In this document: positions 1 through 64,000 of the stretch, piece by piece
Position numbering within the stretch: position 1 is the first letter of the stretch
Layout of the letters: each line of letters starts with the position of its first letter
Source of the DNA: Candidatus Poribacteria bacterium
GTDB lineage: Bacteria > Poribacteria > WGA-4E > WGA-3G
Assembly: GCA_963667805.1 (NCBI GenBank)
Contig: OY764016.1
Location: 2,346,998 to 2,410,997 of the forward strand
Length of the DNA: 64,000 bases
Direction: 5' to 3'
The notes under the pieces: model-generated
Databases searched by the model: none
Told to the model about the DNA's origin: nothing
What the model saw: the letters and a program-made list of their open reading frames with translations, nothing else
Program-made: the position numbers and the translations under genes

Positions 1-450
1 CCCGGAACCGTCCATTTCTTGGACGGAGAAGCAGGCGAACCGCAAGCCGAATGTGATCGACTTAATCGAATTATCTCGCAACATCAGATTGACGTGGCGT
101 TCGTAGGTATCGGTGAGAATGGACATCTCGCTTTCAACGATCCACCGGCGGATTTTGAGACAGAAGATCCGTATATCTTGGTGGAATTAGATGAGGCATG
201 CCGGCTGCAACAGGTCGGCGAGGGTTGGTTTGGAGGCATTGATGATGTGCCGACCCAAGCAATTTCAATGTCCATTCGCCAAATCGTGAAGGCGAAAGCA
301 ATTGTTTGCACTGTGCCGGATGAACGAAAGGCGGAGGCAGTGCGGAATTGCTTGCACGGCGAGATAACGCCATTGCACCCTGCTTCGATTTTACAGACGC
401 ATCCAGATTGTGCGGTATTTTTGGACGCCGGGTCGGCATCGTTGTTGTAG
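1..450 (+). CDS. nagB: glucosamine-6-phosphate deaminase/isomerase family protein (NagB-like), 5' end outside window
   Basis: Open frame from position 1; motif [14 protein letters not shown] matches the NagB/6-phosphogluconolactonase family signature; stop at 450. Confidence 0.7.
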
Positions 451-476
451 AAAATGGAGGGTGTCGATGAAAGATG

Positions 477-1516
477 CAATTAGAGTTGGGATCATTGGTG
501 TCGGTGGGACAATCGGCAGCACGACCGCTATTCTCGCCGCAGAGCCGAACGTAGAACTCGTCGCTTTGGCGGATCCGGATCCCACCCGCAGGAAACGGGT
601 CTTGGATGGGATTAAAGGGGTCCGCGTTTTCGATGATTATCGGCAGATGTTTGACGCCTGCGATTTAGACGCAGTCTGCATTGGACTTCCGACGTGGATG
701 CACGCCCCTGTCTCGCAGGAAGCGTTGGAACTTGGATTGCATGTACTCTGTGAAAAACCACCATCAAACGATGCAGCAGAGTTAATACCGGTCACGCAGC
801 TTGCCGCAACCAAAGGTCTTGTTTATATGTTCGTCCGCCAATCGCGGTTCACGTCCCAGTTGATGGAGGGACGTAGGCTTGTGCAGGCTGGGGAACTCGG
901 GGACGTATATTACGCGGAGACTCGATGGATACGCACGCGATGGTGTTCTGCACGCGGATGGCGGCACGATAAAGCGAAAGGTGGTGGGGTCCTCCTGGAT
1001 CTCGGTATTCACGCCATTGATAACGTCTGGTTTATGATGGGCAATCCGCGTCCCACAGAGGTCATGGCTGGAATGTATTGCACTTTTTCCGATCTCGCGC
1101 CTCCTGAACAAATTTACACCGCAGATGATGCTGCTTGCGGGTTTGTGCGGTTTGAGAACGGGTGCACCTTGCATTTTGCTGTCGCGTTTTCGATGAATAC
1201 CACAAATCGGCAGGCGCCAGCAAAGGGGAGCGATCTGGTCAAAAGTGAGACGCAGGAGTTTCAACTTTACGGAACGAAGGGAGGCCTCGAAAGCGGAAAA
1301 CTACTCGTTGGGACACCGGACGGTGTTAAGGTCAAACCCATAAAAGCACCCCCACAGAAGGCGAATGAGGTAACACTTCAGGCGCGAGAATTCATTCGAG
1401 CGATTCGGGAAGGCGATGAACCCCTTAATTCCGGTTCACAGGCAGTAATGCTGATGCAAATGCTCGATGGAGCAATGAAATCCAGTGAAATCGGCAGTGC
1501 CGTTGCGATTCTTTAA
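477..1516 (+). CDS. Gfo/Idh/MocA family oxidoreductase
   Basis: N-terminal Rossmann motif IRVGIIGVGGTIG, EKP motif (LCEKPPS), typical length; SD GGAGGG before ATG 477; TAA stop lies inside repeat module A. Confidence 0.8.
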
Positions 1517-1655
1517 TTTTACTTTGCGGTTCGGTGAGGCAGGTTGGGACATTCATGTTCCTTTCCGTATATCTGAAAAAACCCCAAGCAAAAACCCCTC
1601 AACTACGCTTACGGGCTGCGCGCTTTTGTTATGCTTGTTGCAGGCTAAGGTTTTG
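1512..1655 (+). repeat. intergenic repeat family 1, full copy (modules A-B-C-D)
   Basis: TTTAATTTTACTTTGCGGTTCGG (A) ... CCTTTCCGTATATCTGAAAAAA (B) ... CCCAAGCAAAAAC..CTACGCTTACGGGCTGCG (C) ... GTTGCAGGCTAAGG (D, inverted); module A contains TAA stop of upstream gene. Confidence 0.8.
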
Positions 1656-1712
1656 ATTGTATGTTTCAAATGCGAAGCAAACGGACGCAGTATCCCAGGA
1701 GTACATAAAAAA

Positions 1713-2615
1713 ATGTCTACGCAACGCAATTCGGAAATACTTCAACAGAACGGGCTCACACCTCAACAGAAACAGCAATTTCACGAGGACGGCTTTCTGT
1801 TCGTCCGAAACGTGCTGCCAGATGAGGCACTTCAGCCGTTGATTGATGAGTTAGCACAGTTAGTTGATGACGGAACACAAGCGGCAATCAAACATGGAAT
1901 CCTTGACGCGTCGGATACGTATGATGATGAGCCGTTTGAAACGAGATTGGCGCGGGTCTCGAATGCTTGTTCCGATCCAAATTGGATTTGGAGCAACTAT
2001 TTCAGAGACCAGAAAATCCGAACCGCTGGGATGTTCACGCTCAGGACGGCCCCCACCCTCCTTGATGTCGTTGGCTCTCTCATCGGTAACGAGATCTTCG
2101 CGCATCCGCAATTTAATTACCGTGCCAAATTGCCCGATCAAGCGATTACTGTCATCCCTTGGCATCAAGATTTGGCGTATCTTATCCCTGAAGAGGCGGC
2201 GGATACGTTGGTTGTGAACGTTTGGCTTCCACTCATTCGGGCAACGGAAGAGAATGGATGTATGCAAGTCATCCGAGGTTCGCACCGCTATAATCTGATT
2301 GCACACAACTACCAAGATCAGACCCCCGGACATACGGGGGGTAGAGGCATCAGCGATGCGGAGTTGCCGCCGGGTGATGTCGTTACTGCTGAACTTGAGG
2401 CAGGAGATGTTTTGCTGACGAGTGAACGGGTTGTCCACCGTGGACTTCCGAACCGTTCCGATACAGTCCGTTGGAGTGTTGATACACGCTATAGCCAAAT
2501 CGGGTTGCCAACGGGTCGCGAAAATGTTCCTGGATTTATCGCTCGGAGCCGGTTGAATCCTGAGCGTATCACCAAGTCTCATCACGACTGGAACCAGCAG
2601 TTCGAGCCGACTTAA
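1713..2615 (+). CDS. phytanoyl-CoA dioxygenase (PhyH) family Fe(II)/2OG oxygenase
   Basis: N-terminal FHEDGFLFVRNVL, WHQD iron-binding region, C-terminal His; ATG at 1713 chosen because upstream part of the long ORF is read-through of the repeat element. Confidence 0.7.
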   Translation: MSTQRNSEILQQNGLTPQQKQQFHEDGFLFVRNVLPDEALQPLIDELAQLVDDGTQAAIKHGILDASDTYDDEPFETRLARVSNACSDPNWIWSNYFRDQKIRTAGMFTLRTAPTLLDVVGSLIGNEIFAHPQFNYRAKLPDQAITVIPWHQDLAYLIPEEAADTLVVNVWLPLIRATEENGCMQVIRGSHRYNLIAHNYQDQTPGHTGGRGISDAELPPGDVVTAELEAGDVLLTSERVVHRGLPNRSDTVRWSVDTRYSQIGLPTGRENVPGFIARSRLNPERITKSHHDWNQQFEPT

Positions 2616-3640
2616 GCATCCCCAAACTTTTTCTTGAACAGAGAAACCGTATCGTGGTCGGGATGATTCGGGAGTTCAGCGGGTGCCTCCCATTCTTCGG
2701 GGACCTCCGTTAATTTCACAGGTTTACCATCGTTTTCCAGAACCGACTTCCAACCGGCGAGGAAGACGTTCGTTTTGTGTAAAATTTGATCAAACGTCTG
2801 TGGCATCTCGTTGTGGAGTGCCATGTTCTGGAACGCCCAAAGCGTCGGCACCCAGATCTCTGTTTTGTCGAACGGATAACCGGTGCCGGTGTGGATTCTG
2901 AAATTCTCACCGCCGTAGGCTTCCTGTGTGTGAATTTGCACCGTTCCCCACGAACCGCTCACTTGATGAAGGGTCCCGTAGAATTGGCGACCCTCGCTAT
3001 CAACATGCTCGAAGGTGAGAACACCGGGCGGACTGTGCCAACTATCGGCTTGATACGCCACGGACACGACTGGGTTTCCCGCCTCCGCAATCGCTTTGCA
3101 AACCATATAGAGTCCATGGATGCCGTGGGTGGGATAGTCGTCGAACGAATTGGTCGCCGTGTAGCAGATGATTTGCTTATCGCTTGCCCACGCCTTGGCG
3201 CGTGAGATGGCATCGTTGTGCTCATGACTTGATGGTGCAAGAATAGTCGCGCCGTTCTTCTGCGCGAGTTCAATCATTTGCCGTGCTTTCGCGAGGGAGT
3301 TCGTAAACGGACGATTGATGAGGTTCGGCAAACCGGCTTCGAGATACGGTTCATGAAGGATGTGGTTCCATGGGTGATTATAGTAGCCACCGGAGATCAC
3401 ACCGTCTACCTTCCCCAACATATCGTCAAAATTCTTGACAACTTCGCAACCGTAAGGTTCAGCAACCGCTTTCGCCTTTTCGTATTCAATATCCCAACAG
3501 TGAGTGATCCGCATCCCCGTAAAGGGTGTATCTTTCTCACCGGGGCGCGGGTTGATATGCGGTGCCCACAACGGCATGTGTGAATACGAGTCTACGTTCA
3601 GAAATCCGACACGGAAAGGTTCAGCGTTAGGTGCTTGCAT
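2612..3640 (-). CDS. divergent Gfo/Idh/MocA-like oxidoreductase (no canonical GxGxxG)
   Basis: Overall Gfo/Idh/MocA layout (VGFL...H..E..L.AG...NRPF..SL..A..M.ELAQKNG) but glycine-rich loop replaced by NVDSYSHMP. Confidence 0.45.
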   Translation of the reverse strand: MQAPNAEPFRVGFLNVDSYSHMPLWAPHINPRPGEKDTPFTGMRITHCWDIEYEKAKAVAEPYGCEVVKNFDDMLGKVDGVISGGYYNHPWNHILHEPYLEAGLPNLINRPFTNSLAKARQMIELAQKNGATILAPSSHEHNDAISRAKAWASDKQIICYTATNSFDDYPTHGIHGLYMVCKAIAEAGNPVVSVAYQADSWHSPPGVLTFEHVDSEGRQFYGTLHQVSGSWGTVQIHTQEAYGGENFRIHTGTGYPFDKTEIWVPTLWAFQNMALHNEMPQTFDQILHKTNVFLAGWKSVLENDGKPVKLTEVPEEWEAPAELPNHPDHDTVSLFKKKFGDA

Positions 3641-3749
3641 GACTACCTCCTTTTATAGCTCTCAGTCTTCAGTTATCAGTTAATTTCGTGGCAGTTACAA
3701 AATGTAGTCACACTACACAAAACTCTTAACTGACGACCGACAACTGAAA

Positions 3750-3766
3750 GGGTTGCGCAGCAACCC
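3750..3766 (-). terminator. putative intrinsic terminator hairpin downstream of 3781..4941
   Basis: GGGTTGC-GCA-GCAACCC perfect 7-bp stem followed (minus strand) by TTTCAGTT. Confidence 0.4.
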
Positions 3767-3780
3767 GTACTGACAACTAT

Positions 3781-4941
3781 TTACATTGAAACCCACGTTG
3801 AGCCGTTTTCACAAGACTCAACCGCCTTGTAGATGAACTGCATACCCCGCAACCCGTCATAGACTGTCGGAAAATCATAGTCTTCGGTTGGTATGGGATC
3901 GCCGTCAATGTATTGCCGAATGGCTTCGACAACACCGACGTAAATTGTTGCAAACGCTTCCAGATACCCTTCGGGATGCCCTGTCGGGATACGGGCACCT
4001 GCTGCCGCGGCTTCGGAGAGATAGCCCTGACCGCGGGTCAGCGTCTGTCTCGGTTCACCATAACGATAAAGTTCAAGATAGTTCGGATTCTCTTGCGCCC
4101 ATTTCACCGCGCCCTGTTCGGCGTAGACGCGGAGTGTGAGTCCATTTTCTTCGCCGGTGGCGACCTGACTAATGCTTAAAACACCTTTACCGCCACCTTG
4201 GAAACGGAGCAAGGCGTTGACATCCTCATCCAGTACTCTGTCGGGAAGGAAAGTGCTCTTATCAGCACACAGTTCAACAATCGGATCGCCAGTAACGTAT
4301 TCAAGCAGATTCACGCAGTGTGTGCCGACATCCCCCATCGTGCCGCCGATCCCGGATTGCGCCGGATCGACACGCCACGCGGCTTGTTTCTGACCGAGTT
4401 TCTCGTGCGGGACCATCAAGAAGTCCTGTAGGTATTCGACGATGACCTTGCGAATTGGTCCCATCGCGCCTTCAGCGAACAACGCTCGCGCATGCCGCAC
4501 GAGCGGATGCCCCGTGTAATTGTGTGTCAATGCAAAAACAAGTCCCGAATCCTCAACCAGTTTCACAAGTGCCTCGGCTTCATCGAGACTGTAGGTCATC
4601 GGTTTATCGCAAACAATGTGGAAACCCGCATCCAGAAACGTCTTTGCGATCTCAAAGTGGGAGATGTTCGGTGTGACAATGCTCACGAAGTCGATGCGTT
4701 CATTTTCGGGGCGCGCGGCTTCGGCTTCCGCCATCTCTGCATAACTGTTGTAGCAACGGTCTGGATCGAGATACAACTCAGCACCGGTGGTTCTTGTGTT
4801 CTCCGGGTCGCGTGAGAAACACCCGGCGACGACTTCAATTTGCTGATCGAGTGTGGCAGCGATTCGATGCACACCCCCAATAAACGCACCCTGCCCACCA
4901 CCGACCATACCCATTCGTAATTTCCGATTCCAAGATTCCAT
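3781..4941 (-). CDS. Gfo/Idh/MocA family oxidoreductase
   Basis: MGMVGGGQGAFIG Rossmann motif, CDKP motif, family-typical C-terminal domain; possible alternative start at 4914. Confidence 0.8.
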   Translation of the reverse strand: MESWNRKLRMGMVGGGQGAFIGGVHRIAATLDQQIEVVAGCFSRDPENTRTTGAELYLDPDRCYNSYAEMAEAEAARPENERIDFVSIVTPNISHFEIAKTFLDAGFHIVCDKPMTYSLDEAEALVKLVEDSGLVFALTHNYTGHPLVRHARALFAEGAMGPIRKVIVEYLQDFLMVPHEKLGQKQAAWRVDPAQSGIGGTMGDVGTHCVNLLEYVTGDPIVELCADKSTFLPDRVLDEDVNALLRFQGGGKGVLSISQVATGEENGLTLRVYAEQGAVKWAQENPNYLELYRYGEPRQTLTRGQGYLSEAAAAGARIPTGHPEGYLEAFATIYVGVVEAIRQYIDGDPIPTEDYDFPTVYDGLRGMQFIYKAVESCENGSTWVSM

Positions 4942-4980
4942 AATGCTTTACTCCAAACAGGATTTTAAATATATTTACTG

Positions 4981-5108
4981 CATTCCTCAGCCGTAGCCTG
5001 CAACAATACGCAGAAATACCCTATCAAAAACACGCAGACGGATTTGAGGGATGTTCATCACAGTTTTAATCAATGTCATTCTTCCGCAAGGTAAGATTAA
5101 AAATTCAA
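4981..5108 (-). repeat. intergenic repeat family 1, diverged full copy
   Basis: CCGTAGCCTGCAACAATACGCAGAAATACC (D) ... CCGCAAGGTAAGATTAAAAATTCAA (A, inverted) containing TAA stop of minus-strand gene 5097..6149. Confidence 0.7.
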
Positions 5109-6149
5109 TCCAAGGATATCCCGATTCCGTGCAGTGTCGGTTTCTCCGCCCGCAAAGTCATCAAAAGCGACATCGGTCGTTTCGATAATATGTTTGGCAA
5201 TAAACGGTGCACCTTCTGCCGCCCCTTGCTCTGGACTTTTAACACAACATTCCCATTCCAGGACCGCCCAGCTGTCGTAACCCGCTTCGGTCAGGAGTGT
5301 GAACACCTGTGTGAAATCCACTTGCCCATCACCAAGTGAACGGAATCTGCCAGCACGTCCAGCCCATGATTGATAACCTCCGTAAACCCCAACCCGACCT
5401 GTTGGACGGAATTCAGCATCTTTAACGTGGAATCCCTTGATGCGTTCGCTGTAAAGTCGGATGAAGTCGATATAGTCGAGCTGTTGAAGGAGAAAATGGC
5501 TTGGGTCGTAGTTGAGGCAGGCGGCGGGATGGTTGTCCGTATAATCTAAGAACATCTCATAGGTCGCACCGTCGTAAATGTCTGAACCCGGATGGAGTTC
5601 GTAGGCGAAGACCTGACCGTTATCGTGTGCCAGATCCAGAAGTGGTCGCCAACGTGCGGCGAGTTCTTTGAACGCCTCTTCAATAATTCCATCGGGACGC
5701 TGGGGCCACGGGTAGATCGTATGCCACGCGAAGCCACCTGAAAGCACAGGAATGACATCCAGTCCCATATTCACCGAGGCGTGGATACATTTCGTTAATT
5801 CTTCTGTTGCCCATGCTGTTCTTTCGGCACCTCGTAAGCCGGGCGGATGGAACGCCTCAAACATAACTTCATACGCGGGATGCACAGCCAAGACCTGTCC
5901 AGCGAGATAACCGGCGACCTCTGTCGCTTCAAGTCCCATCTCGTTGAGTGTCCCTTTGAATTCGTCGCAATAGGTTTTAGATTCAGCGGCTTTTCCGATG
6001 TCAATGACGCGATCGTCCCAATTCGGGATTTGGACGCCTTTGTACCCCAAGCCCGCAACCCATTTCCCGATATTTTCCATCGTGTCGTATGGTGCCTCGT
6101 CCCGCATAAATTGGGCGAGGAAGATAGCTGGACCTTTGATTTTCGGCAT
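5097..6149 (-). CDS. sugar phosphate isomerase/epimerase (xylose isomerase-like TIM barrel)
   Basis: 350 aa; conserved HPGSD, YDPSHF and VKDAE motifs of the XI-like TIM barrel family; TAA stop embedded in repeat module A. Confidence 0.75.
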   Translation of the reverse strand: MPKIKGPAIFLAQFMRDEAPYDTMENIGKWVAGLGYKGVQIPNWDDRVIDIGKAAESKTYCDEFKGTLNEMGLEATEVAGYLAGQVLAVHPAYEVMFEAFHPPGLRGAERTAWATEELTKCIHASVNMGLDVIPVLSGGFAWHTIYPWPQRPDGIIEEAFKELAARWRPLLDLAHDNGQVFAYELHPGSDIYDGATYEMFLDYTDNHPAACLNYDPSHFLLQQLDYIDFIRLYSERIKGFHVKDAEFRPTGRVGVYGGYQSWAGRAGRFRSLGDGQVDFTQVFTLLTEAGYDSWAVLEWECCVKSPEQGAAEGAPFIAKHIIETTDVAFDDFAGGETDTARNRDILGLNF

Positions 6150-6416
6150 TCTACCTGTTACTCCTGTCTTTGTATGTAATCCGTAACAATATAAGAGGTG
6201 TAAGTGTTGTTATTAAGTACGCCATTCAGTTTCAAATCGGCGAAAAATAATTACCAAAAGTTCGCAAACTTCGGGTATAATATACAAAAGTTGCTGTGTA
6301 ATGTCAAGAGTTTTAGAGGTAGATATAAGGTCTTTTAATTTTTCCAATTATCCGAATCGCGGATTATACAGGTTTCACAGATAATAACCTTTTATTAAAA
6401 ACGCAGCCCGTAATGA

Positions 6417-6440
6417 AATTATGCCTTAAACGGCATAATT
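6417..6440. promoter_or_regulatory. perfect palindrome in divergent intergenic region (candidate operator)
   Basis: AATTATGCC-TTAAAC-GGCATAATT, 9-bp arms, between divergently transcribed 5097..6149 and 6546..7391. Confidence 0.35.
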
Positions 6441-6506
6441 TGTCTTTGCTTTACATTTGGAGGGCGGATATACGGAAATGCCCATCAAGTACGAAACCCA
6501 CCTCAT

Positions 6507-6530
6507 CGAACCGCAAGGTATAATTAAAAA
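6507..6530 (-). repeat. repeat family 1, solo module A upstream of ABC ATPase start
   Basis: CGAACCGCAAGGTATAATTAAAAA, 16 nt before GTG 6546. Confidence 0.6.
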
Positions 6531-6545
6531 GCGAAAGGAAAAAGA

Positions 6546-7391
6546 GTGGAACAACCTATCTATGGATTGACGGTTCGCGGGGTAACGAAACATTTCCATC
6601 GGACCAAGCAAACGAACGATAAACCGCGTTTTCATCAAAAACTTCAGCATATATTCAGGCGCGAGAAGGAAGTCATCCGCGCAGTTGACGACATCTCTTT
6701 AGAGGTAAACATCGGGGAAATCTACGGTATTCTCGGCGCGAATGGATCGGGAAAGTCGACGCTGATTCGTCTCATTTCGACGCTGCTCCTGCCCGATGCT
6801 GGGAGTATTCAGGTCTTCGGCGACGATGTCGTGACAAATAGTCTGAAGGTTCGACAGGTGATGAACCGCGTCTCTGTTGAGGCTTCTTTCTTTAAACGTC
6901 TCTCTTCGGAAGAGAACCTGATTTATGCTGCCCGCCTCTACGGTATCCCCGCTCCCGAAGCCGAACGAAAATCAAAACAGATTTTAGAAAGACTCGGTTT
7001 TGATGCAGATCGGATGAACGAAGAGATGGAACATCTCTCGCGTGGGATGCAACAGAAAGTCGCCATCGCACGTGCCTTACTCACCACTCCCATGCTACTC
7101 CTGCTCGATGAACCCACGACAGGACTCGATCCGAAATCTAAGCGCGATGTGCAAGCCTTTATTGAGGAGATCCGTCAAGAACGGAACGCTGTCATAGTGC
7201 TAACGACGCACGATATGGCGGAGGCAGAGCGGTTGTGCGATAAGATCGCGATTATTGATAAAGGACGGTTTATCGCAGAAGGAACGGTAGAAGAACTCAT
7301 CGCGAATGCCCCATCACAGAACGGGGTGCCAGCGACGTTGGAGGACGTGTTTATCGCGCTAACGGGTAAAGGGATTGAGGAGGAGGACTAA
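6546..7391 (+). CDS. ABC transporter ATP-binding protein
   Basis: Walker A GANGSGKST, ABC signature LSRGMQQKVAIARAL, Walker B LLLDEPTTGLD; GTG start 6546 preceded by AAGGAAAA and repeat module A. Confidence 0.9.
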   Translation: MEQPIYGLTVRGVTKHFHRTKQTNDKPRFHQKLQHIFRREKEVIRAVDDISLEVNIGEIYGILGANGSGKSTLIRLISTLLLPDAGSIQVFGDDVVTNSLKVRQVMNRVSVEASFFKRLSSEENLIYAARLYGIPAPEAERKSKQILERLGFDADRMNEEMEHLSRGMQQKVAIARALLTTPMLLLLDEPTTGLDPKSKRDVQAFIEEIRQERNAVIVLTTHDMAEAERLCDKIAIIDKGRFIAEGTVEELIANAPSQNGVPATLEDVFIALTGKGIEEED

Positions 7392-7395
7392 AGTT

Positions 7396-8202
7396 ATGCT
7401 GAATCTTGTTCGGGAAACGATTGTCTCCTACGCGTTCATTGAACGGAACTTCAATCTGCTGAAGCGGTATCTGAGCTGGGAAATCCTCTTTTTCAGTTAT
7501 TCGATCGTCAATGCACTAACAATCGGCTTGATTATGGTAGGGCGTGGCAGCAGTGAAGATGTGCTTTATCTGGTCATTGGCGCATTAATCTGGGGATTTC
7601 TCTCCGTTATGATGCGTGAGGTCAGCGATGCGATTACATGGGAGCGGTGGGAAGGGACGATTGAATATACTTTCATGGCTCCGATTTATCGCATCACACA
7701 TCTTGTGGGTTCATGTCTATTTGCGATTCTGTACGGGTTGCTTCGGACGGCTTTGGTTTTGGCGATAATGCCCCTCTTTTTTGGAGAACACATTGACTTA
7801 AGCAATGCGAATTGGCTAACACTGGTGGTCACTGTTCTTATCTCCAGCCTCTCTTTCATTGGGATCGGTCTGATGGCGGCGATCTTTCCACTGCTCTCAC
7901 CGGAGAAGGGACAAGCCGCAACGGGTATCATTCAGTCGATGCTACTTTTGGTCTCCGGTATCTACTATGAAATAGAGGTGCTACCGGCATGGCTTCAACC
8001 AATTTCTCAAATTTCGCCTGCCACATATACACTCAGATCGATTCGTGCAGCGATGCTTGAGAACGCGTCCGTTGAGAGCCAGGTTGGCAATTTGTCTTTA
8101 CTGCTTGTCATTGGAGTCCTACTCATTCCACTTGGATTTTGGGTTTTCCATTTGGGTGAAAAATACGCCAAACGCGTGGGTAGGTTAAAAAGGAGTGGGT
8201 AG
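7396..8202 (+). CDS. ABC-2 type transporter permease
   Basis: About 6 predicted TM helices, ABC-2 family pattern, immediately follows the ATPase; ATG 7396 after GAGGAGGA. Confidence 0.75.
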   Translation: MLNLVRETIVSYAFIERNFNLLKRYLSWEILFFSYSIVNALTIGLIMVGRGSSEDVLYLVIGALIWGFLSVMMREVSDAITWERWEGTIEYTFMAPIYRITHLVGSCLFAILYGLLRTALVLAIMPLFFGEHIDLSNANWLTLVVTVLISSLSFIGIGLMAAIFPLLSPEKGQAATGIIQSMLLLVSGIYYEIEVLPAWLQPISQISPATYTLRSIRAAMLENASVESQVGNLSLLLVIGVLLIPLGFWVFHLGEKYAKRVGRLKRSG

Positions 8203-8237
8203 TACTGAATTGGGTTATTGTACTACATTGAATTATC

Positions 8238-11200
8238 ATGGAGGAGTTGATGTCAGGATATTATAGATTTCCAACAATTGGTCAAGATACCATTGTTTTT
8301 GTCTGTGAAGATGATTTGTGGAGTGTTCCAACCGAAGGTGGAATTGCGCGGCGACTTACGTCAAATCTCGGTGCGACGAGTTCTCCACGCTTATCACCGG
8401 ATGGTGAACTACTTGCGTTCACGGGACGTGAAGAAGGTCCGTCAGAAGTGTATGTGATGCCCGCGCTCGGCGGCGAAGCAAAGCGACTCACTTATCAGGG
8501 GAGCAACGCTGCTATTGTCGACTGGGATGCCGATAGCAAGACGATTCTCTATGCCAGTAATGCGGGGTTGGCATTTGATCCGTGGATATGGAAAATCTGT
8601 GCGGAGGGCGGCGAACCGCAACGTTTATCCTACGGTCCTGCGAACCATATCGATTTCAGCGGTGATGGGGGCGTTGTCCTCGGTAGATTGACCCGTGAAC
8701 CTGCGCGCTGGAAACGCTACCGCGGCGGCACTGCCGGACAAATCTGGATTGATCCCGAAGGGGATGGACAATTTCAACCGCTCGCGCCCGTAGATAGCAA
8801 TTTCACGACACCGATGTGGATCGGTGAACGTATCTATTTTATTTCTGACCATGAGGGTGTTGGCAATATCTATTCCTGCCTCCCGACGGGTGAAGACATT
8901 CAACGCCATACACATCAGGATACCTACTACTGTCGTTCCGCGCAGACGGATGGCACGCGTATTGTCTACCACGCCGGTGCCGATCTGTTTGTTTATGAAA
9001 TTGGGAACGACACTGAAACCCGTGTTGATGTCGAATTTCGAAGCCCACGGACCCAGCGGCAGCGAAAGTTCGTCAGCCCATCATATTATCTGCAAGATTA
9101 TGCCCCGACCCCGGACGGTCACGCATTGGCAGTGACGGTTCGAGGGAAACCCTTTACGATGGCGAATTGGGAAGGCGCAGTACTCCAACACGGCGAGCGC
9201 AACGGAATACGCTATCGCTTTACGGAGTGGCTCAATGACGGTAAGCGTCTTGTTACGCTCTCCGATGCTGAGGGCGAAGAGGCACTTGAAATCCATACAC
9301 GTGATGGGAGCGCTGAGATTCTTCGGCTTGACGCGCTTGACATCGGACATGTTCGGCAACTTGCGGTCGCCCCGCAAACCGAAGGCGATGAGAAGGATCA
9401 GCTGCTTCTTATCAATAATCGTCTTGAACTTTTACACATTGATTTAGAGACACAAGAGATGCGGGTACTCGACAAAGGGCATTATCAGAATATCCGAGAT
9501 GTCGCGTGGTCGCCTGATGGTAAATGGTGTGCGTATAGTTTTGCCTCCACAGAAACCACGCGTTCAATCAAACTCTGCAAGATTGAAACGGGTGAGACGT
9601 GGTTCGTTACGGATCCAGAATTCAACGATTTCGGTCCAGCGTGGGATCCAGAGGGGCAGTATCTCTATTTTCTCTCTTACCGCGAGTTCAATCCGATCTA
9701 CGATGCACTCCACTTCGATCTTGGGTTTCCTACGGCAATGCGTCCGTTGTTGGTGACCTTGCAAAAAACCTTGGGCCATCCGTTCATCCCTGAACCTCGT
9801 CCGCTTGAGGAAGAGAAAGAGGATAAAGATGAAGGAGAGGCGAGACAGGATGACGAGGATAAGGCATCTGATGAGAAATCTGAGCAGAAGCCGGAGAAAC
9901 GCATCACAATAGATCTGGAAGGCATTACACAGCGCGTCGTCGCCTTCCCGTATCCGCACGGACATTATGGGCAAATCGCTGGTATTGAAGGCAAAGCACT
10001 TTTTACGGCGTTTCCGGTCCAAGATACACCCCCAGACGATGATGATGACAGCAGACCGAGAGGTGTGCTCCATGCCTACGACTTCAAAGAACAGAAAAAG
10101 GAGAGACTGGTCTCCGGCATTAATGATTTTCAACTTTCGCGTGATGCGAAAACGCTTGTCTATTCCACTGGAAATCGGTTGCGCGTTATCAAGGCAGGCA
10201 AAAAGACTGAAGGCGATTCCAAGTCTGGGAGTCGGGGCGGTCCGAGTCGACAGACGGGTTGGATTGACCTGAGTCGGGTCAAAGCCTCCGTCGTTCCAAC
10301 GGCTGAGTGGCATCAGATGTATCGGGAGGCGTGGCGGCTTCAGCGGGATTACTTCTGGACAGAGGATATGTCGGATGTGAATTGGGAGCATGTGTATCAA
10401 CGGTATCTACCGCTCCTTGAACGGATCGCAACGCGCGGTGAATTTTCGGATTTGATGTGGGAGATGCAGGGGGAACTCGGCACCTCACATGCGTATGAAA
10501 TGGGTGGGGACTATCGGAACTCACCGAATTATGCGCAAGGATTTCTCGGTGCGGATTTCGCTTACGATGCGGAAAGCAATGGGTATCGCATCACGCACAT
10601 CCCGCGCGGCGACGGCTGGGAGTCAACAAAGGATTCCCCACTGAATGCCCCCGGCATTAATGTCCGAGAAGGCGATATTCTGCTTGCTATTGCCGGACAG
10701 CGTGTCAGCGAAACGGTTTCACCGGGTGAACTGCTCGTGAGTCTCGCAAATCAGGAGGTTCAAGCGATCTTCCGAAACGCAAACGACGGTGAGGAACGCG
10801 TCGTCACACTCAAAGTGCTGCAAAGTGAAAGCCAGCTTCGGTATCGCGAATGGGTATCCAAAAATCGGCGGTATGTCCATGAAAAAACGGAGGGTAAAGT
10901 CGGGTATGTGCACATTCCTGATATGGGACGCCGTGGGTATGCGGAGTTTCACCGCGGGTTTCTCGCTGAGGTGAGTTATCCCGGTCTGTTGGTCGATGTC
11001 CGCTACAATGGGGGTGGACATGTTTCGCAACTGCTTTTAGAGAAGTTATCTCGCCGTCGGATTGGGTATGACGTTCCACGGTGGGGCACACCGCATCCAT
11101 ATCCAGATGCCTCTGTTTTGGGTCCGATGGTGGCTGTCACGAACGAGAACGCGGGTTCCGATGGCGATATTTTCTCGCACTGTTTCAAGTTGATGGAGTT

Positions 11201-11516
11201 GGGATTACTCATCGGCAAGCGGACATGGGGGGGTGTTATCGGTATCTCACCGCATCAGGCGTTTGTGGATAGAGGGGGCACGACGCAGCCGGAGTATTCA
11301 TTCTGGTTCGTTGATGTTGGCTGGAGCGTCGAGAACTACGGGACTGACCCGGATATAGAGGTGGACTATCGTCCACAAGATTATGCGACAGAGGGCGACC
11401 CGCAGCTGGACCGTGCAATTGAGGAACTCCTCCGCCAGATGGAGGAGAATCCGCCCGAAGTTCCGGATTTCGGGGAGCGTCCGCGTTTGACATTGCCCAC
11501 GCTGCCGAAGGTGTGA
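8238..11516 (+). CDS. tri: tricorn protease homolog (beta-propeller + PDZ + S41 peptidase)
   Basis: 1092 aa; PD40-like propeller repeats, PDZ region, C-terminal S41 catalytic region (VDVRYNGGGHVSQ, NENAGSDGDIF); acidic low-complexity insert at about 9790-9900. Confidence 0.75.
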   Translation: MEELMSGYYRFPTIGQDTIVFVCEDDLWSVPTEGGIARRLTSNLGATSSPRLSPDGELLAFTGREEGPSEVYVMPALGGEAKRLTYQGSNAAIVDWDADSKTILYASNAGLAFDPWIWKICAEGGEPQRLSYGPANHIDFSGDGGVVLGRLTREPARWKRYRGGTAGQIWIDPEGDGQFQPLAPVDSNFTTPMWIGERIYFISDHEGVGNIYSCLPTGEDIQRHTHQDTYYCRSAQTDGTRIVYHAGADLFVYEIGNDTETRVDVEFRSPRTQRQRKFVSPSYYLQDYAPTPDGHALAVTVRGKPFTMANWEGAVLQHGERNGIRYRFTEWLNDGKRLVTLSDAEGEEALEIHTRDGSAEILRLDALDIGHVRQLAVAPQTEGDEKDQLLLINNRLELLHIDLETQEMRVLDKGHYQNIRDVAWSPDGKWCAYSFASTETTRSIKLCKIETGETWFVTDPEFNDFGPAWDPEGQYLYFLSYREFNPIYDALHFDLGFPTAMRPLLVTLQKTLGHPFIPEPRPLEEEKEDKDEGEARQDDEDKASDEKSEQKPEKRITIDLEGITQRVVAFPYPHGHYGQIAGIEGKALFTAFPVQDTPPDDDDDSRPRGVLHAYDFKEQKKERLVSGINDFQLSRDAKTLVYSTGNRLRVIKAGKKTEGDSKSGSRGGPSRQTGWIDLSRVKASVVPTAEWHQMYREAWRLQRDYFWTEDMSDVNWEHVYQRYLPLLERIATRGEFSDLMWEMQGELGTSHAYEMGGDYRNSPNYAQGFLGADFAYDAESNGYRITHIPRGDGWESTKDSPLNAPGINVREGDILLAIAGQRVSETVSPGELLVSLANQEVQAIFRNANDGEERVVTLKVLQSESQLRYREWVSKNRRYVHEKTEGKVGYVHIPDMGRRGYAEFHRGFLAEVSYPGLLVDVRYNGGGHVSQLLLEKLSRRRIGYDVPRWGTPHPYPDASVLGPMVAVTNENAGSDGDIFSHCFKLMELGLLIGKRTWGGVIGISPHQAFVDRGGTTQPEYSFWFVDVGWSVENYGTDPDIEVDYRPQDYATEGDPQLDRAIEELLRQMEENPPEVPDFGERPRLTLPTLPKV

Positions 11517-11612
11517 TATGAGCGAACACAGTTTTCCCTACCCTAATTGGTCGGCGCAGGTTCTAACCTCGCTAATGAATGGTGATGCCGACAGATTATT
11601 TGTGGATAGCCT

Positions 11613-11649
11613 GGAGCGGTTAGGAAACCGCTCCTACCGTGGCTGAGGG
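11613..11649. repeat. hairpin repeat family 2 (GGAGCGGTT-loop-AACCGCTCC + TACCGnGnCTGnGG tail)
   Basis: GGAGCGGTTAGGAAACCGCTCCTACCGTGGCTGAGGG; 9-bp perfect stem; second copy at 56068..56102. Confidence 0.7.
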
Positions 11650-11685
11650 TTGAACTGCTAATTTGAGAAGAAAGACTATAAAAAC

Positions 11686-12888
11686 ATGCGTATACTTTGT
11701 GCGAACGTAGGGAGCACCTCGTTCAAATACCAAATCATTGATATGGAAACCACGACCTCTCTCGTCAAAGGAGGTGTGGAACGTATCGGTAATTCACCAT
11801 CTGCTTTTACACACGCGGTGCCGGGCAAGCCGTCCCGTGAAGGTGAAATTGATGCGCCGACACATACTGCGGCGATTGCGCACGCCATGGATCTAATCAC
11901 CGATGCCGAAGTCGGATGCTTGGAAGACTTGGGGCAATTGGACGGTGTCGGGTTCAAAACCATTCTTGCCCGAGGGTACTGGCGTTCCGCCCGGATTACC
12001 GAAGATGTGATAACCGCGCTGGAGACATCTATACCGCTCGCACCGATGCATAACCCCGCATATATCGCCTCTATCCGTGCCTTTCAGGAGTTGCTTCCCA
12101 CAACCCCGCTCGTCGCAGTCTTTGAGACGTGGTTCCATCAGACGATTCCGGATTACGCCGCCGAATTCGGTGTGCCTCGCTTCTGGGTGGAACAGCACGA
12201 CATCCGTCGTTACGGCTATCACGGGGCTTCACACCGATACATCTCTGAACGCGTGCCGCAATTGCTCGGACGGGAAACAGGGGACGGGTTACGCATTATC
12301 TCTTGCCATCTCGGTGGAAGTTCCTCTCTCTGTGCTATAAAAGACGGAGAATCTATGGATACGTCCATGGGCACGTCTACGCAATACGGGATGATTCAGT
12401 CTACCCGTTGTGGCGAGTTAGACGCGTTTGCAGTGCTGTATATGATCGACAAAGAGGGATTCTCTACGGATGAAATTCGTCGTCAATTGGTTGAAGATTC
12501 CGGCTTGAAAGGGATCTCTGGCACGAGCGGTGATATGCGTGATATAGAGGCTGCGATTGAGGTAGGAAACGATGATGCCCGATTGGCACTGGAGACTTAC
12601 GTTTACGGTGTAAAAAAATATATCGGTGCGTATATCGCTGCGCTTGGCGGCGTGGATGTGATCGCTTTTGCTGGAGGTATCGGCGAGAAAAGCCCCATCA
12701 CGCGAGCGAAGATCTGTGAGGGACTGGAATGGTGCGGTATCCATTTAGATGCCGTAAAGAATGCGCAATTGACAGGCGAAGTCGATCTCTCAGCGGCTAA
12801 CAGTCGTGCCAAAATTCTGGTTGTTGCTACGAATGAGGAATTGATCGTTTCACGTGAGACGGCGCGGGTTCTCAAAGCGCACGATTGA
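11686..12888 (+). CDS. ackA: acetate kinase
   Basis: MRILCANVGSTSFKYQI N-terminus, ISCHLGGSSSLCAIKDGESMDTSMG and YGYHGASHRY motifs. Confidence 0.9.
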   Translation: MRILCANVGSTSFKYQIIDMETTTSLVKGGVERIGNSPSAFTHAVPGKPSREGEIDAPTHTAAIAHAMDLITDAEVGCLEDLGQLDGVGFKTILARGYWRSARITEDVITALETSIPLAPMHNPAYIASIRAFQELLPTTPLVAVFETWFHQTIPDYAAEFGVPRFWVEQHDIRRYGYHGASHRYISERVPQLLGRETGDGLRIISCHLGGSSSLCAIKDGESMDTSMGTSTQYGMIQSTRCGELDAFAVLYMIDKEGFSTDEIRRQLVEDSGLKGISGTSGDMRDIEAAIEVGNDDARLALETYVYGVKKYIGAYIAALGGVDVIAFAGGIGEKSPITRAKICEGLEWCGIHLDAVKNAQLTGEVDLSAANSRAKILVVATNEELIVSRETARVLKAHD

Positions 12889-12895
12889 AGATCGT

Positions 12896-13690
12896 TCACA
12901 TCAAGTATTCTCGTTCCCGGAAAATTCGGATGGCGAGCCACAGCAGCACGACTGTCAGTATAAAGATTACCAGAAGTGCTACCCACGCGGATAGCGGTGA
13001 GGTTCCTAAGACTGCATTGAAATCGCTTCGAGGGAGTTTATAACGGGGAAATAGCGTAAAAAGATAGTGTGATATAGAGAGTCTCTTGATTCCCGTCGCC
13101 ATAATTGGCGCTGTGGTGATACTTTCCCACCCCATCAAATAGAGCAGTCCCCACAGGACTGGATTTTTGAATTTAGCTGCCAGCAGTGCAGCGAGTGCCC
13201 CGTAAATTAACAGGGCTAATGCCATTGAAGCGGTGTAACGTAGGCTCATACCCAACTGGAAAAGCACACCGTTCTGTAGTTTTGGGTGTGTTATCATAAT
13301 GCCAGTCAGAATCAGATGAGATGTTCCGATAAGCGTAATCGTCCCGACGAGGTACGCGGCGAATTTGCTGAGGAGAATCGTTGATCTGTGGAGCGGGCGC
13401 ATCTGAAGATACGTCAAACCTTTTCCGTCGATCTCATCTGAGATGATTGCGGTGCCGTAGAAAATTGCGGATAGGTTCACCAAGAGTCCATAAAGTGCCA
13501 ATGTTATCTGTGGGATGAATCGGTTGACACTTCCACTCCCTTGCGCCATAAACCTAAATGCGAGTGCTATGGCAAGTGATAGTAAACATCCAAGCAGAAT
13601 CAGGACAGTTCGCTTACTCCAAAACATTTGACGGAGTGTCACTTTAAAGAGTGAGAAATAGGCAGGGAACGATTTTGTGTTGAGAGACAT
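12896..13690 (-). CDS. ABC-2 family-like polytopic membrane protein (orphan permease)
   Basis: 264 aa, about 6 TM helices, ABC-2 permease-like; no adjacent ATPase. Confidence 0.4.
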   Translation of the reverse strand: MSLNTKSFPAYFSLFKVTLRQMFWSKRTVLILLGCLLSLAIALAFRFMAQGSGSVNRFIPQITLALYGLLVNLSAIFYGTAIISDEIDGKGLTYLQMRPLHRSTILLSKFAAYLVGTITLIGTSHLILTGIMITHPKLQNGVLFQLGMSLRYTASMALALLIYGALAALLAAKFKNPVLWGLLYLMGWESITTAPIMATGIKRLSISHYLFTLFPRYKLPRSDFNAVLGTSPLSAWVALLVIFILTVVLLWLAIRIFREREYLM

Positions 13691-13928
13691 TTATAACCTT
13701 TCAGTCGATGAGAATCTTAGATAATATTAACATTAATTTTGAGGTTTCGCAAGTTTTCTTTCGGATCATAGGTGTTAATTATCAGCCATTAGCAGTCAAC
13801 AACAGAGGGATACTGCTGATAGAAACCAAAAACTGAATGGCTTTCTGGGGATAGCAAACTTTTCTTGCATTCCGTTTATACCTATGTTATCCTATTTACA
13901 CAGAAACAGGTAATAGGGGAACAAAACG

Positions 13929-14735
13929 ATGAAATTAGGTTTATGCACCATTGCCTTTCAGGAAAAACCGCTGGAAGAGGTCATCGATATAGCGGCAGAT
14001 TACGGCTTTGATGGCATCGAGATTTGGGGGAAGCCGCCCCATCTGCCAGCCGACTACGACGAAAATTACGTCAAAAACGTTAGGGACATGGCGCACCAGA
14101 AGGGATTGTCGATTTCAGCGTTCGGCTCTTATGTGGAACCGTTAATGGACCTACACCAGCAACATTTCGAGGAAGCCTTCAAGATCGCGCATGAATTAGG
14201 CACAGATCTCGTCAGAATTTGGTCTGGTGGCGGGCCCTCCAAATCCATCGCGCCTTCCGATAAACGCCTGATTCTCTTCCGCTTGGTAAGCCTTGCCCAA
14301 TGGGCAAATTTCCGAAATATTCGACTTGGACTCGAAATGCACAATAACCATCTCACCGACAATGTCGCCAGCATCTTGGAGGCGATTGGAGGGGTGGGCG
14401 TGCCTTCACTGCGAACTTACTATCAACCTCTTTCACGTTCGGATGCCGACGAACCACATACTGCCGCTGAAAAACTCGCTGAACATATCGTAAACGTCCA
14501 CGCTCAAAATTTTGACGAAACCGGAAAAGGATGTCCCATCGCAGACGGTGTGGTGGATTATACCCGAATCGTTGAAACGCTGAACACAGCGGGATACGAT
14601 GGATACTTAGAGGTAGAATTCGTCCATGGTGATAACAAATTGGAAGCCCTTCAACGCGATCGCGACTACCTTGCGAGTTTAATCAACACCACAAATGGGG
14701 AAATGCTGAAGGATCTTAACATCGCACCCGTCTAA
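13929..14735 (+). CDS. sugar phosphate isomerase/epimerase (xylose isomerase-like TIM barrel)
   Basis: GFDGIEIW, LGLEMHNNHL, YDGYLEVEF motifs. Confidence 0.75.
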   Translation: MKLGLCTIAFQEKPLEEVIDIAADYGFDGIEIWGKPPHLPADYDENYVKNVRDMAHQKGLSISAFGSYVEPLMDLHQQHFEEAFKIAHELGTDLVRIWSGGGPSKSIAPSDKRLILFRLVSLAQWANFRNIRLGLEMHNNHLTDNVASILEAIGGVGVPSLRTYYQPLSRSDADEPHTAAEKLAEHIVNVHAQNFDETGKGCPIADGVVDYTRIVETLNTAGYDGYLEVEFVHGDNKLEALQRDRDYLASLINTTNGEMLKDLNIAPV

Positions 14736-14778
14736 AGTTGATATAAATAAGTCTTAAAACATAGAAACGGGGATCCGC

Positions 14779-15435
14779 ATGCGGTTAGAAGTTGGCATCA
14801 TCGCACTGGTAGAAGAGGTCTTCGGAATAACAGCAGACCGCCGGACCCAATTTGACTGGCTTCGGAATAAACCACGATCCAAAGATTTCGGTGCGCATTA
14901 CGATACCGTGATGGCACTCTATGCTGAATTAGACGGGGACTGGCAGCGCACAACGGAGAAAGCTGATGGTTACCTAATTCCCGATGCCTATTTCCCGGAA
15001 CCGTATCACTTTATCTTTGAATTTGACGAACTTCAACATTTTACACACTATCGAGAGCAGACCCTCCGGTTCTACCCAGCGGACATCCCGCTCGCTTATG
15101 AACCGCAGAAATACCGTCAGTTTTGCCGACAACACCACGTGGCAGCACTCGCAAAAGGACCGGATCGGTTTCGGCGGCACACAGCGGATTTTCCATACGT
15201 CAACGGTCGCGCCGCACAACGCGCTTTCTTCGATACGTTTCGGGACTGGCTACCCCCCCTGCACGGTCTCAATCCAACCGTGAGGTTAGCCGAATTTGAA
15301 GTATCATCTATTCTCAATGGACAATTAACAGGAGATGCCGCAAGGACCTATATGGAACGTTTATTGTGCGAACGCCTTAAAATAGCTTCAACCGCTACAA
15401 AAAACACAAAAGGTAGGATAAACACAACTACATGA
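14779..15435 (+). CDS. hypothetical protein
   Basis: 218-aa ORF without recognised motifs; stop overlaps start of downstream cysteine synthase-like gene (ATGA), suggesting translational coupling. Confidence 0.5.
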   Translation: MRLEVGIIALVEEVFGITADRRTQFDWLRNKPRSKDFGAHYDTVMALYAELDGDWQRTTEKADGYLIPDAYFPEPYHFIFEFDELQHFTHYREQTLRFYPADIPLAYEPQKYRQFCRQHHVAALAKGPDRFRRHTADFPYVNGRAAQRAFFDTFRDWLPPLHGLNPTVRLAEFEVSSILNGQLTGDAARTYMERLLCERLKIASTATKNTKGRINTTT

Positions 15436-16361
15436 GCAAGCGAAAGCCTGAAAAGGTGAATCTTTCAGAATATCCACTGCTTCAGATAATAGGACAAACA
15501 CCGCTCGCTAAAATAGATCTTTTTGCAAACGAGTTGCCGAACGTTGATATCTACGCGAAGGTGGAAACCTACAACCCCGGCGGCTCGATTAAAGATCGAC
15601 CGGTCTTAAGGATGCTCACTGAGGCGATTGCATCGGGAGAACTCACACGCGAAAAAGTTATCCTCGACTCCAGCTCCGGCAATGCAGGGATTGCTTACGC
15701 GATGATAGGTGCCACACTCGGCTACAAAGTCGAACTCGTGATCCCGGACAACGCCAGCGAAGAACGAAAAAAACGGATCCACTCACACGGTGCAGACATC
15801 ATCTATACGGATGCTATCCTCGGTTACGATGAAGCCCTCCGAGAAGTCGATCGGCGTTATGAAGCGGATCCTGAGCGGTATTTCTTCAAATCGCAATACG
15901 AAAACGACAACAACTGGCGCGCCCATTATGAAACAACGGGTGTCGAAATTTGGAACCAGACAGGCGGAAAAGTTACACACTTTGTCGCAGGTGTGGGAAC
16001 GGGTGGGACCATCACGGGTGCCGGTAGACGGCTTAAAAGTTATAATCCCGACATCCAAGTCTGTTCCATTTCACCAGAGGCGTTCCCAGGCATCGAAGGC
16101 CTTAAACCGCTCGGACATCCAGACGACATCGTTCCAGAAATCTTGGATGAATCCGTGATTGATTGCCGGATTCCTGCGACCATTGAAAATGCACACGAAA
16201 TGTGCAGTCGACTCGCACGACGGGGGTGGTTCGTCGGTCAATCTTCGGGTGGCTATCTCTACGGCGCGTATAAAGTTGCCCAACAAATTCAGGAAGGTGT
16301 TATCGTCACAGTGTTTAATGATTTGGGAGAACGCTATTTCAGTACAAGATTATGGGATTAA
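15432..16361 (+). CDS. PLP-dependent cysteine synthase family protein (CysM/CysK-like)
   Basis: PGGSIKDRP lysine-PLP motif, SSGNAGIA, GTGGTITG glycine loop. Confidence 0.85.
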   Translation: MSKRKPEKVNLSEYPLLQIIGQTPLAKIDLFANELPNVDIYAKVETYNPGGSIKDRPVLRMLTEAIASGELTREKVILDSSSGNAGIAYAMIGATLGYKVELVIPDNASEERKKRIHSHGADIIYTDAILGYDEALREVDRRYEADPERYFFKSQYENDNNWRAHYETTGVEIWNQTGGKVTHFVAGVGTGGTITGAGRRLKSYNPDIQVCSISPEAFPGIEGLKPLGHPDDIVPEILDESVIDCRIPATIENAHEMCSRLARRGWFVGQSSGGYLYGAYKVAQQIQEGVIVTVFNDLGERYFSTRLWD

Positions 16362-16412
16362 TTTTTAATAATTCGAAAGGCGTTCACTGTAGCGATAAGT
16401 TTCATTCTGAAT

Positions 16413-16435
16413 AAACCGCAAGGAAAATTATAAAT
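16413..16435 (-). repeat. repeat family 1, module A forming the translation initiation region of DUF1015 gene
   Basis: AAACCGCAAGGAAAATTATAAAT immediately followed by ATG; AAGGA to ATG spacing 11 nt. Confidence 0.7.
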
Positions 16436-17686
16436 ATGGAAACAACCGTTATTCCGTTTCGAGGCTTACGCTACAACGCGACTCAGGTGAAAAGCATTGA
16501 GAACGTCATCGCCCCTCCTTACGATGTCATCAAACCCGATGAGCGGGTCGCTTTAGAGGCACGCCACCCTGCCAATATCATTCGTTTAATCTTAAGCCAA
16601 CCGCAAGACAACGATACTGACCACGAAAACCAATATACCCGTGCCGCTGTCCGCATGAAGCAGTGGATTTCAGATGGCACGCTCGTCAGGGACACAACAC
16701 CCCGTTATTACATCTACGACCAATCCTTTAACGCTCCCGACGGAAAAAACTATACGCGTCGCGCCTTAATAGCACTCGTGAAACTCGAACCCTTTGAAAA
16801 TCGGGTGATCCTACCGCACGAAAAAACACATGCCGGACCGAAGGCGGACCGACTCAATCTCATGCGGGAATGTCACGCCAATCTCAGCCCTATCTTCCTC
16901 CTCTACGCCGACCCCGCAGGAGATATTGAACGGATAATGGAGAGTTTCACGGATAAAAACCAGCCCCAGATTGACTGTCCTGAAACCTTTGGAAGCACAC
17001 ACCGACTCTGGTGTTTAGACGACACAGAACGCAATCGTGAGATTCAGGCTCTTTTCTCAACAAAACCGCTCCTGATCGCTGATGGACATCACCGCTATGA
17101 AACCGCACTCGCTTTCCAAGATGAAATGGCGCAGCAGACATCAAAGGGTTACGGCTATATGATGGTGAACCTCGTCAGAATGGAATCACCGGGGTTGGCA
17201 GTCTTAGCAATCCATAGACTCCTGTCTAACCTCAATGCAGATCGGATCGCACACGCTATTGCGAAACTGCCAGAGACGTTTGAGGTGCATGAAATTGATA
17301 CACAGGCAGCCCTCATGGCACAATTGGATACGATAAGAGGGAAATCCCCTGCAGTTGGTATGTACACAGCAGACGACACCTACCGTCTGTTGATTCCGCA
17401 TTCAACGCTCCCGAATCAATTGGATGTAACGCTTGTTCAAGAAACCCTCATCAAAAATCTATTTCAGATTGAAACACTGGCGGAACACATCAGTTATACC
17501 GCATACACAGATGATGCCGTTGCACACGTGAAAGAAGGCACAGACAACGTCGCACTTCTGATGAACCCAACCCCCGTTGAACAGGTCTTAGATGTGGCTA
17601 TGGCAGGATCCACAATGCCACAGAAATCCACCTACTTCTATCCGAAGATGGCAACAGGGTTCGTTTTAAACCTGTTGCGTGTATAA
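16436..17686 (+). CDS. DUF1015 family protein
   Basis: 416 aa; IPFRGLRY N-terminus and ILPHEKTH...DRL.L motif typical of DUF1015; start preceded by module A (CCGCAAGGAAAATTATAAAT-ATG). Confidence 0.55.
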   Translation: METTVIPFRGLRYNATQVKSIENVIAPPYDVIKPDERVALEARHPANIIRLILSQPQDNDTDHENQYTRAAVRMKQWISDGTLVRDTTPRYYIYDQSFNAPDGKNYTRRALIALVKLEPFENRVILPHEKTHAGPKADRLNLMRECHANLSPIFLLYADPAGDIERIMESFTDKNQPQIDCPETFGSTHRLWCLDDTERNREIQALFSTKPLLIADGHHRYETALAFQDEMAQQTSKGYGYMMVNLVRMESPGLAVLAIHRLLSNLNADRIAHAIAKLPETFEVHEIDTQAALMAQLDTIRGKSPAVGMYTADDTYRLLIPHSTLPNQLDVTLVQETLIKNLFQIETLAEHISYTAYTDDAVAHVKEGTDNVALLMNPTPVEQVLDVAMAGSTMPQKSTYFYPKMATGFVLNLLRV

Positions 17687-17727
17687 CCGGAACGCAGCGG
17701 CACCGAGATGCCAAGAACTGTTCATCG

Positions 17728-17862
17728 AACCGTATCTGTAGAGCACAAAAAGCGCAGCTCGTAATGAAATGGAGGGGTTTTTGCTTGGGTGTTTCTTCAG
17801 ATTTGAGAAAAGAACGTGAAATTCCAGACACATGTTGTTTAACCGCAAGGAAAATTAAAAGA
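17728..17862 (-). repeat. intergenic repeat family 1, full copy (inverted), module A abuts ATG 17863
   Basis: GGAGGGGTTTTTGCTTGGGTGTTTCTTCAGATTTGAGAAAAG...AACCGCAAGGAAAATTAAAAGA collinear with reverse complement of copy 1512..1655. Confidence 0.75.
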
Positions 17863-18903
17863 ATGTATTATGAACAGGAACGGGATACATTAGCATTTTC
17901 GCATCAATTATATGCGGAGACCCCGCGTCAACTCGCATTTCAGGCGAGGAGCATTACAGAGGCAGAAGCCTGGCAGCGCGAACTTCGGGCAAAACTTATC
18001 GAATTAGTGGGTGGTTTTCCGCAGGAAACCTGCGACCTACACCCCCAAGTGCTGGATTCTTGCGAATTTCCCACCTATTTCCGCGAGACGGTGGAGTTTC
18101 AGAGTCGTCCACACGCCAACATTTTCGGGTATTTCCTTTCTCCGAAGCCTCTCGACAGTTCAACCCCGAACCCAACGATCCTCTGCTTAGCAGGGCACGG
18201 ACGCGGTGTAGATGATATTGTCGGAATCGAGGAAGATGGCACCCTGCGATCAGAATATGGCGGTTATCAGAACGACTTCGCGCTCCAATGCGTAGCAAAC
18301 GGGTACACCGTGCTTGCCATTGAACAATTCGGGTTTGGTCACCGACGGGATCCGATTGCGCACGAGAAGGGTGGCGGGAGTTCTTCATGTCAACCGAGTG
18401 CTGGTGCTGCGCTCCTCTTAGGCTATACAATGGTAGGGTGGCGGGTTTACGATGCGATGCGCGCCCTGGACTATCTGGCAACGCGCCCGGAGGTCGATAT
18501 GAACCGCATCGGCGTGATGGGAATATCTGGCGGTGGCACAACGACCTTCTTCACTGCCGCAATTGATGAACGGGTCAAGGCAGCCATTGTGAGCGGTTAC
18601 TTCAACACGTTTCGGGACAGTATCCTGAGCCTCAGCCATTGTATAGACAATTATATACCAAATGTGCTACAATATGCGGAAATGTACGACATCGCAGGGT
18701 TGATTGCACCGCGCGCCCTATTCGTTGAATCCGGGACGGAAGACACGATTTTTCCGATTGAAGCCACCCGCTTTGCGGTTAACGCGGCACAAGCAATTTA
18801 CAAATGCTTCGATGCTGAAGACAAATTAGGTCTTGAAGTATTTGAGGCAGGACATAGTTTCCACGGTGTTGGCGCATTTGAATTTCTTAAACAGGTGCTA
18901 TAA
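17863..18903 (+). CDS. alpha/beta hydrolase (dienelactone hydrolase / acetylxylan esterase-like)
   Basis: GISGGG nucleophile elbow, downstream Asp/His; start ATG 17863 exactly 11 nt after AAGGA of repeat module A. Confidence 0.65.
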   Translation: MYYEQERDTLAFSHQLYAETPRQLAFQARSITEAEAWQRELRAKLIELVGGFPQETCDLHPQVLDSCEFPTYFRETVEFQSRPHANIFGYFLSPKPLDSSTPNPTILCLAGHGRGVDDIVGIEEDGTLRSEYGGYQNDFALQCVANGYTVLAIEQFGFGHRRDPIAHEKGGGSSSCQPSAGAALLLGYTMVGWRVYDAMRALDYLATRPEVDMNRIGVMGISGGGTTTFFTAAIDERVKAAIVSGYFNTFRDSILSLSHCIDNYIPNVLQYAEMYDIAGLIAPRALFVESGTEDTIFPIEATRFAVNAAQAIYKCFDAEDKLGLEVFEAGHSFHGVGAFEFLKQVL

Positions 18904-18917
18904 ACAAGGAGAATAGA

Positions 18918-19712
18918 GTGGCAATTGAACTGTTTTCGATCGGCACGGAGTTAGTACTGGGTCAGATTCAGGACACCAACGCTCACTGGATTGCACAGCA
19001 AATCCTCCAGATTGGTGGCGAACTGAGGCGAGTCACAATGCTACGCGACGACCGCGAGGAAATGTCCGAGGCATTGGATTCGGCAATAGAACGGGAAACA
19101 TCGCTTATTCTTACAACAGGGGGTCTTGGACCTACACCCGACGATATGACCGTTGAGGTGGTGTCTTCACTCATCGACACGACCCCTGTAGTGAACGAAG
19201 AAACCGTCGCCGAATATCGGAGACGCCGAGAGATGTCAGAGAACGATGTCATCAATGAAGCCTTGATGAAAATGGCGACTGTGCCGGAAACGGCTGTCGT
19301 CTTGCAGAACCCTGCAGGATGGGCGCCCTGTATCAGCGTGGCACACAAGTCTTCTACCATCATGATGATGCCCGGTCCACCGCGCGAGATGAAGGCAATT
19401 TTTGAAACCCATATTCAACCCCTGATCGCAGAACGTTACCGCGCAGAAATTACAACGACGCGGGTGCACGTCAATATGTTTGAAGCCGAAGTTTCACCAC
19501 TGATGCAGAAAGTGATGGAACGCTACCCAGATGTCTATCTAAAGGCGTATGTCGCTCTCCGCGAAGCGGATGGGGACACAATGCCGGTCGATCTTGTTTC
19601 AACAAGCACGGACAAAGCGGATGCCGAAACGCAATTGGAACTCGCTACGTCTTACTTCCAAGAACTTGTTGTTGAAGTCGGCAAACGTTTCAGTTTCGAA
19701 GACGAATCATAA
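18918..19712 (+). CDS. CinA-like / MoaB-MogA molybdopterin-binding domain protein
   Basis: [25 protein letters not shown] and [11 protein letters not shown] motifs; GTG start after AAGGAGA. Confidence 0.7.
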
Positions 19713-19749
19713 ACGGACGCTGACAGTCCGTAAAAAGGAGATTTATACT

Positions 19750-20109
19750 GTGAATCGCAGACCTTCAGGAAATTCAAGGAGACCGCAGACGCGGCGGCCT
19801 AACCAGAAACGGAAGCCAAAACCTAAGAAACGACGAGATGCCGATGCCAAATTGGATACTGAAGTCCAGCCCGAAAGCGAAGAGCAACCCTCCTCTAAAA
19901 AGGATAAAATAGAGGTGGAAGGCACGGTCGTGGAACCTTTACCCAACGCGATGTTTCGCGTGGAATTGGAAAATAAGCATCAGATTCTCGCACATATTTC
20001 CGGCAGAATGCGAAAATTCTTCATCAAAATTTTGCCCGGTGATAAGGTGACTGTAGAACTCTCGCCTTACGATCTTACAAGGGGTCGTATTACCTACCGG
20101 AAAAAGTAG
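19750..20109 (+). CDS. infA: translation initiation factor IF-1 with about 47-aa basic N-terminal extension
   Basis: C-terminal 72 aa match IF-1 S1-like fold ([61 protein letters not shown]); GTG 19750 after AAGGAGA; N-terminal extension rich in R/K/P. Confidence 0.8.
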
Positions 20110-20126
20110 TTCCAAATAGACTCGTA

Positions 20127-20147
20127 GGCGCGGTTTTTCCGCCGCGC
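20127..20147 (+). terminator. putative terminator hairpin downstream of infA
   Basis: GCGCGG-TTTTTCCG-CCGCGC GC-rich stem about 18 nt after stop. Confidence 0.4.
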
Positions 20148-20233
20148 ATCGGTCATCAATTTTCGTAAGCCTGAACACCCCAAACCATGCCCTGTTTACA
20201 AAACTGATTTTATCACGCTTTGGGATATTCATA

Positions 20234-21049
20234 ATGAAACCTGCCGGATTAATTCACGCCACTCTCGCCGCTGAAAAGGAAACAGCCCGACTCTTGGAGG
20301 CTATTGAAGCGAAACAGAGGCAGGTAGAAGAACTTACAATAGCAATCGAGACGTTAAGATCAGAAGTTGACGTATTTGAGAGACGCTACAACGCTCATAT
20401 CAGTCAATATTACCTCGAACTCGATAAAGTTGAACTCGAAATGAAGGCGTATCGCCTCCGTCTACAGCTGCGTCGAGAAAATGTAAACGAAGAAGAGATA
20501 GAAGCGCGGGTAGAATCATGTTTCAGGGCAAGCCGCGCACGTGTTGACGCTTATGAGGCAGTAAATGAAGCAGAACCAACGCCTCCAGCGGACAAACTTC
20601 CTGATGCCAAAGCGAAGCATTTACAAGACCTCTACCGCAAACTCGCCAAACGGTATCATCCAGACAAAACCATAGACATCGAGGAATCGGAACGACGCGA
20701 ACAACTCATGCCGCTCATTAACCGTGCCTATAACGAACACGACCTTGAGACCTTAGAGCGGTTAAGCCTCGGTGAAACAGAACTACATGTCCCTGAAAAA
20801 ACAGTGATTGAGAAGCGAAAAGCGTTACACACAGAACTGCGACAGCTTAACCGAGCCGCGAGCCACTTGCGATTTGAGATAAACCGACTCAAGACGGGAC
20901 GCACCTATCAACTGAAACAACAGGTAGAAACCGCCCAAAAAACGGGGACAGATCTCCTTACGACCCTTGCCAAAGATTTAGAGCGAAAAATCAAAGCAAG
21001 CCGAGGGCAACTCGCACGCCTCATGAATATGTGGCACCGTGCGCAATGA
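20234..21049 (+). CDS. J-domain-containing coiled-coil protein
   Basis: Internal J-domain-like segment LYRKLAKRYHPDK (HPD motif) flanked by predicted coiled coil. Confidence 0.5.
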   Translation: MKPAGLIHATLAAEKETARLLEAIEAKQRQVEELTIAIETLRSEVDVFERRYNAHISQYYLELDKVELEMKAYRLRLQLRRENVNEEEIEARVESCFRASRARVDAYEAVNEAEPTPPADKLPDAKAKHLQDLYRKLAKRYHPDKTIDIEESERREQLMPLINRAYNEHDLETLERLSLGETELHVPEKTVIEKRKALHTELRQLNRAASHLRFEINRLKTGRTYQLKQQVETAQKTGTDLLTTLAKDLERKIKASRGQLARLMNMWHRAQ

Positions 21050-21054
21050 AGGAT

Positions 21055-21143
21055 TTTAATTTTACCTTGCGGAAGAATAACGCGAGTTTAGATTTTGATG
21101 TGCTTTTCTAAGTACTCGCCTGCGCCGGTGTTGCAGGCTACGG
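21055..21143 (+). repeat. intergenic repeat family 1, short copy (A ... D)
   Basis: TTTTAATTTTACCTTGCGG 6 nt after TGA stop of 20234..21049; GTTGCAGGCTACGG at 21130..21143. Confidence 0.7.
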
Positions 21144-21170
21144 TTTTGGTGCGAATTGAAGGAAGGAATT

Positions 21171-21905
21171 ATGCAACTGAAAGATAAAGTCGTTATTATC
21201 ACGGGTGGAGGGCGCGGCATCGGCAGAGCCGTCGCTATCGCTTACGCCGCTGAAGGCGCACGGATTGTCATTGCGGCGCGAAGCACTGAACAACTTAACG
21301 AAGTCGCCAAAGAAATAACCAAGCAGGGCGGAGAAGTCCACACCGTGCCAACCGACTTGCGCAACCAGACAGACGTGGAAAACCTCGTTCAACAAACCGT
21401 CAACACGTTCGGTCGAATAGACATTCTCGTCAACAATGCCGGTATCAATCCGCGAGGTCCGTTCTTGGATAGCACAGACGCCGAGTGGGAACAGGGATGG
21501 CAGATTAACGTCATGGGTGTCGTGCGTTGCTGCCGCGCCGTGCTGCCGATCATGAAACAGCAGGGAAGTGGAAATATTATTAACGTCGGGTCGGGTATGG
21601 GACAGGTGGGTCGGTCAAACCTCAGCGTCTACTGCGCCTCGAAAGCGGCATTGCACGGGTTGACCCAATCGATTGCGGAAGAGGTCTGGGAGGACGGCAT
21701 CATCGCGAACGTGCTTATCCCCGGTCCCGTGAGAACGGAACTCTCAAAACCCGCGTGGGAGAATTCGGAAACCTTCAGGGCAGAAAGCGATCCATGGAAA
21801 GAACCCGAGCAGGTTGTGGCATCGGCACTGTTCCTCGCAGCGCAGCCGCCTGACAGTGGCATGACAGGTCAGATTCTGAGCATCATGCGTCGGAATAGTC
21901 CGTAA
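21171..21905 (+). CDS. SDR family oxidoreductase (short-chain dehydrogenase)
   Basis: TGGGRGIGRAVA cofactor motif, NNAG, catalytic YxxxK (YCASK). Confidence 0.85.
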   Translation: MQLKDKVVIITGGGRGIGRAVAIAYAAEGARIVIAARSTEQLNEVAKEITKQGGEVHTVPTDLRNQTDVENLVQQTVNTFGRIDILVNNAGINPRGPFLDSTDAEWEQGWQINVMGVVRCCRAVLPIMKQQGSGNIINVGSGMGQVGRSNLSVYCASKAALHGLTQSIAEEVWEDGIIANVLIPGPVRTELSKPAWENSETFRAESDPWKEPEQVVASALFLAAQPPDSGMTGQILSIMRRNSP

Positions 21906-21931
21906 GCGACAGGCGCTAAATACCACATTTT

Positions 21932-22984
21932 TTACAGCGGAAACGTGATACGCCGTCCCTCTTGTGCCGAGCGGTATGCCCCTAAAATCATCTCCACCGC
22001 AACCCTTCCATCTTCCACTGTGACATCGGGGTCTGTCCCGTTTTTCAAGCAGTCAATAAAAGGTCGAGGTACCCCACCAATCCGTTCGCCGTGACCCGCC
22101 GGGATTGGGATACCCAAATCCTTCCACAAGGGTTCATCACGCGTATACAACTTAAGTGCGACAGCATCTGCAGGGCGGGGGATATTGCATGAGGGTGCAT
22201 CGCCATAATTCTGAATGACCACGCCTTCATCACCATAGATTTCCGTGGTATTCTCTCCGGCGAGAGTCACAGATGTATTCAGCAGAATCGCCATCTCACC
22301 CCCTGCAAACCGATAGACAGCCAAGCCTGTGTCATCGGGTGCGACATCCGTCAAGATATTATCAATTTCGGCGATGACACTTGTCGGTTTCCCGAGCATC
22401 CAGTGGATAAAATCGGTTGCGTGAGAGGCATCATCCATGAACATCCCCATGTTTTTCTCCGGATCGATGTGCCAACGGCTGGGTCCCGTCACGAAGGCTT
22501 CACTAAACAATGCATTGATACAGTGTCGGCGACGCAGCACACCGATCTTTCCCAGAACGCCGCTGTCAATGAGTTCTTTCATTGCGATGTTTGCTGGATC
22601 GCGCCGCATCTGATGACCCATCATAAATTTCACACCCGCTTTCTCGACGCTCTCGGCAATGCGATCGCAATCTTCCAAGGTGAGCGCCATCGGTTTTTGG
22701 CAGAGGATATCCTTTCCTTCCGAGGCGGCTTCCACTACCATTTCTGCATGTCGATTCGTTTCAGACGTCACGATAACGGCGTGAATCTCCGGGTGGTTGG
22801 TAACATCTTCAAGGTGCGGTGAGTAACGCATGCCGTATTGCGTTGCCGCGGCTTCTCCACGCTCAACGTTATCGTCCCAACACGCAATGAGTTGAACATC
22901 GTCAAACGTCTGCATCTGGTTGCAGTATGCGTTGGCGTGTCCGTGTGCGAAACTGATGATGCCGATACCAATTTTCGTGTTCAT
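21932..22984 (-). CDS. Gfo/Idh/MocA family oxidoreductase
   Basis: IGIGIISFAHGHA N-terminus, LCQKP motif, family-typical C-terminal domain. Confidence 0.8.
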   Translation of the reverse strand: MNTKIGIGIISFAHGHANAYCNQMQTFDDVQLIACWDDNVERGEAAATQYGMRYSPHLEDVTNHPEIHAVIVTSETNRHAEMVVEAASEGKDILCQKPMALTLEDCDRIAESVEKAGVKFMMGHQMRRDPANIAMKELIDSGVLGKIGVLRRRHCINALFSEAFVTGPSRWHIDPEKNMGMFMDDASHATDFIHWMLGKPTSVIAEIDNILTDVAPDDTGLAVYRFAGGEMAILLNTSVTLAGENTTEIYGDEGVVIQNYGDAPSCNIPRPADAVALKLYTRDEPLWKDLGIPIPAGHGERIGGVPRPFIDCLKNGTDPDVTVEDGRVAVEMILGAYRSAQEGRRITFPL

Positions 22985-23127
22985 ATATTAACTTATCCAA
23001 TCTACGAGTATTTGTTGTGAATCTATTTCTGGGTTGAAAACCTGTAATCCTTCAGCACGCGCAGCGCGGAGAAGGCGTTGGTCTTAGGATACCACATAAA
23101 TCAGCGGATGTCACGTCAAGATTCGGA

Positions 23128-24780
23128 TCACTTCTCTAAAACGATCCGAACCTCCGTATCCGTGCCGTGCTCGCCAACACCCATCTCAGCAGTCATCGGA
23201 CCGAGAGACTCCAGCGGAAAGAGATTTTCTGTGATATGTCGCGTCCCTGTCGGGTCCAACTTCTGCCCTGAAAGCGATAGAAGTACCGTTAGGATCGGAA
23301 GGAAACGCTTCAATTCCGGCACGAACAACTTCGGTTGAACAAACGCTTGAATGCCACTTGCATCAGCGGAAAATGCTATATCCTCCAAGAGAGGTGCGTT
23401 ACCTGTCGTCGTATCAATCACAGACTTCAATCCTGATAGTGTTGTCCCCAAGACGAAATAGTCGTCAACGATTGCGTATCCACCCGTAACGGCTAATAGG
23501 AAATTGAGTCGGAGCTGCACGGGTTGCAGCGTGACACCCTTGTAATCCTGCCGTTCAAGGTATTCAAGCGGTTTGCCGGCAATTGCGGGCTTTCCGTGCT
23601 TCACGATTCCCAAAATCTCGTTTAGGACATCGGGAGCCTTCGCATGCGCCAGCAAAACCAACGTAGGCACAACCGACACTTCACCCGGATCAGGAGCAAC
23701 CAACAAGACGGTTAAGTCCGCACCCAAAATCTCGGAGAGATCTATATCGCCAAAGAGCGCTTGCATCTGTTTCAGAATAGGAAGCGAAGCGACAAAGGCA
23801 GTGCGTTCGGGAAAAGCAAGGAACGGTTTCGCGTTGTCCGCAGTCGGCAGATGAGAAAGGTTGGCGTCAACACTGTTTCGGAACCGATGTCGTGACACAA
23901 TCACACCGTCTTCATACCGGTTGCTGAACGTCCAAGTTCCTGAATTCCCAAACCACCCCAAAATCTGTTTGACAAGCACATCGGAACGCATACTATCGAA
24001 CAAGGGAGTAAATTGCTGCATATCCACATACCCAGTATTTTTGTCCCTATTATAATCGTCCTGTATATCCACCGCCATGGGATGTGCAGCGAGAAATCCT
24101 TGATTTTTCGGATCAGTTTTAGTTTCAGAAAGCTCGGTATAGAGGTCAAGCGTCTCAGCCAATAACAACGGGTCGAGGGTTAAAATACCAATTCTGCCGA
24201 TGAAAGTATAACTAAAATTGCGTGGATACCCTATGATGGTATTAATCGTGAATCCGCTGTAATCGGTTTGAATGCGCTCGTATTTTGGGTTGATTGCATC
24301 CGTTGCTGTAATCGCTTCAATACTCAGTTTTTCCTGTGCGCCTACTGCAGAGATAAGCAGAAACGAGAGTTCTCCTTCACGTCGATACAGGGCAAGAATG
24401 GCTTCCTCCCCAAAATAGCCCGTAATCGTCTTCAGGTCGAGTCTACCCCCCATTTCGTATTCCCAGAGCTGCTTCTGATAGACGAGTTGTTCCCACCATC
24501 GCTGCTTCTGAATCTCAGTGAGAATCGGCATCTTAGCCGTCTGTTTTCCGAATTCACTGCGATTGAAAGTTTCCACCACGCCTTTTAATTCTTTGAGTGT
24601 CAAATAGCAGATTGGAGACCTGGGGAGTAATGTAATAAGATGCTGTTCCGGTTCCCACAGCGCGGTCCGGTGATAGATAATGGATAGCAAAATGATAACC
24701 CCAATAAGAACGATTAGACTGATGAAAGCAATTCTTTTAATTTTTCCTTGTGGGTCGGTCAGGGAACTTAGAACTTTCAT
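23128..24780 (-). CDS. hypothetical membrane-anchored protein (N-terminal TM helix, about 550 aa)
   Basis: Single N-terminal TM (IAFISLIVLIGVIILLSII) then large soluble domain; annotated ATG 24780 makes first 16 codons derive from repeat modules A/B, so true start is uncertain. Confidence 0.5.
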   Translation of the reverse strand: MKVLSSLTDPQGKIKRIAFISLIVLIGVIILLSIIYHRTALWEPEQHLITLLPRSPICYLTLKELKGVVETFNRSEFGKQTAKMPILTEIQKQRWWEQLVYQKQLWEYEMGGRLDLKTITGYFGEEAILALYRREGELSFLLISAVGAQEKLSIEAITATDAINPKYERIQTDYSGFTINTIIGYPRNFSYTFIGRIGILTLDPLLLAETLDLYTELSETKTDPKNQGFLAAHPMAVDIQDDYNRDKNTGYVDMQQFTPLFDSMRSDVLVKQILGWFGNSGTWTFSNRYEDGVIVSRHRFRNSVDANLSHLPTADNAKPFLAFPERTAFVASLPILKQMQALFGDIDLSEILGADLTVLLVAPDPGEVSVVPTLVLLAHAKAPDVLNEILGIVKHGKPAIAGKPLEYLERQDYKGVTLQPVQLRLNFLLAVTGGYAIVDDYFVLGTTLSGLKSVIDTTTGNAPLLEDIAFSADASGIQAFVQPKLFVPELKRFLPILTVLLSLSGQKLDPTGTRHITENLFPLESLGPMTAEMGVGEHGTDTEVRIVLEK

Positions 24781-24897
24781 GTGCCTTTCCGTATATCTGA
24801 AAAAATGCCCAAGCAATACGCAGAAATACCCAAGCAAAAACACCCCTCCGCTACGCTTACGGGCTACGGGTTTATTTTTTTTAATTCTTCCTTGCGG
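24735..24897 (+). repeat. intergenic repeat family 1, composite copy (A-B-C-A')
   Basis: TTTTAATTTTTCCTTGTGGGTCGG (24735..24758), CCTTTCCGTATATCTGAAAAAA, ...CTACGCTTACGGGCTACGGG, second A TTTTTTTTAATTCTTCCTTGCGGG (24875..24897); first A lies inside annotated N-terminus of minus-strand gene. Confidence 0.75.
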
Positions 24898-25062
24898 GAT
24901 TGTCATTTGATTATAGCACACCCAGTTTCGGTAAACAATCAAATTGACGAGAGATTTGGTGTGCGTCTGAAGCGCGATTGCAGTCTGTCCAGCCGCAGCC
25001 GTAAAAAACTTGCCTGCAGCTGAAAAATGATGTAAAATATTAAAGTTATCTTATGAAAGAGG

Positions 25063-26949
25063 GTGAACACCGTTCCGACCAAAGATCTCAGAATTCGGCC
25101 ATTCACTATTTTCCTTATCTGCGTGTTAGTGCCTGCCAACTGTTGGTGGGTGTCCGCCTCCATTATCCGTGGTGGTGGCAGTCCGACGCAGGTTTCACTT
25201 TTCTACAACGCCGTTATTACCATTTTAATCCTACTCGGCATCGGCGTCCTTTTACGCCGTTTGCATCACGCGCTCGCGCTGAACCGCGCTGAATTGCTCG
25301 TCATCTACACTTGCATTTCAGTAGGGGCGGGGCTTGCAGGTGTGGACCGATTCCTTGTCCTCATGCCGATTATCGGGCACGCGCACTGGTTCGCAACACC
25401 GGAGAACGACTGGGCAAACCTGTTCCATCTACACGTCCCACACTGGTTGGCTGTCAGCGATAAACGTGTGCTTGAGGGATACTACCACGGGTTCGCGAGT
25501 ATCTATGAATCGCGTTACTTGACGGCATGGCTCCCCGCGATCTTATGGTGGACCCTCTTTCTGGTCGCTATCCATCTCGTGATGCTCTGCCTCAGTCTGC
25601 TTTTTCGGAAGCAGTGGGTCGAATCAGAGCGACTCAGTTACCCCATCATCCAATTGCCCTTTGAGATGACGACACGCACCCGGAATTTCTTCCGTTCACC
25701 CTGGATGTGGCTCGGACTTTCGATCGGTGTCTCCATCGACATCATCAATGGGTTAAACTTCCTGTTCCCTGTCGTTCCGAGTCTCGGCGGCAAATTATAT
25801 GATCTGCGAAAGATCTTCACAGAACGTCCGTGGAACGGTATCGGCTGGAGTCCGTTGGGTGTCTTCCCGTTCGGCGTAGGGCTTTCGTTCTTTATACCCT
25901 TGGATCTCTCCTTTTCGTGTTGGGCATTCTGGTTAATCTGGCGGGCAGAACGGTTGTTAGGGGTTATCGCCGGATGGCGGGGACTGCCGCGGTTCCCTTA
26001 CGAAGCCGAACAATCCCACGGTGCATATCTGGGACTGTGTGTGGTGGCGATATGGATGAGCCGACGCTATTTGAAGGGCGTTTTACATCAACTCGTGTCC
26101 CCAAAATCAGACGAACCCGTTTCATACCGCCTGATTGTTCTCGGATTTCTCAGCGCATCGGCGTTTATCGTCGGATTCTGCCTCAAGATGGGGATGAGCT
26201 TCTGGATCATTATGGTCTACTTCGCCATCTGGTTCGCAATCGCAATGGCGATTACGCGTTTACGCGCCGAACTCGGTTCACCGGTGCACGACTTGCACTT
26301 CATTGGGCCCGATGAAATGTTGCCACGCTTAATGGGGATTCGCCGATTGGGTGCCGTGAACCTAACGGGATTCGCTTACCTGTATTGCTTGAACCGTGCC
26401 CATCGTTCACACGCCATGCCACACCAACTCGAAGGCTTTAAACTGGCGGAGGGTGCCAATATTCCGCTGCGACGGTTTGCGATTCTCATGATGCTGGCTT
26501 CCGCCTTGGGCGCGCTCGGTTCATTCTGGGCATATCTGTCCATGTATTACTCGGAGGGCGGTTTCGCAGGATTCGGACGAGAATCCTTTAATCGGTTAGA
26601 AACATGGCTCACCTACGCCGCGCCGCCGGATGTCCCTGCGATTGGTTTCGCATCTTTCGGCTTCGTCTTGACGTTGCTCCTCGCTGCAATGCGGATGCGA
26701 TTCATCTGGTGGAATTTACACCCGGTTGGCTATGCTATCTCCGGGAGTTGGGCAATTAATCCGATGGTCGGTTCTATTTTTGTGGGATGGCTGCTGAAAT
26801 GGCTTGTGCTGAAATATGGTGGCCTCCACCTGCATCGGAAAGCCGTTCCGTTTTTCCTCGGTATTGTGCTCGGTGAGTTCGTGATCGGCTCGTTCTGGAG
26901 TCTCCTCGCCGTTACACTCGATAAACCGATGTATCGCTTCCTTTTTTAG
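25063..26949 (+). CDS. uncharacterized polytopic membrane protein (paralog of 32397..34373)
   Basis: 628 aa, at least 12 TM helices; collinear similarity to downstream paralog (e.g. WNLHPVGYAISGSW...LVLKYGGLHLHRKAVPFFLGIVLGEF vs WKLHPIGALLITSY...TVLKFGGVTLYRKLRPFVLGIVLGEC); GTG start. Confidence 0.6.
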   Translation: MNTVPTKDLRIRPFTIFLICVLVPANCWWVSASIIRGGGSPTQVSLFYNAVITILILLGIGVLLRRLHHALALNRAELLVIYTCISVGAGLAGVDRFLVLMPIIGHAHWFATPENDWANLFHLHVPHWLAVSDKRVLEGYYHGFASIYESRYLTAWLPAILWWTLFLVAIHLVMLCLSLLFRKQWVESERLSYPIIQLPFEMTTRTRNFFRSPWMWLGLSIGVSIDIINGLNFLFPVVPSLGGKLYDLRKIFTERPWNGIGWSPLGVFPFGVGLSFFIPLDLSFSCWAFWLIWRAERLLGVIAGWRGLPRFPYEAEQSHGAYLGLCVVAIWMSRRYLKGVLHQLVSPKSDEPVSYRLIVLGFLSASAFIVGFCLKMGMSFWIIMVYFAIWFAIAMAITRLRAELGSPVHDLHFIGPDEMLPRLMGIRRLGAVNLTGFAYLYCLNRAHRSHAMPHQLEGFKLAEGANIPLRRFAILMMLASALGALGSFWAYLSMYYSEGGFAGFGRESFNRLETWLTYAAPPDVPAIGFASFGFVLTLLLAAMRMRFIWWNLHPVGYAISGSWAINPMVGSIFVGWLLKWLVLKYGGLHLHRKAVPFFLGIVLGEFVIGSFWSLLAVTLDKPMYRFLF

Positions 26950-27020
26950 TGGTTATCGGAAACTGTCGGCGGTCAGTCATACATTAAAAAGGCGTTGTTA
27001 TTTTTTCTGTTTATGGTATA

Positions 27021-27722
27021 ATGTTAAAAACGCAATATCTTGGAAGAAAACGAGTGGAATTGCAGCAGAAAGCGGAACTTATATCAGAAGCACTGGAAGA
27101 TTTATTCGGCGTACCGACCCGCGAAGGCGCAGGAGATGTGTTAGAATGCCTTATCCTGACAATCCTGTCGCAAAATACGACAGATGTGAGTCGCGACAAG
27201 GGATATATCGTGCTGAAAGATCGTTTTCCAACGTGGGAGGACGTCCTACACGCCGATGTCAAAGCGATAGAGGCAGCAATAAGGATCGTTGGACTCGGAG
27301 AACAGAAAAGTCGGACGATTAAAAACTTCCTGACGTGGCTCAAAGCCGAACATGGGGAACTCTCACTGGAGTTCATGCACGGTATGGAAACAGAGGAAGC
27401 CTTAGCGTTCCTGTGTCAACACAAAGGTATCGGTATCAAAACCGCATCCGTTACCCTCTCCTTCGCGTGTGGTCGGGAGGTCTTCCCAGTTGATACACAC
27501 ATCCTGCGAATTTCTAAACGCCTCGGATTGATTCCACCGAATTGCAGCGCAGAGAAGGCACATCAACTCTTACCGCCGATTGTGCCCAAGCAGAAGGCGT
27601 ATCCGTTCCATATAAACCTGATTTACTTCGGTAGAAAAATCTGTGATGCCCGAAAACCGTTATGTGAACGGTGTCCATTGACAGAACACTGCCTCTACTT
27701 TAGAGAGAACGCAGAAACGTAG
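27021..27722 (+). CDS. nth: endonuclease III (HhH-GPD base excision repair glycosylase with 4Fe-4S)
   Basis: HhH-GPD region (LCQHKGIGIKTASVTL, VDTHILRI), C-terminal CX6CX2CX5C cluster (CDARKPLCERCPLTEHC). Confidence 0.85.
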   Translation: MLKTQYLGRKRVELQQKAELISEALEDLFGVPTREGAGDVLECLILTILSQNTTDVSRDKGYIVLKDRFPTWEDVLHADVKAIEAAIRIVGLGEQKSRTIKNFLTWLKAEHGELSLEFMHGMETEEALAFLCQHKGIGIKTASVTLSFACGREVFPVDTHILRISKRLGLIPPNCSAEKAHQLLPPIVPKQKAYPFHINLIYFGRKICDARKPLCERCPLTEHCLYFRENAET

Positions 27723-27752
27723 GCAGCACTTCCCTGTATCGGAGGGAACATA

Positions 27753-29858
27753 ATGTTTAATTGGAGAAATTTGTCGTGGAAACATCTATTTGTAGTGCTG
27801 CTGTTACTACACGTCCTCCCACTCTGGATCTTTGCATATTTTCCTTCGCAAGACGGGGCAAGCCATGTTTACAATGGTTTAGTGCTAAAGGAATATGGGA
27901 AACCCGAAAACTACCAGATGCGGAACGCATGGGAACTGAATCTAACGATCTTCCCAAACTGGTTGTCCCACATCTGTTTGTTAGCATTTCTCTACGTGTT
28001 CCCCCCTGTCATCGCTGAGAAGGTACTCCTTACAATTGCGATAGGCATGGTCCCGATCGCTTTCTTCTATTTCTTTAATGCTGTCCACAAAGATGAGAAA
28101 GGACAACCTGTATATGCCTGGCTCGGTTTCCCTTTCGCCTATAACTACCTCCTTTACATGGGGTTTTATAACTTCCAACTGAGCATCTCGTTTTTCTTTT
28201 TCAGTTTCGGGTTCTGGTGGAAGCACAAAGACGACATGCAGGTAAGGTATTTGGTTTGGCTCTACGTTTTGCTACTGCTTACCTATCTGTCGCACATTGC
28301 TTCTTATGGTCTCGTTGTGTTGGGCATCTCCGTCGCGGGCTGTTGCCTGTTGGGGGCACCAGCGATAACTGAAACGTGGCAAATGCGGGATGAAAGATTC
28401 ACGGCACTGTTGCAAGTGCTTGTTTTCAGCCTTAAGCCTGTCTTTCGTTTTCTGCTTTACATGGTGCCGATGTATTTTGTGCTGTTAGACTATTACCTAC
28501 AAAGCACAAAACAACATCAACAAGGGAACCATCGCGGTATGGAATGGGTTTGGGAGTATTTTTGGGGTGTTAAATCGATCGTCTATTTCACCGACTGGCA
28601 TGTTACGGCGAATTATTTTCTCCTCGCCGTATTAGGCATAGCAGTTATCATCTCCATCGGTTACCGAATTCACCGAAAGGAGTGGGTGAAAGGGACGGAT
28701 GCGTTTCTGGTAATTGCGTTCTTGCTTACTTATATGTTCGTTAGGGCACCGTGGAGCTATGGACCGGGAGGATGGATCAACGATAGAATTCACCTCTATA
28801 TTCTACCGATGTTAGCAGCAGCCCTAATTCCGAATATGAATAAAATCCTTCGTTACGCTGTCGTAGCAGGTCTTGTCTTTTTTAGCTTACTCCATTTTGG
28901 CAGGACGGCGTATGATCACGCCCGGATAGCACCGGAGATTGCGGAATTGGTGTCGGGCACACACCTTATAGAACCGCATACAACGTATCAGATGCGGTCG
29001 ATGGAGGACGGTTGGCACAAATCTGAGGCTTTAGGGAGAGTTAAATATGTCACACCCTTTGTCCACCACATGGCACTCTACGGCGTATACGCAGATGATG
29101 TGGCACATTTGGCAAATTACGAAGCCGAATTCAATTACTTCCCGGTAAACCGGAACGATGAGAACGCTCCTGACGATTATCTTGATCGCTGGTACCACAA
29201 AGCACCCGCAGACTATATAGTGGCATGGTATCCGCCGGATACGCCTGAATTTTGGGCATATACCGCCGATTACGACATCATCCACGAGACGAAACATCTC
29301 CAACTTTATCGGAAAAAGCGAGCAGATGGACCGATACTTGAATTATGGGACAAGACAGAAGAAGGGAATTTGATAATTCGCTTCGACATGCAACCCAACG
29401 GCAGCGCAACTGCTCTCGATCATCACGCTATCGGACCTGATACGGAATACGAGAGCGGTAAATTCGGATGGCATACGCGCTCACCCCACGAAGGCTATCG
29501 CGTCTACAGAAGGGCGACAGCACTCGCGCAGGACGGTGTTTGGGGTCAGAGAGATGCCGCATTCAAAATCGACTTACCCAATGGCACCTATCGCGTTACC
29601 AATACCTTCGCTGAAAGAGAAGATGCAGTGCATACGCTTAATTTATTAGCCAACGAAACACAAATACTTAAGGATCTTACAATATCAGACGATGACGAAG
29701 TGCTTCAACATACCTATACGATCGAGGTCACGGAGGGTTATCTCACCCAAGTTATTTTTATATCCAAAGACCGAGTGCGTCATGAAGATGATTGGGAACA
29801 CAAAAACCATTTTTGGATTTGGAACGGCTGCACAGTCGAACAAATACAACCCAAATAA
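27753..29858 (+). CDS. membrane protein with N-terminal polytopic domain and C-terminal soluble domain (possibly GT-C-like)
   Basis: About 10 TM helices in first 400 aa then about 300 aa soluble region; no firm family motif. Confidence 0.4.
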   Translation: MFNWRNLSWKHLFVVLLLLHVLPLWIFAYFPSQDGASHVYNGLVLKEYGKPENYQMRNAWELNLTIFPNWLSHICLLAFLYVFPPVIAEKVLLTIAIGMVPIAFFYFFNAVHKDEKGQPVYAWLGFPFAYNYLLYMGFYNFQLSISFFFFSFGFWWKHKDDMQVRYLVWLYVLLLLTYLSHIASYGLVVLGISVAGCCLLGAPAITETWQMRDERFTALLQVLVFSLKPVFRFLLYMVPMYFVLLDYYLQSTKQHQQGNHRGMEWVWEYFWGVKSIVYFTDWHVTANYFLLAVLGIAVIISIGYRIHRKEWVKGTDAFLVIAFLLTYMFVRAPWSYGPGGWINDRIHLYILPMLAAALIPNMNKILRYAVVAGLVFFSLLHFGRTAYDHARIAPEIAELVSGTHLIEPHTTYQMRSMEDGWHKSEALGRVKYVTPFVHHMALYGVYADDVAHLANYEAEFNYFPVNRNDENAPDDYLDRWYHKAPADYIVAWYPPDTPEFWAYTADYDIIHETKHLQLYRKKRADGPILELWDKTEEGNLIIRFDMQPNGSATALDHHAIGPDTEYESGKFGWHTRSPHEGYRVYRRATALAQDGVWGQRDAAFKIDLPNGTYRVTNTFAEREDAVHTLNLLANETQILKDLTISDDDEVLQHTYTIEVTEGYLTQVIFISKDRVRHEDDWEHKNHFWIWNGCTVEQIQPK

Positions 29859-29955
29859 AGCATACCTTATGGAAGTGCTATATCCGCTGGCGAGGTTTCT
29901 TGGGAAACACCCAATCAAAAACACCTCGTCGACAGAAAAAAGGAGAATTGATTGA

Positions 29956-31149
29956 ATGATTAAACCACATGGAGCCGAAACCTTAAACCCGCTTTACGTT
30001 TCGGATGATGCAGAACGTGCTGCGCTAACCAAAGAAGCAGAACAACTTCCGTCTGTCCTGATCTCGTCAGGTGCCGCCGCATCAGCCGTTATGCTCGCGT
30101 CAGGTTACTTTACACCGCTCACGGGGTATATGAACATCGCTGAAGCGACAAGCGTCGCAACGGATATGAAACTGTTGAACGGGCTCTTCTGGCCCGTCCC
30201 GGTGATGAACATCGTCCCATCGGAGCAGCTGACGGATGCCGTAAAGAACGCCGATAGAATTGCGCTACGCGATCCGAACGTCGAAGGCACTCCGCCGATT
30301 GCTGTTATGAAGGTTTCGGCAATCGAGACACTCTCAACAGAACAGAAACAACTCCTCATTGAAAAGACCTTTGGAACGACTGACCCTGAGCATCCGGGTG
30401 TCCCCGCTTATGCCAACGTCGGAGACAACGTTCTCTCGGGTCCGATTGAAGTCCTGAACTATTCCTACTTCCGCGAGGATTTCCCCGATACATTCCGTAC
30501 TGCGGTTGAGATTCGCGAGGACATCGCTGCGCGCGGATGGGAGACCGTCGTCGCTTTCCAGACACGGAATCCGATGCACCGCGCCCATGAAGGACTCTGC
30601 AAAATCGCACAAGAGGCAGTCAATGCCGATGGCATTCTAATTCATATGCTTCTCGGTAAGCTAAAGCCTGGGGACATTCCCGCTGCTGTTCGTGATGCTT
30701 GCATCCGGACGATGGTGGAACACTATTTCCCCGAAAATACCGTCTCTATCACCGGTTACGGGTTCGATATGCTCTATGCTGGCCCGAGAGAGGCACTCCT
30801 CCATGCCGTCTTCCGTCAGAATTGCGGTGCGACGCACTTCATCGTCGGACGCGACCACGCAGGTGCAGGCGACTACTACGGCGCATTCGATGCACAGGAG
30901 ATTTTCGACACAATCCCTGAAGACGCCCTCGAAATCGGTATCTTCCGTGGTGATTTCACCGTATGGAGCAAAAAGCGCAAGGCAATCATCATGATGAGCG
31001 ACTACCCGCACGATCCAGACGATTATTTCGAGATCTCTGGGACAAAATTGCGTGAGATGCTCGCCGCTGGCGAACCACTCCCACCAGAAATTTCACGACC
31101 CGAAGTCGCGGAGATCCTGACGGCGTATTATCAGTCAGAAGCAAACTAA
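29956..31149 (+). CDS. sat: sulfate adenylyltransferase (ATP sulfurylase)
   Basis: QTRNPMHRAHE and GRDHAG motifs, PUA-like N-terminus, 397 aa. Confidence 0.9.
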   Translation: MIKPHGAETLNPLYVSDDAERAALTKEAEQLPSVLISSGAAASAVMLASGYFTPLTGYMNIAEATSVATDMKLLNGLFWPVPVMNIVPSEQLTDAVKNADRIALRDPNVEGTPPIAVMKVSAIETLSTEQKQLLIEKTFGTTDPEHPGVPAYANVGDNVLSGPIEVLNYSYFREDFPDTFRTAVEIREDIAARGWETVVAFQTRNPMHRAHEGLCKIAQEAVNADGILIHMLLGKLKPGDIPAAVRDACIRTMVEHYFPENTVSITGYGFDMLYAGPREALLHAVFRQNCGATHFIVGRDHAGAGDYYGAFDAQEIFDTIPEDALEIGIFRGDFTVWSKKRKAIIMMSDYPHDPDDYFEISGTKLREMLAAGEPLPPEISRPEVAEILTAYYQSEAN

Positions 31150-31203
31150 TATAGCACTGTGGAAGCGATTCAATATACCAAAAGCATCCCGCGTTATCTG
31201 GCG

Positions 31204-32379
31204 ATGCGCTATCTTGGGAAACGGTGGCGAAGCCTTTACACGTCCCCGTTCTCTTGCACGCGCCTTGTTGATATTTCGGAGCCACAACTGCCAACGCCTG
31301 AGTGGGTTAAGGTTAGAACTCGACTCAGCGGTATCTGTGGCTCCGATCTGGCGACAATCACGGCGAAAGGGAGTCCCTACTTCTCGCCGTTCACGTCAAC
31401 GCCTTTCGTATTAGGACATGAAATCGTCGGGGACATCGCGGAGATGGGTGATGCAGTGGAAGGCTTCTCTGTCGGAACACGAGTGGTGATCGAACCGGCA
31501 CTGTCGTGTCCGGTGAGAGGGATTTCACCACTGTGTTACCAATGCCGAAACCAACGCTTCGCCAACTGTGAAAATATCACAAAAGGCAACATCTCTGGAG
31601 GGGTTCAAACGGGTTATTGTCGCGATACAGGGGGTGGATGGAGCCAATATGTTCTGGCGCATCAGTCGCAACTTCATCTCGTTCCTGATGCTATTTCGGA
31701 CGAAACCGCGGTGCTGCTTGAACCCTTCGCGTGCGCGCTACACGGCGTTCTGAAAATTCCATCTGACAGGACAACCACCCTCTGTATCATCGGGGGTGGC
31801 ACGATTGGACTGCTCACCGTGGCGGCACTTCGGATCCTCGGACACCGCAATCGAATCATCATTTTCGCCAAATATCCGCATCAACAGCGATTGGCGACCG
31901 AACTCGGCGCGGATGACATCCTATCACCGAATAGCGATCGGTATGCCGCGTTCTGTGAACTCACAGGCGCGACATCGCATCAACCGGAGTTGGGACAACA
32001 GGTCTTGCTTGGTGGTGTGGATGTTACTTTCGATTGTATCGGCTCCAGCGTTACCATAGACGACGCGCTCCGTTTTACCCGTGCGGGGGGTGAAGTCATC
32101 TTGGTCGGTATGCCGGGAATCCCCAGAAACGTTGACTGGACTTCGATCTGGTATAAACAGTTACGCGTAACGGGTGCATACACCTACGGGCTCGAAACGC
32201 ATAACGATGAACAGATTCATACCTTCACCCTCGGTATGCGTCTTCTCCAAAAGATGGAAGCGCATTTGCGTCCACTGGTCAGCACGCTTTTTCCACTGCG
32301 GGATTACAAACGTGCTATCCAGACTGCTCTGAATACAGGCAAGACAGCCACAGTGAAAACCGCTTTTGACTTAAGATAA
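31204..32379 (+). CDS. zinc-dependent alcohol dehydrogenase (MDR family, sorbitol/threonine dehydrogenase-like)
   Basis: GICGSDL and GHE zinc motifs, GGGTIGL Rossmann; start set at ATG 31204 (ORF extends to 31159). Confidence 0.75.
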   Translation: MRYLGKRWRSLYTSPFSCTRLVDISEPQLPTPEWVKVRTRLSGICGSDLATITAKGSPYFSPFTSTPFVLGHEIVGDIAEMGDAVEGFSVGTRVVIEPALSCPVRGISPLCYQCRNQRFANCENITKGNISGGVQTGYCRDTGGGWSQYVLAHQSQLHLVPDAISDETAVLLEPFACALHGVLKIPSDRTTTLCIIGGGTIGLLTVAALRILGHRNRIIIFAKYPHQQRLATELGADDILSPNSDRYAAFCELTGATSHQPELGQQVLLGGVDVTFDCIGSSVTIDDALRFTRAGGEVILVGMPGIPRNVDWTSIWYKQLRVTGAYTYGLETHNDEQIHTFTLGMRLLQKMEAHLRPLVSTLFPLRDYKRAIQTALNTGKTATVKTAFDLR

Positions 32380-32396
32380 AATGACCTACGCCTTCT

Positions 32397-34373
32397 ATGA
32401 CATCTCCAGCCACATCTCACCCTCAAAATCTTCCACAAACCGCCTATCCTGCTCACACTGGACTCACACTGCGAAGCGTCCTCATCGGTATGGGAGCAGT
32501 GGTATGTCAATGCTTCGCTACCCCCTATAACGATTTCCACGTCGGTGGCACTTATCTCGCTGGTAATCACTTGCCGATCGCCGTTGTCTTTGTGATGCTG
32601 GTTTTCATCCTCAGCGTCAATGTGCTCCTGAAAAGCTTGAAACGCGGCATTGAACTACAAGGCAGTGAACTCCTCATCATTTGGGGGATGATGATAGTCG
32701 CATCGGGGATCCCTTCCTCGGGGTTGATGCGATACCTCGTCCCACTCGCTGTCAGTCCAGTCTACTTCGCAACCGCCGAAAACGAGTGGATCACCCTCTT
32801 TCATCAGCACCTTCCAGATTGGATGGTTGTGAAAGATCCGAAAGCGGTTTTCTATTTCTATGAACAATTACCCGATGGCGATTCGATCCCATGGCGGGCA
32901 TGGTTGAAGCCTATCGTCGGGTGGAGTGCGTTTGTTCTCATTTTTTATTTCGTTACCATCTGCTGGACAGTGCTTCTCCGTAAGCAGTGGGTAGAACACG
33001 AACGTTTCACATTTCCGATCGTTCAATTGCCACAGGAGATGTTGCAATCCCCCTCAGGGGGTGCCCTCCTGAATCGGTTCTTCAAATCGCGGCTGATGTG
33101 GTTCGGTTTCACGCTGCCGCTCATATTGCACGGGTTGAGGGGACTGCACTCCTACTTCCCAGCCTTTCCGAGGCCGCCCCTCGATTTCCCGATTGCCCAA
33201 TTCTTCACCGAAAAACCGCTATCCGCCCTGGGATGGTGGCCCACGGTGCACCTGTTTATCTACCCTTCCATCGTTGCCATCGTCTATCTGCTGACCCTTG
33301 AAATCTCGTTTAGTTTCTGGTTCTTCTTCCTGCTCGGAAAGATGGAAACGGTGCTTATCTACGCAACAGGCTCAAAAGTGAATCAGTGGAATTTCCACCA
33401 GAATCAACAGATGGGTGCGCTGCTCGTCTTTATCGGATTTATCCTCTTTATCGGTAAACGGCACTTCGGGCGAGCATTTGCTACTATTTTCGGGAAACGG
33501 GCAAGCGATGATACCAATGAACCGCTGCCTTACGTTTGGGCGGCCGGTGGTTTAATCGTAGGGGTTCTGCTGCTTACACTGATATGTCGCATGGCGGGGA
33601 TGAGTGTGTGGGTGGCGCTCGTTATGCTCGGGATTTTCCTCGCCATAACAACAGTCGGAACGTGGATGGTTGCAAATGGTGGTTTGCTGTTTATCATCTA
33701 TTCTTTCCTACCGGGTGAATTCCTGATTACGTTGTTCGGGAGTTCCCGTGTGAACGCCCCGAGTTGGACCTTGGTCGCTTATGAACGGGTCTTGATGTTC
33801 GATATGCGGGAGATTCTGATGCCGGGTGTGATGAACAACTTCAAACTAGCGGAACCGCTACGTCTCAAGCAGCGTCCGTTTCTGCTTGCGATGGGGATCG
33901 CAATCGTTTTAGCGATGGGTGTCTCCTACTATACGTCCTTAGACCTCGCATACACACACGGCGCGGTGAACCTGCAACACTGGACCTATATGATCTCCAC
34001 AACCGTCCCCTTCACCCGACTCACGAGTATCCTCCAAAACCCGACAGGTATTGAATTAGAACGGCTCGGTTCGTTCATCTTCGGGGGTGCCACGATGTTC
34101 GGGATGCTCTGGATGCGACATCACTATCTCTGGTGGAAACTTCACCCAATCGGTGCCCTCTTGATAACCAGTTATGCGTCCTTCTGTTTTTGGGGTTCCT
34201 TTTTCATCGGGTGGCTTTTCAAATACACCGTCCTGAAGTTTGGCGGCGTTACCCTCTATCGTAAACTCCGTCCCTTTGTATTAGGAATTGTGTTAGGCGA
34301 GTGTTTCATCGGCGGTATCTGGATCGTTGCCGGACTTTTTACGGGCATTGGGTATCGCTTGTTGCCGGGTTGA
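32397..34373 (+). CDS. uncharacterized polytopic membrane protein (paralog of 25063..26949)
   Basis: 658 aa, at least 12 TM helices, collinear with 25063..26949. Confidence 0.6.
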   Translation: MTSPATSHPQNLPQTAYPAHTGLTLRSVLIGMGAVVCQCFATPYNDFHVGGTYLAGNHLPIAVVFVMLVFILSVNVLLKSLKRGIELQGSELLIIWGMMIVASGIPSSGLMRYLVPLAVSPVYFATAENEWITLFHQHLPDWMVVKDPKAVFYFYEQLPDGDSIPWRAWLKPIVGWSAFVLIFYFVTICWTVLLRKQWVEHERFTFPIVQLPQEMLQSPSGGALLNRFFKSRLMWFGFTLPLILHGLRGLHSYFPAFPRPPLDFPIAQFFTEKPLSALGWWPTVHLFIYPSIVAIVYLLTLEISFSFWFFFLLGKMETVLIYATGSKVNQWNFHQNQQMGALLVFIGFILFIGKRHFGRAFATIFGKRASDDTNEPLPYVWAAGGLIVGVLLLTLICRMAGMSVWVALVMLGIFLAITTVGTWMVANGGLLFIIYSFLPGEFLITLFGSSRVNAPSWTLVAYERVLMFDMREILMPGVMNNFKLAEPLRLKQRPFLLAMGIAIVLAMGVSYYTSLDLAYTHGAVNLQHWTYMISTTVPFTRLTSILQNPTGIELERLGSFIFGGATMFGMLWMRHHYLWWKLHPIGALLITSYASFCFWGSFFIGWLFKYTVLKFGGVTLYRKLRPFVLGIVLGECFIGGIWIVAGLFTGIGYRLLPG

Positions 34374-34852
34374 TACAGCGTGAAATTGAAAGGGTGTACG
34401 AAAGCAATTTTGGGAACCCCGCAACCAGTTCATGATAGCAAGTCCTTTGAGAATCTGGATGCTATCAACCTCTCATCCATTTACCAGCCGCGCATCATCT
34501 TCACTAAAACCACTCTCCAAACACTGCACCACATGCCACCGAATCTGAAAATAAAACTGACTGACAATACCACCGAATACATACATATCCCAATAAACAT
34601 GCCAAAATACCTTGTCAGATAACGAAAACGTTGATGCCTCCATTCCCCTGCACCTGCCCTATTTCGTGCAATCTGAAATGAGATTTGTCCCTTTCAGTGC
34701 AATTTTTGCTAAGAATATCCGCGGAATACCTATCCAGACTGGCATGAGATTTGCTCATAACATCTATAGTGTGAACTGCGCTAACAAATGACAAGCGGCA
34801 ATTTAGAAACGCAATAGGTCGCTTTGGACTTGAAAAAATTCCTGTGTATTAC

Positions 34853-34869
34853 GGCACACAGTGTGTGCC
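34853..34869. promoter_or_regulatory. perfect palindrome upstream of lipoprotein gene
   Basis: GGCACACA-G-TGTGTGCC, 8-bp arms, 28 nt upstream of ATG 34897. Confidence 0.3.
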
Positions 34870-34896
34870 TACTACTTTTAACGGAGGCAAAAACCA

Positions 34897-35487
34897 ATGT
34901 TGCGTAGAACCGATTCTTTGCGCGTTTGTGTGGCAATCGGCGTGTGGTTACTCACGGTAGGTTGTGCATCGTTGTATCAGCCACTTCCAAAACGAATAGA
35001 GGCGACACACCTATCCTGCGAGACGTATCCAAAACTCGTTGATGGTGATCTTGCCACAGCCAGCAGTCTGAAAGTAAAAAGCTTTATTGAAAAGGGGAAC
35101 ACTGCCTATAGATACAGTATCCGACACGGCGACTGGATAGAAGGAAAAAATAAGGCAGAGGCACTGATTCAACTCGATACACTTACGCCTGTCGCTTACA
35201 TTGAGGTGCATCCAATCTCAACCATTTATCGTCTCTCGGTAGAAACATCGACCGCAGAGACAGCGGATGAAAAAGCATCTCTCTTTGAGCCAGTGAGAAG
35301 TCACAAGATTGCAAGATCCGAAAACGGTGCGGTGATCCGTATCAACATCGACAGACCCGTGAGGATGCTAAGCGTTGTTATCTATGTCAATCGTGACGCA
35401 GCACACGTCACACGGGAACCATTGACGCATAAAACGAAAGTGTCCTTTGAGGATGTTATGATTCGGGAAATTCGGGTGTATCGATAA
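34897..35487 (+). CDS. hypothetical lipoprotein
   Basis: Signal peptide with lipobox LTVGC; 196 aa. Confidence 0.5.
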   Translation: MLRRTDSLRVCVAIGVWLLTVGCASLYQPLPKRIEATHLSCETYPKLVDGDLATASSLKVKSFIEKGNTAYRYSIRHGDWIEGKNKAEALIQLDTLTPVAYIEVHPISTIYRLSVETSTAETADEKASLFEPVRSHKIARSENGAVIRINIDRPVRMLSVVIYVNRDAAHVTREPLTHKTKVSFEDVMIREIRVYR

Positions 35488-35566
35488 AAAGACTTGCAAT
35501 CCCCCTATAACTATGCTAATATAAATTAAAATCAGGAAATCTACAGGCATCCGTTAAAATCATCGT

Positions 35567-37117
35567 ATGAAATACTTCACTTATTTCGGAAACCATCTCA
35601 TCAACGCGAAATTACCAGACAATTCAGAGGTCTATTACGCCAAGCCTCCGTTACCGGGAATCAAGCGCAATGCCCTCAGCGAACACACGCAGCGTGCCTT
35701 TGAAAACCCACTTGCGATGCCGCCGCTACGCGAACTCGTCAACGGCAATTCAAAGGTGCTTATTCTGTTTGACGATAATTGCCAACCCTTTCCCGCCACC
35801 AAAAAGCCGGATATGCGGCAGATTATGATAGAGACGCTTCTGAAGATGCTCTATAACTACGGCGTGGAGAAAAAGAACATCCAACTGATGTGCGCCGTCG
35901 CACTGCACCGCAAGATGAAGGAACACGAACTCGCCTATATGCTCGGAAAAGACATTATGGACGAGTTCTATCCGCATCAACTCCGAAACTTCGATGCAGA
36001 GGATGCCGACCAGATTGCCTACGTAGGACACACAGAAAAAGACGAAATCGTTGAAACGGATAAGGCAGCTCTCGAAGCCGATCTGGTGATTTACGTTGAT
36101 ATGATACAGATTCCGCTCAACGGCGGGCATAAATCCGTCGCGGTGGGTCTCGGCACCTATAACTCCATAGCACCCCACCACTCACCGCACATGACAGCGG
36201 AAAGTCCACACGTCATGCAACCCGACGGTTCGCACATGCACGCCTGTATCGAGCGGATGAGCCGCCTCATTCAGAAAGAGACACCCATCTTGGTACTCGA
36301 AGCAGCGATGAACGGTGCGATCTACCCATTTCATCTGCGCTATGTCGGGAAACCGAACCGCGACTGTAACATCGCAGAGAAAGTGCTGAAAACCTTCACA
36401 CCAGCAACCCTATCACTACTGCCCGAATCACTTCGCTACACGATTCTCAAGAGCGTGCGGACGGACTACGAACCGATGCAAGTCAACGCAGGGGACATTG
36501 ATGCCGTTCACGCGAAGACATTAGCGTCAATGAAGGATCAGTTGGCAATAGATATCCCTCGACAGTTCAGCACATTGGTATTCGGGCTTCCCGATATGAG
36601 TCCCTACGCTGTCGATGCGCGTATCAACCCGGTCTTAGTGGTGAGTGACATTTTAGGCTACGTCTTCAACTGGTTCTATAATAAACCCATCATCAAAAAG
36701 AACGGTGTTGTGATCATTATGAACCCGACTTACGAGATCTTTCATGAAGAGTATCACGTCGCCTACAAGCAGTTTTACGATGAGGTGCTCGCCGAAACGA
36801 CGGAACCGTTTGAGATGCAACAGAAGTTTCAGGAAAAATACGCAAAGGACGCGTATTTAATCGACTGCTATCGGAACAAGTTCGCGCACCACGGTTTCCA
36901 TCCGTTTACCGTCTGGTATTGGGCGACGTATCCGCTGAAATATCTCGCGAAGGTGATCCTCGTGGGTCCCAAGGAACCGAGGGTCGCACAACGACTCGGT
37001 GTTGACTGGGCGCGCAACTTAGATGATGCTCTTGCAATGGCACGTGAAATCTCTGGCGAGGACGATGTCGTTGCCTTGACGATGCCGCCGTTCTTCTACG
37101 CAAACGTTGGAGGATAG
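35567..37117 (+). CDS. LarA-like (DUF2088 / lactate racemase family) protein, divergent
   Basis: Collinear with LarA: VLILFDD..(SDHTRP position), AVALHRKMKEHE (GFHRPSTHEE position), HKSVAVGLGTYNSIAPHHS (HFFAGFSGGRKS position); 516 aa with C-terminal extension. Confidence 0.5.
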   Translation: MKYFTYFGNHLINAKLPDNSEVYYAKPPLPGIKRNALSEHTQRAFENPLAMPPLRELVNGNSKVLILFDDNCQPFPATKKPDMRQIMIETLLKMLYNYGVEKKNIQLMCAVALHRKMKEHELAYMLGKDIMDEFYPHQLRNFDAEDADQIAYVGHTEKDEIVETDKAALEADLVIYVDMIQIPLNGGHKSVAVGLGTYNSIAPHHSPHMTAESPHVMQPDGSHMHACIERMSRLIQKETPILVLEAAMNGAIYPFHLRYVGKPNRDCNIAEKVLKTFTPATLSLLPESLRYTILKSVRTDYEPMQVNAGDIDAVHAKTLASMKDQLAIDIPRQFSTLVFGLPDMSPYAVDARINPVLVVSDILGYVFNWFYNKPIIKKNGVVIIMNPTYEIFHEEYHVAYKQFYDEVLAETTEPFEMQQKFQEKYAKDAYLIDCYRNKFAHHGFHPFTVWYWATYPLKYLAKVILVGPKEPRVAQRLGVDWARNLDDALAMAREISGEDDVVALTMPPFFYANVGG

Positions 37118-37260
37118 TTGTTTTGTTCGGTTTCGCTACGTTGCGTTGGAAATACATCTCGTTGAGAAGGAAAAGATCATTTTGGCAGTGTGCCAGCGTA
37201 TTACATTCCGCTCTACTCAACCTACAACTGTGCAAAGCGATCACATTATAGAAGAGACTT

Positions 37261-38295
37261 ATGAAAGAAACAGATATATTAATACCTACCAGTACTATCG
37301 GAAGTTACGCACCACCGAGTTGGCTGTGCGTTACGTTAGAGGCAATCGGCCGCGGAGAACTCGGTGACACCGACATTAACGAAACCTTCGACGACGCGGT
37401 CCGCGCCGCTATCGCAGACCAAGAACGCGCAGGCGTTGATATCGTCACAGAGGGTGAGATGCGCCGACAAGACTTCGTTCTCGGTTTCTATGAACGGCTC
37501 ACTGGGTTAGAACAACTCCCGGCACCCAGAACACACGGACCCGACGGACACGACCAACGCGGCAAATGGCTGCCCTCCGTTCCGCTCGATGCTCCTGACG
37601 GACTCGGTATCCTCGCAGAGTTTGAATTCGCGAAGAACGAGACGACGAAAACGCTCAAGGTGACATGCCCCGGTCCGTTTACCCTTTCCGGACGGATTCA
37701 GACGGGTGGGATTTATAAAGAACGCCTTGAAGTCGCCTACGCCTGTGCGGAAATTATCAACACAGAACTCCGTCAACTCGTCGCTGCTGGCGCAGAATTC
37801 ATCCAGTTAGACGAACCTTCTTACGCCGTTTATCCGGATCGTCCTGAAGCGTTCGTCAAACTTTTCAACCACACCGTTGAAGGTGTCTCTGCAAAGATTG
37901 GACTGCACATCTGTTTCGGCAACTATCGCGGCAGAGCCGTCGGAAAACGTTCGTATCGTCCGCTCTTTCCGCATATTTTAGACGCAGCTTTCGATCAACT
38001 CGCACTGGAATTCGCAAACCGGGAAATGGCAGAAATCGGATTGTGGAGCGAGTTTCCGAACGACAAAGAACTCGCCGTAGGTCTCATCGACGTCAAAAAT
38101 TATTATGTAGAAACACCAGAGGATGTCGCAGCGCTGCTCCGAGAAGCACTCAAGCACGTGCGTCCCGAAAAACTGTCTATCACACCGGATTGTGGATTCA
38201 GTCAAACAGCACGGTGGGCAGCTGCCGCAAAACTGAAAGCGATGGTCGCGGGTACTGAAATTGTCCGCCGTGAACTTACAAGTGGGACCCTTTAA
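37261..38295 (+). CDS. cobalamin-independent methionine synthase catalytic-domain family protein (MetE-like)
   Basis: UroD/MetE-like fold motifs (IGSYAPPSW, TEGEMRRQDFV, FIQLDEP, LHICFGNY, PDCGF). Confidence 0.65.
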   Translation: MKETDILIPTSTIGSYAPPSWLCVTLEAIGRGELGDTDINETFDDAVRAAIADQERAGVDIVTEGEMRRQDFVLGFYERLTGLEQLPAPRTHGPDGHDQRGKWLPSVPLDAPDGLGILAEFEFAKNETTKTLKVTCPGPFTLSGRIQTGGIYKERLEVAYACAEIINTELRQLVAAGAEFIQLDEPSYAVYPDRPEAFVKLFNHTVEGVSAKIGLHICFGNYRGRAVGKRSYRPLFPHILDAAFDQLALEFANREMAEIGLWSEFPNDKELAVGLIDVKNYYVETPEDVAALLREALKHVRPEKLSITPDCGFSQTARWAAAAKLKAMVAGTEIVRRELTSGTL

Positions 38296-38340
38296 CTTTA
38301 GGTTCGGTTTCCCATTTTAGAAGAGAGGTAGCATAGCGTC

Positions 38341-39909
38341 GTGAGCATAAACAGGAAAATACCCACACCCGAAGAAATTGAAAAAGAATTCCAAGAATTC
38401 GTCCAACAGAAATATGGCGGGAGCGTCCGTTTAATTAACGCATCTGCCAGTGAACCCTCGCCTGAAGGAGAAGCAGAAGCACCTGAACCGAAACAAACCT
38501 TCGATCTGAAATTCGACCTCAAACCGAAGGAGATCAAACAATACCTCGACCGATACGTCATCAAACAGGACGAGGCAAAGAAGGCACTCGCTATCGCCGT
38601 CTGTGACCACTACAATCACGTCCGAGAATGCCACGAAGACCCAACCGCCGCGGATGCGGATTACTCCAAACAGAACATCGTCATGCTTGGACCGACCGGT
38701 GTCGGTAAGACCTACCTCATCCGACACATCGCCAAACTCATCGGCGTGCCGTTCGTCAAAGCGGATGCGACTCGATTCAGTGAAACCGGTTACGTCGGCG
38801 CCAACGTTGACGACTTAATCCGTGAACTGGTAACCCAAGCGGAAGACAATCTCGAACTGGCACAATATGGCATCATCTATCTCGACGAAGCCGACAAAAT
38901 CGCGACACCGCCAAATATCATTGGACGCGATGTGAGCGGACGCGGTGTGCAGATTGGACTTCTTAAATTGATGGAGGAAACCGAAGTGGATCTGCGTAGC
39001 GGGAACGATGTCGCCTCACAGATGCGTGCTGCTATGGAATTTCAGAAAAGCGGCAAGGTCGAGAAAGAGGTTATCAACACCCGGCACATTCTTTTCATCA
39101 TCAGCGGTGCGTTCACGGGTATGGCAGATATTATCAAGAAACGCATGCATCAAAGCAAAATCGGCTTCAATGCTGAGATTACCAGCCCAACCGATGACAC
39201 GGAAACCCAGTATTTCGAGAACATCACACCGAAAGACTTCATAGACTTCGGCTTTGAACCTGAGTTTATCGGACGACTGCCAGTCCATGTCGTTTGCACG
39301 GAACTCGGCGTAGATGACCTGTTCTATATCCTGAAACACTCCGAAGGTTCCATTATCCGTCAATACGAAAACGCCTTTCGGGCGTATGGCATCACGGTCC
39401 TGTTTTCAGAGTGCGGTCTACAACGCATCGCCGAAAAAGCGATTGCGCAAAAAACAGGGGCGCGTGCCTTAATGACGGTTTGTGAAAAGGTCTTGCGCGA
39501 CTATAAATTTGAACTCCCCTCCACCGGCGTTGAGGAATTCGTCGTCACTGCTGAAGTTGTCGACGCACCTGATGTCGAATTAAAGCGAATCACCGCGGAA
39601 CCGGATTACAACCGCAGGACGGTGATGTGTGAGCAGGTTCGCCGGTATGAAGCACAGTTCTACACAGAACATCAATTGCAAATTCAGTTCGACGCTGAAG
39701 CGACTGCGCTTATTTGTGAACGGGCGATTGCAGAGGCGCAAACAGTCCAGCAGGTCTGTGATCAACTCCTCGGAAGTTATCAGCACGGGCTAAACTTAAT
39801 TAAGCAGAACACGGGACAATCCACATTCACCTTTCCAAAGGCTGTTTTGGAAAATCCAGATCAAGTCCTCGAAGAGTGGATCCGTGAGTCGTACACCACA
39901 AAACGTTGA
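38341..39909 (+). CDS. ClpX-like AAA+ ATPase lacking N-terminal zinc-binding domain, with about 100-aa C-terminal extension
   Basis: Walker A GPTGVGKT, GYVG pore loop, Walker B IIYLDEADK, IGF loop (KIGFNA), sensor/Arg finger region collinear with ClpX; no Cys in first 90 aa. Confidence 0.7.
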   Translation: MSINRKIPTPEEIEKEFQEFVQQKYGGSVRLINASASEPSPEGEAEAPEPKQTFDLKFDLKPKEIKQYLDRYVIKQDEAKKALAIAVCDHYNHVRECHEDPTAADADYSKQNIVMLGPTGVGKTYLIRHIAKLIGVPFVKADATRFSETGYVGANVDDLIRELVTQAEDNLELAQYGIIYLDEADKIATPPNIIGRDVSGRGVQIGLLKLMEETEVDLRSGNDVASQMRAAMEFQKSGKVEKEVINTRHILFIISGAFTGMADIIKKRMHQSKIGFNAEITSPTDDTETQYFENITPKDFIDFGFEPEFIGRLPVHVVCTELGVDDLFYILKHSEGSIIRQYENAFRAYGITVLFSECGLQRIAEKAIAQKTGARALMTVCEKVLRDYKFELPSTGVEEFVVTAEVVDAPDVELKRITAEPDYNRRTVMCEQVRRYEAQFYTEHQLQIQFDAEATALICERAIAEAQTVQQVCDQLLGSYQHGLNLIKQNTGQSTFTFPKAVLENPDQVLEEWIRESYTTKR

Positions 39910-39980
39910 GAAGGGCAATCAGCAGTCAGCAGTCGGCAGGAATAGTTGTCAGCCATAAGCAGAAAGCCATAAATTAAAAT

Positions 39981-40718
39981 ATGAACACCGAACAGAAGAG
40001 ACCGCAACGTCCTGAACCCCCGAATATCCAAGAAGTCGGCGCACCCCTCGACGGGAAACCGCAGGTGAGCGATCGGCGTTTGTTTTTCCAACTCCATGTC
40101 TTTAAAGATTGTTTAGATTCTAACCGTATCGTTGAAAAACTTGAGAAGGGTAGTCTAAACGCGGTCTTATATGACGATCTAAATCATCCAACAGGCCTGG
40201 GCGTGCTTTTAGCCGCAGAGGATCCAGCAGCGTTGATAGTTGAATCACGAACCTTATTAGACGTTTCTAACCGCTCATCCCTCTCCTATCGTCCAGAAAT
40301 GACCATGACAGGTAGAACCTACTCAAGTGGTAGAGAACCGAATCTGGAAGAGTGGCTCCTCAACAAACCGCTCCAAAACGTTCTCAACCCCGATTTTCCA
40401 TGGGCGATTTGGTATCCATTGCGCCGAAGCCCTGAATTCTATCGTCTTGAACACCGTGAACGGGGTCGCATCTTAGGCGAACACGCTTTGCTGGGGCGTG
40501 GTTATGCCGCGGGTGGATACGCCAGTGACATCCGACTCGCTTGCTTCGGATTGGATACAAACGACAATGAATTCGTTATCGGAGTGGTCGGGCCCGATTT
40601 ACATCCCTTATCGCGTTTGATTCAGGACATGCGTCAAACAGAACAGACCACCAAATACATCGAATCCCTCGGTCCCTTCTTTGTTGGAAAGGTTCAAAAG
40701 CAATTTTTTAACAATTGA
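39981..40718 (+). CDS. chlorite dismutase family protein (Cld/HemQ-like)
   Basis: C-terminal motifs FGLD..., DMRQTE, LGPFFVG collinear with Cld/HemQ family; 245 aa. Confidence 0.65.
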   Translation: MNTEQKRPQRPEPPNIQEVGAPLDGKPQVSDRRLFFQLHVFKDCLDSNRIVEKLEKGSLNAVLYDDLNHPTGLGVLLAAEDPAALIVESRTLLDVSNRSSLSYRPEMTMTGRTYSSGREPNLEEWLLNKPLQNVLNPDFPWAIWYPLRRSPEFYRLEHRERGRILGEHALLGRGYAAGGYASDIRLACFGLDTNDNEFVIGVVGPDLHPLSRLIQDMRQTEQTTKYIESLGPFFVGKVQKQFFNN

Positions 40719-40736
40719 ATCTTCCTATAGACATTG

Positions 40737-40751
40737 CACCCCGCTGGGGTG
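40737..40751 (+). terminator. putative terminator hairpin after Cld-like gene
   Basis: CACCCC-GCT-GGGGTG followed by CTTAAAAGG. Confidence 0.35.
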
Positions 40752-40795
40752 CTTAAAAGGAATTCCTTCTTGAACCCCGGAGGGGTGATATGTCT

Positions 40796-40832
40796 GTAGA
40801 GGAACGGTGACCAGATGCCCATAGTTTAAAAT
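40796..40832 (+). promoter_or_regulatory. conserved ~40-nt 5' leader (family 3) upstream of GldF-like permease
   Basis: GTAGAGGAACGGTGACCAGATGCCCATAGTTTAAAAT-ATG; about 75% identical to 48348..48385. Confidence 0.5.
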
Positions 40833-41558
40833 ATGAGAAATATTCTTGCAGTTTGCACAAAAGAACTCTATACCTATTTCGTTTCACCGATCGCCTATTT
40901 CGTCTGTTTCGTCTTTACAGCGATTTCGGGCTTCCTGTTCTCCATCCTGCTCATCAGTGCGAGCAACGTTGGCGGGACCGGCGGATACGTGATGGAAACC
41001 CTCTTCGGTAACATGGCGATTGTCTTACTCTTTTTCACGCCAGTGCTGACAATGAAACTCTTTGCAGAAGAACGGAAATCGGGAACGATCGAACTACTCC
41101 TTACCTCCCCAATCACAGACGGACAAGTGGTTCTCGGCAAATTCTTTGCGAGTTGCACATTGGTCCTGATTATGCTTGGCTTAACGCTTCTATTTCCACT
41201 CTTAACCCAACGTTTCGGTTATTTGGACAGTGGACTCCTCATCAGCGGTTATTTGGGTATCATCCTCATTAGTTCTTCATTTCTATCATTAGGTTTACTG
41301 ATGTCGTCAATGTGTAAAAACCAACTCGTCGCTGCATTGACGAGTTTCGGTATCCTCATAACATTATGGGTGATCGGCTCGCTCTCAGCGCGTGGTGGAC
41401 CGATAGCGAAATTCCTGAGTTATCTGTCGTTACCTGAACACTACCGAGATTTCTCACGCGGTATCATCCTGTTGAAAGATGTTATTTACTACATCAGTTT
41501 CACATGTGTCTGCTTATTTGCGACATTCAAGTCGATTGAATCATCAAAATGGAGATAG
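40833..41558 (+). CDS. ABC-2 type transporter permease (GldF-like)
   Basis: 241 aa, 6 TM, ABC-2 pattern, followed by GldG-like gene. Confidence 0.7.
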   Translation: MRNILAVCTKELYTYFVSPIAYFVCFVFTAISGFLFSILLISASNVGGTGGYVMETLFGNMAIVLLFFTPVLTMKLFAEERKSGTIELLLTSPITDGQVVLGKFFASCTLVLIMLGLTLLFPLLTQRFGYLDSGLLISGYLGIILISSSFLSLGLLMSSMCKNQLVAALTSFGILITLWVIGSLSARGGPIAKFLSYLSLPEHYRDFSRGIILLKDVIYYISFTCVCLFATFKSIESSKWR

Positions 41559-41561
41559 AAC

Positions 41562-43157
41562 ATGGAAGCCAATAAAAGGGTTACAGGCCCACTTCTCGGT
41601 TTTCTAACGCTCATCTTCAGTTTTATTGCGATCGCCAGCTGGGTCTTTCAAGCGCGGCTCGTTTTTTGGATCTGCCTCTTGCTCGCACTTGTCTCACTCG
41701 CCATTTTCGCACGCCTGCGATTTGCGGACTTCATGAATTTCTTCATCAGTCGCCAAGCGCGTTACGGAGCGAACGTGGCTTTGAGTATCGTTGGGGTTAT
41801 CGGCATTTTGGTTTTTGTTAACGCCATTGTTATCCGGCAGTTCGATAAACAGATAGATTTAACGAAGCTGCAGCTTTACACGCTTTCGGAACAAACGAAA
41901 ACCGTTCTCAAAGACCTGAAAAAGGAAATTCAGGTCATCGCGTTTTTCAGCGACGACACCTCACAATCAGCGGCTCGTGCGAAAGATATATTAGAATTGT
42001 ACCAGCGCGAAACTGATTTTATAACTTTTACATTCAAAAATCCTTACATAGATCTTCAACTGAGCAACAAGTATCAACTGAGATACGATGGAACCATTAT
42101 TTTCGACACCGAAGACCGACACGAAAAAGTGACCACCGTTGAGGAGCAGAAATTCACGAGTGCCATTCTCAAACTCATCCGAGATGAAACGAAAAAGGTC
42201 TACTTCCTTGTGGGGCACCAAGAACATGGCATCAATGACTTCAATAACGACGGATATAGTGAAGTGCGGACAGAATTAGAGAACCAGAACTATGCCGCGT
42301 TTCCCCTCTCGCTCTTGATAGAACCGGACATCCCGGGAGATTGTGAATTGCTCGTCATTGCGGGTCCAAGAACCGCCTTGACGGCTAATGAAATTGGCAT
42401 AGTCGGGAAATACTTAAGACGTAGCGGAAAATTGTTTTTGATGCTCGATCCATCGGACACTGCTGCAGAAGACGTGAACAGAGGGCTCGTTCGACTTATG
42501 CGGAGATGGGGAATTGCGATAGGCAACGACCTTGTCATCGATGAGACGCAGTTCGTCCCGTTGTTCGGACCCAAGGCACCGGTCCCAGGATTTGAACTGC
42601 ACGAGATTACACGCGCTATGCGGGATCCCGTAGCATTCCCTGTGACCCGTTCTGTCACGCCTATAGCAGACAGAGCCTCGAACCTAAGCGTCAAATCGCT
42701 TGCCAAAACCGTTGGTGGGACAGACGACAGCTGGGGCGAAAAGCAACGCGACACGGATGGCACCTTCAGCGGTTCGTTTACCTATACGCCCGGGACAGAC
42801 ACGCCGCCCCCGGTATCTATTGCCGTTGCTGCTGAGCAAAAAGTCGATCAAAATAGCGACAGGGATGCCTCACGCGGTCCAACCCGAATCGTCGTTTTCG
42901 GGGACTCAGATTTCGCAGCGAATGCCGCTTTCAGAGAGGCGAACCGCGACCTCTTTCTCTCTACAATCAACTGGCTGACATTAGAGGAGGATCTTATCGC
43001 GATCCGTCCTATCGACTTACAGGGACAAACGCTGCGCCAAATGCGCATTCACGACACACGTTTAGTGCAAATAACATCTGTTTTCCTGATACCTTCAATC
43101 GTCTTTATCGCTGGACTCATGGTTTGGTGGCAACGCCGTAAAGGAGAGGACGCGTGA
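41562..43157 (+). CDS. GldG-like ABC-type transport auxiliary component
   Basis: N- and C-terminal TM anchors with large periplasmic domain, 531 aa, canonical position after ABC-2 permease. Confidence 0.65.
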   Translation: MEANKRVTGPLLGFLTLIFSFIAIASWVFQARLVFWICLLLALVSLAIFARLRFADFMNFFISRQARYGANVALSIVGVIGILVFVNAIVIRQFDKQIDLTKLQLYTLSEQTKTVLKDLKKEIQVIAFFSDDTSQSAARAKDILELYQRETDFITFTFKNPYIDLQLSNKYQLRYDGTIIFDTEDRHEKVTTVEEQKFTSAILKLIRDETKKVYFLVGHQEHGINDFNNDGYSEVRTELENQNYAAFPLSLLIEPDIPGDCELLVIAGPRTALTANEIGIVGKYLRRSGKLFLMLDPSDTAAEDVNRGLVRLMRRWGIAIGNDLVIDETQFVPLFGPKAPVPGFELHEITRAMRDPVAFPVTRSVTPIADRASNLSVKSLAKTVGGTDDSWGEKQRDTDGTFSGSFTYTPGTDTPPPVSIAVAAEQKVDQNSDRDASRGPTRIVVFGDSDFAANAAFREANRDLFLSTINWLTLEEDLIAIRPIDLQGQTLRQMRIHDTRLVQITSVFLIPSIVFIAGLMVWWQRRKGEDA

Positions 43158-45004
43158 ATTTCAGGACGACCCTTATCATCATCGTTCTCCTCGTAGGCAT
43201 TGCAGGCGCGTATTTTCTATTTTTTCAGCAATCGCCAGAGAACGCATCAACACGCGAAAGGCCGCCGATCCACCAGGTTTACGGTATAACGCGAGAACAG
43301 GTCCAACAGATGGAAGTCACGTTCACGGATACGGCATATCAAGATCTGAAATTGGTAAAAGACGCAACGGGGCACTGGCACCTAAAAAATCCATTTCAGG
43401 CAGATGCCAACAGTGAAAAAGTGAACCAAATGTTAGACGACATACTCAATAAACGCGTCAAGCAGACGCTTGCGGTAACAGCGTTGGCACAATACGGGTT
43501 GGATATCCCCAGCATCACACTTTCACTGTGGACAGAACAGGCATCACCCGCAGCCGTCTTTTCTATCGGTAAGAAAGCGATTAATTTCTCCGTCTATGTC
43601 AAAGAAAAATCCGAAGCACATATCTTTCTGATCGAATCCAGTGCGCTTGACGATCTGACGAAATCCCCGACAGACCTCCGGGACCGGTCGGTTATTAAGT
43701 TCAACACAGAAACGGTGTCCAACATTCAGTTGACGTATTTTAAGAATCGTCAGTTAAAAGGCAAACCTGTTAAAATAGAACCATCTTTAACCGACACCTA
43801 TAAAACCCTTAATTGCGAAAAGCGAGACGGGACATGGCGCGTCACACATCCCATCAAAGCAAAAGCGGATACCCAAGAAATTGAGGATATTCTTTCGGAA
43901 TTGCGTTTATTGCAAGTGTCGACATTTGAAGCCGACCAAGCAGACGCTGATACCCCAGCGCAATTAGAAAAGACCGGGTTAGACACGCCACGCATCCAGA
44001 TAGAATTGACAGATGGAAATAACACCCACGCGCTTGACATCGGGGCAGAAGTCCCACCAGAAAATAGGACTCCCGGACACGTCTACGTCAAATCCGTTCA
44101 CCAACGCGCTATCTACACCGTTAGCGACGACATTTATCAACTTCTCAGCACATCTGTTTTCGATCTGCGCGATAAAAGGATTATAGACTTTCAACGCACG
44201 GATACGATCCGCATCGAAATCAGACGGGGTCAGGAGACAACTGTCTGCTCCAAGAACCGTGATAACGTATGGGAATTACAAACGCCGACAGGAACAATGA
44301 AGGCAGATGCCCAAGCGGTGGACGATCTGCTGTTTGGCGTGGATTCCCTCGAAGCCGCTGCTTTCGTCGACAATCCTGCTAAAAACCTTGCGTCCTACGG
44401 CTTAGCGTCACCGTCAATTGCGGTTGCCTTTACGCAACGGGGTCAAGAAAAACCAGCGGTGTTGCGTATTGGAGACACTACCAAAGACGGAACTGTTTAC
44501 GTTAAAGCCGAGCAATCCGATCAAGTTGTCCGTGTCGAACGTGGCTTAATCGACAAGATTGCGCTCGGTGCGGCATGGTTAAGAGATAAACAAGTTCTCA
44601 ACTTCCACATTGATGACGCGATTCGGTTCACCTTGCACGGAGAAGAATCGCTGACATGCCAACGCCTCGGGACGAACTGGCGACTCACCTCACCTGTGAA
44701 AGAAGAGGCGAACAACACGGAAGTTAACGCTATCATCTACGAACTCGACGATCTGAGGGCAGACACTTATGTACCGAGCGAACCTGTACTCACTGATGCG
44801 GTTACAGGTTTCAGCACCCCGCAGCTCCAGATTACCGTAGAATTGCGAAATCGGAAGGTATATACCCTGCAAGTTGGAAACCAGACGGAGGCATCCGGAC
44901 GTTTTTACGCACGACTTCAACACGAACCGAATTTGATCTTTCTGCTCAACGCAGAACTCGTTCCGAAACTGAAAACAACACTTACACAGCTCCGGATGCC
45001 GTAG
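43154..45004 (+). CDS. DUF4340 domain protein
   Basis: N-terminal TM then repeated beta-rich units; DUF4340 genes typically follow GldG-like genes; start overlaps upstream stop (GTGA). Confidence 0.55.
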   Translation: MNFRTTLIIIVLLVGIAGAYFLFFQQSPENASTRERPPIHQVYGITREQVQQMEVTFTDTAYQDLKLVKDATGHWHLKNPFQADANSEKVNQMLDDILNKRVKQTLAVTALAQYGLDIPSITLSLWTEQASPAAVFSIGKKAINFSVYVKEKSEAHIFLIESSALDDLTKSPTDLRDRSVIKFNTETVSNIQLTYFKNRQLKGKPVKIEPSLTDTYKTLNCEKRDGTWRVTHPIKAKADTQEIEDILSELRLLQVSTFEADQADADTPAQLEKTGLDTPRIQIELTDGNNTHALDIGAEVPPENRTPGHVYVKSVHQRAIYTVSDDIYQLLSTSVFDLRDKRIIDFQRTDTIRIEIRRGQETTVCSKNRDNVWELQTPTGTMKADAQAVDDLLFGVDSLEAAAFVDNPAKNLASYGLASPSIAVAFTQRGQEKPAVLRIGDTTKDGTVYVKAEQSDQVVRVERGLIDKIALGAAWLRDKQVLNFHIDDAIRFTLHGEESLTCQRLGTNWRLTSPVKEEANNTEVNAIIYELDDLRADTYVPSEPVLTDAVTGFSTPQLQITVELRNRKVYTLQVGNQTEASGRFYARLQHEPNLIFLLNAELVPKLKTTLTQLRMP

Positions 45005-45024
45005 CCATTTTCTGTTAAACAAAA

Positions 45025-45100
45025 CTGTAGCCTGCAACAATACGCAGATAAACACTATTTATCCGATCTACCTTATCGAACCGCAAGGTAAATTAGAAAT
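45025..45100 (-). repeat. intergenic repeat family 1, short copy (D ... A), module A abuts ATG 45101
   Basis: CTGTAGCCTGCAACAATACGCAGATAAACAC ... CGAACCGCAAGGTAAATTAGAAAT-ATG. Confidence 0.7.
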
Positions 45101-46309
45101 ATGCAGACCTATCTTATCGCAACCGCTTACTTTTTCGTTATCATTGAACTGCTAATTATTAGTAGGTCCTTTCGGTACGCTCGGCGCGAACGTAAGGCGG
45201 ATCGACCGACCTATACCCCCAAGGTGGCAGTCATCGCGCCGCACTATGGATGGGATGCCGACACAGTAGAACACGCCAAAGGACTTTTGTATCAAACCTA
45301 TGCCGGTGAGTATGAAGTCTTCTTCGTCACACATCAGAAAGCGGACGTCGGACACGATGTCTCTTATCCACATCTATGTGAAATTGCTGAGGCACATCCA
45401 CATGCGCACGTGCTGTTAGCACCGAACATCGTTGAAAACAACCTTCCACGCTCACAAAAGGTGCAGAATCTCATCACAGCGATAGAAAAACTCCCAGACG
45501 ATATCGAAGTCATCGCGTTTGTAGATGCCGATGTTGATATCCGAGAGGATTGGTTAACGCTGCTTGTGAATCCACTTCAAGAACCCGACATAGGGACAAC
45601 CGTAGGGGGACGTTTCTATTTTCCACAAACATGGAATATCGCATCTCTGGTGGAAGCCATCTGGGTAAACTTCCAGATGAGTTTCCAAGGCGATCATCCG
45701 CTTTCAATGGTCTGGGGTGGCTCTAATGCCTTCCGACGCGAGATGCTTGAGAAGGCACACATCCTTCAACGCTGGGAAGAAGCAACCATCGAAGACCTGA
45801 ATACGACCCTTGCCATGCGAGATGTTAAACACAAGGTGCATTTTGTCCCAGACTGCGTAGCGATTACACGCACCTCCAATCGGACATGGCACCAAATTGT
45901 GGAATTCACGAACCGCCAGCTGATTATGACCTTCCACATGGGACTTTGGCGGCAGTGGCTCGCGAGCCTCATTGTACTTCTACCGAAAGGTCTCTGTGTA
46001 TTCGGAGCGATTCCACTTCTATTCTATCGTGAAGGGGTGCTACCGATTGTTTTTATCCCATTTCTGGAAGCATTTGGTTACAGGCTCTACGCCAAAAATC
46101 TACCGAAGTGGCTTCGCGAAATGCCGAAGATGCGGGAGACAATTGGCATCACCTCTTATGTGACTTCAGTTTCGCTACTTCTCGGAGGCATCAACGCCCT
46201 CTATGCAGTATTCCAACGCAAAATCACCTGGGGTGGGGTGCGCTATGAAATCTTGTCTGCGACGAAATGTCGGGTTTTAGGCGCCGTAAAACCCAAAGAC
46301 TTTGGTTAA
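45101..46309 (+). CDS. glycosyltransferase family 2 (ceramide glucosyltransferase / HpnI-like)
   Basis: N-terminal TM, DxD region (FVDADVDI), C-terminal TM helices; start preceded by module A with 11-nt spacing. Confidence 0.6.
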   Translation: MQTYLIATAYFFVIIELLIISRSFRYARRERKADRPTYTPKVAVIAPHYGWDADTVEHAKGLLYQTYAGEYEVFFVTHQKADVGHDVSYPHLCEIAEAHPHAHVLLAPNIVENNLPRSQKVQNLITAIEKLPDDIEVIAFVDADVDIREDWLTLLVNPLQEPDIGTTVGGRFYFPQTWNIASLVEAIWVNFQMSFQGDHPLSMVWGGSNAFRREMLEKAHILQRWEEATIEDLNTTLAMRDVKHKVHFVPDCVAITRTSNRTWHQIVEFTNRQLIMTFHMGLWRQWLASLIVLLPKGLCVFGAIPLLFYREGVLPIVFIPFLEAFGYRLYAKNLPKWLREMPKMRETIGITSYVTSVSLLLGGINALYAVFQRKITWGGVRYEILSATKCRVLGAVKPKDFG

Positions 46310-46397
46310 GGTTCAAAAGGCGTTTGCGTTTTTTTTCATAATGTAGTATAGTATTGATGTAGGAAACTCACTACATTCATCAGAGGAGCGAAAAATA

Positions 46398-46811
46398 GTG
46401 GAAACCGAAAAAGTTATTAAATCGGAAAAAGAGTGGCAGGCACAACTCTCACCGGAAGAATATAAGGTAACTCGGAAGAAAGGGACCGAACGCGCCTTTA
46501 CAGGAAAATACCACGATTGCAAAGAGAAGGGCACCTATCACTGCATCTGTTGCGGAAGCCCACTTTTTAGTTCCGAAACCAAGTACGATTCTGGAACAGG
46601 GTGGCCCAGTTTTTGGGATGCTGTCTCCCCGGAATCCATTGAGACGAAATCGGATTTCAGTATCTTTTTTATGCCGCGCACCGAAGTCGTCTGTAGCCGG
46701 TGTGACGCACACCTCGGACACGTTTTTAACGATGGACCGTCGCCGACAGGTAAACGTTACTGCATGAATTCCGCGGCACTTACACTGGTAAAACCAGAAA
46801 ACGAATTCTAA
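46398..46811 (+). CDS. msrB: peptide-methionine (R)-S-oxide reductase
   Basis: Two CxxC pairs (zinc) and catalytic RYCMNSAAL motif; GTG start. Confidence 0.85.
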
Positions 46812-46965
46812 ATCCTGTCGTTTAAGAATTATCGGTATCAGCCAAAAGTTTCGTTCAGTGCAATTTACCCTCTCTTGTTGGACACCCCAGAGCGGTGAAT
46901 TATCATAGAGAAACCTCTTACTGAAAACTGACAACCGATAACTGATAACTCATAAAGGAGCATTG

Positions 46966-48186
46966 ATGGCACTACGTAGTCGAATCTCACCACGGTTTTT
47001 TGTCAATGAACTCGCCAGTGCTATGTCGGAAGATTGGGATACCTCCAGCAAGTTCGTTCGCTATCAACTCGCCAAGGAAAGTTTCAACTGGCGACACCCA
47101 CTCGGTGCCAAACACGGCAAAGGCGACGCTATTCAACTGGTGAGCCTCCGTATTACCGATATGTGCAACCTCCGTTGCCATTCCTGTGGACAATGGGGCG
47201 ATAACGGATACCTACTTGGAAAGTCCATGAAAGAGCTGAAGCAGCGCGAGGTTCCGGTTGAAGTGTATAAAAACCTTGTGGATCAGATTGTGGATGAAGG
47301 CTGGTCTCCGGTGTGGTACATCTGGGGCGGTGAACCCATGCTGTATCCGGGCATCATCGAATTGATGCACTATATCAAAGAGCGAGGCATGCCTATATCA
47401 CTGGTGAGTAACGCAACGAACATCGCCAGACGCGCCGACGATATTTTGGAAACCTGTAAAATTATCTACCTCAGTGTTGATGGACCGAACGAGGAAGTTC
47501 ACAATACACAACGTCCCGGTCTAACGCCAAACTACGATAACTTTAAAGACGTCAAGGCTGCATTAGAAACACTTAGTGCCGCAAAAGAGAAACGGAATAT
47601 AAAGTTTCCTTATATTATTCCCCTCAGCTGCGTCACGATGTATAACATTGACGTTGTCGTAGATCTCTATAAATTCACGCATCAATACGCAGACGCGCAA
47701 ATCTTTTACTTGACCTGGTGGATAGATTCCGAATCGGCACAGGAACACACAGAAGATTTCGAGAAACGCTTCGGGTTCAAACCGCAAACCCATTACGGTT
47801 GGATAGGCACATGGAAAGACTTCGATCACGGTGTCATCTTGGATCGTTTTGAAGAGATGGAAAGCATCTCCAACGAAAAGAGACGCTGTCCTCCGATCAT
47901 GATGCCGCGACTCAACACACGCGGTGAGATTCAACGGTATTACACAGATCACGATCAAACCTTTGGATATAATCAGTGTGTCAGTATCTATATGACAATG
48001 GAAATCGATAGCAATGGTGACGTTAGCCTCTGTCGCGATTACCACGACTATATCATCGGCAATATCAAAACGGATAAGGTCGTTGATATGTGGAACAACC
48101 AGAAGGCGATGAAATTTCGGCAGTCGGTGAGTAACGATGGACCGATGCCCGTCTGTCGCCGCTGCTGCGGACTCATGGGTTTTTAA
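46966..48186 (+). CDS. radical SAM / SPASM domain protein
   Basis: CNLRCHSC (CX3CX2C) radical SAM cluster motif at residues about 68-75, GGEPMLYP SAM-binding, Cys-rich C-terminus (CRDYHDY...CRRCCG) typical of SPASM/twitch; TAA stop inside module A. Confidence 0.7.
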   Translation: MALRSRISPRFFVNELASAMSEDWDTSSKFVRYQLAKESFNWRHPLGAKHGKGDAIQLVSLRITDMCNLRCHSCGQWGDNGYLLGKSMKELKQREVPVEVYKNLVDQIVDEGWSPVWYIWGGEPMLYPGIIELMHYIKERGMPISLVSNATNIARRADDILETCKIIYLSVDGPNEEVHNTQRPGLTPNYDNFKDVKAALETLSAAKEKRNIKFPYIIPLSCVTMYNIDVVVDLYKFTHQYADAQIFYLTWWIDSESAQEHTEDFEKRFGFKPQTHYGWIGTWKDFDHGVILDRFEEMESISNEKRRCPPIMMPRLNTRGEIQRYYTDHDQTFGYNQCVSIYMTMEIDSNGDVSLCRDYHDYIIGNIKTDKVVDMWNNQKAMKFRQSVSNDGPMPVCRRCCGLMGF

Positions 48187-48204
48187 TTCTACCTTGCGGT
48201 TCGG
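48181..48204 (+). repeat. repeat family 1, solo module A containing TAA stop of radical SAM gene
   Basis: TTTTAATTCTACCTTGCGGTTCGG with TAA at 48184..48186. Confidence 0.65.
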
Positions 48205-48347
48205 TTAGGATAAACTGGTAACTGGTAAGTTTTTAATTTTGGAGTACTGATCTGCCTTCCACTGCATTTCAGGCAGATTCTTGGTGCAATTCGCACGGGG
48301 TATGTTCCCTGAAACCCTTTCGTACTTAACCAGAAACCATCGCGAAA

Positions 48348-48385
48348 CGTAGTGGAGCGATGCTCAGAGGACCATAGTTAAAAAT
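48348..48385 (+). promoter_or_regulatory. conserved ~40-nt 5' leader (family 3) upstream of sugar phosphate isomerase
   Basis: GTAGTGGAGCGATGCTCAGAGGACCATAGTTAAAAAT-ATG. Confidence 0.5.
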
Positions 48386-49249
48386 ATGAAAATAGGATTA
48401 CGAATTCCGGGCACTGCTCGACAATTGCCCTTCGCAGATTTTTGTAAGTGGTGCGCGGATAACGGGTTTGAAGCCGTTGACATAGGAGAAACGACTCCCG
48501 AAATTGTGAAAACCGCGAGAGACGCCGGTCTCGTGATCGGGTCCGCGGATCTCCCCGGTGTCAGCGACTTACTCAGCACGAAAAAATCTAAACAGAAAGC
48601 CGGGGCTTCGGCAGCAAAAGCCGCCATTGAAGCCGCTGCTGACAATGATGTCCATATTATGTTCTGCGTCTTTGTGCCAGAAGATGCCAGTCTCGGCAGA
48701 GCCAAAAACTTTGATATTTGGAAGCGAACCATCCCACCTATCGCCGAGTTCGCCGCCTCTAAAGGTGTAACCATCGCGGTAGAAGGATGGCCTGGCCCCG
48801 GTCCCGCCTATCCTGCCCTCGGTTGCACACCGGAGATGTGGCGTGCGATGTTCGCGGAATGTTCATCCCCGGGATTAGGACTCAACTATGATCCATCACA
48901 CCTCGTCAGAATCGGGATCGATTATTTACGTGCCTTGAACGAATTCGCACCCTACGTGAAACACGTCCACGGAAAGGACACCGCCTTCGACGAAGAAGCC
49001 CTCTATCTACACGGCAATTTGGGACCGAGCCTGCAATCTGCCAAAGGTTTCGGTGAAGATTGGTGGCGTTATACGATTCCTGGCGATGGGATAGTGGATT
49101 GGCTGAGAGTGGTGCAACGTTTGGAAGACGAGGGTTTTGATGGTATCGTGAGTGTAGAACTTGAAGATTACCGGTATTGGCGAACGTGGGAAGCAGAATC
49201 GGACGGTCTGCGCCGCTCACGCGAATTCCTCGCGGAGTTTGTTCGGTAA
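48386..49249 (+). CDS. sugar phosphate isomerase/epimerase (xylose isomerase-like TIM barrel)
   Basis: GFEAVDIG, NYDPSHL, HGKD, VSVELED motifs. Confidence 0.75.
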   Translation: MKIGLRIPGTARQLPFADFCKWCADNGFEAVDIGETTPEIVKTARDAGLVIGSADLPGVSDLLSTKKSKQKAGASAAKAAIEAAADNDVHIMFCVFVPEDASLGRAKNFDIWKRTIPPIAEFAASKGVTIAVEGWPGPGPAYPALGCTPEMWRAMFAECSSPGLGLNYDPSHLVRIGIDYLRALNEFAPYVKHVHGKDTAFDEEALYLHGNLGPSLQSAKGFGEDWWRYTIPGDGIVDWLRVVQRLEDEGFDGIVSVELEDYRYWRTWEAESDGLRRSREFLAEFVR

Positions 49250-49319
49250 TTGCTCCCATGTTTGCAGAGTCGCGCCCGGTTTGTTAGAAATGTAACGGCG
49301 CAGCCAAGGAGAATTTACG

Positions 49320-50249
49320 ATGAAAGAACTTCTTCATAAGGGCATGGAAGCTTCGCCTGAGAAGTACCTTCCACACCTAATTACAGAAGAGGAGCGCACG
49401 CACTTTGAAGAAAACGGGTATCTATATGTGCCAAACGCGCTCTCTACTGAAATGCGGGAACAACTCATTCACGCCGTTGATACCTTACACAACAAAGCAC
49501 TCGCTTCGGGTAGAGCACAGCCCGGTTCACACTGGGGGTGGTCGGACTTCTTAGGTGCCGATGAGGCCCTCTTGAACCTCGTTGATTTTCCCACGACGTT
49601 ACCGAAAGTCTGGGGGATTTTGGGGTGGAATATCTACCTATACCACGCCCACATGCACGTTAAACCACCAGCAGCATCGGATGCCGAAGAGGGTGAAGGA
49701 TGGTTGGAATGGCACCAAGACAGCGGACGCGTTAACATCGAATTGGAAACCCAGCCACGCCCACGTTTATCCCTGAAAGTGGCGTATTTCCTCACAGATG
49801 TCTCTGAACCGGGCCGCGGTAACTTCTACATCCGTCCGGGCAGCCACCTGAAATCGGATATGAACGTTCCAACGGCGGAAATCAGCCGGGATCCGCGCGA
49901 AGCGACTGCAGATGATGTCCCTGACGATGCAATGCCGGTCTGCGTGGAACCCGGAACCGCCGTTCTGTTTGACAGACGGCTCTGGCACTCGCGGAGTCCA
50001 AACCACTCAGAAATGACTCGGAAGGCACTCTTCTACGGTTACGGCTACCGTTGGATCCGTCCGAAAGACGAGATGACGGTTGAACCGCTCTATGAACGGT
50101 GCGATGCGATCCGGCGGCAACTGCTCGGTGCCGCGACCCGAAACAATGGACGCTACGTTCCTTCGGAAGACGATGTGCCGTTGCGCGGATGGCTCCTTGA
50201 AAATCTTGGGGACGATCCTACCCTCGCGATGGGACCCCGGCATGCTTAA
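49320..50249 (+). CDS. phytanoyl-CoA dioxygenase (PhyH) family Fe(II)/2OG oxygenase
   Basis: WHQD motif, RLWHSRSPNHS C-terminal His region. Confidence 0.7.
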   Translation: MKELLHKGMEASPEKYLPHLITEEERTHFEENGYLYVPNALSTEMREQLIHAVDTLHNKALASGRAQPGSHWGWSDFLGADEALLNLVDFPTTLPKVWGILGWNIYLYHAHMHVKPPAASDAEEGEGWLEWHQDSGRVNIELETQPRPRLSLKVAYFLTDVSEPGRGNFYIRPGSHLKSDMNVPTAEISRDPREATADDVPDDAMPVCVEPGTAVLFDRRLWHSRSPNHSEMTRKALFYGYGYRWIRPKDEMTVEPLYERCDAIRRQLLGAATRNNGRYVPSEDDVPLRGWLLENLGDDPTLAMGPRHA

Positions 50250-50263
50250 TCCGCAATTTCTTA

Positions 50264-50286
50264 GGGCGAGGTCATGCCCCTCGCCC
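50264..50286 (+). terminator. putative intrinsic terminator after PhyH gene
   Basis: GGGCGAGG-TCATGCC-CCTCGCCC perfect 8-bp stem followed by CCCTATTTCT. Confidence 0.5.
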
Positions 50287-50406
50287 CCCTATTTCTAAGG
50301 ACAAAAATCTACATCTTCATTTATAGACATGTACCACTCTTACTGAGGATCGACTTTACCTGAACGGAAACGATCGCAGTCTTAGTTAATAATTAAATAG
50401 ATCAAA

Positions 50407-51345
50407 ATGGAGGCAGAAGTGGCAAGAAAAAAAATCAGTGTTATCGGTGCGGGGAATGTCGGCGCAACAGCGGCGTTTCTGATCGCACAAAAACAACTCG
50501 GGGACGTCGTCATGATAGATATCGTAGACGGGGTCCCGCAAGGTAAGGCATTGGACATGGCACAAATGGGGCCGGTAGAGATGTTTGATGCCGCAGTTGA
50601 CGGAGATCTGGACTACGCAGCGACCGCAGGCTCCGATTTAGTAATTATCACATCAGGTTCCCCACGGAAACCGGGAATGACACGTGAAGATCTGTTGCAA
50701 ACGAACGCCAATATCGTCGGCAGCGTCACAGAAAACGTCGTGAAACAGTCGCCAGACTGCATCATCATGATGCTCACGAATCCGCTCGACATCATGACAT
50801 ACCATGCGTGGAAAGTCTCAGGCTTCCCCTCCCATCGCGTCGTTGGACAGGCAGGGGTGCTGGATTCGGCACGGTTCCGCTATTTTATTTCGCTCGAGCT
50901 CGGTGTATCCATGGAAGACATCCATGCGCTCGTCCTCGGCGGACACGGCGATACGATGGTTCCGCTCCCACGCTATACGACCGTCAACGGTATTCCGATT
51001 CCGCAACTCATACCGGAAGATCGCATCGAATCAATGGCACAACGGACGCGTGACGGGGGTGCTGAAATCGTTAACCTCCTCAAAACGAGCGGTTATTATG
51101 CCGCGGGTGCCTCACTCGCACAGATGGCGGAAGCGATCATCCTTGATAAGAAACGGCTGCTCCCCTGCTCTGCCTATCTCACGGGACAATACGGTATTGA
51201 CGACCTTTACATTGGCGTTCCGATTAAACTCGGTGGAAACGGCGTAGAGGAAATTATCAAAATCGAACTGACGGATGACGAACTCGGTTCCTTACAACAT
51301 TCCGCAACGACCTATAAAGAAGGCATCGAATTGTTGGGGTACTAA
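50407..51345 (+). CDS. mdh: malate dehydrogenase (LDH-like)
   Basis: KISVIGAGNVG NAD motif, ITSGSPRKPGMTREDLL substrate loop (Arg), catalytic His region. Confidence 0.9.
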   Translation: MEAEVARKKISVIGAGNVGATAAFLIAQKQLGDVVMIDIVDGVPQGKALDMAQMGPVEMFDAAVDGDLDYAATAGSDLVIITSGSPRKPGMTREDLLQTNANIVGSVTENVVKQSPDCIIMMLTNPLDIMTYHAWKVSGFPSHRVVGQAGVLDSARFRYFISLELGVSMEDIHALVLGGHGDTMVPLPRYTTVNGIPIPQLIPEDRIESMAQRTRDGGAEIVNLLKTSGYYAAGASLAQMAEAIILDKKRLLPCSAYLTGQYGIDDLYIGVPIKLGGNGVEEIIKIELTDDELGSLQHSATTYKEGIELLGY

Positions 51346-51381
51346 ACAATCTTTTTATTCTATCCCTGAATATAACCAAAA

Positions 51382-51400
51382 GGCGGGCTGAATGCCCGCC
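51382..51400 (+). terminator. putative terminator hairpin after mdh
   Basis: GGCGGGC-TGAAT-GCCCGCC perfect 7-bp stem, 37 nt after mdh stop. Confidence 0.45.
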
Positions 51401-51427
51401 CAACCTTCATCACTTCAAAACCTATCA

Positions 51428-52894
51428 ATGCTAAGCTACCTCACAACGGCAAAGTATTTGAACGGCATCCACTGCCTTAAACGGCTCTGGTATGAAGAAA
51501 AACATCCCGAAAAAGCCCCGCCCCTCTCCTTGTCCCAACAGAGACTTTTCGATCAACGCAAAACGTTAAAAACGCTCGCCTACTCCCGATTCCCAGAAGG
51601 TATGTCCATTGAGGCAGAAGACCCTGATGTTGCCGTCCGACACACCAAAACCGCAATCAACCGTGGCGAATCCTGTCTTTTCAACGCTGCCTTCCTTTTA
51701 AACGGTGTTTTTGTCCGATGTGATATCCTCCAAAACGACGGAAAAGGGTGGCGAATTATTGAAATTAGAGCATCGAAAAAAATTAAAAAAGAATATCTTC
51801 TTAACTTGGCTTTACAAAAGTACATATTGGATACCTGCGATATACCGATCTATGCTACACAACTGATGCTCTTAGACGAAGCGTGCGTTTATCCAGATTT
51901 GTCCAATCTGTTTGTTTGTGTCGATGTGACGGATAAGGTTAATGTGTTAAAACGGGAAGTTCCGCGCTATCTACGGACACTCAAAACGACGCTTTACAGA
52001 GATAGTGAACCGAACGTCCTGATTGGGAAAAATCTATGCAACCGACCCCACAGGTGTCCCTTCAAGACATCCTGTTGGAGGTTAGTGCCTAAAAATTCAG
52101 TTTTCACCATTCCGAAGATCAAAGATCCTGAAGCGACTGCCTTGGCAGAAAATGGCATTTTTCGCCTCTCCGATCTTCCAACCGATTTCCCACTGACCCC
52201 ATTGCAAAGCATCTATGTTAACAGCGTTCTCGAAAATAAACCCGTAATTGACAGAGTAGCAATCCGACAAGAATTAGCAAACTTGCAATATCCGATCCAC
52301 TTTCTCGATTTTGAAACCGATAGACCTGCGATCCCACGGTTCGAGGGTTTCAAGGTATACGAAGAATTTCCGTTTCAGTACAGTTGTCACGTCCTTCAAT
52401 CCGATGGTGCGGTTACACATCACGAATACCTGCACACCGATATATCCGATCCACGTTTACCGTTTTTACAATCTCTACTGGCGCACATTTCTGACCGCGG
52501 TTCCATAGTTGTTTACAATCTATCTTTTGAACGTCGGATCCTCAGAAATCTGGCTGAATCTTTTCCCGAATATGCTTCGGCACTTCAATCAATTATTGAA
52601 AGACTCTGGGACCAGTTGACGGTTCTCAGAAAACACTACGAACATTCGGGTTTCTGTGGGTCTAAATCCCTCAAGTCGGTCCTTCCTGTATTAGTGCCTT
52701 CGCTTTCGTATAAGACCTTAGACATTCAAGAGGGCGGGGATGCGCCAGCGGTTTGGAATTTGATGCTCAGTGCAAGCAATGAAACCGAAAGGCAAGAATG
52801 GCATCGACGTTTGAGAGCCTATTGCAAACTCGATACGCTTGCAATGGTCGAAATCCATAAGGTGTTGCAAGAAAAAAGCACCTATCCCACATAA
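51428..52894 (+). CDS. DUF2779-like nuclease: Cas4/RecB-like PD-(D/E)xK domain with Cys cluster fused to DEDD 3'-5' exonuclease-like domain
   Basis: N-terminal Cys plus CNRPHRCPFKTSCW cluster (Cas4-like), C-terminal FLDFETD (Exo I), YNLSFERRIL (Exo II), YCKLDTLAM (Exo III); start moved to ATG 51428 because 51392 lies in upstream terminator hairpin. Confidence 0.5.
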   Translation: MLSYLTTAKYLNGIHCLKRLWYEEKHPEKAPPLSLSQQRLFDQRKTLKTLAYSRFPEGMSIEAEDPDVAVRHTKTAINRGESCLFNAAFLLNGVFVRCDILQNDGKGWRIIEIRASKKIKKEYLLNLALQKYILDTCDIPIYATQLMLLDEACVYPDLSNLFVCVDVTDKVNVLKREVPRYLRTLKTTLYRDSEPNVLIGKNLCNRPHRCPFKTSCWRLVPKNSVFTIPKIKDPEATALAENGIFRLSDLPTDFPLTPLQSIYVNSVLENKPVIDRVAIRQELANLQYPIHFLDFETDRPAIPRFEGFKVYEEFPFQYSCHVLQSDGAVTHHEYLHTDISDPRLPFLQSLLAHISDRGSIVVYNLSFERRILRNLAESFPEYASALQSIIERLWDQLTVLRKHYEHSGFCGSKSLKSVLPVLVPSLSYKTLDIQEGGDAPAVWNLMLSASNETERQEWHRRLRAYCKLDTLAMVEIHKVLQEKSTYPT

Positions 52895-52951
52895 CGTGAT
52901 AGGTGCTATGGATCAGAATCCGCAATAAGCCAGACGAAACGACATAACCCA

Positions 52952-54886
52952 CTATTTCTGATCTTTTTTCTCGTCCTCGTCAACAACTTCGTATTCAGCA
53001 TCAACGACATCGCTATCCGCAGGGTCAGCCGTTGCTTCAGTAGCAGATGGATCGCCTGCTGCAGCTCCTGGATCTGCATCGGCTGTCTGTTGATACATCT
53101 GTGCAGATACCTCATGCCAGACCTGTGTTAACGCCTCCGTTGCGGATTGGATTTCAGCATGGTTGTCCGCTTCCAATGCCTGCTTGACACGGGCAACGGC
53201 ATCGTTCACTTTCTCCTTGGAAGCATCGTCTACCTTGTCCCCGAACTCGTTCAGGTTCTTCTCAGTCTCGTAGACCATAGAATCCGCCTGGTTACGCGTC
53301 TCAACCTCCTCACGTTTCTGCTTATCCTCTTCGGCGTGTGTCTCTGCATCTTTTACCATCTGATCAATCTCGGCATCGGTAAGCCCGGAGGAGGCGGTAA
53401 TGGTAATCTTCTGCTCCTTACCGGTTGCGGTATCCTTCGCAGATACGTTGAGAATACCGTTTGCGTCAATATCAAACGTCACTTCAATCTGTGGGATACC
53501 TCTGGGAGCTGGTGGTAACTCGCTCAAACGGAAGCGTCCGATGGTTTTGTTGTAAACCGCCTGTTCCCGTTCACCTTGGAGGACATGCACATCAACCGAG
53601 GTCTGATTGTTCTCAGCCGTCGTGAAGATATTCGATTTCTTCGTAGGAATCGTTGTATTCCTGTCAATCAACCGCGTGAACATTCCACCGAGGGTCTCAA
53701 TCCCAAGTGAGAGCGGCGTGACATCCAACAAAAGAATATCTTTGACTTCTTCATCCCCAGCGAGCACACCGCCTTGGATTGCGGCACCGATTGCGACGAC
53801 TTCATCTGGATTGACCCCTTTGTGGGGTTCTTTGCCGAAGAGTTGCTGGACGGCTTCTTGAACCTTAGGCATGCGTGTTTGTCCACCGACGAGGATAACC
53901 TCATCGATATCGGAGGGTTGCATTTCAGCGTCCGCCAGAGCCTGTCGACAAGGATCGAGCGACCGTTGGACGAGGCTATCCGTAATCTGCTCCAGTTTTG
54001 GACGAGTGAGCGTCAAGTTAAGGTGCTTCGGTCCGCTGGCATCACTGGTAATAAAAGGCAGGTTAATCTCAGTCTGTTGCGTGCTGGAAAGCTCACACTT
54101 TGCTGTTTCTGCGGCTTCTTTCAGGCGTTGCAGTGCCATCGGATCGTTGCGGAGATCAATGCCTTGGCTACTGAGGAATTCTTGCGCCATCCAGTCAATA
54201 ACCGCCTGATCGAAGTCATCCCCCCCGAGATGTGTATCACCGTTGGTACTTTTCACTTCGAAAACGCCATCGCCGATTTCCAGGATAGAGATGTCAAACG
54301 TGCCGCCCCCGAGATCATAGACTGCGATCTTTCTATCGCCTTCATTTTGCAATCCGTAAGCGAGAGATGCAGCAGTCGGTTCGTTGATAATCCGCTCGAC
54401 CTCTAACCCCGCGATTTTACCTGCATCGGCTGTCGCCTGACGTTGGGAGTCGTTGAAGTAGGCAGGAACGGTAATAACCGCTTTCGTGACCTCTTCTCCG
54501 AGGTATGCCTCAGCGGTTTCCTTCATTTTCCGCAAAACCATAGCGGAGATTTCAGGCGGCGAGTAATCCTTGCCCTCAATATTTACAGCGACATCGCCAT
54601 CTTTATCTGCTTTTAATTCATAAGACACACGGCTGGCATCGTCCCCAATCTCGTTATATTTCCGTCCCATGAACCTTTTAATCGAAAAGATTGTATTTTG
54701 TGGGTTCGTGATCGCTTGTCTTTTTGCGACCTGTCCGACGGGACGTTCACCGTCACTGGTGAAACCAACAATCGAGGGAGTCGTTCGGTTTCCTTCGGTG
54801 TTTTCAATCACCTTGGCAGCGCCGCTTTCTAAAACAGCCACACATGAATTTGTTGTCCCTAAATCAATTCCAATGACTTTGCTCAT
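52952..54886 (-). CDS. dnaK: molecular chaperone DnaK (Hsp70)
   Basis: [29 protein letters not shown] motifs; start ATG 54886 after AAGGAGA. Confidence 0.95.
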
Positions 54887-55103
54887 CTTCGATTTCTCCT
54901 TTGCATAAATATGATAGATTTCAGAATTAAGCACAAACTATGGTGAATTCCGGTTAGCGTTCTTGTGGCTGGCACAAACCAACAGTTTATACTACAACAT
55001 AGTATGCAATATTTATGCCAATGGTAATTGATGGAAATAAGGGAAATTCCCGCGGGTTGTCTGCCAAATTGGCACAGTCTTAAAAGGGTTGTGATTCTAT
55101 ATG

Positions 55104-55949
55104 TCAATTTGACCCATCGCGCCCGCCATACCTCTGTTTGAGAAGCCCCCATGTTGTCGGCAATTTTTCATCGGGTTCAACAGCCAAAATCTCTTGGATA
55201 CTACTCCCCTGAATTTCTTTAACTTCATCCTGTGAAAGCCCACGGTTAAAGAGTGCAAACTCATCAATAACGCCGTTATAATAGCGATTGAGCGCGGGTG
55301 GATCCTCCCTACCGAGTAAGAGCGGGGCATCAATCGGCACCAGTTCATTGCCATTCTTCGGGTAATCTATCAGGACCTCGCCGTCGAGATAGACGGTCCA
55401 CCACTCGCCACTCTGAAATGAAACAGCGACGTGTTGCCATTTGTCTTTAACGACATCGCGAGGGCTTTGTGCCGGCACAACGCGTCCACCTGTCAACTTC
55501 CATCCCATCCATATAAAACCGTCGGGATGGAGCAGCACCTCGAAAAATTCCTGCACGTCAGGTCCCTTCGCTGCTATGAGTTGCCATGTGCCGGGTCCCG
55601 CCTTCAAAGTGGGTAGAATCCAAGCGGCAATCGTAATTCCATCGGTAAATTCAAAGGCATCGGAATGCTCTACGCTAACGATCCCATCTTTTCCGCCGAA
55701 ATTCACCGCTTTCCCGAATTTCCCATCCGTCCACGACGTATCCCCCTCTAATTTTCCATCCTGTCCGTTACCCGAGAGATCCGCCACGGCTTTACCAGCA
55801 CCCTCTTCAAAAGCGAAATAGACGACCAACCCCTCAAGTTCCGCGGCTGTGCCGATACTTTGTAAACTCACCACCAGACACACAACACATAAGCACACCC
55901 TCTTCACATATGGGATTTTGGTCTGTAAGTTACGCCTAACGTTACGCAT
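55104..55949 (-). CDS. secreted LamG-like / concanavalin A-like lectin domain protein
   Basis: Signal peptide, LamG-like jelly-roll pattern. Confidence 0.45.
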   Translation of the reverse strand: MRNVRRNLQTKIPYVKRVCLCVVCLVVSLQSIGTAAELEGLVVYFAFEEGAGKAVADLSGNGQDGKLEGDTSWTDGKFGKAVNFGGKDGIVSVEHSDAFEFTDGITIAAWILPTLKAGPGTWQLIAAKGPDVQEFFEVLLHPDGFIWMGWKLTGGRVVPAQSPRDVVKDKWQHVAVSFQSGEWWTVYLDGEVLIDYPKNGNELVPIDAPLLLGREDPPALNRYYNGVIDEFALFNRGLSQDEVKEIQGSSIQEILAVEPDEKLPTTWGLLKQRYGGRDGSN

Positions 55950-56067
55950 GAGTATCCTCCAGTTTCATAGGATTCGCGCGTTAAACAATACGGGCAGATG
56001 TGAAGAACACCCGCCCGTTAAACAGGATTATTTAGTTTTAAGCAGTTGTCTAATTGTGGGCGGTTTT

Positions 56068-56102
56068 TTCGGGGGACCGGAGCGGTTACAAACCGCTCCT
56101 AC
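56068..56102. repeat. hairpin repeat family 2, second copy
   Basis: GGAGCGGTTACAAACCGCTCCTACCGAGCCTGGGG; same stem and tail as 11613..11649. Confidence 0.7.
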
Positions 56103-56173
56103 CGAGCCTGGGGAAACCAGGCAGAAGCATGGAAAACTGAATAGCCCAACCTGTTAAACACTCGCATATATCT

Positions 56174-56896
56174 CTACGCAAATGGGAACGTCCCTTGATA
56201 CCCGCGCGGACGAGAGACATGCCACACGCCTTCATACATCGGGGTCACCTGATAATGACACACAACATTGCTCCGCTCCATGTCGTCCCGTTCCTTGGCA
56301 CCTTGGTGCGGGATGTGATTGATAAACACGACACAATCCCCCGCTTTGGGATACAGGATAACATGTTCTTGTGCGTCACACCACGCCTCGAATTTAGGAC
56401 GATCCAATGGATAGAGATGCGGGGGTTCTGACAGATGACCACCTTTGATAAACTTGAGGTGTCCCTCACCGGGATCGTTGTCTTGGAAGTAGAAGGTGGT
56501 GTTAATCCCCACAGGTGCCATTGCGAAGGGATGCTCCTGAACATACCGCTGCTCCTGCCAATAGCCGTAAAAATCCATGTGCCATTCTTGGAGATAGGGA
56601 CCTGGATTGATGTGCGCCCGTAGGCTCCGCAGTTGACACTGTTTGCCCATCAAGCCCTCAAGGTAAGGACGGACACTCGAATGCCCGACAAGCGACTGGT
56701 ATGTATCCGGTTCCCGATCAAGGAGCGTATCGAACCACATATTGCCGACGGCGTTCAAGCCTTCCTCCCAGCCCTGTTCCCGCGCATAATTGATGCGCTG
56801 ACGGATACGCTCTGTCTCATCTGGCGACAACGCACCCTCTATCAAAACGAAGCCATTCTGTTGCAGTTTCTTGAGTTCATCTTTAATGTCTGCCAT
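56174..56896 (-). CDS. phytanoyl-CoA dioxygenase (PhyH) family Fe(II)/2OG oxygenase
   Basis: EWHMD motif, C-terminal His (INHIPHQG). Confidence 0.6.
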   Translation of the reverse strand: MADIKDELKKLQQNGFVLIEGALSPDETERIRQRINYAREQGWEEGLNAVGNMWFDTLLDREPDTYQSLVGHSSVRPYLEGLMGKQCQLRSLRAHINPGPYLQEWHMDFYGYWQEQRYVQEHPFAMAPVGINTTFYFQDNDPGEGHLKFIKGGHLSEPPHLYPLDRPKFEAWCDAQEHVILYPKAGDCVVFINHIPHQGAKERDDMERSNVVCHYQVTPMYEGVWHVSRPRGYQGTFPFA

Positions 56897-56966
56897 CTTC
56901 TCATCTCCTTCTGAAGATTCAGAGTTGTTGACGGTATTCTATACATTTCTATAAAAGGGGTCAACC

Positions 56967-58451
56967 TTAATTGCCAACGAACAGTTTGGCGAACAAACCC
57001 CAACCGCTTATTCCGGCAAATATGATGAGGACAGCAGCAGAAATCAGCGCACCGACGAACATGAACGGACGTGTCCGATACGCAGCAGGCAGCTTCGCGT
57101 TCAGATAGAGTGCTGCGAGCATCATCAAAGCGATCGAAAAATTCGCCAAAATAAAGCCGGCGACTTGAGTCAAGATGTCAAACGGGATGTTCAACCAGAT
57201 CAGCACCATCGTCGTCAGAAAAATATAGACACATATCCATCTACGAAGTGTATCGTAGTTCCATTCGCGGTGGGGCCAGATGGCTCGAAAGAACTCCTGC
57301 ATGACCCGTGCGTAGATTTCTGGGAGTGCCTGCAGCGTTCCCCACAGCGCGACGATGATACAGATGTAGTACACCCATACGAGTGAGCCATGAATATTTT
57401 TCCAGACACTCGCCTGATCGGTCAGTAGGCTCCACCCTTCAAAAGTGCTTTGCATCCCATACAGGACAGCAGCACCTGAGATCATGAACGCTCCTGTCAC
57501 AATGAAGAGGACGATCGCGCCCATACCGATATCCCACTGGAGTGGAGCAAGGATTTTTCGGAGTTGGCTGACCTGTTCAGGTTGTTCAGGGAGATAATCG
57601 ATTCTATCACGAGTAGAGGCACGCTGACGGATCGCGTCAATGTTCCGATGTGATGTCATCCCCCACCGGTGCATGCTTACCCAATTTGCGTAAACAACGT
57701 ATCCCATTACAGAACCACCGACGTAACCAAACGCAGTCGCCATTGTCAATAAAGGGTTTTCAACCGCATCTTTGGGTGCCCATTCAGGGAATTCAGGCAA
57801 ATGTCCAAAACGGAGACTCCCAACGAGTGCCTTACCAAAGTCGGGACGCACCATGAGTGTGCCAATAATCGTTCCGACAACAAGAATGAGGCAGATAATG
57901 AGTTGCTGTTTTTCAAGCCTCTCAAAGGAGATACGTAAACCGAAAAGGAGTGCGAGGGTGATAAAGCAGGATGTGATTAGGTTTTCCCAAACGAGTTGCG
58001 AGATACCTGAAGACAGTGTATCTCTGAACAGAAAATGAAGCAGCGCCCCGCACGGTTTGGCAATCGGCACCCATGCCAAAGGCGCGCCGATCATCTCAAA
58101 GAGGACAATCGCGAGGAGGAGCCAGCCCCGCGGTCCAGGCAGCTTGGCAAGCCGCTGCCCGATGTATTCACCACTCACCGCTGTATAGCGACCGAGCAGA
58201 TAGGTGACAAAAATACCTTTCACGACGCAGCTGAGCAGGACAAGCCAGAGCAAGTTATAACCTGCCCACGCCCCTGCCCGGACGACAACAATCGTCTCGC
58301 CTGCTCCGATACTCACCGAGGCAACAATCGCCGCGGGTCCAAACACCGATGCAAGCGCGATAATCTTTTTCAGCGACCACGGTTCGGCATAAGGACCGGT
58401 GACGGGTGGGATGTCAACAGGTTCAGTCGTTTGTGTCTCTTCTGTTTGCAT
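56967..58451 (-). CDS. NRAMP family divalent metal cation transporter
   Basis: At least 11 TM, N-terminal GPG/ASV...GAGE region typical of NRAMP; ORF extends to 58499, start at ATG 58451 preferred. Confidence 0.55.
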   Translation of the reverse strand: MQTEETQTTEPVDIPPVTGPYAEPWSLKKIIALASVFGPAAIVASVSIGAGETIVVVRAGAWAGYNLLWLVLLSCVVKGIFVTYLLGRYTAVSGEYIGQRLAKLPGPRGWLLLAIVLFEMIGAPLAWVPIAKPCGALLHFLFRDTLSSGISQLVWENLITSCFITLALLFGLRISFERLEKQQLIICLILVVGTIIGTLMVRPDFGKALVGSLRFGHLPEFPEWAPKDAVENPLLTMATAFGYVGGSVMGYVVYANWVSMHRWGMTSHRNIDAIRQRASTRDRIDYLPEQPEQVSQLRKILAPLQWDIGMGAIVLFIVTGAFMISGAAVLYGMQSTFEGWSLLTDQASVWKNIHGSLVWVYYICIIVALWGTLQALPEIYARVMQEFFRAIWPHREWNYDTLRRWICVYIFLTTMVLIWLNIPFDILTQVAGFILANFSIALMMLAALYLNAKLPAAYRTRPFMFVGALISAAVLIIFAGISGWGLFAKLFVGN

Positions 58452-58514
58452 AAACGGTTCCCAATAACAACAAGCGGACTTCGAGAGAAGCCCGCTCACT
58501 GTTAACTTATATGC

Positions 58515-59249
58515 TTATTCTTCTTCTAAGGGTTCTAAGGGTTGTGCGTTGCCAAAGACAGGGGTCGGTGCGTTGCCGGGTGCTGCCCATCGAGAGGCAT
58601 TCGCAATAACGTGTCGAACGTTCTCATCGTAAAAGATGGGATACGTCTCATGACCGGGACGGAAATAGAAGATTTTCCCTCTGCCCCGATAATAACAACA
58701 TCCACTTCGGAAGACTTCACCGCCGGGGAACCAGCTGACGAAAATAAGGGTATCGGGTTCAGGAATATCAAACGGCTCGCCATACATCTCGGCGTGCTCA
58801 ATTTCAAAGTATTCGCCTAAGCCTTCAACGATTGGGTGTCCGTGCTCAATGACCCAGAGACGTTCCTTCTCGCCTGCTTCACGCCATTTGAGACTACACG
58901 ATGTGCCCATCAACCCCGTAAAAGGTTTAGAATAGTGGGCGGAGTGCAGGACAATCAGTCCCATACCGTCTAACACACGGGCGCGAACTTTAGCGGCAAT
59001 TTCGTCCTCAACAGCATTATGTGCCGCATGCCCCCACCAGATGAGGACATCGGTGTTTGAAAGCACATCGTCAGTCAAGCCGTGTTCGGGTTCATCCAGC
59101 GTTGCCCCCCGGACCTTAAAACCGCCAGCTTTATCGAGTCCATCGGCAATTGCGGCATGGATGCCATTCGGATAGATACCGCGAATGAACTCGTTCGTTT
59201 TTTCGTGTCTAAATTCATTCCAGACTGTAACCTGAATCGGTTGCGTCAT
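58515..59249 (-). CDS. ThuA domain protein (glutamine amidotransferase-like)
   Basis: [10 protein letters not shown]...GIHAAIA N-terminus and LIWWGH motif characteristic of ThuA. Confidence 0.6.
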
Positions 59250-59342
59250 AAGTTTCTCCTTAATTGTCTAATAACAGAAATATGTTGAAAACCTCCATCG
59301 AGATTTTCCCATTCAACTACAGTAAATTCTAAATATACCCAG

Positions 59343-59753
59343 TTAACGGAGGCCGCGGCTCTCGGTAGTGCGTTCAAGCTTGACCTTATCGTTTCTTTGC
59401 GGTGAAACCACAGCATCCTCCACAATGTGTTTATTGCTGGAATTTATACCTTTTAAGGGTTGAATGGATATCTGACAGCCAAGCCCACGAAGAATTACGT
59501 TGAAGATATCAATCCGCGGTGCCTCTTCGCCAGAAAGCACTTCCTTGAGAATTTTTGGTTCTATACCCGTTTTCTTGGCAAGTTTTGAAATCCCTCCCTG
59601 CGCTTCTATAACAGCCCAAATTTCTCGAAGAAAAAAGGGGGTGTCCTCATCAATTTGGTACTCTTCCCAGGTCACTCGAAGATAGTCAATTGCCGCTGCT
59701 GGATCAGCAAGTTGTTCCATAAGTATCTCATGCCATGTCCGATACTCTCTCAT
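59343..59753 (-). CDS. higA: HigA-like antitoxin (addiction module antidote protein, HTH)
   Basis: Pattern Y....L..L.DP..A..YL...E....LL.AL..V..A.GGISKLAKKTG..P..L...L collinear with addiction-module antidote family; immediately downstream of and overlapping toxin gene; ORF extends to 59780. Confidence 0.65.
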   Translation of the reverse strand: MREYRTWHEILMEQLADPAAAIDYLRVTWEEYQIDEDTPFFLREIWAVIEAQGGISKLAKKTGIEPKILKEVLSGEEAPRIDIFNVILRGLGCQISIQPLKGINSSNKHIVEDAVVSPQRNDKVKLERTTESRGLR

Positions 59754-60088
59754 GGTCGTGTCTCCTTGTGTTCCAACCAATACATTTTTGCGCGGTTAAT
59801 GTCCTGTGTCTGTGAGGACTTGTCACCGGCACAAAGCAGAAGGAGGGTTATATTATCCACTTCACCAAAATAGATGCGATAGCCTGCTCCAAAATGCAGA
59901 CGCAATTCAAAAACACCTTGACCAACAGATTGGCAATCGCCAAAATTGCCGACTGCAAGCCGCGCGAGTCGCTTACGAATTCTGGTTTGCATACTTTGGT
60001 CGCGAAGCGATTCTAGCCATTCGGTGAAAGGCTCTCGTCCATTTGGATCTCGATAGACTTGTAGCCTTCTCGGACGAACATGACGCAT
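59750..60088 (-). CDS. higB: HigB-like toxin (addiction module killer protein, RelE/ParE superfamily)
   Basis: FTEWLESLRD...RIRKRLARLAVGNFGDCQSVGQGVFELRLHFGAGYRIYF...LLLLCAGDKSSQTQDI collinear with addiction-module killer family. Confidence 0.7.
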   Translation of the reverse strand: MRHVRPRRLQVYRDPNGREPFTEWLESLRDQSMQTRIRKRLARLAVGNFGDCQSVGQGVFELRLHFGAGYRIYFGEVDNITLLLLCAGDKSSQTQDINRAKMYWLEHKETRP

Positions 60089-60118
60089 TAAGATGTTGAC
60101 CTCCGCAGCCCGCTACTC

Positions 60119-61312
60119 TTAAAACACCAACTCCGTCTCCACCGCTTCGTTGTAGTCTACGCCTTCAACCTCAAACCCGAACAGGTTTCGGAAGCGTCGC
60201 CTGAAGTCTGCGTAATCGGAGAGTTCATGGAAATTGTCGGTATCGATTTGCTCCCAACGCTCCGTCACTGCGTTTGTCACCTCAGGTTGTAACTCACGGT
60301 CATCGAGGCGAATATAGCGTTCGTTGTCGAGGTGTGGTTGTAGTCCAGGTCCAAGATGCTCCGAGAAGAGCCGTCGCATCTGCCCAATCGGTGCCTCATT
60401 GATGCCTTTGGCATTCATAATGTCATAGAGGATACTGACATAGAGCGGCACGACCGGAATTGCTGCAGACGCTTGTGTAACGACGGCTTTGTTTACCGAG
60501 ATATAGGCATTACCACCGAGTTGATTTGCGAGTCGCTCGTCAAGTGCGTCAACACGCGTCTTGAGATCATCCTTTGCTCTACCGATGGTCCCATCCCAAT
60601 AAATGGGCCACGTTAAGGTGCTCCCGATATAGGTATAGGCAACAACTGTGACTTCTGGCGCGAGCAACTCCGCTTCCGCCAATGCGTCAATCCACATCTC
60701 TAAATCTTCACCGCCCATCACGGCAACTGTATCCGCAATCTCCTGTTCAGTTGCGGGATCAATGGTAACAGGGACGATGGTTTCTCGATTCAGATCAATC
60801 GTTTTTCCTGTATACGGCTCACCGATCGGTTTCAGTTGTGATTGATGTGAGGCACCGGTTTTCGGATGTATGCGTCGGGGTGCGGCGATACTGTAGACGA
60901 GCATATCTATTTTGCCGAAATTCGCCTTGAGTCGGTTAATTGCCTCTGCCTTCATCTCATCGGAAAACGCATCTCCGTTGAGACTATCGGCGAAAAACCC
61001 ATCCGCTGTCGCCTGTCGATGGAAAGCAGCAGTGTTATAGTAACCTGCCGTTGCAGTGCGTCTGGCATCGGCGGGACGTTCATAAAGAAGTCCAAGCGTC
61101 TTCGCACCGTAAGCCCAGGTCAGAGCGATCCGAGAGGCGAGTCCATACCCTGTTGATGCCCCGATGACGAGTGCGTTCATATCTGTCGCTTTGTAGGGAA
61201 TGCCCTGTTTAATCTCATCTATCTGATTAAGGACATTCGCGTGACAACCCGCCGGATGGGCATTGGTGCAAATAAATCCGCGTATCCGAGGCTTAATAAT
61301 TTGAATCGCCAT
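60119..61312 (-). CDS. fabV: trans-2-enoyl-ACP/CoA reductase
   Basis: N-terminus MAIQIIKPRIRGFICTNAHPAGC matches FabV signature; 397 aa; start abuts repeat module A. Confidence 0.85.
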   Translation of the reverse strand: MAIQIIKPRIRGFICTNAHPAGCHANVLNQIDEIKQGIPYKATDMNALVIGASTGYGLASRIALTWAYGAKTLGLLYERPADARRTATAGYYNTAAFHRQATADGFFADSLNGDAFSDEMKAEAINRLKANFGKIDMLVYSIAAPRRIHPKTGASHQSQLKPIGEPYTGKTIDLNRETIVPVTIDPATEQEIADTVAVMGGEDLEMWIDALAEAELLAPEVTVVAYTYIGSTLTWPIYWDGTIGRAKDDLKTRVDALDERLANQLGGNAYISVNKAVVTQASAAIPVVPLYVSILYDIMNAKGINEAPIGQMRRLFSEHLGPGLQPHLDNERYIRLDDRELQPEVTNAVTERWEQIDTDNFHELSDYADFRRRFRNLFGFEVEGVDYNEAVETELVF

Positions 61313-61440
61313 TTTTTTAACTTTCCTTGCGGTGTAATAAGCGTAGTCTCATGCTTGGCGTATTCTTTTTCCGAGTCGCCCTCCACTTCGTTTCGGGCTG
61401 CGCTTCCGGTACTCACAATACTGATTTTAAGTTTCCTCAA
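61313..61440 (+). repeat. intergenic repeat family 1, diverged copy, module A abuts fabV start codon
   Basis: TTTTTTAACTTTCCTTGCGGTG directly after CAT (fabV start, minus) then TAAGCGTAG / CGGGCTGCGC fragments of module C. Confidence 0.65.
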
Positions 61441-61444
61441 GAGA

Positions 61445-61906
61445 TTAGTCTTCAATTTCAATAACCATCTCAACTTCAACGGGAATCCCGCCGGGCAATT
61501 GCACCATACCGACTGCGGAGCGGGCATGTCTGCCTTTGTCCCCGAACACCTCCACCAAAAAGTCCGATGCACCGTTGACAACCGCGGGCTGGTCGATGAA
61601 GTCGGGTGCTGAATTGACGAACCCAACCACTTTGATAACACGCTTGATCCTATCGAGATCGCCGAGTGCGTGTTTGAGGGTGCTTAACAAGCCAATTGCC
61701 ACTTGGCGTGCTGATGCATAACCTTCCTCGATCGTAGCGTCAGTGCCGAGTTGGCTTTTATAGATTGGACCTTCACCTGTGCCGGGTCCGTGTCCAGAGG
61801 TAAAGACGAGATTGCCGGTCTGTACCGTCGTGACGTAATTCGCTACGGGAATCGCGGGTTCTGGTAATTCTACACCTAATTCCTCAAGTCGTTGTTCTAT
61901 TTTCAT
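61445..61906 (-). CDS. ridA: RidA/YjgF family reactive intermediate deaminase
   Basis: 153 aa, YjgF-family pattern (LVFTSGHGP, RSAVGMVQLP). Confidence 0.8.
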   Translation of the reverse strand: MKIEQRLEELGVELPEPAIPVANYVTTVQTGNLVFTSGHGPGTGEGPIYKSQLGTDATIEEGYASARQVAIGLLSTLKHALGDLDRIKRVIKVVGFVNSAPDFIDQPAVVNGASDFLVEVFGDKGRHARSAVGMVQLPGGIPVEVEMVIEIED

Positions 61907-62279
61907 GTGATTTCCTTTTTATAGAAGATTAAATCCTAACATGCCGCAAACACGGCATTCCTGATATTACTCACAAGCCGATGCTCGCTGTGAGTGTTTG
62001 TATCTGCCTCTATTATTAAACAGGTTTTCGCTAATTTTGTCAAGCAAAGTTTTGATCGGTTGTCAGGTACCGGTTAAGAGGATGCTTCATAATAATTCCC
62101 TATACTCAGACCCTCGTAGGAGAGGTTCGTCCCCTGGACCGATGGGATTTCAATCCAAACTTCTGCCAAGAGCGTTACACCCTCGCAATAATTTGCTTTG
62201 CAGACCGACTTATGCTAAAATGGACGAAGATTTAATCGAAATATCCCCATATTTTTCGTAAAAAACAGAAGGAGCGACC

Positions 62280-63302
62280 ATGAAAGTAGCAGCAGTCTTA
62301 GGTGAACATCAAGCAGGACTCGTCGAAGTACCAGATCCGATACCGAAAGAGGATTGGGTCGTTGTAAAAATCCACGCTTCGCCGATGTGTACCGAATACC
62401 ACGCTTTCGAGCATGGATACAAAACCGACGGGCTTGGACACGAAGCCGCAGGCGAGGTCGTTGACATCGCTCAACCCGGAAAAGTGGAGATTGGCGACCG
62501 CGTGGTGGTCATGCCGCAATACCCCTGTGGGAAGTGTGTACTCTGCACCGATGGTGACTACATCCACTGCGAAAACAACTACAATTTCGAGGAATTCGTC
62601 GGATCGCGCCACGGTCGCGCGACGATGGCACAGTATATCCTCAAACCCTCTTGGTTGCTCCCGAAGATTCCAGACAACGTCTCCTATGAACATGCGTCCC
62701 TGGCGTGTTGCGCCTTGGGTCCTTCGTATCGCGCCTTCGACGAAATGGGCGTTAACGCGACACATACCGTGCTAATCACCGGTATCGGTCCTGTCGGATT
62801 CGGTGCGATTACCAACGCCCGATTTCGCGGTGCGAAAGTCATTGCAGCGGAACTGATCCCGTGGCGCGCCGAACGCGCAAAACAGATGGGCGTCGAAGCG
62901 GTTATCAATCCGACGGACAAAGATGCCGTAGACCAGATTCGTGATCTCACTACGGACGGACGCGGTGTAGACTTTGCACTCGACTGCTCAGGAAACGTTC
63001 AAGCGCACAGACTTTGTATTGATGCGACGCGGCGGCGTGGCACGATTGCATTCGTCGGACAGAGCGGCACAAACGACACTGTCCTCCACGTGAGCCCAGA
63101 TCTCATCGGTAAAGGGTTGCGTCTCGCTGGGGCATGGCACTATAACCTCAACCAATTCCCCGGATTGATGAAGGTCATCGAAGGCTCACCCCTTCTCGAC
63201 CTGCTTATCAGCAATATCTTTCCGATGAGTGAGATCCAGCAGGCATTTGAAACCTCCGCATCTCAAGAAAGTTCAAAAATTATCCTGAAACCCTGGAAAT
63301 AA
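62280..63302 (+). CDS. zinc-dependent alcohol dehydrogenase (MDR family)
   Basis: Cys/His zinc ligands (CTEYHA, GHEAAGE, CGKCVLC structural Zn), GIGPVG Rossmann; SD AGAAGGAG. Confidence 0.8.
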   Translation: MKVAAVLGEHQAGLVEVPDPIPKEDWVVVKIHASPMCTEYHAFEHGYKTDGLGHEAAGEVVDIAQPGKVEIGDRVVVMPQYPCGKCVLCTDGDYIHCENNYNFEEFVGSRHGRATMAQYILKPSWLLPKIPDNVSYEHASLACCALGPSYRAFDEMGVNATHTVLITGIGPVGFGAITNARFRGAKVIAAELIPWRAERAKQMGVEAVINPTDKDAVDQIRDLTTDGRGVDFALDCSGNVQAHRLCIDATRRRGTIAFVGQSGTNDTVLHVSPDLIGKGLRLAGAWHYNLNQFPGLMKVIEGSPLLDLLISNIFPMSEIQQAFETSASQESSKIILKPWK

Positions 63303-63305
63303 GCC

Positions 63306-64000
63306 ATGCCGACCACACATAAACCGAATATACTCCTCATCGTGTCCGACGACCATGCGGCACCGGCGATCAGTTGTTATGGCAGTGAGATGAATCACAC
63401 CCCGAATATCGACCGAATCGGCAACGGGGGCATGCGATTCAACAACTGTTTCTGCACGAACGCAATCTGCACACCAGCACGTGGTTCCATTCTTACGGGA
63501 AAATACAGCCATAAGACTGGCATCAAAACCCTCGCGGATACCATCGATCACACACGGGAACAGACAGTCGCGCAGAGGCTGCATGCAGACGGGTATCAGA
63601 CAGCAATTGTCGGGAAGTGGCATCTTGGACACGGGGATGTCAGTGATCCACACGGATTCGATTACTGGAACGTGTTTCCTGTCCAAGGTGCCCACATCAA
63701 TCCTGAAATGATTGAGATGGGAGAACGGAAGAAATTCAACGGGTACTCCGCTGACATCGTGACGGACAACTCGCTGAATTGGCTACAAAACAGAGAGACA
63801 GATCAGCCGTTTTTTCTCATGACCACCTACAAGGCGACGCACGATCCGTTTTTTCCGAATCCTAAGCATCAACATCTCTACACAGAGGAGATCCCTGAGC
63901 CACCGACTTTCAACGATGGCTACGAAAATCGGGCAGCGGCTGCCGCAATGAACACAGCACAGGTGGGTATCATGCACCACAAAAATCATCTGCCGGAACC
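63306..64000 (+). CDS. sulfatase (arylsulfatase family), 3' end outside window
   Basis: LLIVSDDH and CTPARGSILTGKY (C-x-P-x-R formylglycine motif), GKWHLG. Confidence 0.8.
   Translation, partial: MPTTHKPNILLIVSDDHAAPAISCYGSEMNHTPNIDRIGNGGMRFNNCFCTNAICTPARGSILTGKYSHKTGIKTLADTIDHTREQTVAQRLHADGYQTAIVGKWHLGHGDVSDPHGFDYWNVFPVQGAHINPEMIEMGERKKFNGYSADIVTDNSLNWLQNRETDQPFFLMTTYKATHDPFFPNPKHQHLYTEEIPEPPTFNDGYENRAAAAAMNTAQVGIMHHKNHLPE

Follow-up and report, generated by a model that had tools for sequence, protein, structure and literature searches.

Positions 1512–1655 of the 64,000-nt stretch of Candidatus Poribacteria DNA analysed here (the window) hold, in reverse orientation, one copy of a mosaic intergenic repeat of ~90–140 nt, which has a high copy number, is specific to Poribacteria and lies dispersed in the genomes of sponge-associated members. 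From the sequence and position of its copies, we consider it moderately likely that this repeat serves as a 5′ leader and translation-initiation cassette that is lineage-specific, turns over quickly and has a REP-like head. A role as supplier of gene-start signals seems not to have been described for bacterial repeat elements.

A covariance model trained on copies from relatives found 12 copies in the window at E<1. These include all 10 intervals of the preliminary description, whose dispersed element family is real and non-random. Across 843 kb of Poribacteria loci the covariance model gave 153 matches at E<1e-4. A 22-base pattern searched against 185,579 reference genomes matched almost exclusively in Candidatus Poribacteria MAGs, which bears out the proposal that the family is confined to this lineage. 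The copy sample was ascertained through the search pattern, and the geometry counts below rest on 196 copies. Non-orthologous copies from about 45 assemblies share the unit, which excludes that the copies are merely conserved orthologous UTRs. In the window, the end module originally called A has four matches at ≤3 mismatches against 0.00 expected, and there are 11 intergenic CCGCAAGG-type cores. Rfam 15, with its motifs from Poribacteria-like metagenomes, gave no match in the window at the gathering score and nothing relevant on copy-rich stretches at E<=1 or <=10, and a known RNA family was rejected on this ground. Likewise, no relevant paper was found in the literature on Poribacteria repeats, MITEs, REPs and start-codon placement, and Poribacteria do not figure in the main text of a 2017 survey of 224 motifs. 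The absent Rfam match and the absent literature agree with the initial impression that this is not a described element.

On the sense strand, the unit consists of a GTAG-tagged hairpin (P1), a conserved core (CGGATATACGGAGAGG...CCTGACCGAA), CCGCAAGG and a 12-nt A/T-rich tail. The fuller core consensus between P1 and CCGCAAGG reads CGGATMTACGGAGAGG-cACgTcAA...CCTsACCGAA. The tag (GTAG, GTAA or GCAG) lies 69 nt before CCGCAAGG, and the ~60 nt that separate P1 from the tail are non-palindromic and conserved over ~45 assemblies; conservation of the unit is well above that of ordinary spacers. The four modules of the preliminary description map onto this plan: A corresponds to the tail with CCGCAAGG and CCGAA and B to the core CAGATATACGG; C combines P1 with an optional insert of 19–22 nt; and D is a second P1 of which only the 5′ half, with its GTAG head, is present. 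The AAGG(A) motif is invariant and lies 11–12 nt from ATG and 4 nt from ATT. The internal TT of the tail can shift by one position (AAAATTAAAAAA vs AAAAATTAAAAA), with the total of 12 nt kept. The unit has three GGA motifs (TGGAGG, CGGAGAGG and CAAGGA), the last at the ribosome-binding position; copies with T after GG (T-class) are without this last GGA. The sense strand of the focal copy is the minus strand, and its parts are as follows:

1510..1521, minus strand: A/T-rich tail TAAAATTAAAGA; the plus-strand gene 410..1516 takes its TAA stop from TTA 1516-1514 of this tail
1522..1529, minus strand: CCGCAAAG, one mismatch from the invariant CCGCAAGG
1530..1559, minus strand: variable stretch and conserved CCTCACCGAA
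1560..1575, minus strand: conserved core CAGATATACGGAAAGG (module B)
1576..1594, minus strand: optional insert TTTTTGCTTGGGGTTTTTT (part of module C)
1595..1619, minus strand: head GCAG (a GTAG variant) and P1, CCC-GTAAGCGTAGTTGA-GGG(G)
1633..1654, minus strand: orphan 5′ half of a second P1 with head, AAAACCTTAGCCTGCAACAAGC (module D)

Here, CCGCAAAG could form a CC-GCAA-GG mini-hairpin and contains a short Shine–Dalgarno-like AAGG. The optional insert is found in some copies only and is inverted in others. The other copies in the window, together with one empty site, are:

4993..5106, plus strand: full copy in reverse orientation relative to the minus-strand genes beside it; the TAA of gene 5097..6149 comes from the tail
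6403..6533, plus strand: full copy, sense, upstream of an ABC ATPase gene; GTG 6546 is 27 nt from GG
8203..8249, plus strand: empty site, an ordinary GGAGGAG Shine–Dalgarno site before ATG 8250
16353..16435, plus strand: copy with a degenerate 5′ end; CCGCAAGG, 12 nt, ATG 16436
17754..17862, plus strand: full copy with insert; CCGCAAGG, 12 nt, ATG 17863
21053..21141, minus strand: full copy, reverse to the flanking plus-strand genes; P1 of type CCTGC/GCAGG
24733..24867, minus strand: full copy, sense for gene 23128..(247xx); no ATG after the tail
24880..24897, minus strand: solo module A, in tandem directly upstream of 24733..24867; partial covariance-model match 24875-24986
45027..45100, plus strand: copy with truncated P1; CCGCAAGG, 12 nt, ATG 45101
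48180..48276, minus strand: full copy, reverse to plus-strand genes; gene 46963..48186 takes its TAA (48184-48186) from the tail
48346..48385, plus strand: short variant (covariance-model match 48332-48396) with the P1 loop and 3′ half joined to CCATAGTTAAAAAT, then ATG 48386
61313..61401, minus strand: full copy; CCGCAAGG, 12 nt, ATG 61312 (minus strand)

Several of these copies have counterparts at orthologous sites. The copy at 4993..5106 is conserved in locus L146 with its internal insert inverted, and the copy at 6403..6533, which has a 39-nt hairpin inserted in its P1 loop, is shared with the same locus. In L109, the module A of 48180..48276 is conserved together with its stop-codon overlap.

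P1 is a selected hairpin. Its cells are paired in 95.5% of cases, compared to 76.9% in shuffles, and 198 cells (50 in shuffles) are changed on both sides. The covariation score of 0.409 (0.145 in shuffles) was reached by 0 of 500 shuffles, and slid controls stayed at or below 0.089. The stem is short (4–6 bp) and occurs as CCC/GGG, TCC/GGA, CTT/AAG, CGC/GCG and CCTGC/GCAGG. On the sense strand, 32 G-U combinations stand against 11 A-C (p ~0.001), an excess that points to folding of the gene-directed strand. RNAalifold and a mutual-information scan found covariation in P1 only, and folding of the whole unit is weak (mean z −0.7), so that a large structured RNA was rejected. Support for a closing helix CGG.AGG/CCT.CCG is marginal, and an alternative helix GGAGGGCGGAT / ATCCGCCCTC was discarded at shuffle level. 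The tail and the start codon are predicted to be 70–99% unpaired.

The copies keep a fixed register to gene starts. Directly upstream of a start codon lie 130 of the 196 copies; in 114, a start codon with a long ORF follows 10–14 nt after GG (108 ATG, 4 GTG and 2 TTG), and in 82 the distance is exactly 12 nt (binomial p ~2e-55). The base after GG is A in most sense copies and T in 15 of 16 reverse copies (Fisher p = 7e-9), and the resulting AAGGA of the former is the better anti-Shine–Dalgarno match. Its spacing of 11–12 nt to the ATG is longer than the ~5–9 nt of the ordinary GGAG sites of the window, as read by eye; ordinary GGAGG sites precede about half of the window's genes. Within the window, the starts at 16436, 17863, 45101 and 61312 (minus strand) each lie exactly 12 nt after GG, as the claim of precise boundaries had it. 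Two further starts named there were misplaced: the GTG at 6546 does not adjoin the element, being 27 nt from GG, and the in-frame ATG 24780 does not follow module A but sits inside copy 24733..24867, upstream of that module. By analogy with the ATT cases described next, the gene in question, 23128..(247xx), probably starts at the tail's in-frame ATT 24741-24739; the next ATT, 24732-24730, is an alternative that is likelier than ATG 24780.

This use of ATT is probably not limited to one gene. Among 36 copies without a downstream ATG, the ORF is in frame with the tail ATT in 25, and in the other frames in 6 and 5 (p ~1e-5). In L059, the residue right after the ATT of MoaC aligns to residue 3 of E. 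coli MoaC, and at the position where element-free orthologues have MNDHIYD or MNTHIYD, L067 has (ATT)KNIYD. For MurQ in L113, ATT is the sole possible start. Several ATT cases have an in-frame ATG or GTG higher up in the element, at which translation may in fact begin. As ATT lies only 4 nt after GG, one Shine–Dalgarno geometry cannot serve both the ATG and the ATT starts. The idea that the element encodes a leader peptide or an N-terminal extension was rejected: of 106 copies, 63 have frame 0 open, and 56 and 29 have the other two frames open, so no coding constraint is visible.

Sense copies outnumber reverse copies by at least 5 to 1. A convergent stop of the upstream gene lies within 17 nt in 15 of 18 reverse copies, so that the boundary precision seen in the window extends, with the 82 starts at exactly 12 nt, over the whole lineage. 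In 9 of the 18, the TTA of the tail is itself the stop codon (TAA). The window agrees with what had been reported of it: the TTTAAT of the element contains the TAA stops at 1514-1516, 5097-5099 (minus strand) and 48184-48186, and the TGA 21047-21049 of gene 20234..21049 is 6 nt before the tail end of copy 21053..21141. Together with the in-frame ATT starts, these stops fit the suggestion that the element donates start and stop signals. The reverse copies are conserved at orthologous sites and almost all are T-class. This argues against a leader and initiation cassette, which gives no account of them.

Comparison of orthologues reveals rapid turnover. Of 89 comparisons, 40 show no element in the orthologue, irrespective of coding identity; about 25 gene pairs have it in common and 40 do not. 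Element-free orthologues have GGAGG-type sites before the same ATG, which fits the earlier idea of a lineage-specific expression cassette. At the empty site 8203..8249, for instance, the L146 orthologue has a ~140-nt element that ends flush with the same ATG. Filled and empty sites show that the spacer was replaced rather than cleanly inserted into, and the flanks of the copies have no common sequence. These two observations tell against a sequence-specific target at coding boundaries, as had been considered. The longest inverted match between the ends averages 4.2 nt (4.0 nt in shuffled sequences), and direct matches from flank to flank are at shuffle level, indicating neither terminal inverted repeats nor target-site duplications. 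Near-identical dispersed copies within one genome are absent from the sample; recent bursts were dismissed, the only near-identical pairs within a genome being local tandem duplicates. A tblastn search of 907 kb of Poribacteria sequence with a RAYT query gave no significant match, and no transposase linked to the element was identified. One IS200/IS605 element is present in the 907 kb; descent from the resident IS200/IS605 was rejected, as both ends of the tnpA-tnpB element in L117 are without similarity to the unit. The spread may be REP/RAYT-like or recombinational.

The cassette that we favour would work as follows. In the productive orientation, the unit would form the 3′-most part of a gene's transcribed 5′ leader, and its 3′ end would be a ready-made translation-initiation region. 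Here, the Shine–Dalgarno-like AAGG(A) would lie beside the CC-GCAA-GG hairpin, and after it an unstructured A/U-rich spacer would expose the start codon 12 nt downstream; without an ATG downstream, the AUU within the tail would serve as start. The unit would thereby replace the ordinary GGAGG Shine–Dalgarno spacer of orthologous genes. The family would be gained and lost rapidly between species, and also duplicate in tandem, and copies would mostly be retained where an ORF boundary coincides with the end of the tail: a start for sense copies and, for reverse copies, the TAA stop of the upstream gene, given by the tail TTTAAT. Several observations above count against this reading: the long spacing from AAGGA to ATG, the different spacing of the ATT starts, the in-frame codons higher up in some ATT cases and the weak folding of the whole unit. 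Its portability in particular is at odds with the want of inverted termini, target duplications, a linked transposase and near-identical dispersed copies.

An unlikely alternative is that the unit is a promoter of leaderless mRNAs. The 12-nt tail would then be a −10 hexamer (TAnAAT or AAAATT at −12 to −7) with a 6–7-nt discriminator, transcription would start from the A of the ATG, and the remainder would be upstream promoter DNA for an unknown factor. A −10 box 6–7 nt before the ATG is the signature for predicting leaderless genes, and T-class tails have TATAAT, TAAAAT or TAGAAT at exactly this distance. Starts are 95% ATG, some copies have a −35-like TTGACC/TTCACC at 16 nt, and 15 tails match a promoter-like pattern compared to 3 on the control strand. 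However, the consensus is without a −35 box (ACCCAC), and none of the copies is picked out by a sigma-70 scan of the window, on which ground a sigma-70 promoter within the unit was rejected. The sense copies are mostly A-class and have the poor hexamer AAAATT, whereas the good TAnAAT is concentrated in reverse copies, and the conserved quantity is the GG-to-ATG distance and not the hexamer-to-ATG distance. Leaderless transcription is also impossible for genes that start at ATT within the 'hexamer', and the G-U bias of P1 points to an RNA or single-stranded fold. Moreover, in keeping with an element that lies in a leader, conserved canonical promoters lie upstream of it: a TTGACA-17-TATCAT promoter in both species of the L052 and L126 pair, and a perfect promoter 133 nt upstream in L060. 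Over all copies, promoters are not enriched upstream.

We find it similarly doubtful that the unit is a selfish REP-like repeat without host function, inserted more or less anywhere and left by purifying selection where starts and stops still work, with the GTAG hairpin as the recognition site of a transposase such as RAYT. The head does combine a GTAG tag with a covarying palindrome as in GTAG REPs (PMC3733652). The presence or absence among orthologues independent of divergence, the tandem arrays (periods of 59–147 nt), the occurrence in both orientations and the confinement of the reverse-copy TAA to one of three frames, as left by a selective filter, all accord with such a repeat. Yet the conserved ~60 nt between P1 and the tail would be needless for a hairpin-recognising enzyme, and both the strong excess of sense copies and the 12-nt peak, far sharper than a tolerance filter predicts, are left over. 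The A/T split after GG tracks orientation, and the RAYT and IS200/IS605 results above offer no candidate enzyme or parent.

More improbable still is a cis-regulatory leader of a very large regulon, in which P1 and the GGA motifs would be the binding sites of a protein or small RNA that, in a CsrA-like manner, would jointly switch the translation of hundreds of genes. The conserved hairpin, the three GGA motifs with the last at the ribosome-binding position, the conservation above ordinary spacers and the G-U bias in P1 are consistent with it, and it is compatible with the cassette reading. Against it, the genes downstream have diverse functions, the element comes and goes quickly at orthologous genes, unlike in a stable regulon, and the T-class copies are without the last GGA.

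If the cassette reading is right, one repeat family is the translation-start region of roughly 1 in 5–10 genes across a whole candidate phylum, an estimate that rests on 12 copies among roughly 50–55 window genes. This family would repeatedly swap with ordinary ribosome-binding sites between close relatives, and dispersed bacterial repeats would be a routine source of start signals, beyond promoters, terminators and RNA-stability elements. The reverse copies exactly on stop codons and the fixed 12-nt register also bear on how repeats are placed or selected. In the annotation of Poribacteria MAGs, gene callers will misplace starts at in-element ATGs (e.g., 17764 for 17863) and overlook ATT starts, and element-encoded Phe-stop ends will be taken as native. 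A bolder reading, to which we give little credence, is that Poribacteria have a second, repeat-borne mode of gene expression, with a spreading mobile leader module, a hairpin-recognising factor and shared control. Genes would then have been converted from Shine–Dalgarno to module-defined initiation that tolerates AUU starts, and a dedicated factor would recognise the module via its GTAG hairpin. Hundreds of unrelated genes would come under one post-transcriptional control point, a bacterial counterpart of a shared leader sequence that is encoded in cis for each gene.

Among known systems, integron attC sites share the layout of stop codon, repeat and start codon, but they were set aside: the copies are flanked by housekeeping genes on both strands, and the majority are directed toward the gene downstream. 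The term 'MITE-like' from the preliminary description is not supported, as the unit has neither inverted termini nor target duplications; the one MITE trait found is presence/absence polymorphism at orthologous sites. The terms 'start codon', 'stop codon' and 'ribosome binding' are absent from a review of MITEs. Correia elements (CREE/NEMIS) have terminal inverted repeats and a TA target duplication, unlike the Poribacteria unit. They are dispersed in Neisseria as 100–200 bp repeats, mostly immediately upstream of genes, where they alter expression, are co-transcribed and invertible, are present or absent between strains, and act via sigma-70 promoters, IHF sites and RNase III cleavage (PMC10969869). 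For the fixed 12-nt register to the start codon, no counterpart was found. Rickettsia palindromic elements are repeats within reading frames that add codons to host proteins (PMC10969869). These elements lie in frame in the gene body and are translated throughout, whereas the Poribacteria unit gives only the last 1–3 codons (Phe-stop) or the first 3 (ATT-AAA-AAn).

The label 'REP-like' is apt for the 5′ head, a GTAG-tagged covarying hairpin, but not for the rest of the unit. As in GTAG REPs, BIMEs and REPINs, an unpaired GTAG-type tetranucleotide is followed by a palindrome with compensatory stem changes. GTAG REPs are high-copy and intergenic, have tandem and composite arrangements and occur as several families per genome (PMC3733652, PMC2817692), and the Poribacteria unit resembles them in copy number, intergenic location and both arrangements. 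In REPs, however, a palindrome of 20–40 bp forms the whole repeat, which is mostly downstream of genes and sits between unidirectional and convergent ORFs (PMC3733652). The Poribacteria hairpin is only the head of a 90–140-nt unit, two thirds of whose copies end flush with a start codon. In the tail, the resemblance is to another class of signals. A/U-rich S1-dependent enhancers and the A-rich Kozak-like contexts of Bacteroidota combine an unstructured A/U stretch with a weak or absent Shine–Dalgarno, and the Poribacteria tail likewise is an unstructured A/U-rich stretch directly before the start codon. Those contexts are compositional features of leaders, whereas the Poribacteria unit occurs as repeated copies with a conserved 70-nt upstream part.

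The dispersed family of intergenic elements put forward in the preliminary description is genuine. Module A (TTTAATTTTACCTTGCGGTTCGG) had four matches in the window at no more than three mismatches, against none in 100 shuffles, and a search of the window for its 8-nt core found 11 intergenic copies. A repeat finder recovered the same families, plus a longer similarity between 1512-1581 and 24736-24805. The covariance model R1, built from relatives, yielded 12 window matches at E<1, which covered every one of the ten intervals first listed and added two copies:

24875-24986, tandem partial copy (R1 covariance model)
48332-48396, short variant (R1 covariance model)

The sense strand of the focal copy (1512-1655) is the minus strand. 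In this copy, module A corresponds to the tail plus CCGCAAAG, B to the core, C to the insert plus P1 (the GTAG-tagged hairpin at the element head), and D to an orphan second P1 head. The window encodes many Gfo/Idh/MocA-like oxidoreductases and sugar-phosphate isomerase-like proteins, as judged by eye from translations. It also contains an IF-1 (infA)-like ORF (19549-20109), which is preceded by ~115 very basic in-frame codons and has no obvious canonical start near KKDKIEVEG.

The element is a family confined to Poribacteria. At least 114 stretches match the 22-base pattern CGAACCGCAAGGN{4,5}TTAAAA, which was scanned across 185,579 reference genomes; among the matches listed, almost all bear a Candidatus or uncultured Poribacteria label, a few carry the label 'uncultured bacterium' only, and one is an evident chance match. 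In a trial scan of viral contigs, matches were single and due to chance, apart from one contig that has many copies. Contig IMGVR_UViG_3300012932_000188, which is filed as viral, has at least nine copies in 22 kb and probably derives from a Poribacteria chromosome. Over 6.7 kb, the window shares 87% identity with L146 (OX639992.1), and it shares 91% with L109; both loci come from other Poribacteria assemblies, and the window thus represents a related Poribacteria species. Rfam 15 contained no matching family at gathering scores, nor at E up to 10 on copy-rich stretches, and we found no description of the element in the literature, which agrees with the preliminary description, where it was not recognised as a described element.

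An alignment of ~190 copies, written in gene-facing orientation, gave a unit consensus with the order aAAAcCG, GTAG, hairpin P1, CGGATMTACGGAGAGG, cACgTcAA with ~12 variable nt, AAcCCaCCTsACCGAA, CCGCAAGG, 12 nt such as AAAATTAAAAAA, and ATG. CCGCAAGG is preceded by GTAG at a distance of 69 nt and by TATACG at 42 nt. Copies are mosaic, as three P1 types, two 3'-half types and an optional ~22-nt insert (GTTTTTGCTTGGGTGTTTC) are combined. The insert is inverted between orthologous copies in the window (5013-5033) and L146, and is possibly a small module that can invert or move on its own. A solo insert occurs at 29904-29927, upstream of gene 29956. The copy at 6403-6533 carries a 39-nt insertion in the P1 loop that is absent from its L146 orthologue and that includes a 10-bp terminator-like hairpin (AAATTATGCC/GGCATAATTT, 6416-6441).

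Covariation support within the element is limited to P1. Here, 95.5% of alignment cells were paired (76.9% after shuffling) and 198 were changed on both sides (50 in shuffles). The P1 covariation score of 0.409, from an alignment fitted to the model, compares with 0.145 when shuffled (0/500 shuffles reached 0.409) and at most 0.089 in slid controls, and the same pairs emerged from an independent MAFFT/RNAalifold run. G-U pairs outnumber A-C pairs on the sense strand (32 vs 11), a mild indication that the gene-facing strand is the one that folds, whether as RNA or as single-stranded DNA. A scan of the element alignment revealed no other covarying column pairs; one of two candidate long-range helices was at shuffle level, the other was marginal, and the folding energy as a whole was not notable (z = -0.7). 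Structure prediction leaves the tail and start codon 70-99% unpaired.

The boundary census comprised 196 copies from 907 kb of fetched loci and the window. A start codon with an ORF of 60 codons or more was found 8-30 nt after GG in 130 copies and at 10-14 nt in 114 (108 ATG, 4 GTG, 2 TTG), with 82 at exactly 12 nt (p ~2e-55). The 12-nt distance is kept even where the inner TT moves by one. As the search pattern does not include the start codon, this register is not an ascertainment effect. Two starts that had been described as directly adjoining module A are displaced: GTG 6546 lies 27 nt from the motif, and ATG 24780 falls within the element, upstream of module A. An in-frame ATG within the P1 loop starts an ORF that crosses the element (17764-17862) and continues into gene 17863..18903; automatic gene calling would probably place the starts of this and similar genes too far upstream. 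A second recurrent start context, CCATAGTTaAAAATATG, was seen at 39964-39983, 40816-40835 and 48369-48388 and in L064, L094, L062 and L105. Within 48346-48388, where a P1 loop and 3' half adjoin it, this context resembles a relative of the element that has undergone internal deletion.

Some of the copies that lack a start codon in the register described above are upstream members of tandem arrays or local module A duplications. After 36 start-less copies, the long open frame is that of the tail ATT in 25 and the other frames in 6 and 5 (p ~1e-5). In MoaC (L059), the residue after ATT aligns to residue 3 of E. coli MoaC; an oxidoreductase (L067, L117) reads (ATT)-K-N-I-Y/F-D vs M-N-D/T-H-I-Y-D in element-free orthologues; and MurQ (L113) has no possible start other than ATT. 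The tail ATT is the probable start codon of these genes, rather than a proven one, since some have an in-frame ATG or GTG further up inside the element.

Reverse copies, whose tail faces the stop codon of the upstream gene, include the window's four 'stop' copies, two of which keep their position in L146 and L109. Eighteen reverse copies face a convergent ORF of 150 codons or more; its stop lies within 17 nt of GG in 15, and the TTA of ATTAAA forms a TAA stop in nine. The base after GG is T in 15/16 reverse copies vs 22/114 sense copies with ATG. Sense copies favour AAGGA over AAGGT, in line with selection for anti-Shine-Dalgarno pairing.

The sequence evidence is best described by a repeat-borne 5' leader and translation-initiation cassette with a REP-like head. 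The spacing is long for ATG (11-12 nt) and short for ATT (4 nt), which leaves the initiation mechanism uncertain; ordinary GGAG sites serve about half of the window genes. Alternatively, a subset of the T-class copies (AAGGT) resembles, and could be, a promoter positioned for a leaderless transcript. The unit consensus has no -35, and a promoter scan of the window marked no element copy as promoter-like. L052 and L126 share a conserved canonical TTGACA-17-TATCAT promoter, and the element lies between it and the ATG in L052, not in L126; in L060, a perfect promoter is found 133 nt upstream. Several copies have the recurrent motif GCGTAAGTCCTAC, or a close variant, some tens of nt upstream (L052, L141, L146).

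The element is subject to turnover. Presence or absence at orthologous sites, a check proposed at the outset, showed an element-free partner in 40 of 89 comparisons between different assemblies, independent of coding identity (74%-94%); pairs with the element in both genomes are counted twice here, and ~25 distinct gene pairs share it. In empty partners, the same ATG is preceded by an ordinary GGAGG site or by a shorter ATAGTTAAAAAnATG context, and at 8203-8249 the window itself is the empty allele relative to L146. In close pairs (90-94% identity) the entire spacer is replaced, not interrupted, and the proposed search for target-site duplications found none. Near-identical copies within one genome are all local tandem duplicates. 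Turnover is thus established, a transposition mechanism is not. Derivation from IS200/IS605 was rejected, as the ends of the sample's sole such element, a complete insertion sequence with tnpA (139 aa) and tnpB (370 aa) at L117:3372-4900, are unrelated; right-end relatives of the latter occur in L133, L132, L120 and L040. Window spacers also contain heptamer tandem repeats, GCAGTCA x3.6 (39915-39939), ACTGATA x5.1 (46920-46955) and AACTGGT x2.3 (48213-48228), and in other Poribacteria loci many of the spacers that lack the element are filled with heptads of this kind. They are reminiscent of cyanobacterial STRR heptamers.

The suggested likeness to MITEs does not hold, as we found neither terminal inverted repeats in the element nor a duplicated target, and the likeness to REPs is confined to the head. 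For a fixed start-codon register, or for donation of ATT starts and TAA stops, our literature search found no description in any bacterial repeat. The head looks like that of GTAG REPs (PMC3733652), and in its behaviour the Poribacteria element resembles Correia elements, which are expression-modifying repeats (PMC10969869).

Follow-up and report, generated by a model that had tools for sequence, protein, structure and literature searches.

What kind of signal stands directly before the start codon at position 16436 of the Candidatus Poribacteria DNA analysed here, a stretch of 64 kb (the window)? The gene that starts there, a DUF1015 gene, has its ATG abutting a 20-nt motif, module A, which recurs in the window before genes of unrelated functions. 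A sequence-only reading had taken the motif for a translation initiation region of fixed geometry, with conservation beyond what a ribosome requires. We asked where the copies lie, how they relate to the ends of genes, and which explanation fits them best.

Module A as the end of a mosaic cassette

Module A consists of an 8-nt core, CCGCAAGG, followed by a 12-nt tail of the form WAnnAT and TAAAAA. At the DUF1015 gene (16416..16438, plus strand) the core occupies 16416-16423 and the tail, AAAATTATAAAT, 16424-16435. The Pfam DUF1015 domain begins at residue 5, so the ATG at +20, counted from the first C of the core, is the true start; an exact-protein look-up of the DUF1015 protein returned no record. 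Eleven copies with a CCGCAAGG-type core and an A/T tail were found in the window. Exact CCGCAAGG 8-mers also numbered 11, compared to 1.76 expected, a count reached in 0 of 100 shuffles; those at 15338 and 50536 lack the tail and are chance matches within coding sequence. The 21-nt pattern of the sequence-only reading matched six times (0.03 expected). Its five cited sites (16436, 17863 and 45101 on the plus strand, 61312 on the minus strand, and 6546 with an insertion) were found as described, and its fixed geometry held, with a constant spacing from AAGG(A/T) to ATG. It had not listed six further copies, at 24746-, 24890-, 1522-, 5084+, 21065- and 48192-.

Module A forms the right end of a mosaic cassette of ~100 nt, which reads REP-like hairpin, spacer, core and tail. 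The left module is a 'GTAG' REP-like hairpin, and the spacer of ~45 nt falls into at least three subfamilies, which are common to different genomes. The hairpin stem covaries, with 40 double-change cells compared to 14.6 in shuffles (0/500 reached this) and 87% of the cells paired; the GTAG followed by a hairpin with compensatory stem changes is what a REP/BIME element would carry. Hairpins occur singly and in a fixed orientation relative to module A, and tandem arrays of 21 nt and of ~85 nt exist among the copies.

The full composite is best seen at 17754..17865 (plus strand), where the hairpin GCAGCTCGTAATGAAATGGAG (17754-17774), a GGAGGGGTTTTTGCTTGGG module and a spacer of ~41 nt lead to the core at 17843-17850, the tail at 17851-17862 and the ATG of an abhydrolase gene at 17863. 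At 45026..45103 (plus strand) the hairpin has decayed (GTAGCCTGCAACA..ATACGCAG) and 15 nt are deleted relative to L067; the spacer is followed by the core at 45081-45088, the tail TAAATTAGAAAT and the ATG of a GT2 glycosyltransferase gene at 45101, and from core through ATG the two sequences are 100% identical while the spacer has ~82% identity. The minus-strand composite at 61310..61401 runs from the hairpin GCAGCCCGAAACGAAGTGGAG (61381-61401) through a spacer to the core at 61325-61332, the tail at 61313-61324 and the ATG (61312-61310) of fabV, whose Pfam enoyl-reductase NAD(P)H domain begins at residue 5. The copy with the insertion is part of a composite of ~200 nt (6326..6548, plus strand), with the core at 6511-6518, the tail TATAATTAAAAA at 6519-6530 and a partial inverted tail at its left end (6333-6345). 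The insertion had been put at 16 nt before an ATG; we found a leader of 15 nt after the module, with a Shine-Dalgarno sequence (SD) of its own, AAAGGA, and then a GTG start at 6546 (ABC ATPase).

A tandem pair of module A copies, 144 nt apart, lies on the minus strand at 24730..24897, with a hairpin and GGGGTGTTTTTGCTTGGG and ATATACGGAAAGG modules between the copies. The upstream copy (core 24890-24897) directly follows tgtgcTATAAT; the downstream copy has the core CCACAAGG at 24746-24753 and its tail at 24734-24745, and a long ORF continues from an ATT at 24732 (+21). The window also holds a sister family, built as a hairpin, CCAGAnnnAA and AATAGT-TAAAAA(A)-ATG, which keeps the -10-like box and the ATG geometry and has no AAGG. 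At 48341..48388 (plus strand) a cassette without CCGCAAGG consists of the hairpin CGCGAAACGTAGTGGAGCG, a short spacer and CCATAGTTAAAAAT before an ATG at 48386, and is kept in L067 and L090; at 40819..40835 (plus strand) the sister-family tail CCATAGTTTAAAAT abuts the ATG at 40833.

Registration with gene starts and stops

We compiled 171 copies, most of them ascertained by a pattern in which a large part of the tail is set in advance. A long ORF started exactly 20 nt after the first C of the core in 57 of the 171, at +18 to +22 in 77, and within 100 nt in 128; in the reverse direction, as a control, a long-ORF start was found within 100 nt in only 19. Copies that the pattern had not selected behaved in the same way (16/45 at +20). 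The start codon at +20 was ATG in 54 of the 57, compared to 189 of 239 SD-led genes (79%; p = 0.004). Apparent ATT, ATC and ATA starts occur as well. The class is distinct from ordinary SD genes, as had been claimed; most other window genes carry GGAGG or AAGGAG 5-9 nt before the start. Where a gene is not flush with the module, leadered copies place their own GGAG or canonical SD straight after +20 (GGAGagaaacGTG, GGAGaaaacATG, atGGAGGagatATG, and gcgAAAGGAaaaagaGTG at window 6511).

The hard boundary at +19/+20 is shared by copies in the other orientation. Roughly 13% of the copies (22/171) are reversed and flush with the stop codon of a convergent gene, and four window copies (1522-, 5084+, 21065- and 48192-) precede no gene and face the 3' end of a convergent one, their tails overlapping or abutting its stop codon. 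The minus-strand module at 1510..1529 (core CCGCAAAG at 1522-1529, tail 1510-1521, remaining composite to ~1650) contains in its tail the TAA (1514-1516) of the plus-strand GFO/IDH/MocA gene 410..1516, and it is kept in L051. The plus-strand composite at 4995..5103 (core 5084-5091, tail 5092-5103) contains in its tail the stop (5097-5099) of the minus-strand xylose-isomerase-like gene 5097..6149. Between two plus-strand genes, the reversed composite at 21053..21139 (core 21065-21072, tail 21053-21064, hairpin GTAGCCTGCAACACCGGCGCAGGC near 21115-21140) ends 3 nt from the stop (21047-21049) of the gene 20234..21049. Finally, the minus-strand module at 48180..48199 (core 48192-48199, tail 48180-48191) contains the TAA (48184-48186) of a radical SAM/SPASM gene and is a lineage-specific insertion at this natural stop codon. 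A search for ncRNA genes downstream of orphan copies found none.

The motif is confined to one phylum, Candidatus Poribacteria; of the pattern-scan loci, 108 of 109 belonged to Poribacteria or to unnamed MAGs. Close relatives differ in carrying the cassette, and filled and empty orthologous sites exist: the orthologous site in L046, for example, lacks the whole 6326..6548 block. The cassette and the SD also replace each other. At window 8238 a gene starts as GGAGG-N5-ATG, an arrangement also present in the outgroups L111-L113; in L046 and in L110/L180 its SD is missing and the cassette directly abuts that same ATG. This exchange between relatives, the phylum-wide dispersed repeat polymorphic for gain and loss, and the reversed copies at stop codons are all absent from the sequence-only reading.

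A promoter, a ribosome site or a mobile element

Among 61 copies not selected by the pattern, A+9 (93%) and T+13 (95%) were the best-conserved tail positions, the others ranging from 34 to 87%, and both were kept in 11 of the 11 window copies. The tail carries the sigma70 -10 signature nAnnnT, ending 6 nt before the ATG, which is the geometry of a leaderless mRNA; the -10-like hexamer directly after the core is typically TAAAAT or TATAAT. With a -10 so placed, transcription by RNA polymerase would begin on the start codon or beside it, giving a leaderless mRNA. Judged from the sequence, module A may well be a movable promoter cassette, that is, a portable expression signal giving a leaderless mRNA from the ATG; we hold the chances of this to be about even. 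The sequence comparisons establish the cassette's anatomy and geometry, its taxonomic range, orientation bias and insertion polymorphism, and its exchange with the SD; promoter activity, a transcript start at +20, leaderless translation and mobility are inferred from them. The hexamer after the core would act as a sigma70-type -10, followed six A-rich bases on by the A of the ATG, and for genes set further downstream transcription would begin immediately ahead of their own SD. The GC-rich 8-mer at -20..-13 would take the place of a -35, with sigma region 3, a separate factor or the mobility machinery as candidate recognisers. AAGG(A) in the core would probably also serve as a weak back-up SD for genes read from upstream transcripts.

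Three candidates had been put forward for the extra recognised element: a promoter -10/-35 surrogate, an RNA-binding protein site or a leader structure. That something beyond ribosome binding is recognised was borne out. Conservation reaches upstream of the core for 60 nt or more. The promoter suggestion fits best of the three in its -10 part; its -35 part did not stand, as no TTGACA-like hexamer lies at 16-18 nt upstream, where the best-match distribution equals that of a shifted control. TGn, the mark of an extended -10, was not found in the copies either, and the tRNA genes of the same genomes have TTGACA-N17-TATACT promoters without the core. This indicates that the element is not a standard promoter type. 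The tRNA promoters also led us to reject the core as part of the phylum's housekeeping promoter, and none of the sigma54, ECF, sigmaB-type, IHF or CsrA consensus sequences fitted when compared by eye (GGA is absent from most copies). A leader structure found no support: RNAalifold recovered none in spacer or core (on 88 copies, only an invariant CC/GG pair), Rfam gave no match (gathering threshold on the window and 18 loci; E<=5 on the window), and single-sequence folds were inconsistent. Spacer hairpins drawn by eye for the subfamilies were dropped because their registers differ between subfamilies. A consensus scan of 14-26 kb for promoters and terminators returned chance-level, uninformative results.

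Other observations bear on the promoter reading from both sides. At divergent intergenic regions, a strong canonical promoter was present on 41% of sides without the element compared to 2 of 14 with it. Canonical promoters do lie just upstream of some copies (L062, with TTGACA-17-TATAAT, L072, L069, L098 and window 24890-) and just downstream of others (L080 and L095), and a second promoter is not needed there. TAnnnT at -12 was not enriched at starts outside the element, which argues that leaderless expression is not otherwise a habit of these genomes. The reversed, stop-flush copies have no obvious use as promoters and count against the promoter reading.

The strongest competitor, which we consider possible but rather doubtful, holds that module A is purely a translation-initiation region on longer transcripts, with weak anti-SD pairing by AAGG(A) and an unstructured A/U-rich 12-mer that recruits the ribosome as an S1-type enhancer, and with no promoter inside. 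The cassette takes the place of the SD, most predicted folds leave its tail unpaired, and an A/U-rich tail directly upstream of an SD, as in the leadered copies, also looks like an enhancer. The transcript would come from an operon or from a canonical promoter; the upstream gene is co-directional in 72% of copies, and canonical promoters lie upstream of several. A at +8, which gives AAGGA, was found in 31 of 57 ATG-abutting copies compared to 25 of 94 others (p = 0.0009). As A+8 weakens the -10 and strengthens AAGGA, its enrichment argues that the core is in the mRNA and is used as an SD, so that a secondary SD role is possible; a link between A+8 and upstream gene orientation, expected if the core were dual-use, was not supported in a small sample. 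The claim that AAGGA is the SD thus stands only in part. AAGG lies 12 nt before the ATG compared to 8 nt in the window's AAGGAG-type SD genes, most copies read AAGGT, the leadered copies bring a GGAG of their own, the complementarity to the anti-SD is limited to AAGG (4 nt) or AAGGA (5 nt), and its spacing is off from that of the organism's other genes. A match of the core to 16S rRNA was given no weight; for h45 the geometry is wrong, and an identity to h27 is at most a candidate. Furthermore, the position-specific invariance of A+9 and T+13 within an A-rich tail has no translational rationale, the sister family dispenses with AAGG, many divergent regions with the element have no other promoter, and reversed or gene-distant copies would be functionless.

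Less probable still is a selfish miniature mobile element, in which a transposase or recombinase acting in trans would recognise core and tail as the element's end, flush junctions would arise by insertion or adjacent deletion, and effects on expression would be incidental and tolerated. The filled and empty sites, the spacer subfamilies shared by several genomes, the tandem arrays, the REP-like covarying hairpin and the common boundary in both orientations would all be expected of such an element. In the 48180..48199 copy the tail overlaps a TTTTTAA native to the radical SAM gene, and one copy has an inverted tail of 13 nt at its other end. Against this stand the strong orientation bias towards gene starts (128 compared to 19) and the loss of the SD where the cassette is flush, which means that the cassette must supply expression. 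Module A also stays intact while hairpin and spacer decay, and no transposase is linked to the element. Presence/absence polymorphism, dispersed copies and subfamilies are as in MITE- or Correia-like elements, whereas four of five composites have no inverted termini and no target duplication is visible at two filled/empty sites, where 11-13 nt were replaced rather than duplicated.

It is very unlikely that the motif marks the regulon of a global transcription factor or nucleoid protein with CCGCAAGG as its operator near promoters and gene ends: the 8-mer is nearly invariant (exact in ~70% of copies found via the tail alone), has no RNA structure and, given the reversed copies, seems to have some orientation-independent function, but the downstream genes are functionally unrelated, 11 copies in 64 kb imply hundreds per genome, and neither an ATG spacing fixed to the nucleotide nor the exchange with the SD is expected of an operator.

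Returning to the movable promoter cassette, we tentatively propose a more specific version, which we think could be right although the balance is against it. Poribacteria would carry an undescribed mobile 'expression cassette' that installs itself flush against CDS boundaries; placed one way, it would delete or replace the SD and bring leaderless expression from a -35-less promoter with a phylum-specific 8-mer, and placed the other way it would end exactly at the stop. Behind it would lie a new mechanism of insertion or trimming, able to sense or exploit the ends of genes, and a mode of promoter recognition specific to the phylum. If module A is a self-contained promoter starting at the ATG, a movable, near-identical cassette would drive roughly one in six of the window's genes, repeat insertion would rewire gene expression in an uncultivated sponge-associated phylum, and genes would pass from SD-led to leaderless expression and back among close relatives. 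The 20-nt sequence would then show where transcription units and genuine start codons are to be expected in metagenome bins of Poribacteria, and would offer a natural system in which to study the origin of leaderless genes, recognition at -20..-13 and a repeat flush with start and stop codons. The cassette is also a candidate compact expression part, and it gives rise to broken assemblies and wrongly called start codons in the genomes of Poribacteria.

Relation to known systems

In the literature that we searched, no paper paired CCGCAAGG with Poribacteria or linked Poribacteria to leaderless genes, 'Poribacteria-1' had no text matches, and no description of the element was found. The leaderless-gene promoters of Actinobacteria and Deinococcus-Thermus, which have a -10 TANNNT ~6-7 nt upstream of the start codon, resemble it in the nAnnnT box ending 6 nt before the ATG, the lack of a -35 consensus and the strong preference for AUG. 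The lack of a canonical SD would be a further likeness, qualified by the AAGG(A) that lies 12 nt before the ATG. Those promoters are individually evolved and degenerate, whereas the Poribacteria box sits inside a repeated cassette of ~100 nt with a near-invariant 8-mer at -20..-13, and the generic leaderless geometry is otherwise absent from the Poribacteria genome. Extended -10 promoters, whose TGn ahead of the -10 makes up for the lack of a -35, share the conserved element immediately upstream of the -10, including a G at -14; here the sequence is CCGCAAGG (8 nt, -20..-13) and not TRTGn, with sigma region 3 as a candidate reader.

As a repeat, the cassette recalls the mycobacterial MIRUs, intergenic repeats whose ends are reportedly in exact register with flanking stop and start codons, as the cassette ends are. 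MIRUs are tandem units of 46-101 bp with small coupling ORFs inside operons; no coupling ORF is apparent in the cassette, whose tail bears a -10 signature. RAYTs mobilise the REP/BIME mosaic elements and REPINs (PMC3575422). The left module of the cassette, GTAG with a short covarying hairpin, and its mosaic, intergenic, high-copy nature are shared with REP/BIME elements, but the Poribacteria hairpins are single and fixed in orientation to module A rather than inverted pairs. REP/BIME elements are not known to keep a set position relative to start codons. The Correia elements (CREE/NEMIS) of Neisseria and the 'putative mobile promoters' (PMC3575422, citing Siddique et al. 2011 and Matus-Garcia et al. 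2012) are high-copy intergenic repeats of ~100-150 nt with outward promoters; they rewire the genes next to them and vary in presence from strain to strain. Like them, the cassette is a high-copy intergenic repeat, is present or absent between strains and would rewire neighbouring genes. A Correia element is bounded by terminal inverted repeats of 26 bp, duplicates a TA target and contains IHF sites; the Poribacteria cassette, by contrast, has neither general terminal inverted repeats nor a visible duplication, directly abuts the start codon and takes over the place of the SD.

Module A and its register with start codons

The stretch at 16413-16438 of the window reads aaaCCGCAAGGAAAATTATAAATATG and carries module A, an 8-mer core (CCGCAAGG or a near variant) followed by a 12-nt A/T tail. 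Exact matches to CCGCAAGG numbered 11 in the window versus 1.76 expected (0/100 shuffles), and the longer pattern of the sequence-only reading matched 6 times versus 0.03 expected. Nine exact copies were intergenic, each followed by a tail of W-A-n-n-A/T-T plus TAAAA; a relaxed scan added two minus-strand copies, 1522 (CCGCAAAG) and 24746 (CCACAAGG), bringing module A to 11 copies in the 64 kb. The gap from 8-mer to ATG was exactly 12 nt at 16436, 17863, 45101 and 61312 (minus strand), and the same geometry recurred across Poribacteria loci, which confirms and generalises the fixed-geometry module proposed before starts. At 6511, the module was followed by 15 nt containing the gene's own Shine-Dalgarno (SD) sequence and then by GTG. 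Gene calls were crude and ORF-based; Pfam matches support these genes as genuine, and the domains DUF1015 and FabV start at residue 5 of the flush window genes (start codon straight after the tail), indicating that these ATGs are true starts. Most other window genes have a GGAGG/AAGGAG SD 5-9 nt before the start, so the flush genes do form the distinct class suggested for them.

When 185,579 species genomes were scanned for the exact pattern, at least 109 loci matched. All but one of the matches listed came from Candidatus Poribacteria or unnamed MAGs, the single exception, Vagococcus, being a chance match; among the matches listed, the motif is thus lineage-specific and very abundant. Window identity to Poribacteria contigs was 83-95%. 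We analysed the 171 copies with enough flanking sequence, most of them picked up by a search pattern in which part of the tail is fixed. Counting from the first C of the core, a long ORF had its first start codon exactly at +20 in 57/171 copies (54 ATG, 2 GTG, 1 TTG), at +18 to +22 in 77, and within 100 nt downstream in 128, compared to 19 for the opposite-direction measure. Copies outside the search pattern behaved similarly (start at +20 in 16/45). ATG made up 95% of starts at +20 versus 79% in SD-led genes of the same loci (p = 0.004). In leadered copies, where a short extra stretch precedes the start, a canonical SD typically began 0-4 nt past +20 (e.g. CCGCAAGGtaaaattaaaaaGGAGagaaacGTG, window 6511). 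This fits a transcript starting near +20, and shows that the core AAGG is not the SD in leadered copies.

Three flush copies lacked ATG, GTG or TTG at +20/+21: window 24730-24753 (minus strand) and two database loci from other Poribacteria genomes or MAGs (as are all L-numbered loci here), L043 (~2001, plus strand) and L100 (~538, plus strand). Their long ORFs run in frame from +21 with ATT, ATC and ATA, respectively, and have plausible N-termini (TM helix, or FAD GxGxxG motif). These codons possibly represent non-AUG starts at a 5' end.

Anatomy of the cassette

Conservation ran from about -66 to +22 across copies, bearing out the claim that it extends 5' of AAGGA. Listings and alignments resolved a mosaic of four parts: left hairpin, spacer, 8-mer core and A/T tail. 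The hairpin opens with GTAG and has two forms, GTAGCCCGTAACGAAGTGGAGGGCGG and GTAGCCTGCAACAACGGCGCAGGCGG, with an extension, GGGGTTTTTGCTTGGG, in some copies; the spacer (~45 nt) falls into three or more subfamilies, with the ends ...CCTGACCGAA, ...CGTTATTTCT/AA or ...GAAACTTAT. Core variants (CCACAAGG, CCGTAAGG, CCTTAAGG, CCATAAGG) differ only in the two middle bases. Compensatory changes maintain the hairpin stem (40 double-change cells versus 14.6 in shuffles, 0/500). No consensus RNA structure was found in spacer plus core, and Rfam gave no match, which leaves the suggested leader RNA structure unsupported. The core's CC-GCAA-GG could presumably fold as a GNRA mini-hairpin, and we take CCGCAAGGT(T)AAAA of module A to equal a conserved 16S rRNA helix 27 segment (GGCCGCAAGGTTAAAACTCAAA in E. 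coli).

Module A was duplicated in tandem, as a 21-nt unit, in 10/171 copies, and the whole unit was also seen in arrays spaced ~85 nt apart. A GGAGGGGTTTTTGCTTGGG(T/C)(G/A)TTTCT module and short units (e.g. GTATTTCTGC, GTCTTTGCTTGGT) were tandemly expanded, microsatellite-like, in some cassettes (window 17771-17795, 24800-24850 and 1580-1610, the latter two on the minus strand; L059, L073). In the composite at 6326-6532, the far end (6333-6345) is a 13-nt inverted module A tail, 85% complementary to 6517-6529; such a tail was present in 1/5 composites tested.

A sister family without CCGCAAGG or any AAGG shares the hairpin loop type (GAAACGTAGTGGAG) and continues with CCAGAnnnAA and then (A/C)ATAGT-TAAAAA(A)-ATG, a short spacer lying between the hairpin and (A/C)ATAGT. 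It includes window 48341-48388 (ATG 48386) and 40819-40835 (ATG 40833), and cassettes in L038, L079, L092, L074, L024 and L064; a start codon adjoins about half of its copies.

Promoter and translation readings of module A

Among 61 copies found by the 8-mer alone, a less-biased set outside the search pattern, A+9 was conserved at 93% and T+13 at 95%, with neighbouring positions at 34-87%. A(-11) and T(-7) are the signature of sigma70-family -10 elements. If the hexamer at +8 to +13 serves as a -10, the A of ATG, six bases on, would be the expected transcription start, which is the geometry of leaderless genes. No -35 was present 16-18 nt upstream of the hexamer, so that only the -10 half of the proposed promoter -10/-35 surrogate found support. 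From these sequence patterns we favour, at about even confidence, a portable -35-less promoter cassette that would yield mRNAs with no leader or a minimal one; AAGG(A) is a possible back-up SD.

Several observations complicate the promoter reading. The tRNA genes of these genomes have textbook, core-free TTGACA-N17-TATACT promoters, so module A is not the standard promoter; near-consensus TTGACA-N17-TATACT/TAAACT lay upstream of tRNA genes in L084 (~7040-7090), L087 (~1985-2030), L076 (~6590-6670) and L093 (~1830-1905). Excellent canonical promoters also lay closely 5' of copies in L062, L072, L069, L098 and at window 24890 (minus strand). Others lay directly 3' of module A in L080 (~2322-2360) and L095 (e.g. 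CCGCAAGGaataattaaaatTTGACA-17-TATAAT), indicating that the cassette can also sit upstream of ordinary promoters. In divergent intergenic regions, 41% of element-free sides had a strong canonical promoter match versus 2/14 element-bearing sides, a small sample. TAnnnT was not enriched at -12 from the starts of element-free genes. Two genes without SD or core have TAAAAT or GACTAT 6 nt before ATG (window 35555-35569 and 11674-11688), possibly generic leaderless starts.

The main rival, in which the cassette serves translation initiation alone and lies on longer transcripts, appears unlikely to us. It draws on A+8, which creates AAGGA and was enriched in flush copies (31/57 versus 25/94, p = 0.0009), suggesting that the core sometimes lies within the mRNA as a weak SD. 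This much of the proposed SD role of AAGGA survives; against it, AAGG stands 12 nt from ATG in module A versus 8 nt when it is part of the AAGGAG-type SDs of other window genes, and leadered copies use their own SD. No link was found between the +8 base and upstream-gene orientation.

Reversed copies, turnover between relatives and known systems

In 43 copies, no gene started in the forward direction within 100 nt. A convergent long ORF had its stop codon at +12 to +23 in 22 of them, exactly at +13 in 13, where the gene's TAA is the tail's TTA; no such ORF ended at +24 to +150 or crossed the core. In the window, the stop codon was inside the tail at 1522 (minus), 5084 (plus) and 48192 (minus), and 3 nt away at 21065 (minus); the convergent genes are complete. 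The radical SAM protein at 48192 ends in CCGLMG(F/Y) at 406 aa across phyla, and relatives have no element past the stop codon, indicating that the 48192 copy was inserted directly against the natural stop; the tail coincides with the gene's own TTTTTAA. In both orientations the boundary at +19/+20 is hard, which could possibly arise from insertion preference, microhomology, or trimming of DNA beside an active element end.

For the gene at 8238, the window sequence reads catGGAGGagttgATG, and the orthologues L111-L114, which are more distant, show GGAGG-N5-ATG or -TTG. Full cassettes with differing spacers lie before this gene in L046 and in L110/L180; they end ...CCGCAAGG(a/t)ataattaaaaaATG at that same codon, with loss of the SD. 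L046 has no counterpart of the ~200-nt composite at 6326-6532 and keeps the SD of the gene there. Compared to L067, the 45081 copy has identical core, tail and ATG and a ~82% identical spacer, and its hairpin has lost 15 nt in the window. No element accompanies the GT2 and radical SAM orthologues found in more distant relatives. Relatives also carry ~1.1-1.2-kb insertions, L051 4716-5838 (versus window 456-467) and L046 1551-2728 (versus 11516-11686); read by eye, the L046 insert appears to hold two small toxin-antitoxin/addiction-module-like ORF pairs. That the cassette is primarily selfish, with module A as its end sequence, we rank after the translation-initiation rival and consider quite improbable.

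No description of the cassette was found in the searchable literature. Leaderless -10 promoters, Correia-type elements, 'putative mobile promoters' (PMC3575422), REP/BIME mosaics and MIRUs come nearest among known systems, but no one of them combines a near-invariant, phylum-wide 8-mer with single-nucleotide start- and stop-codon register and SD exchange between relatives.
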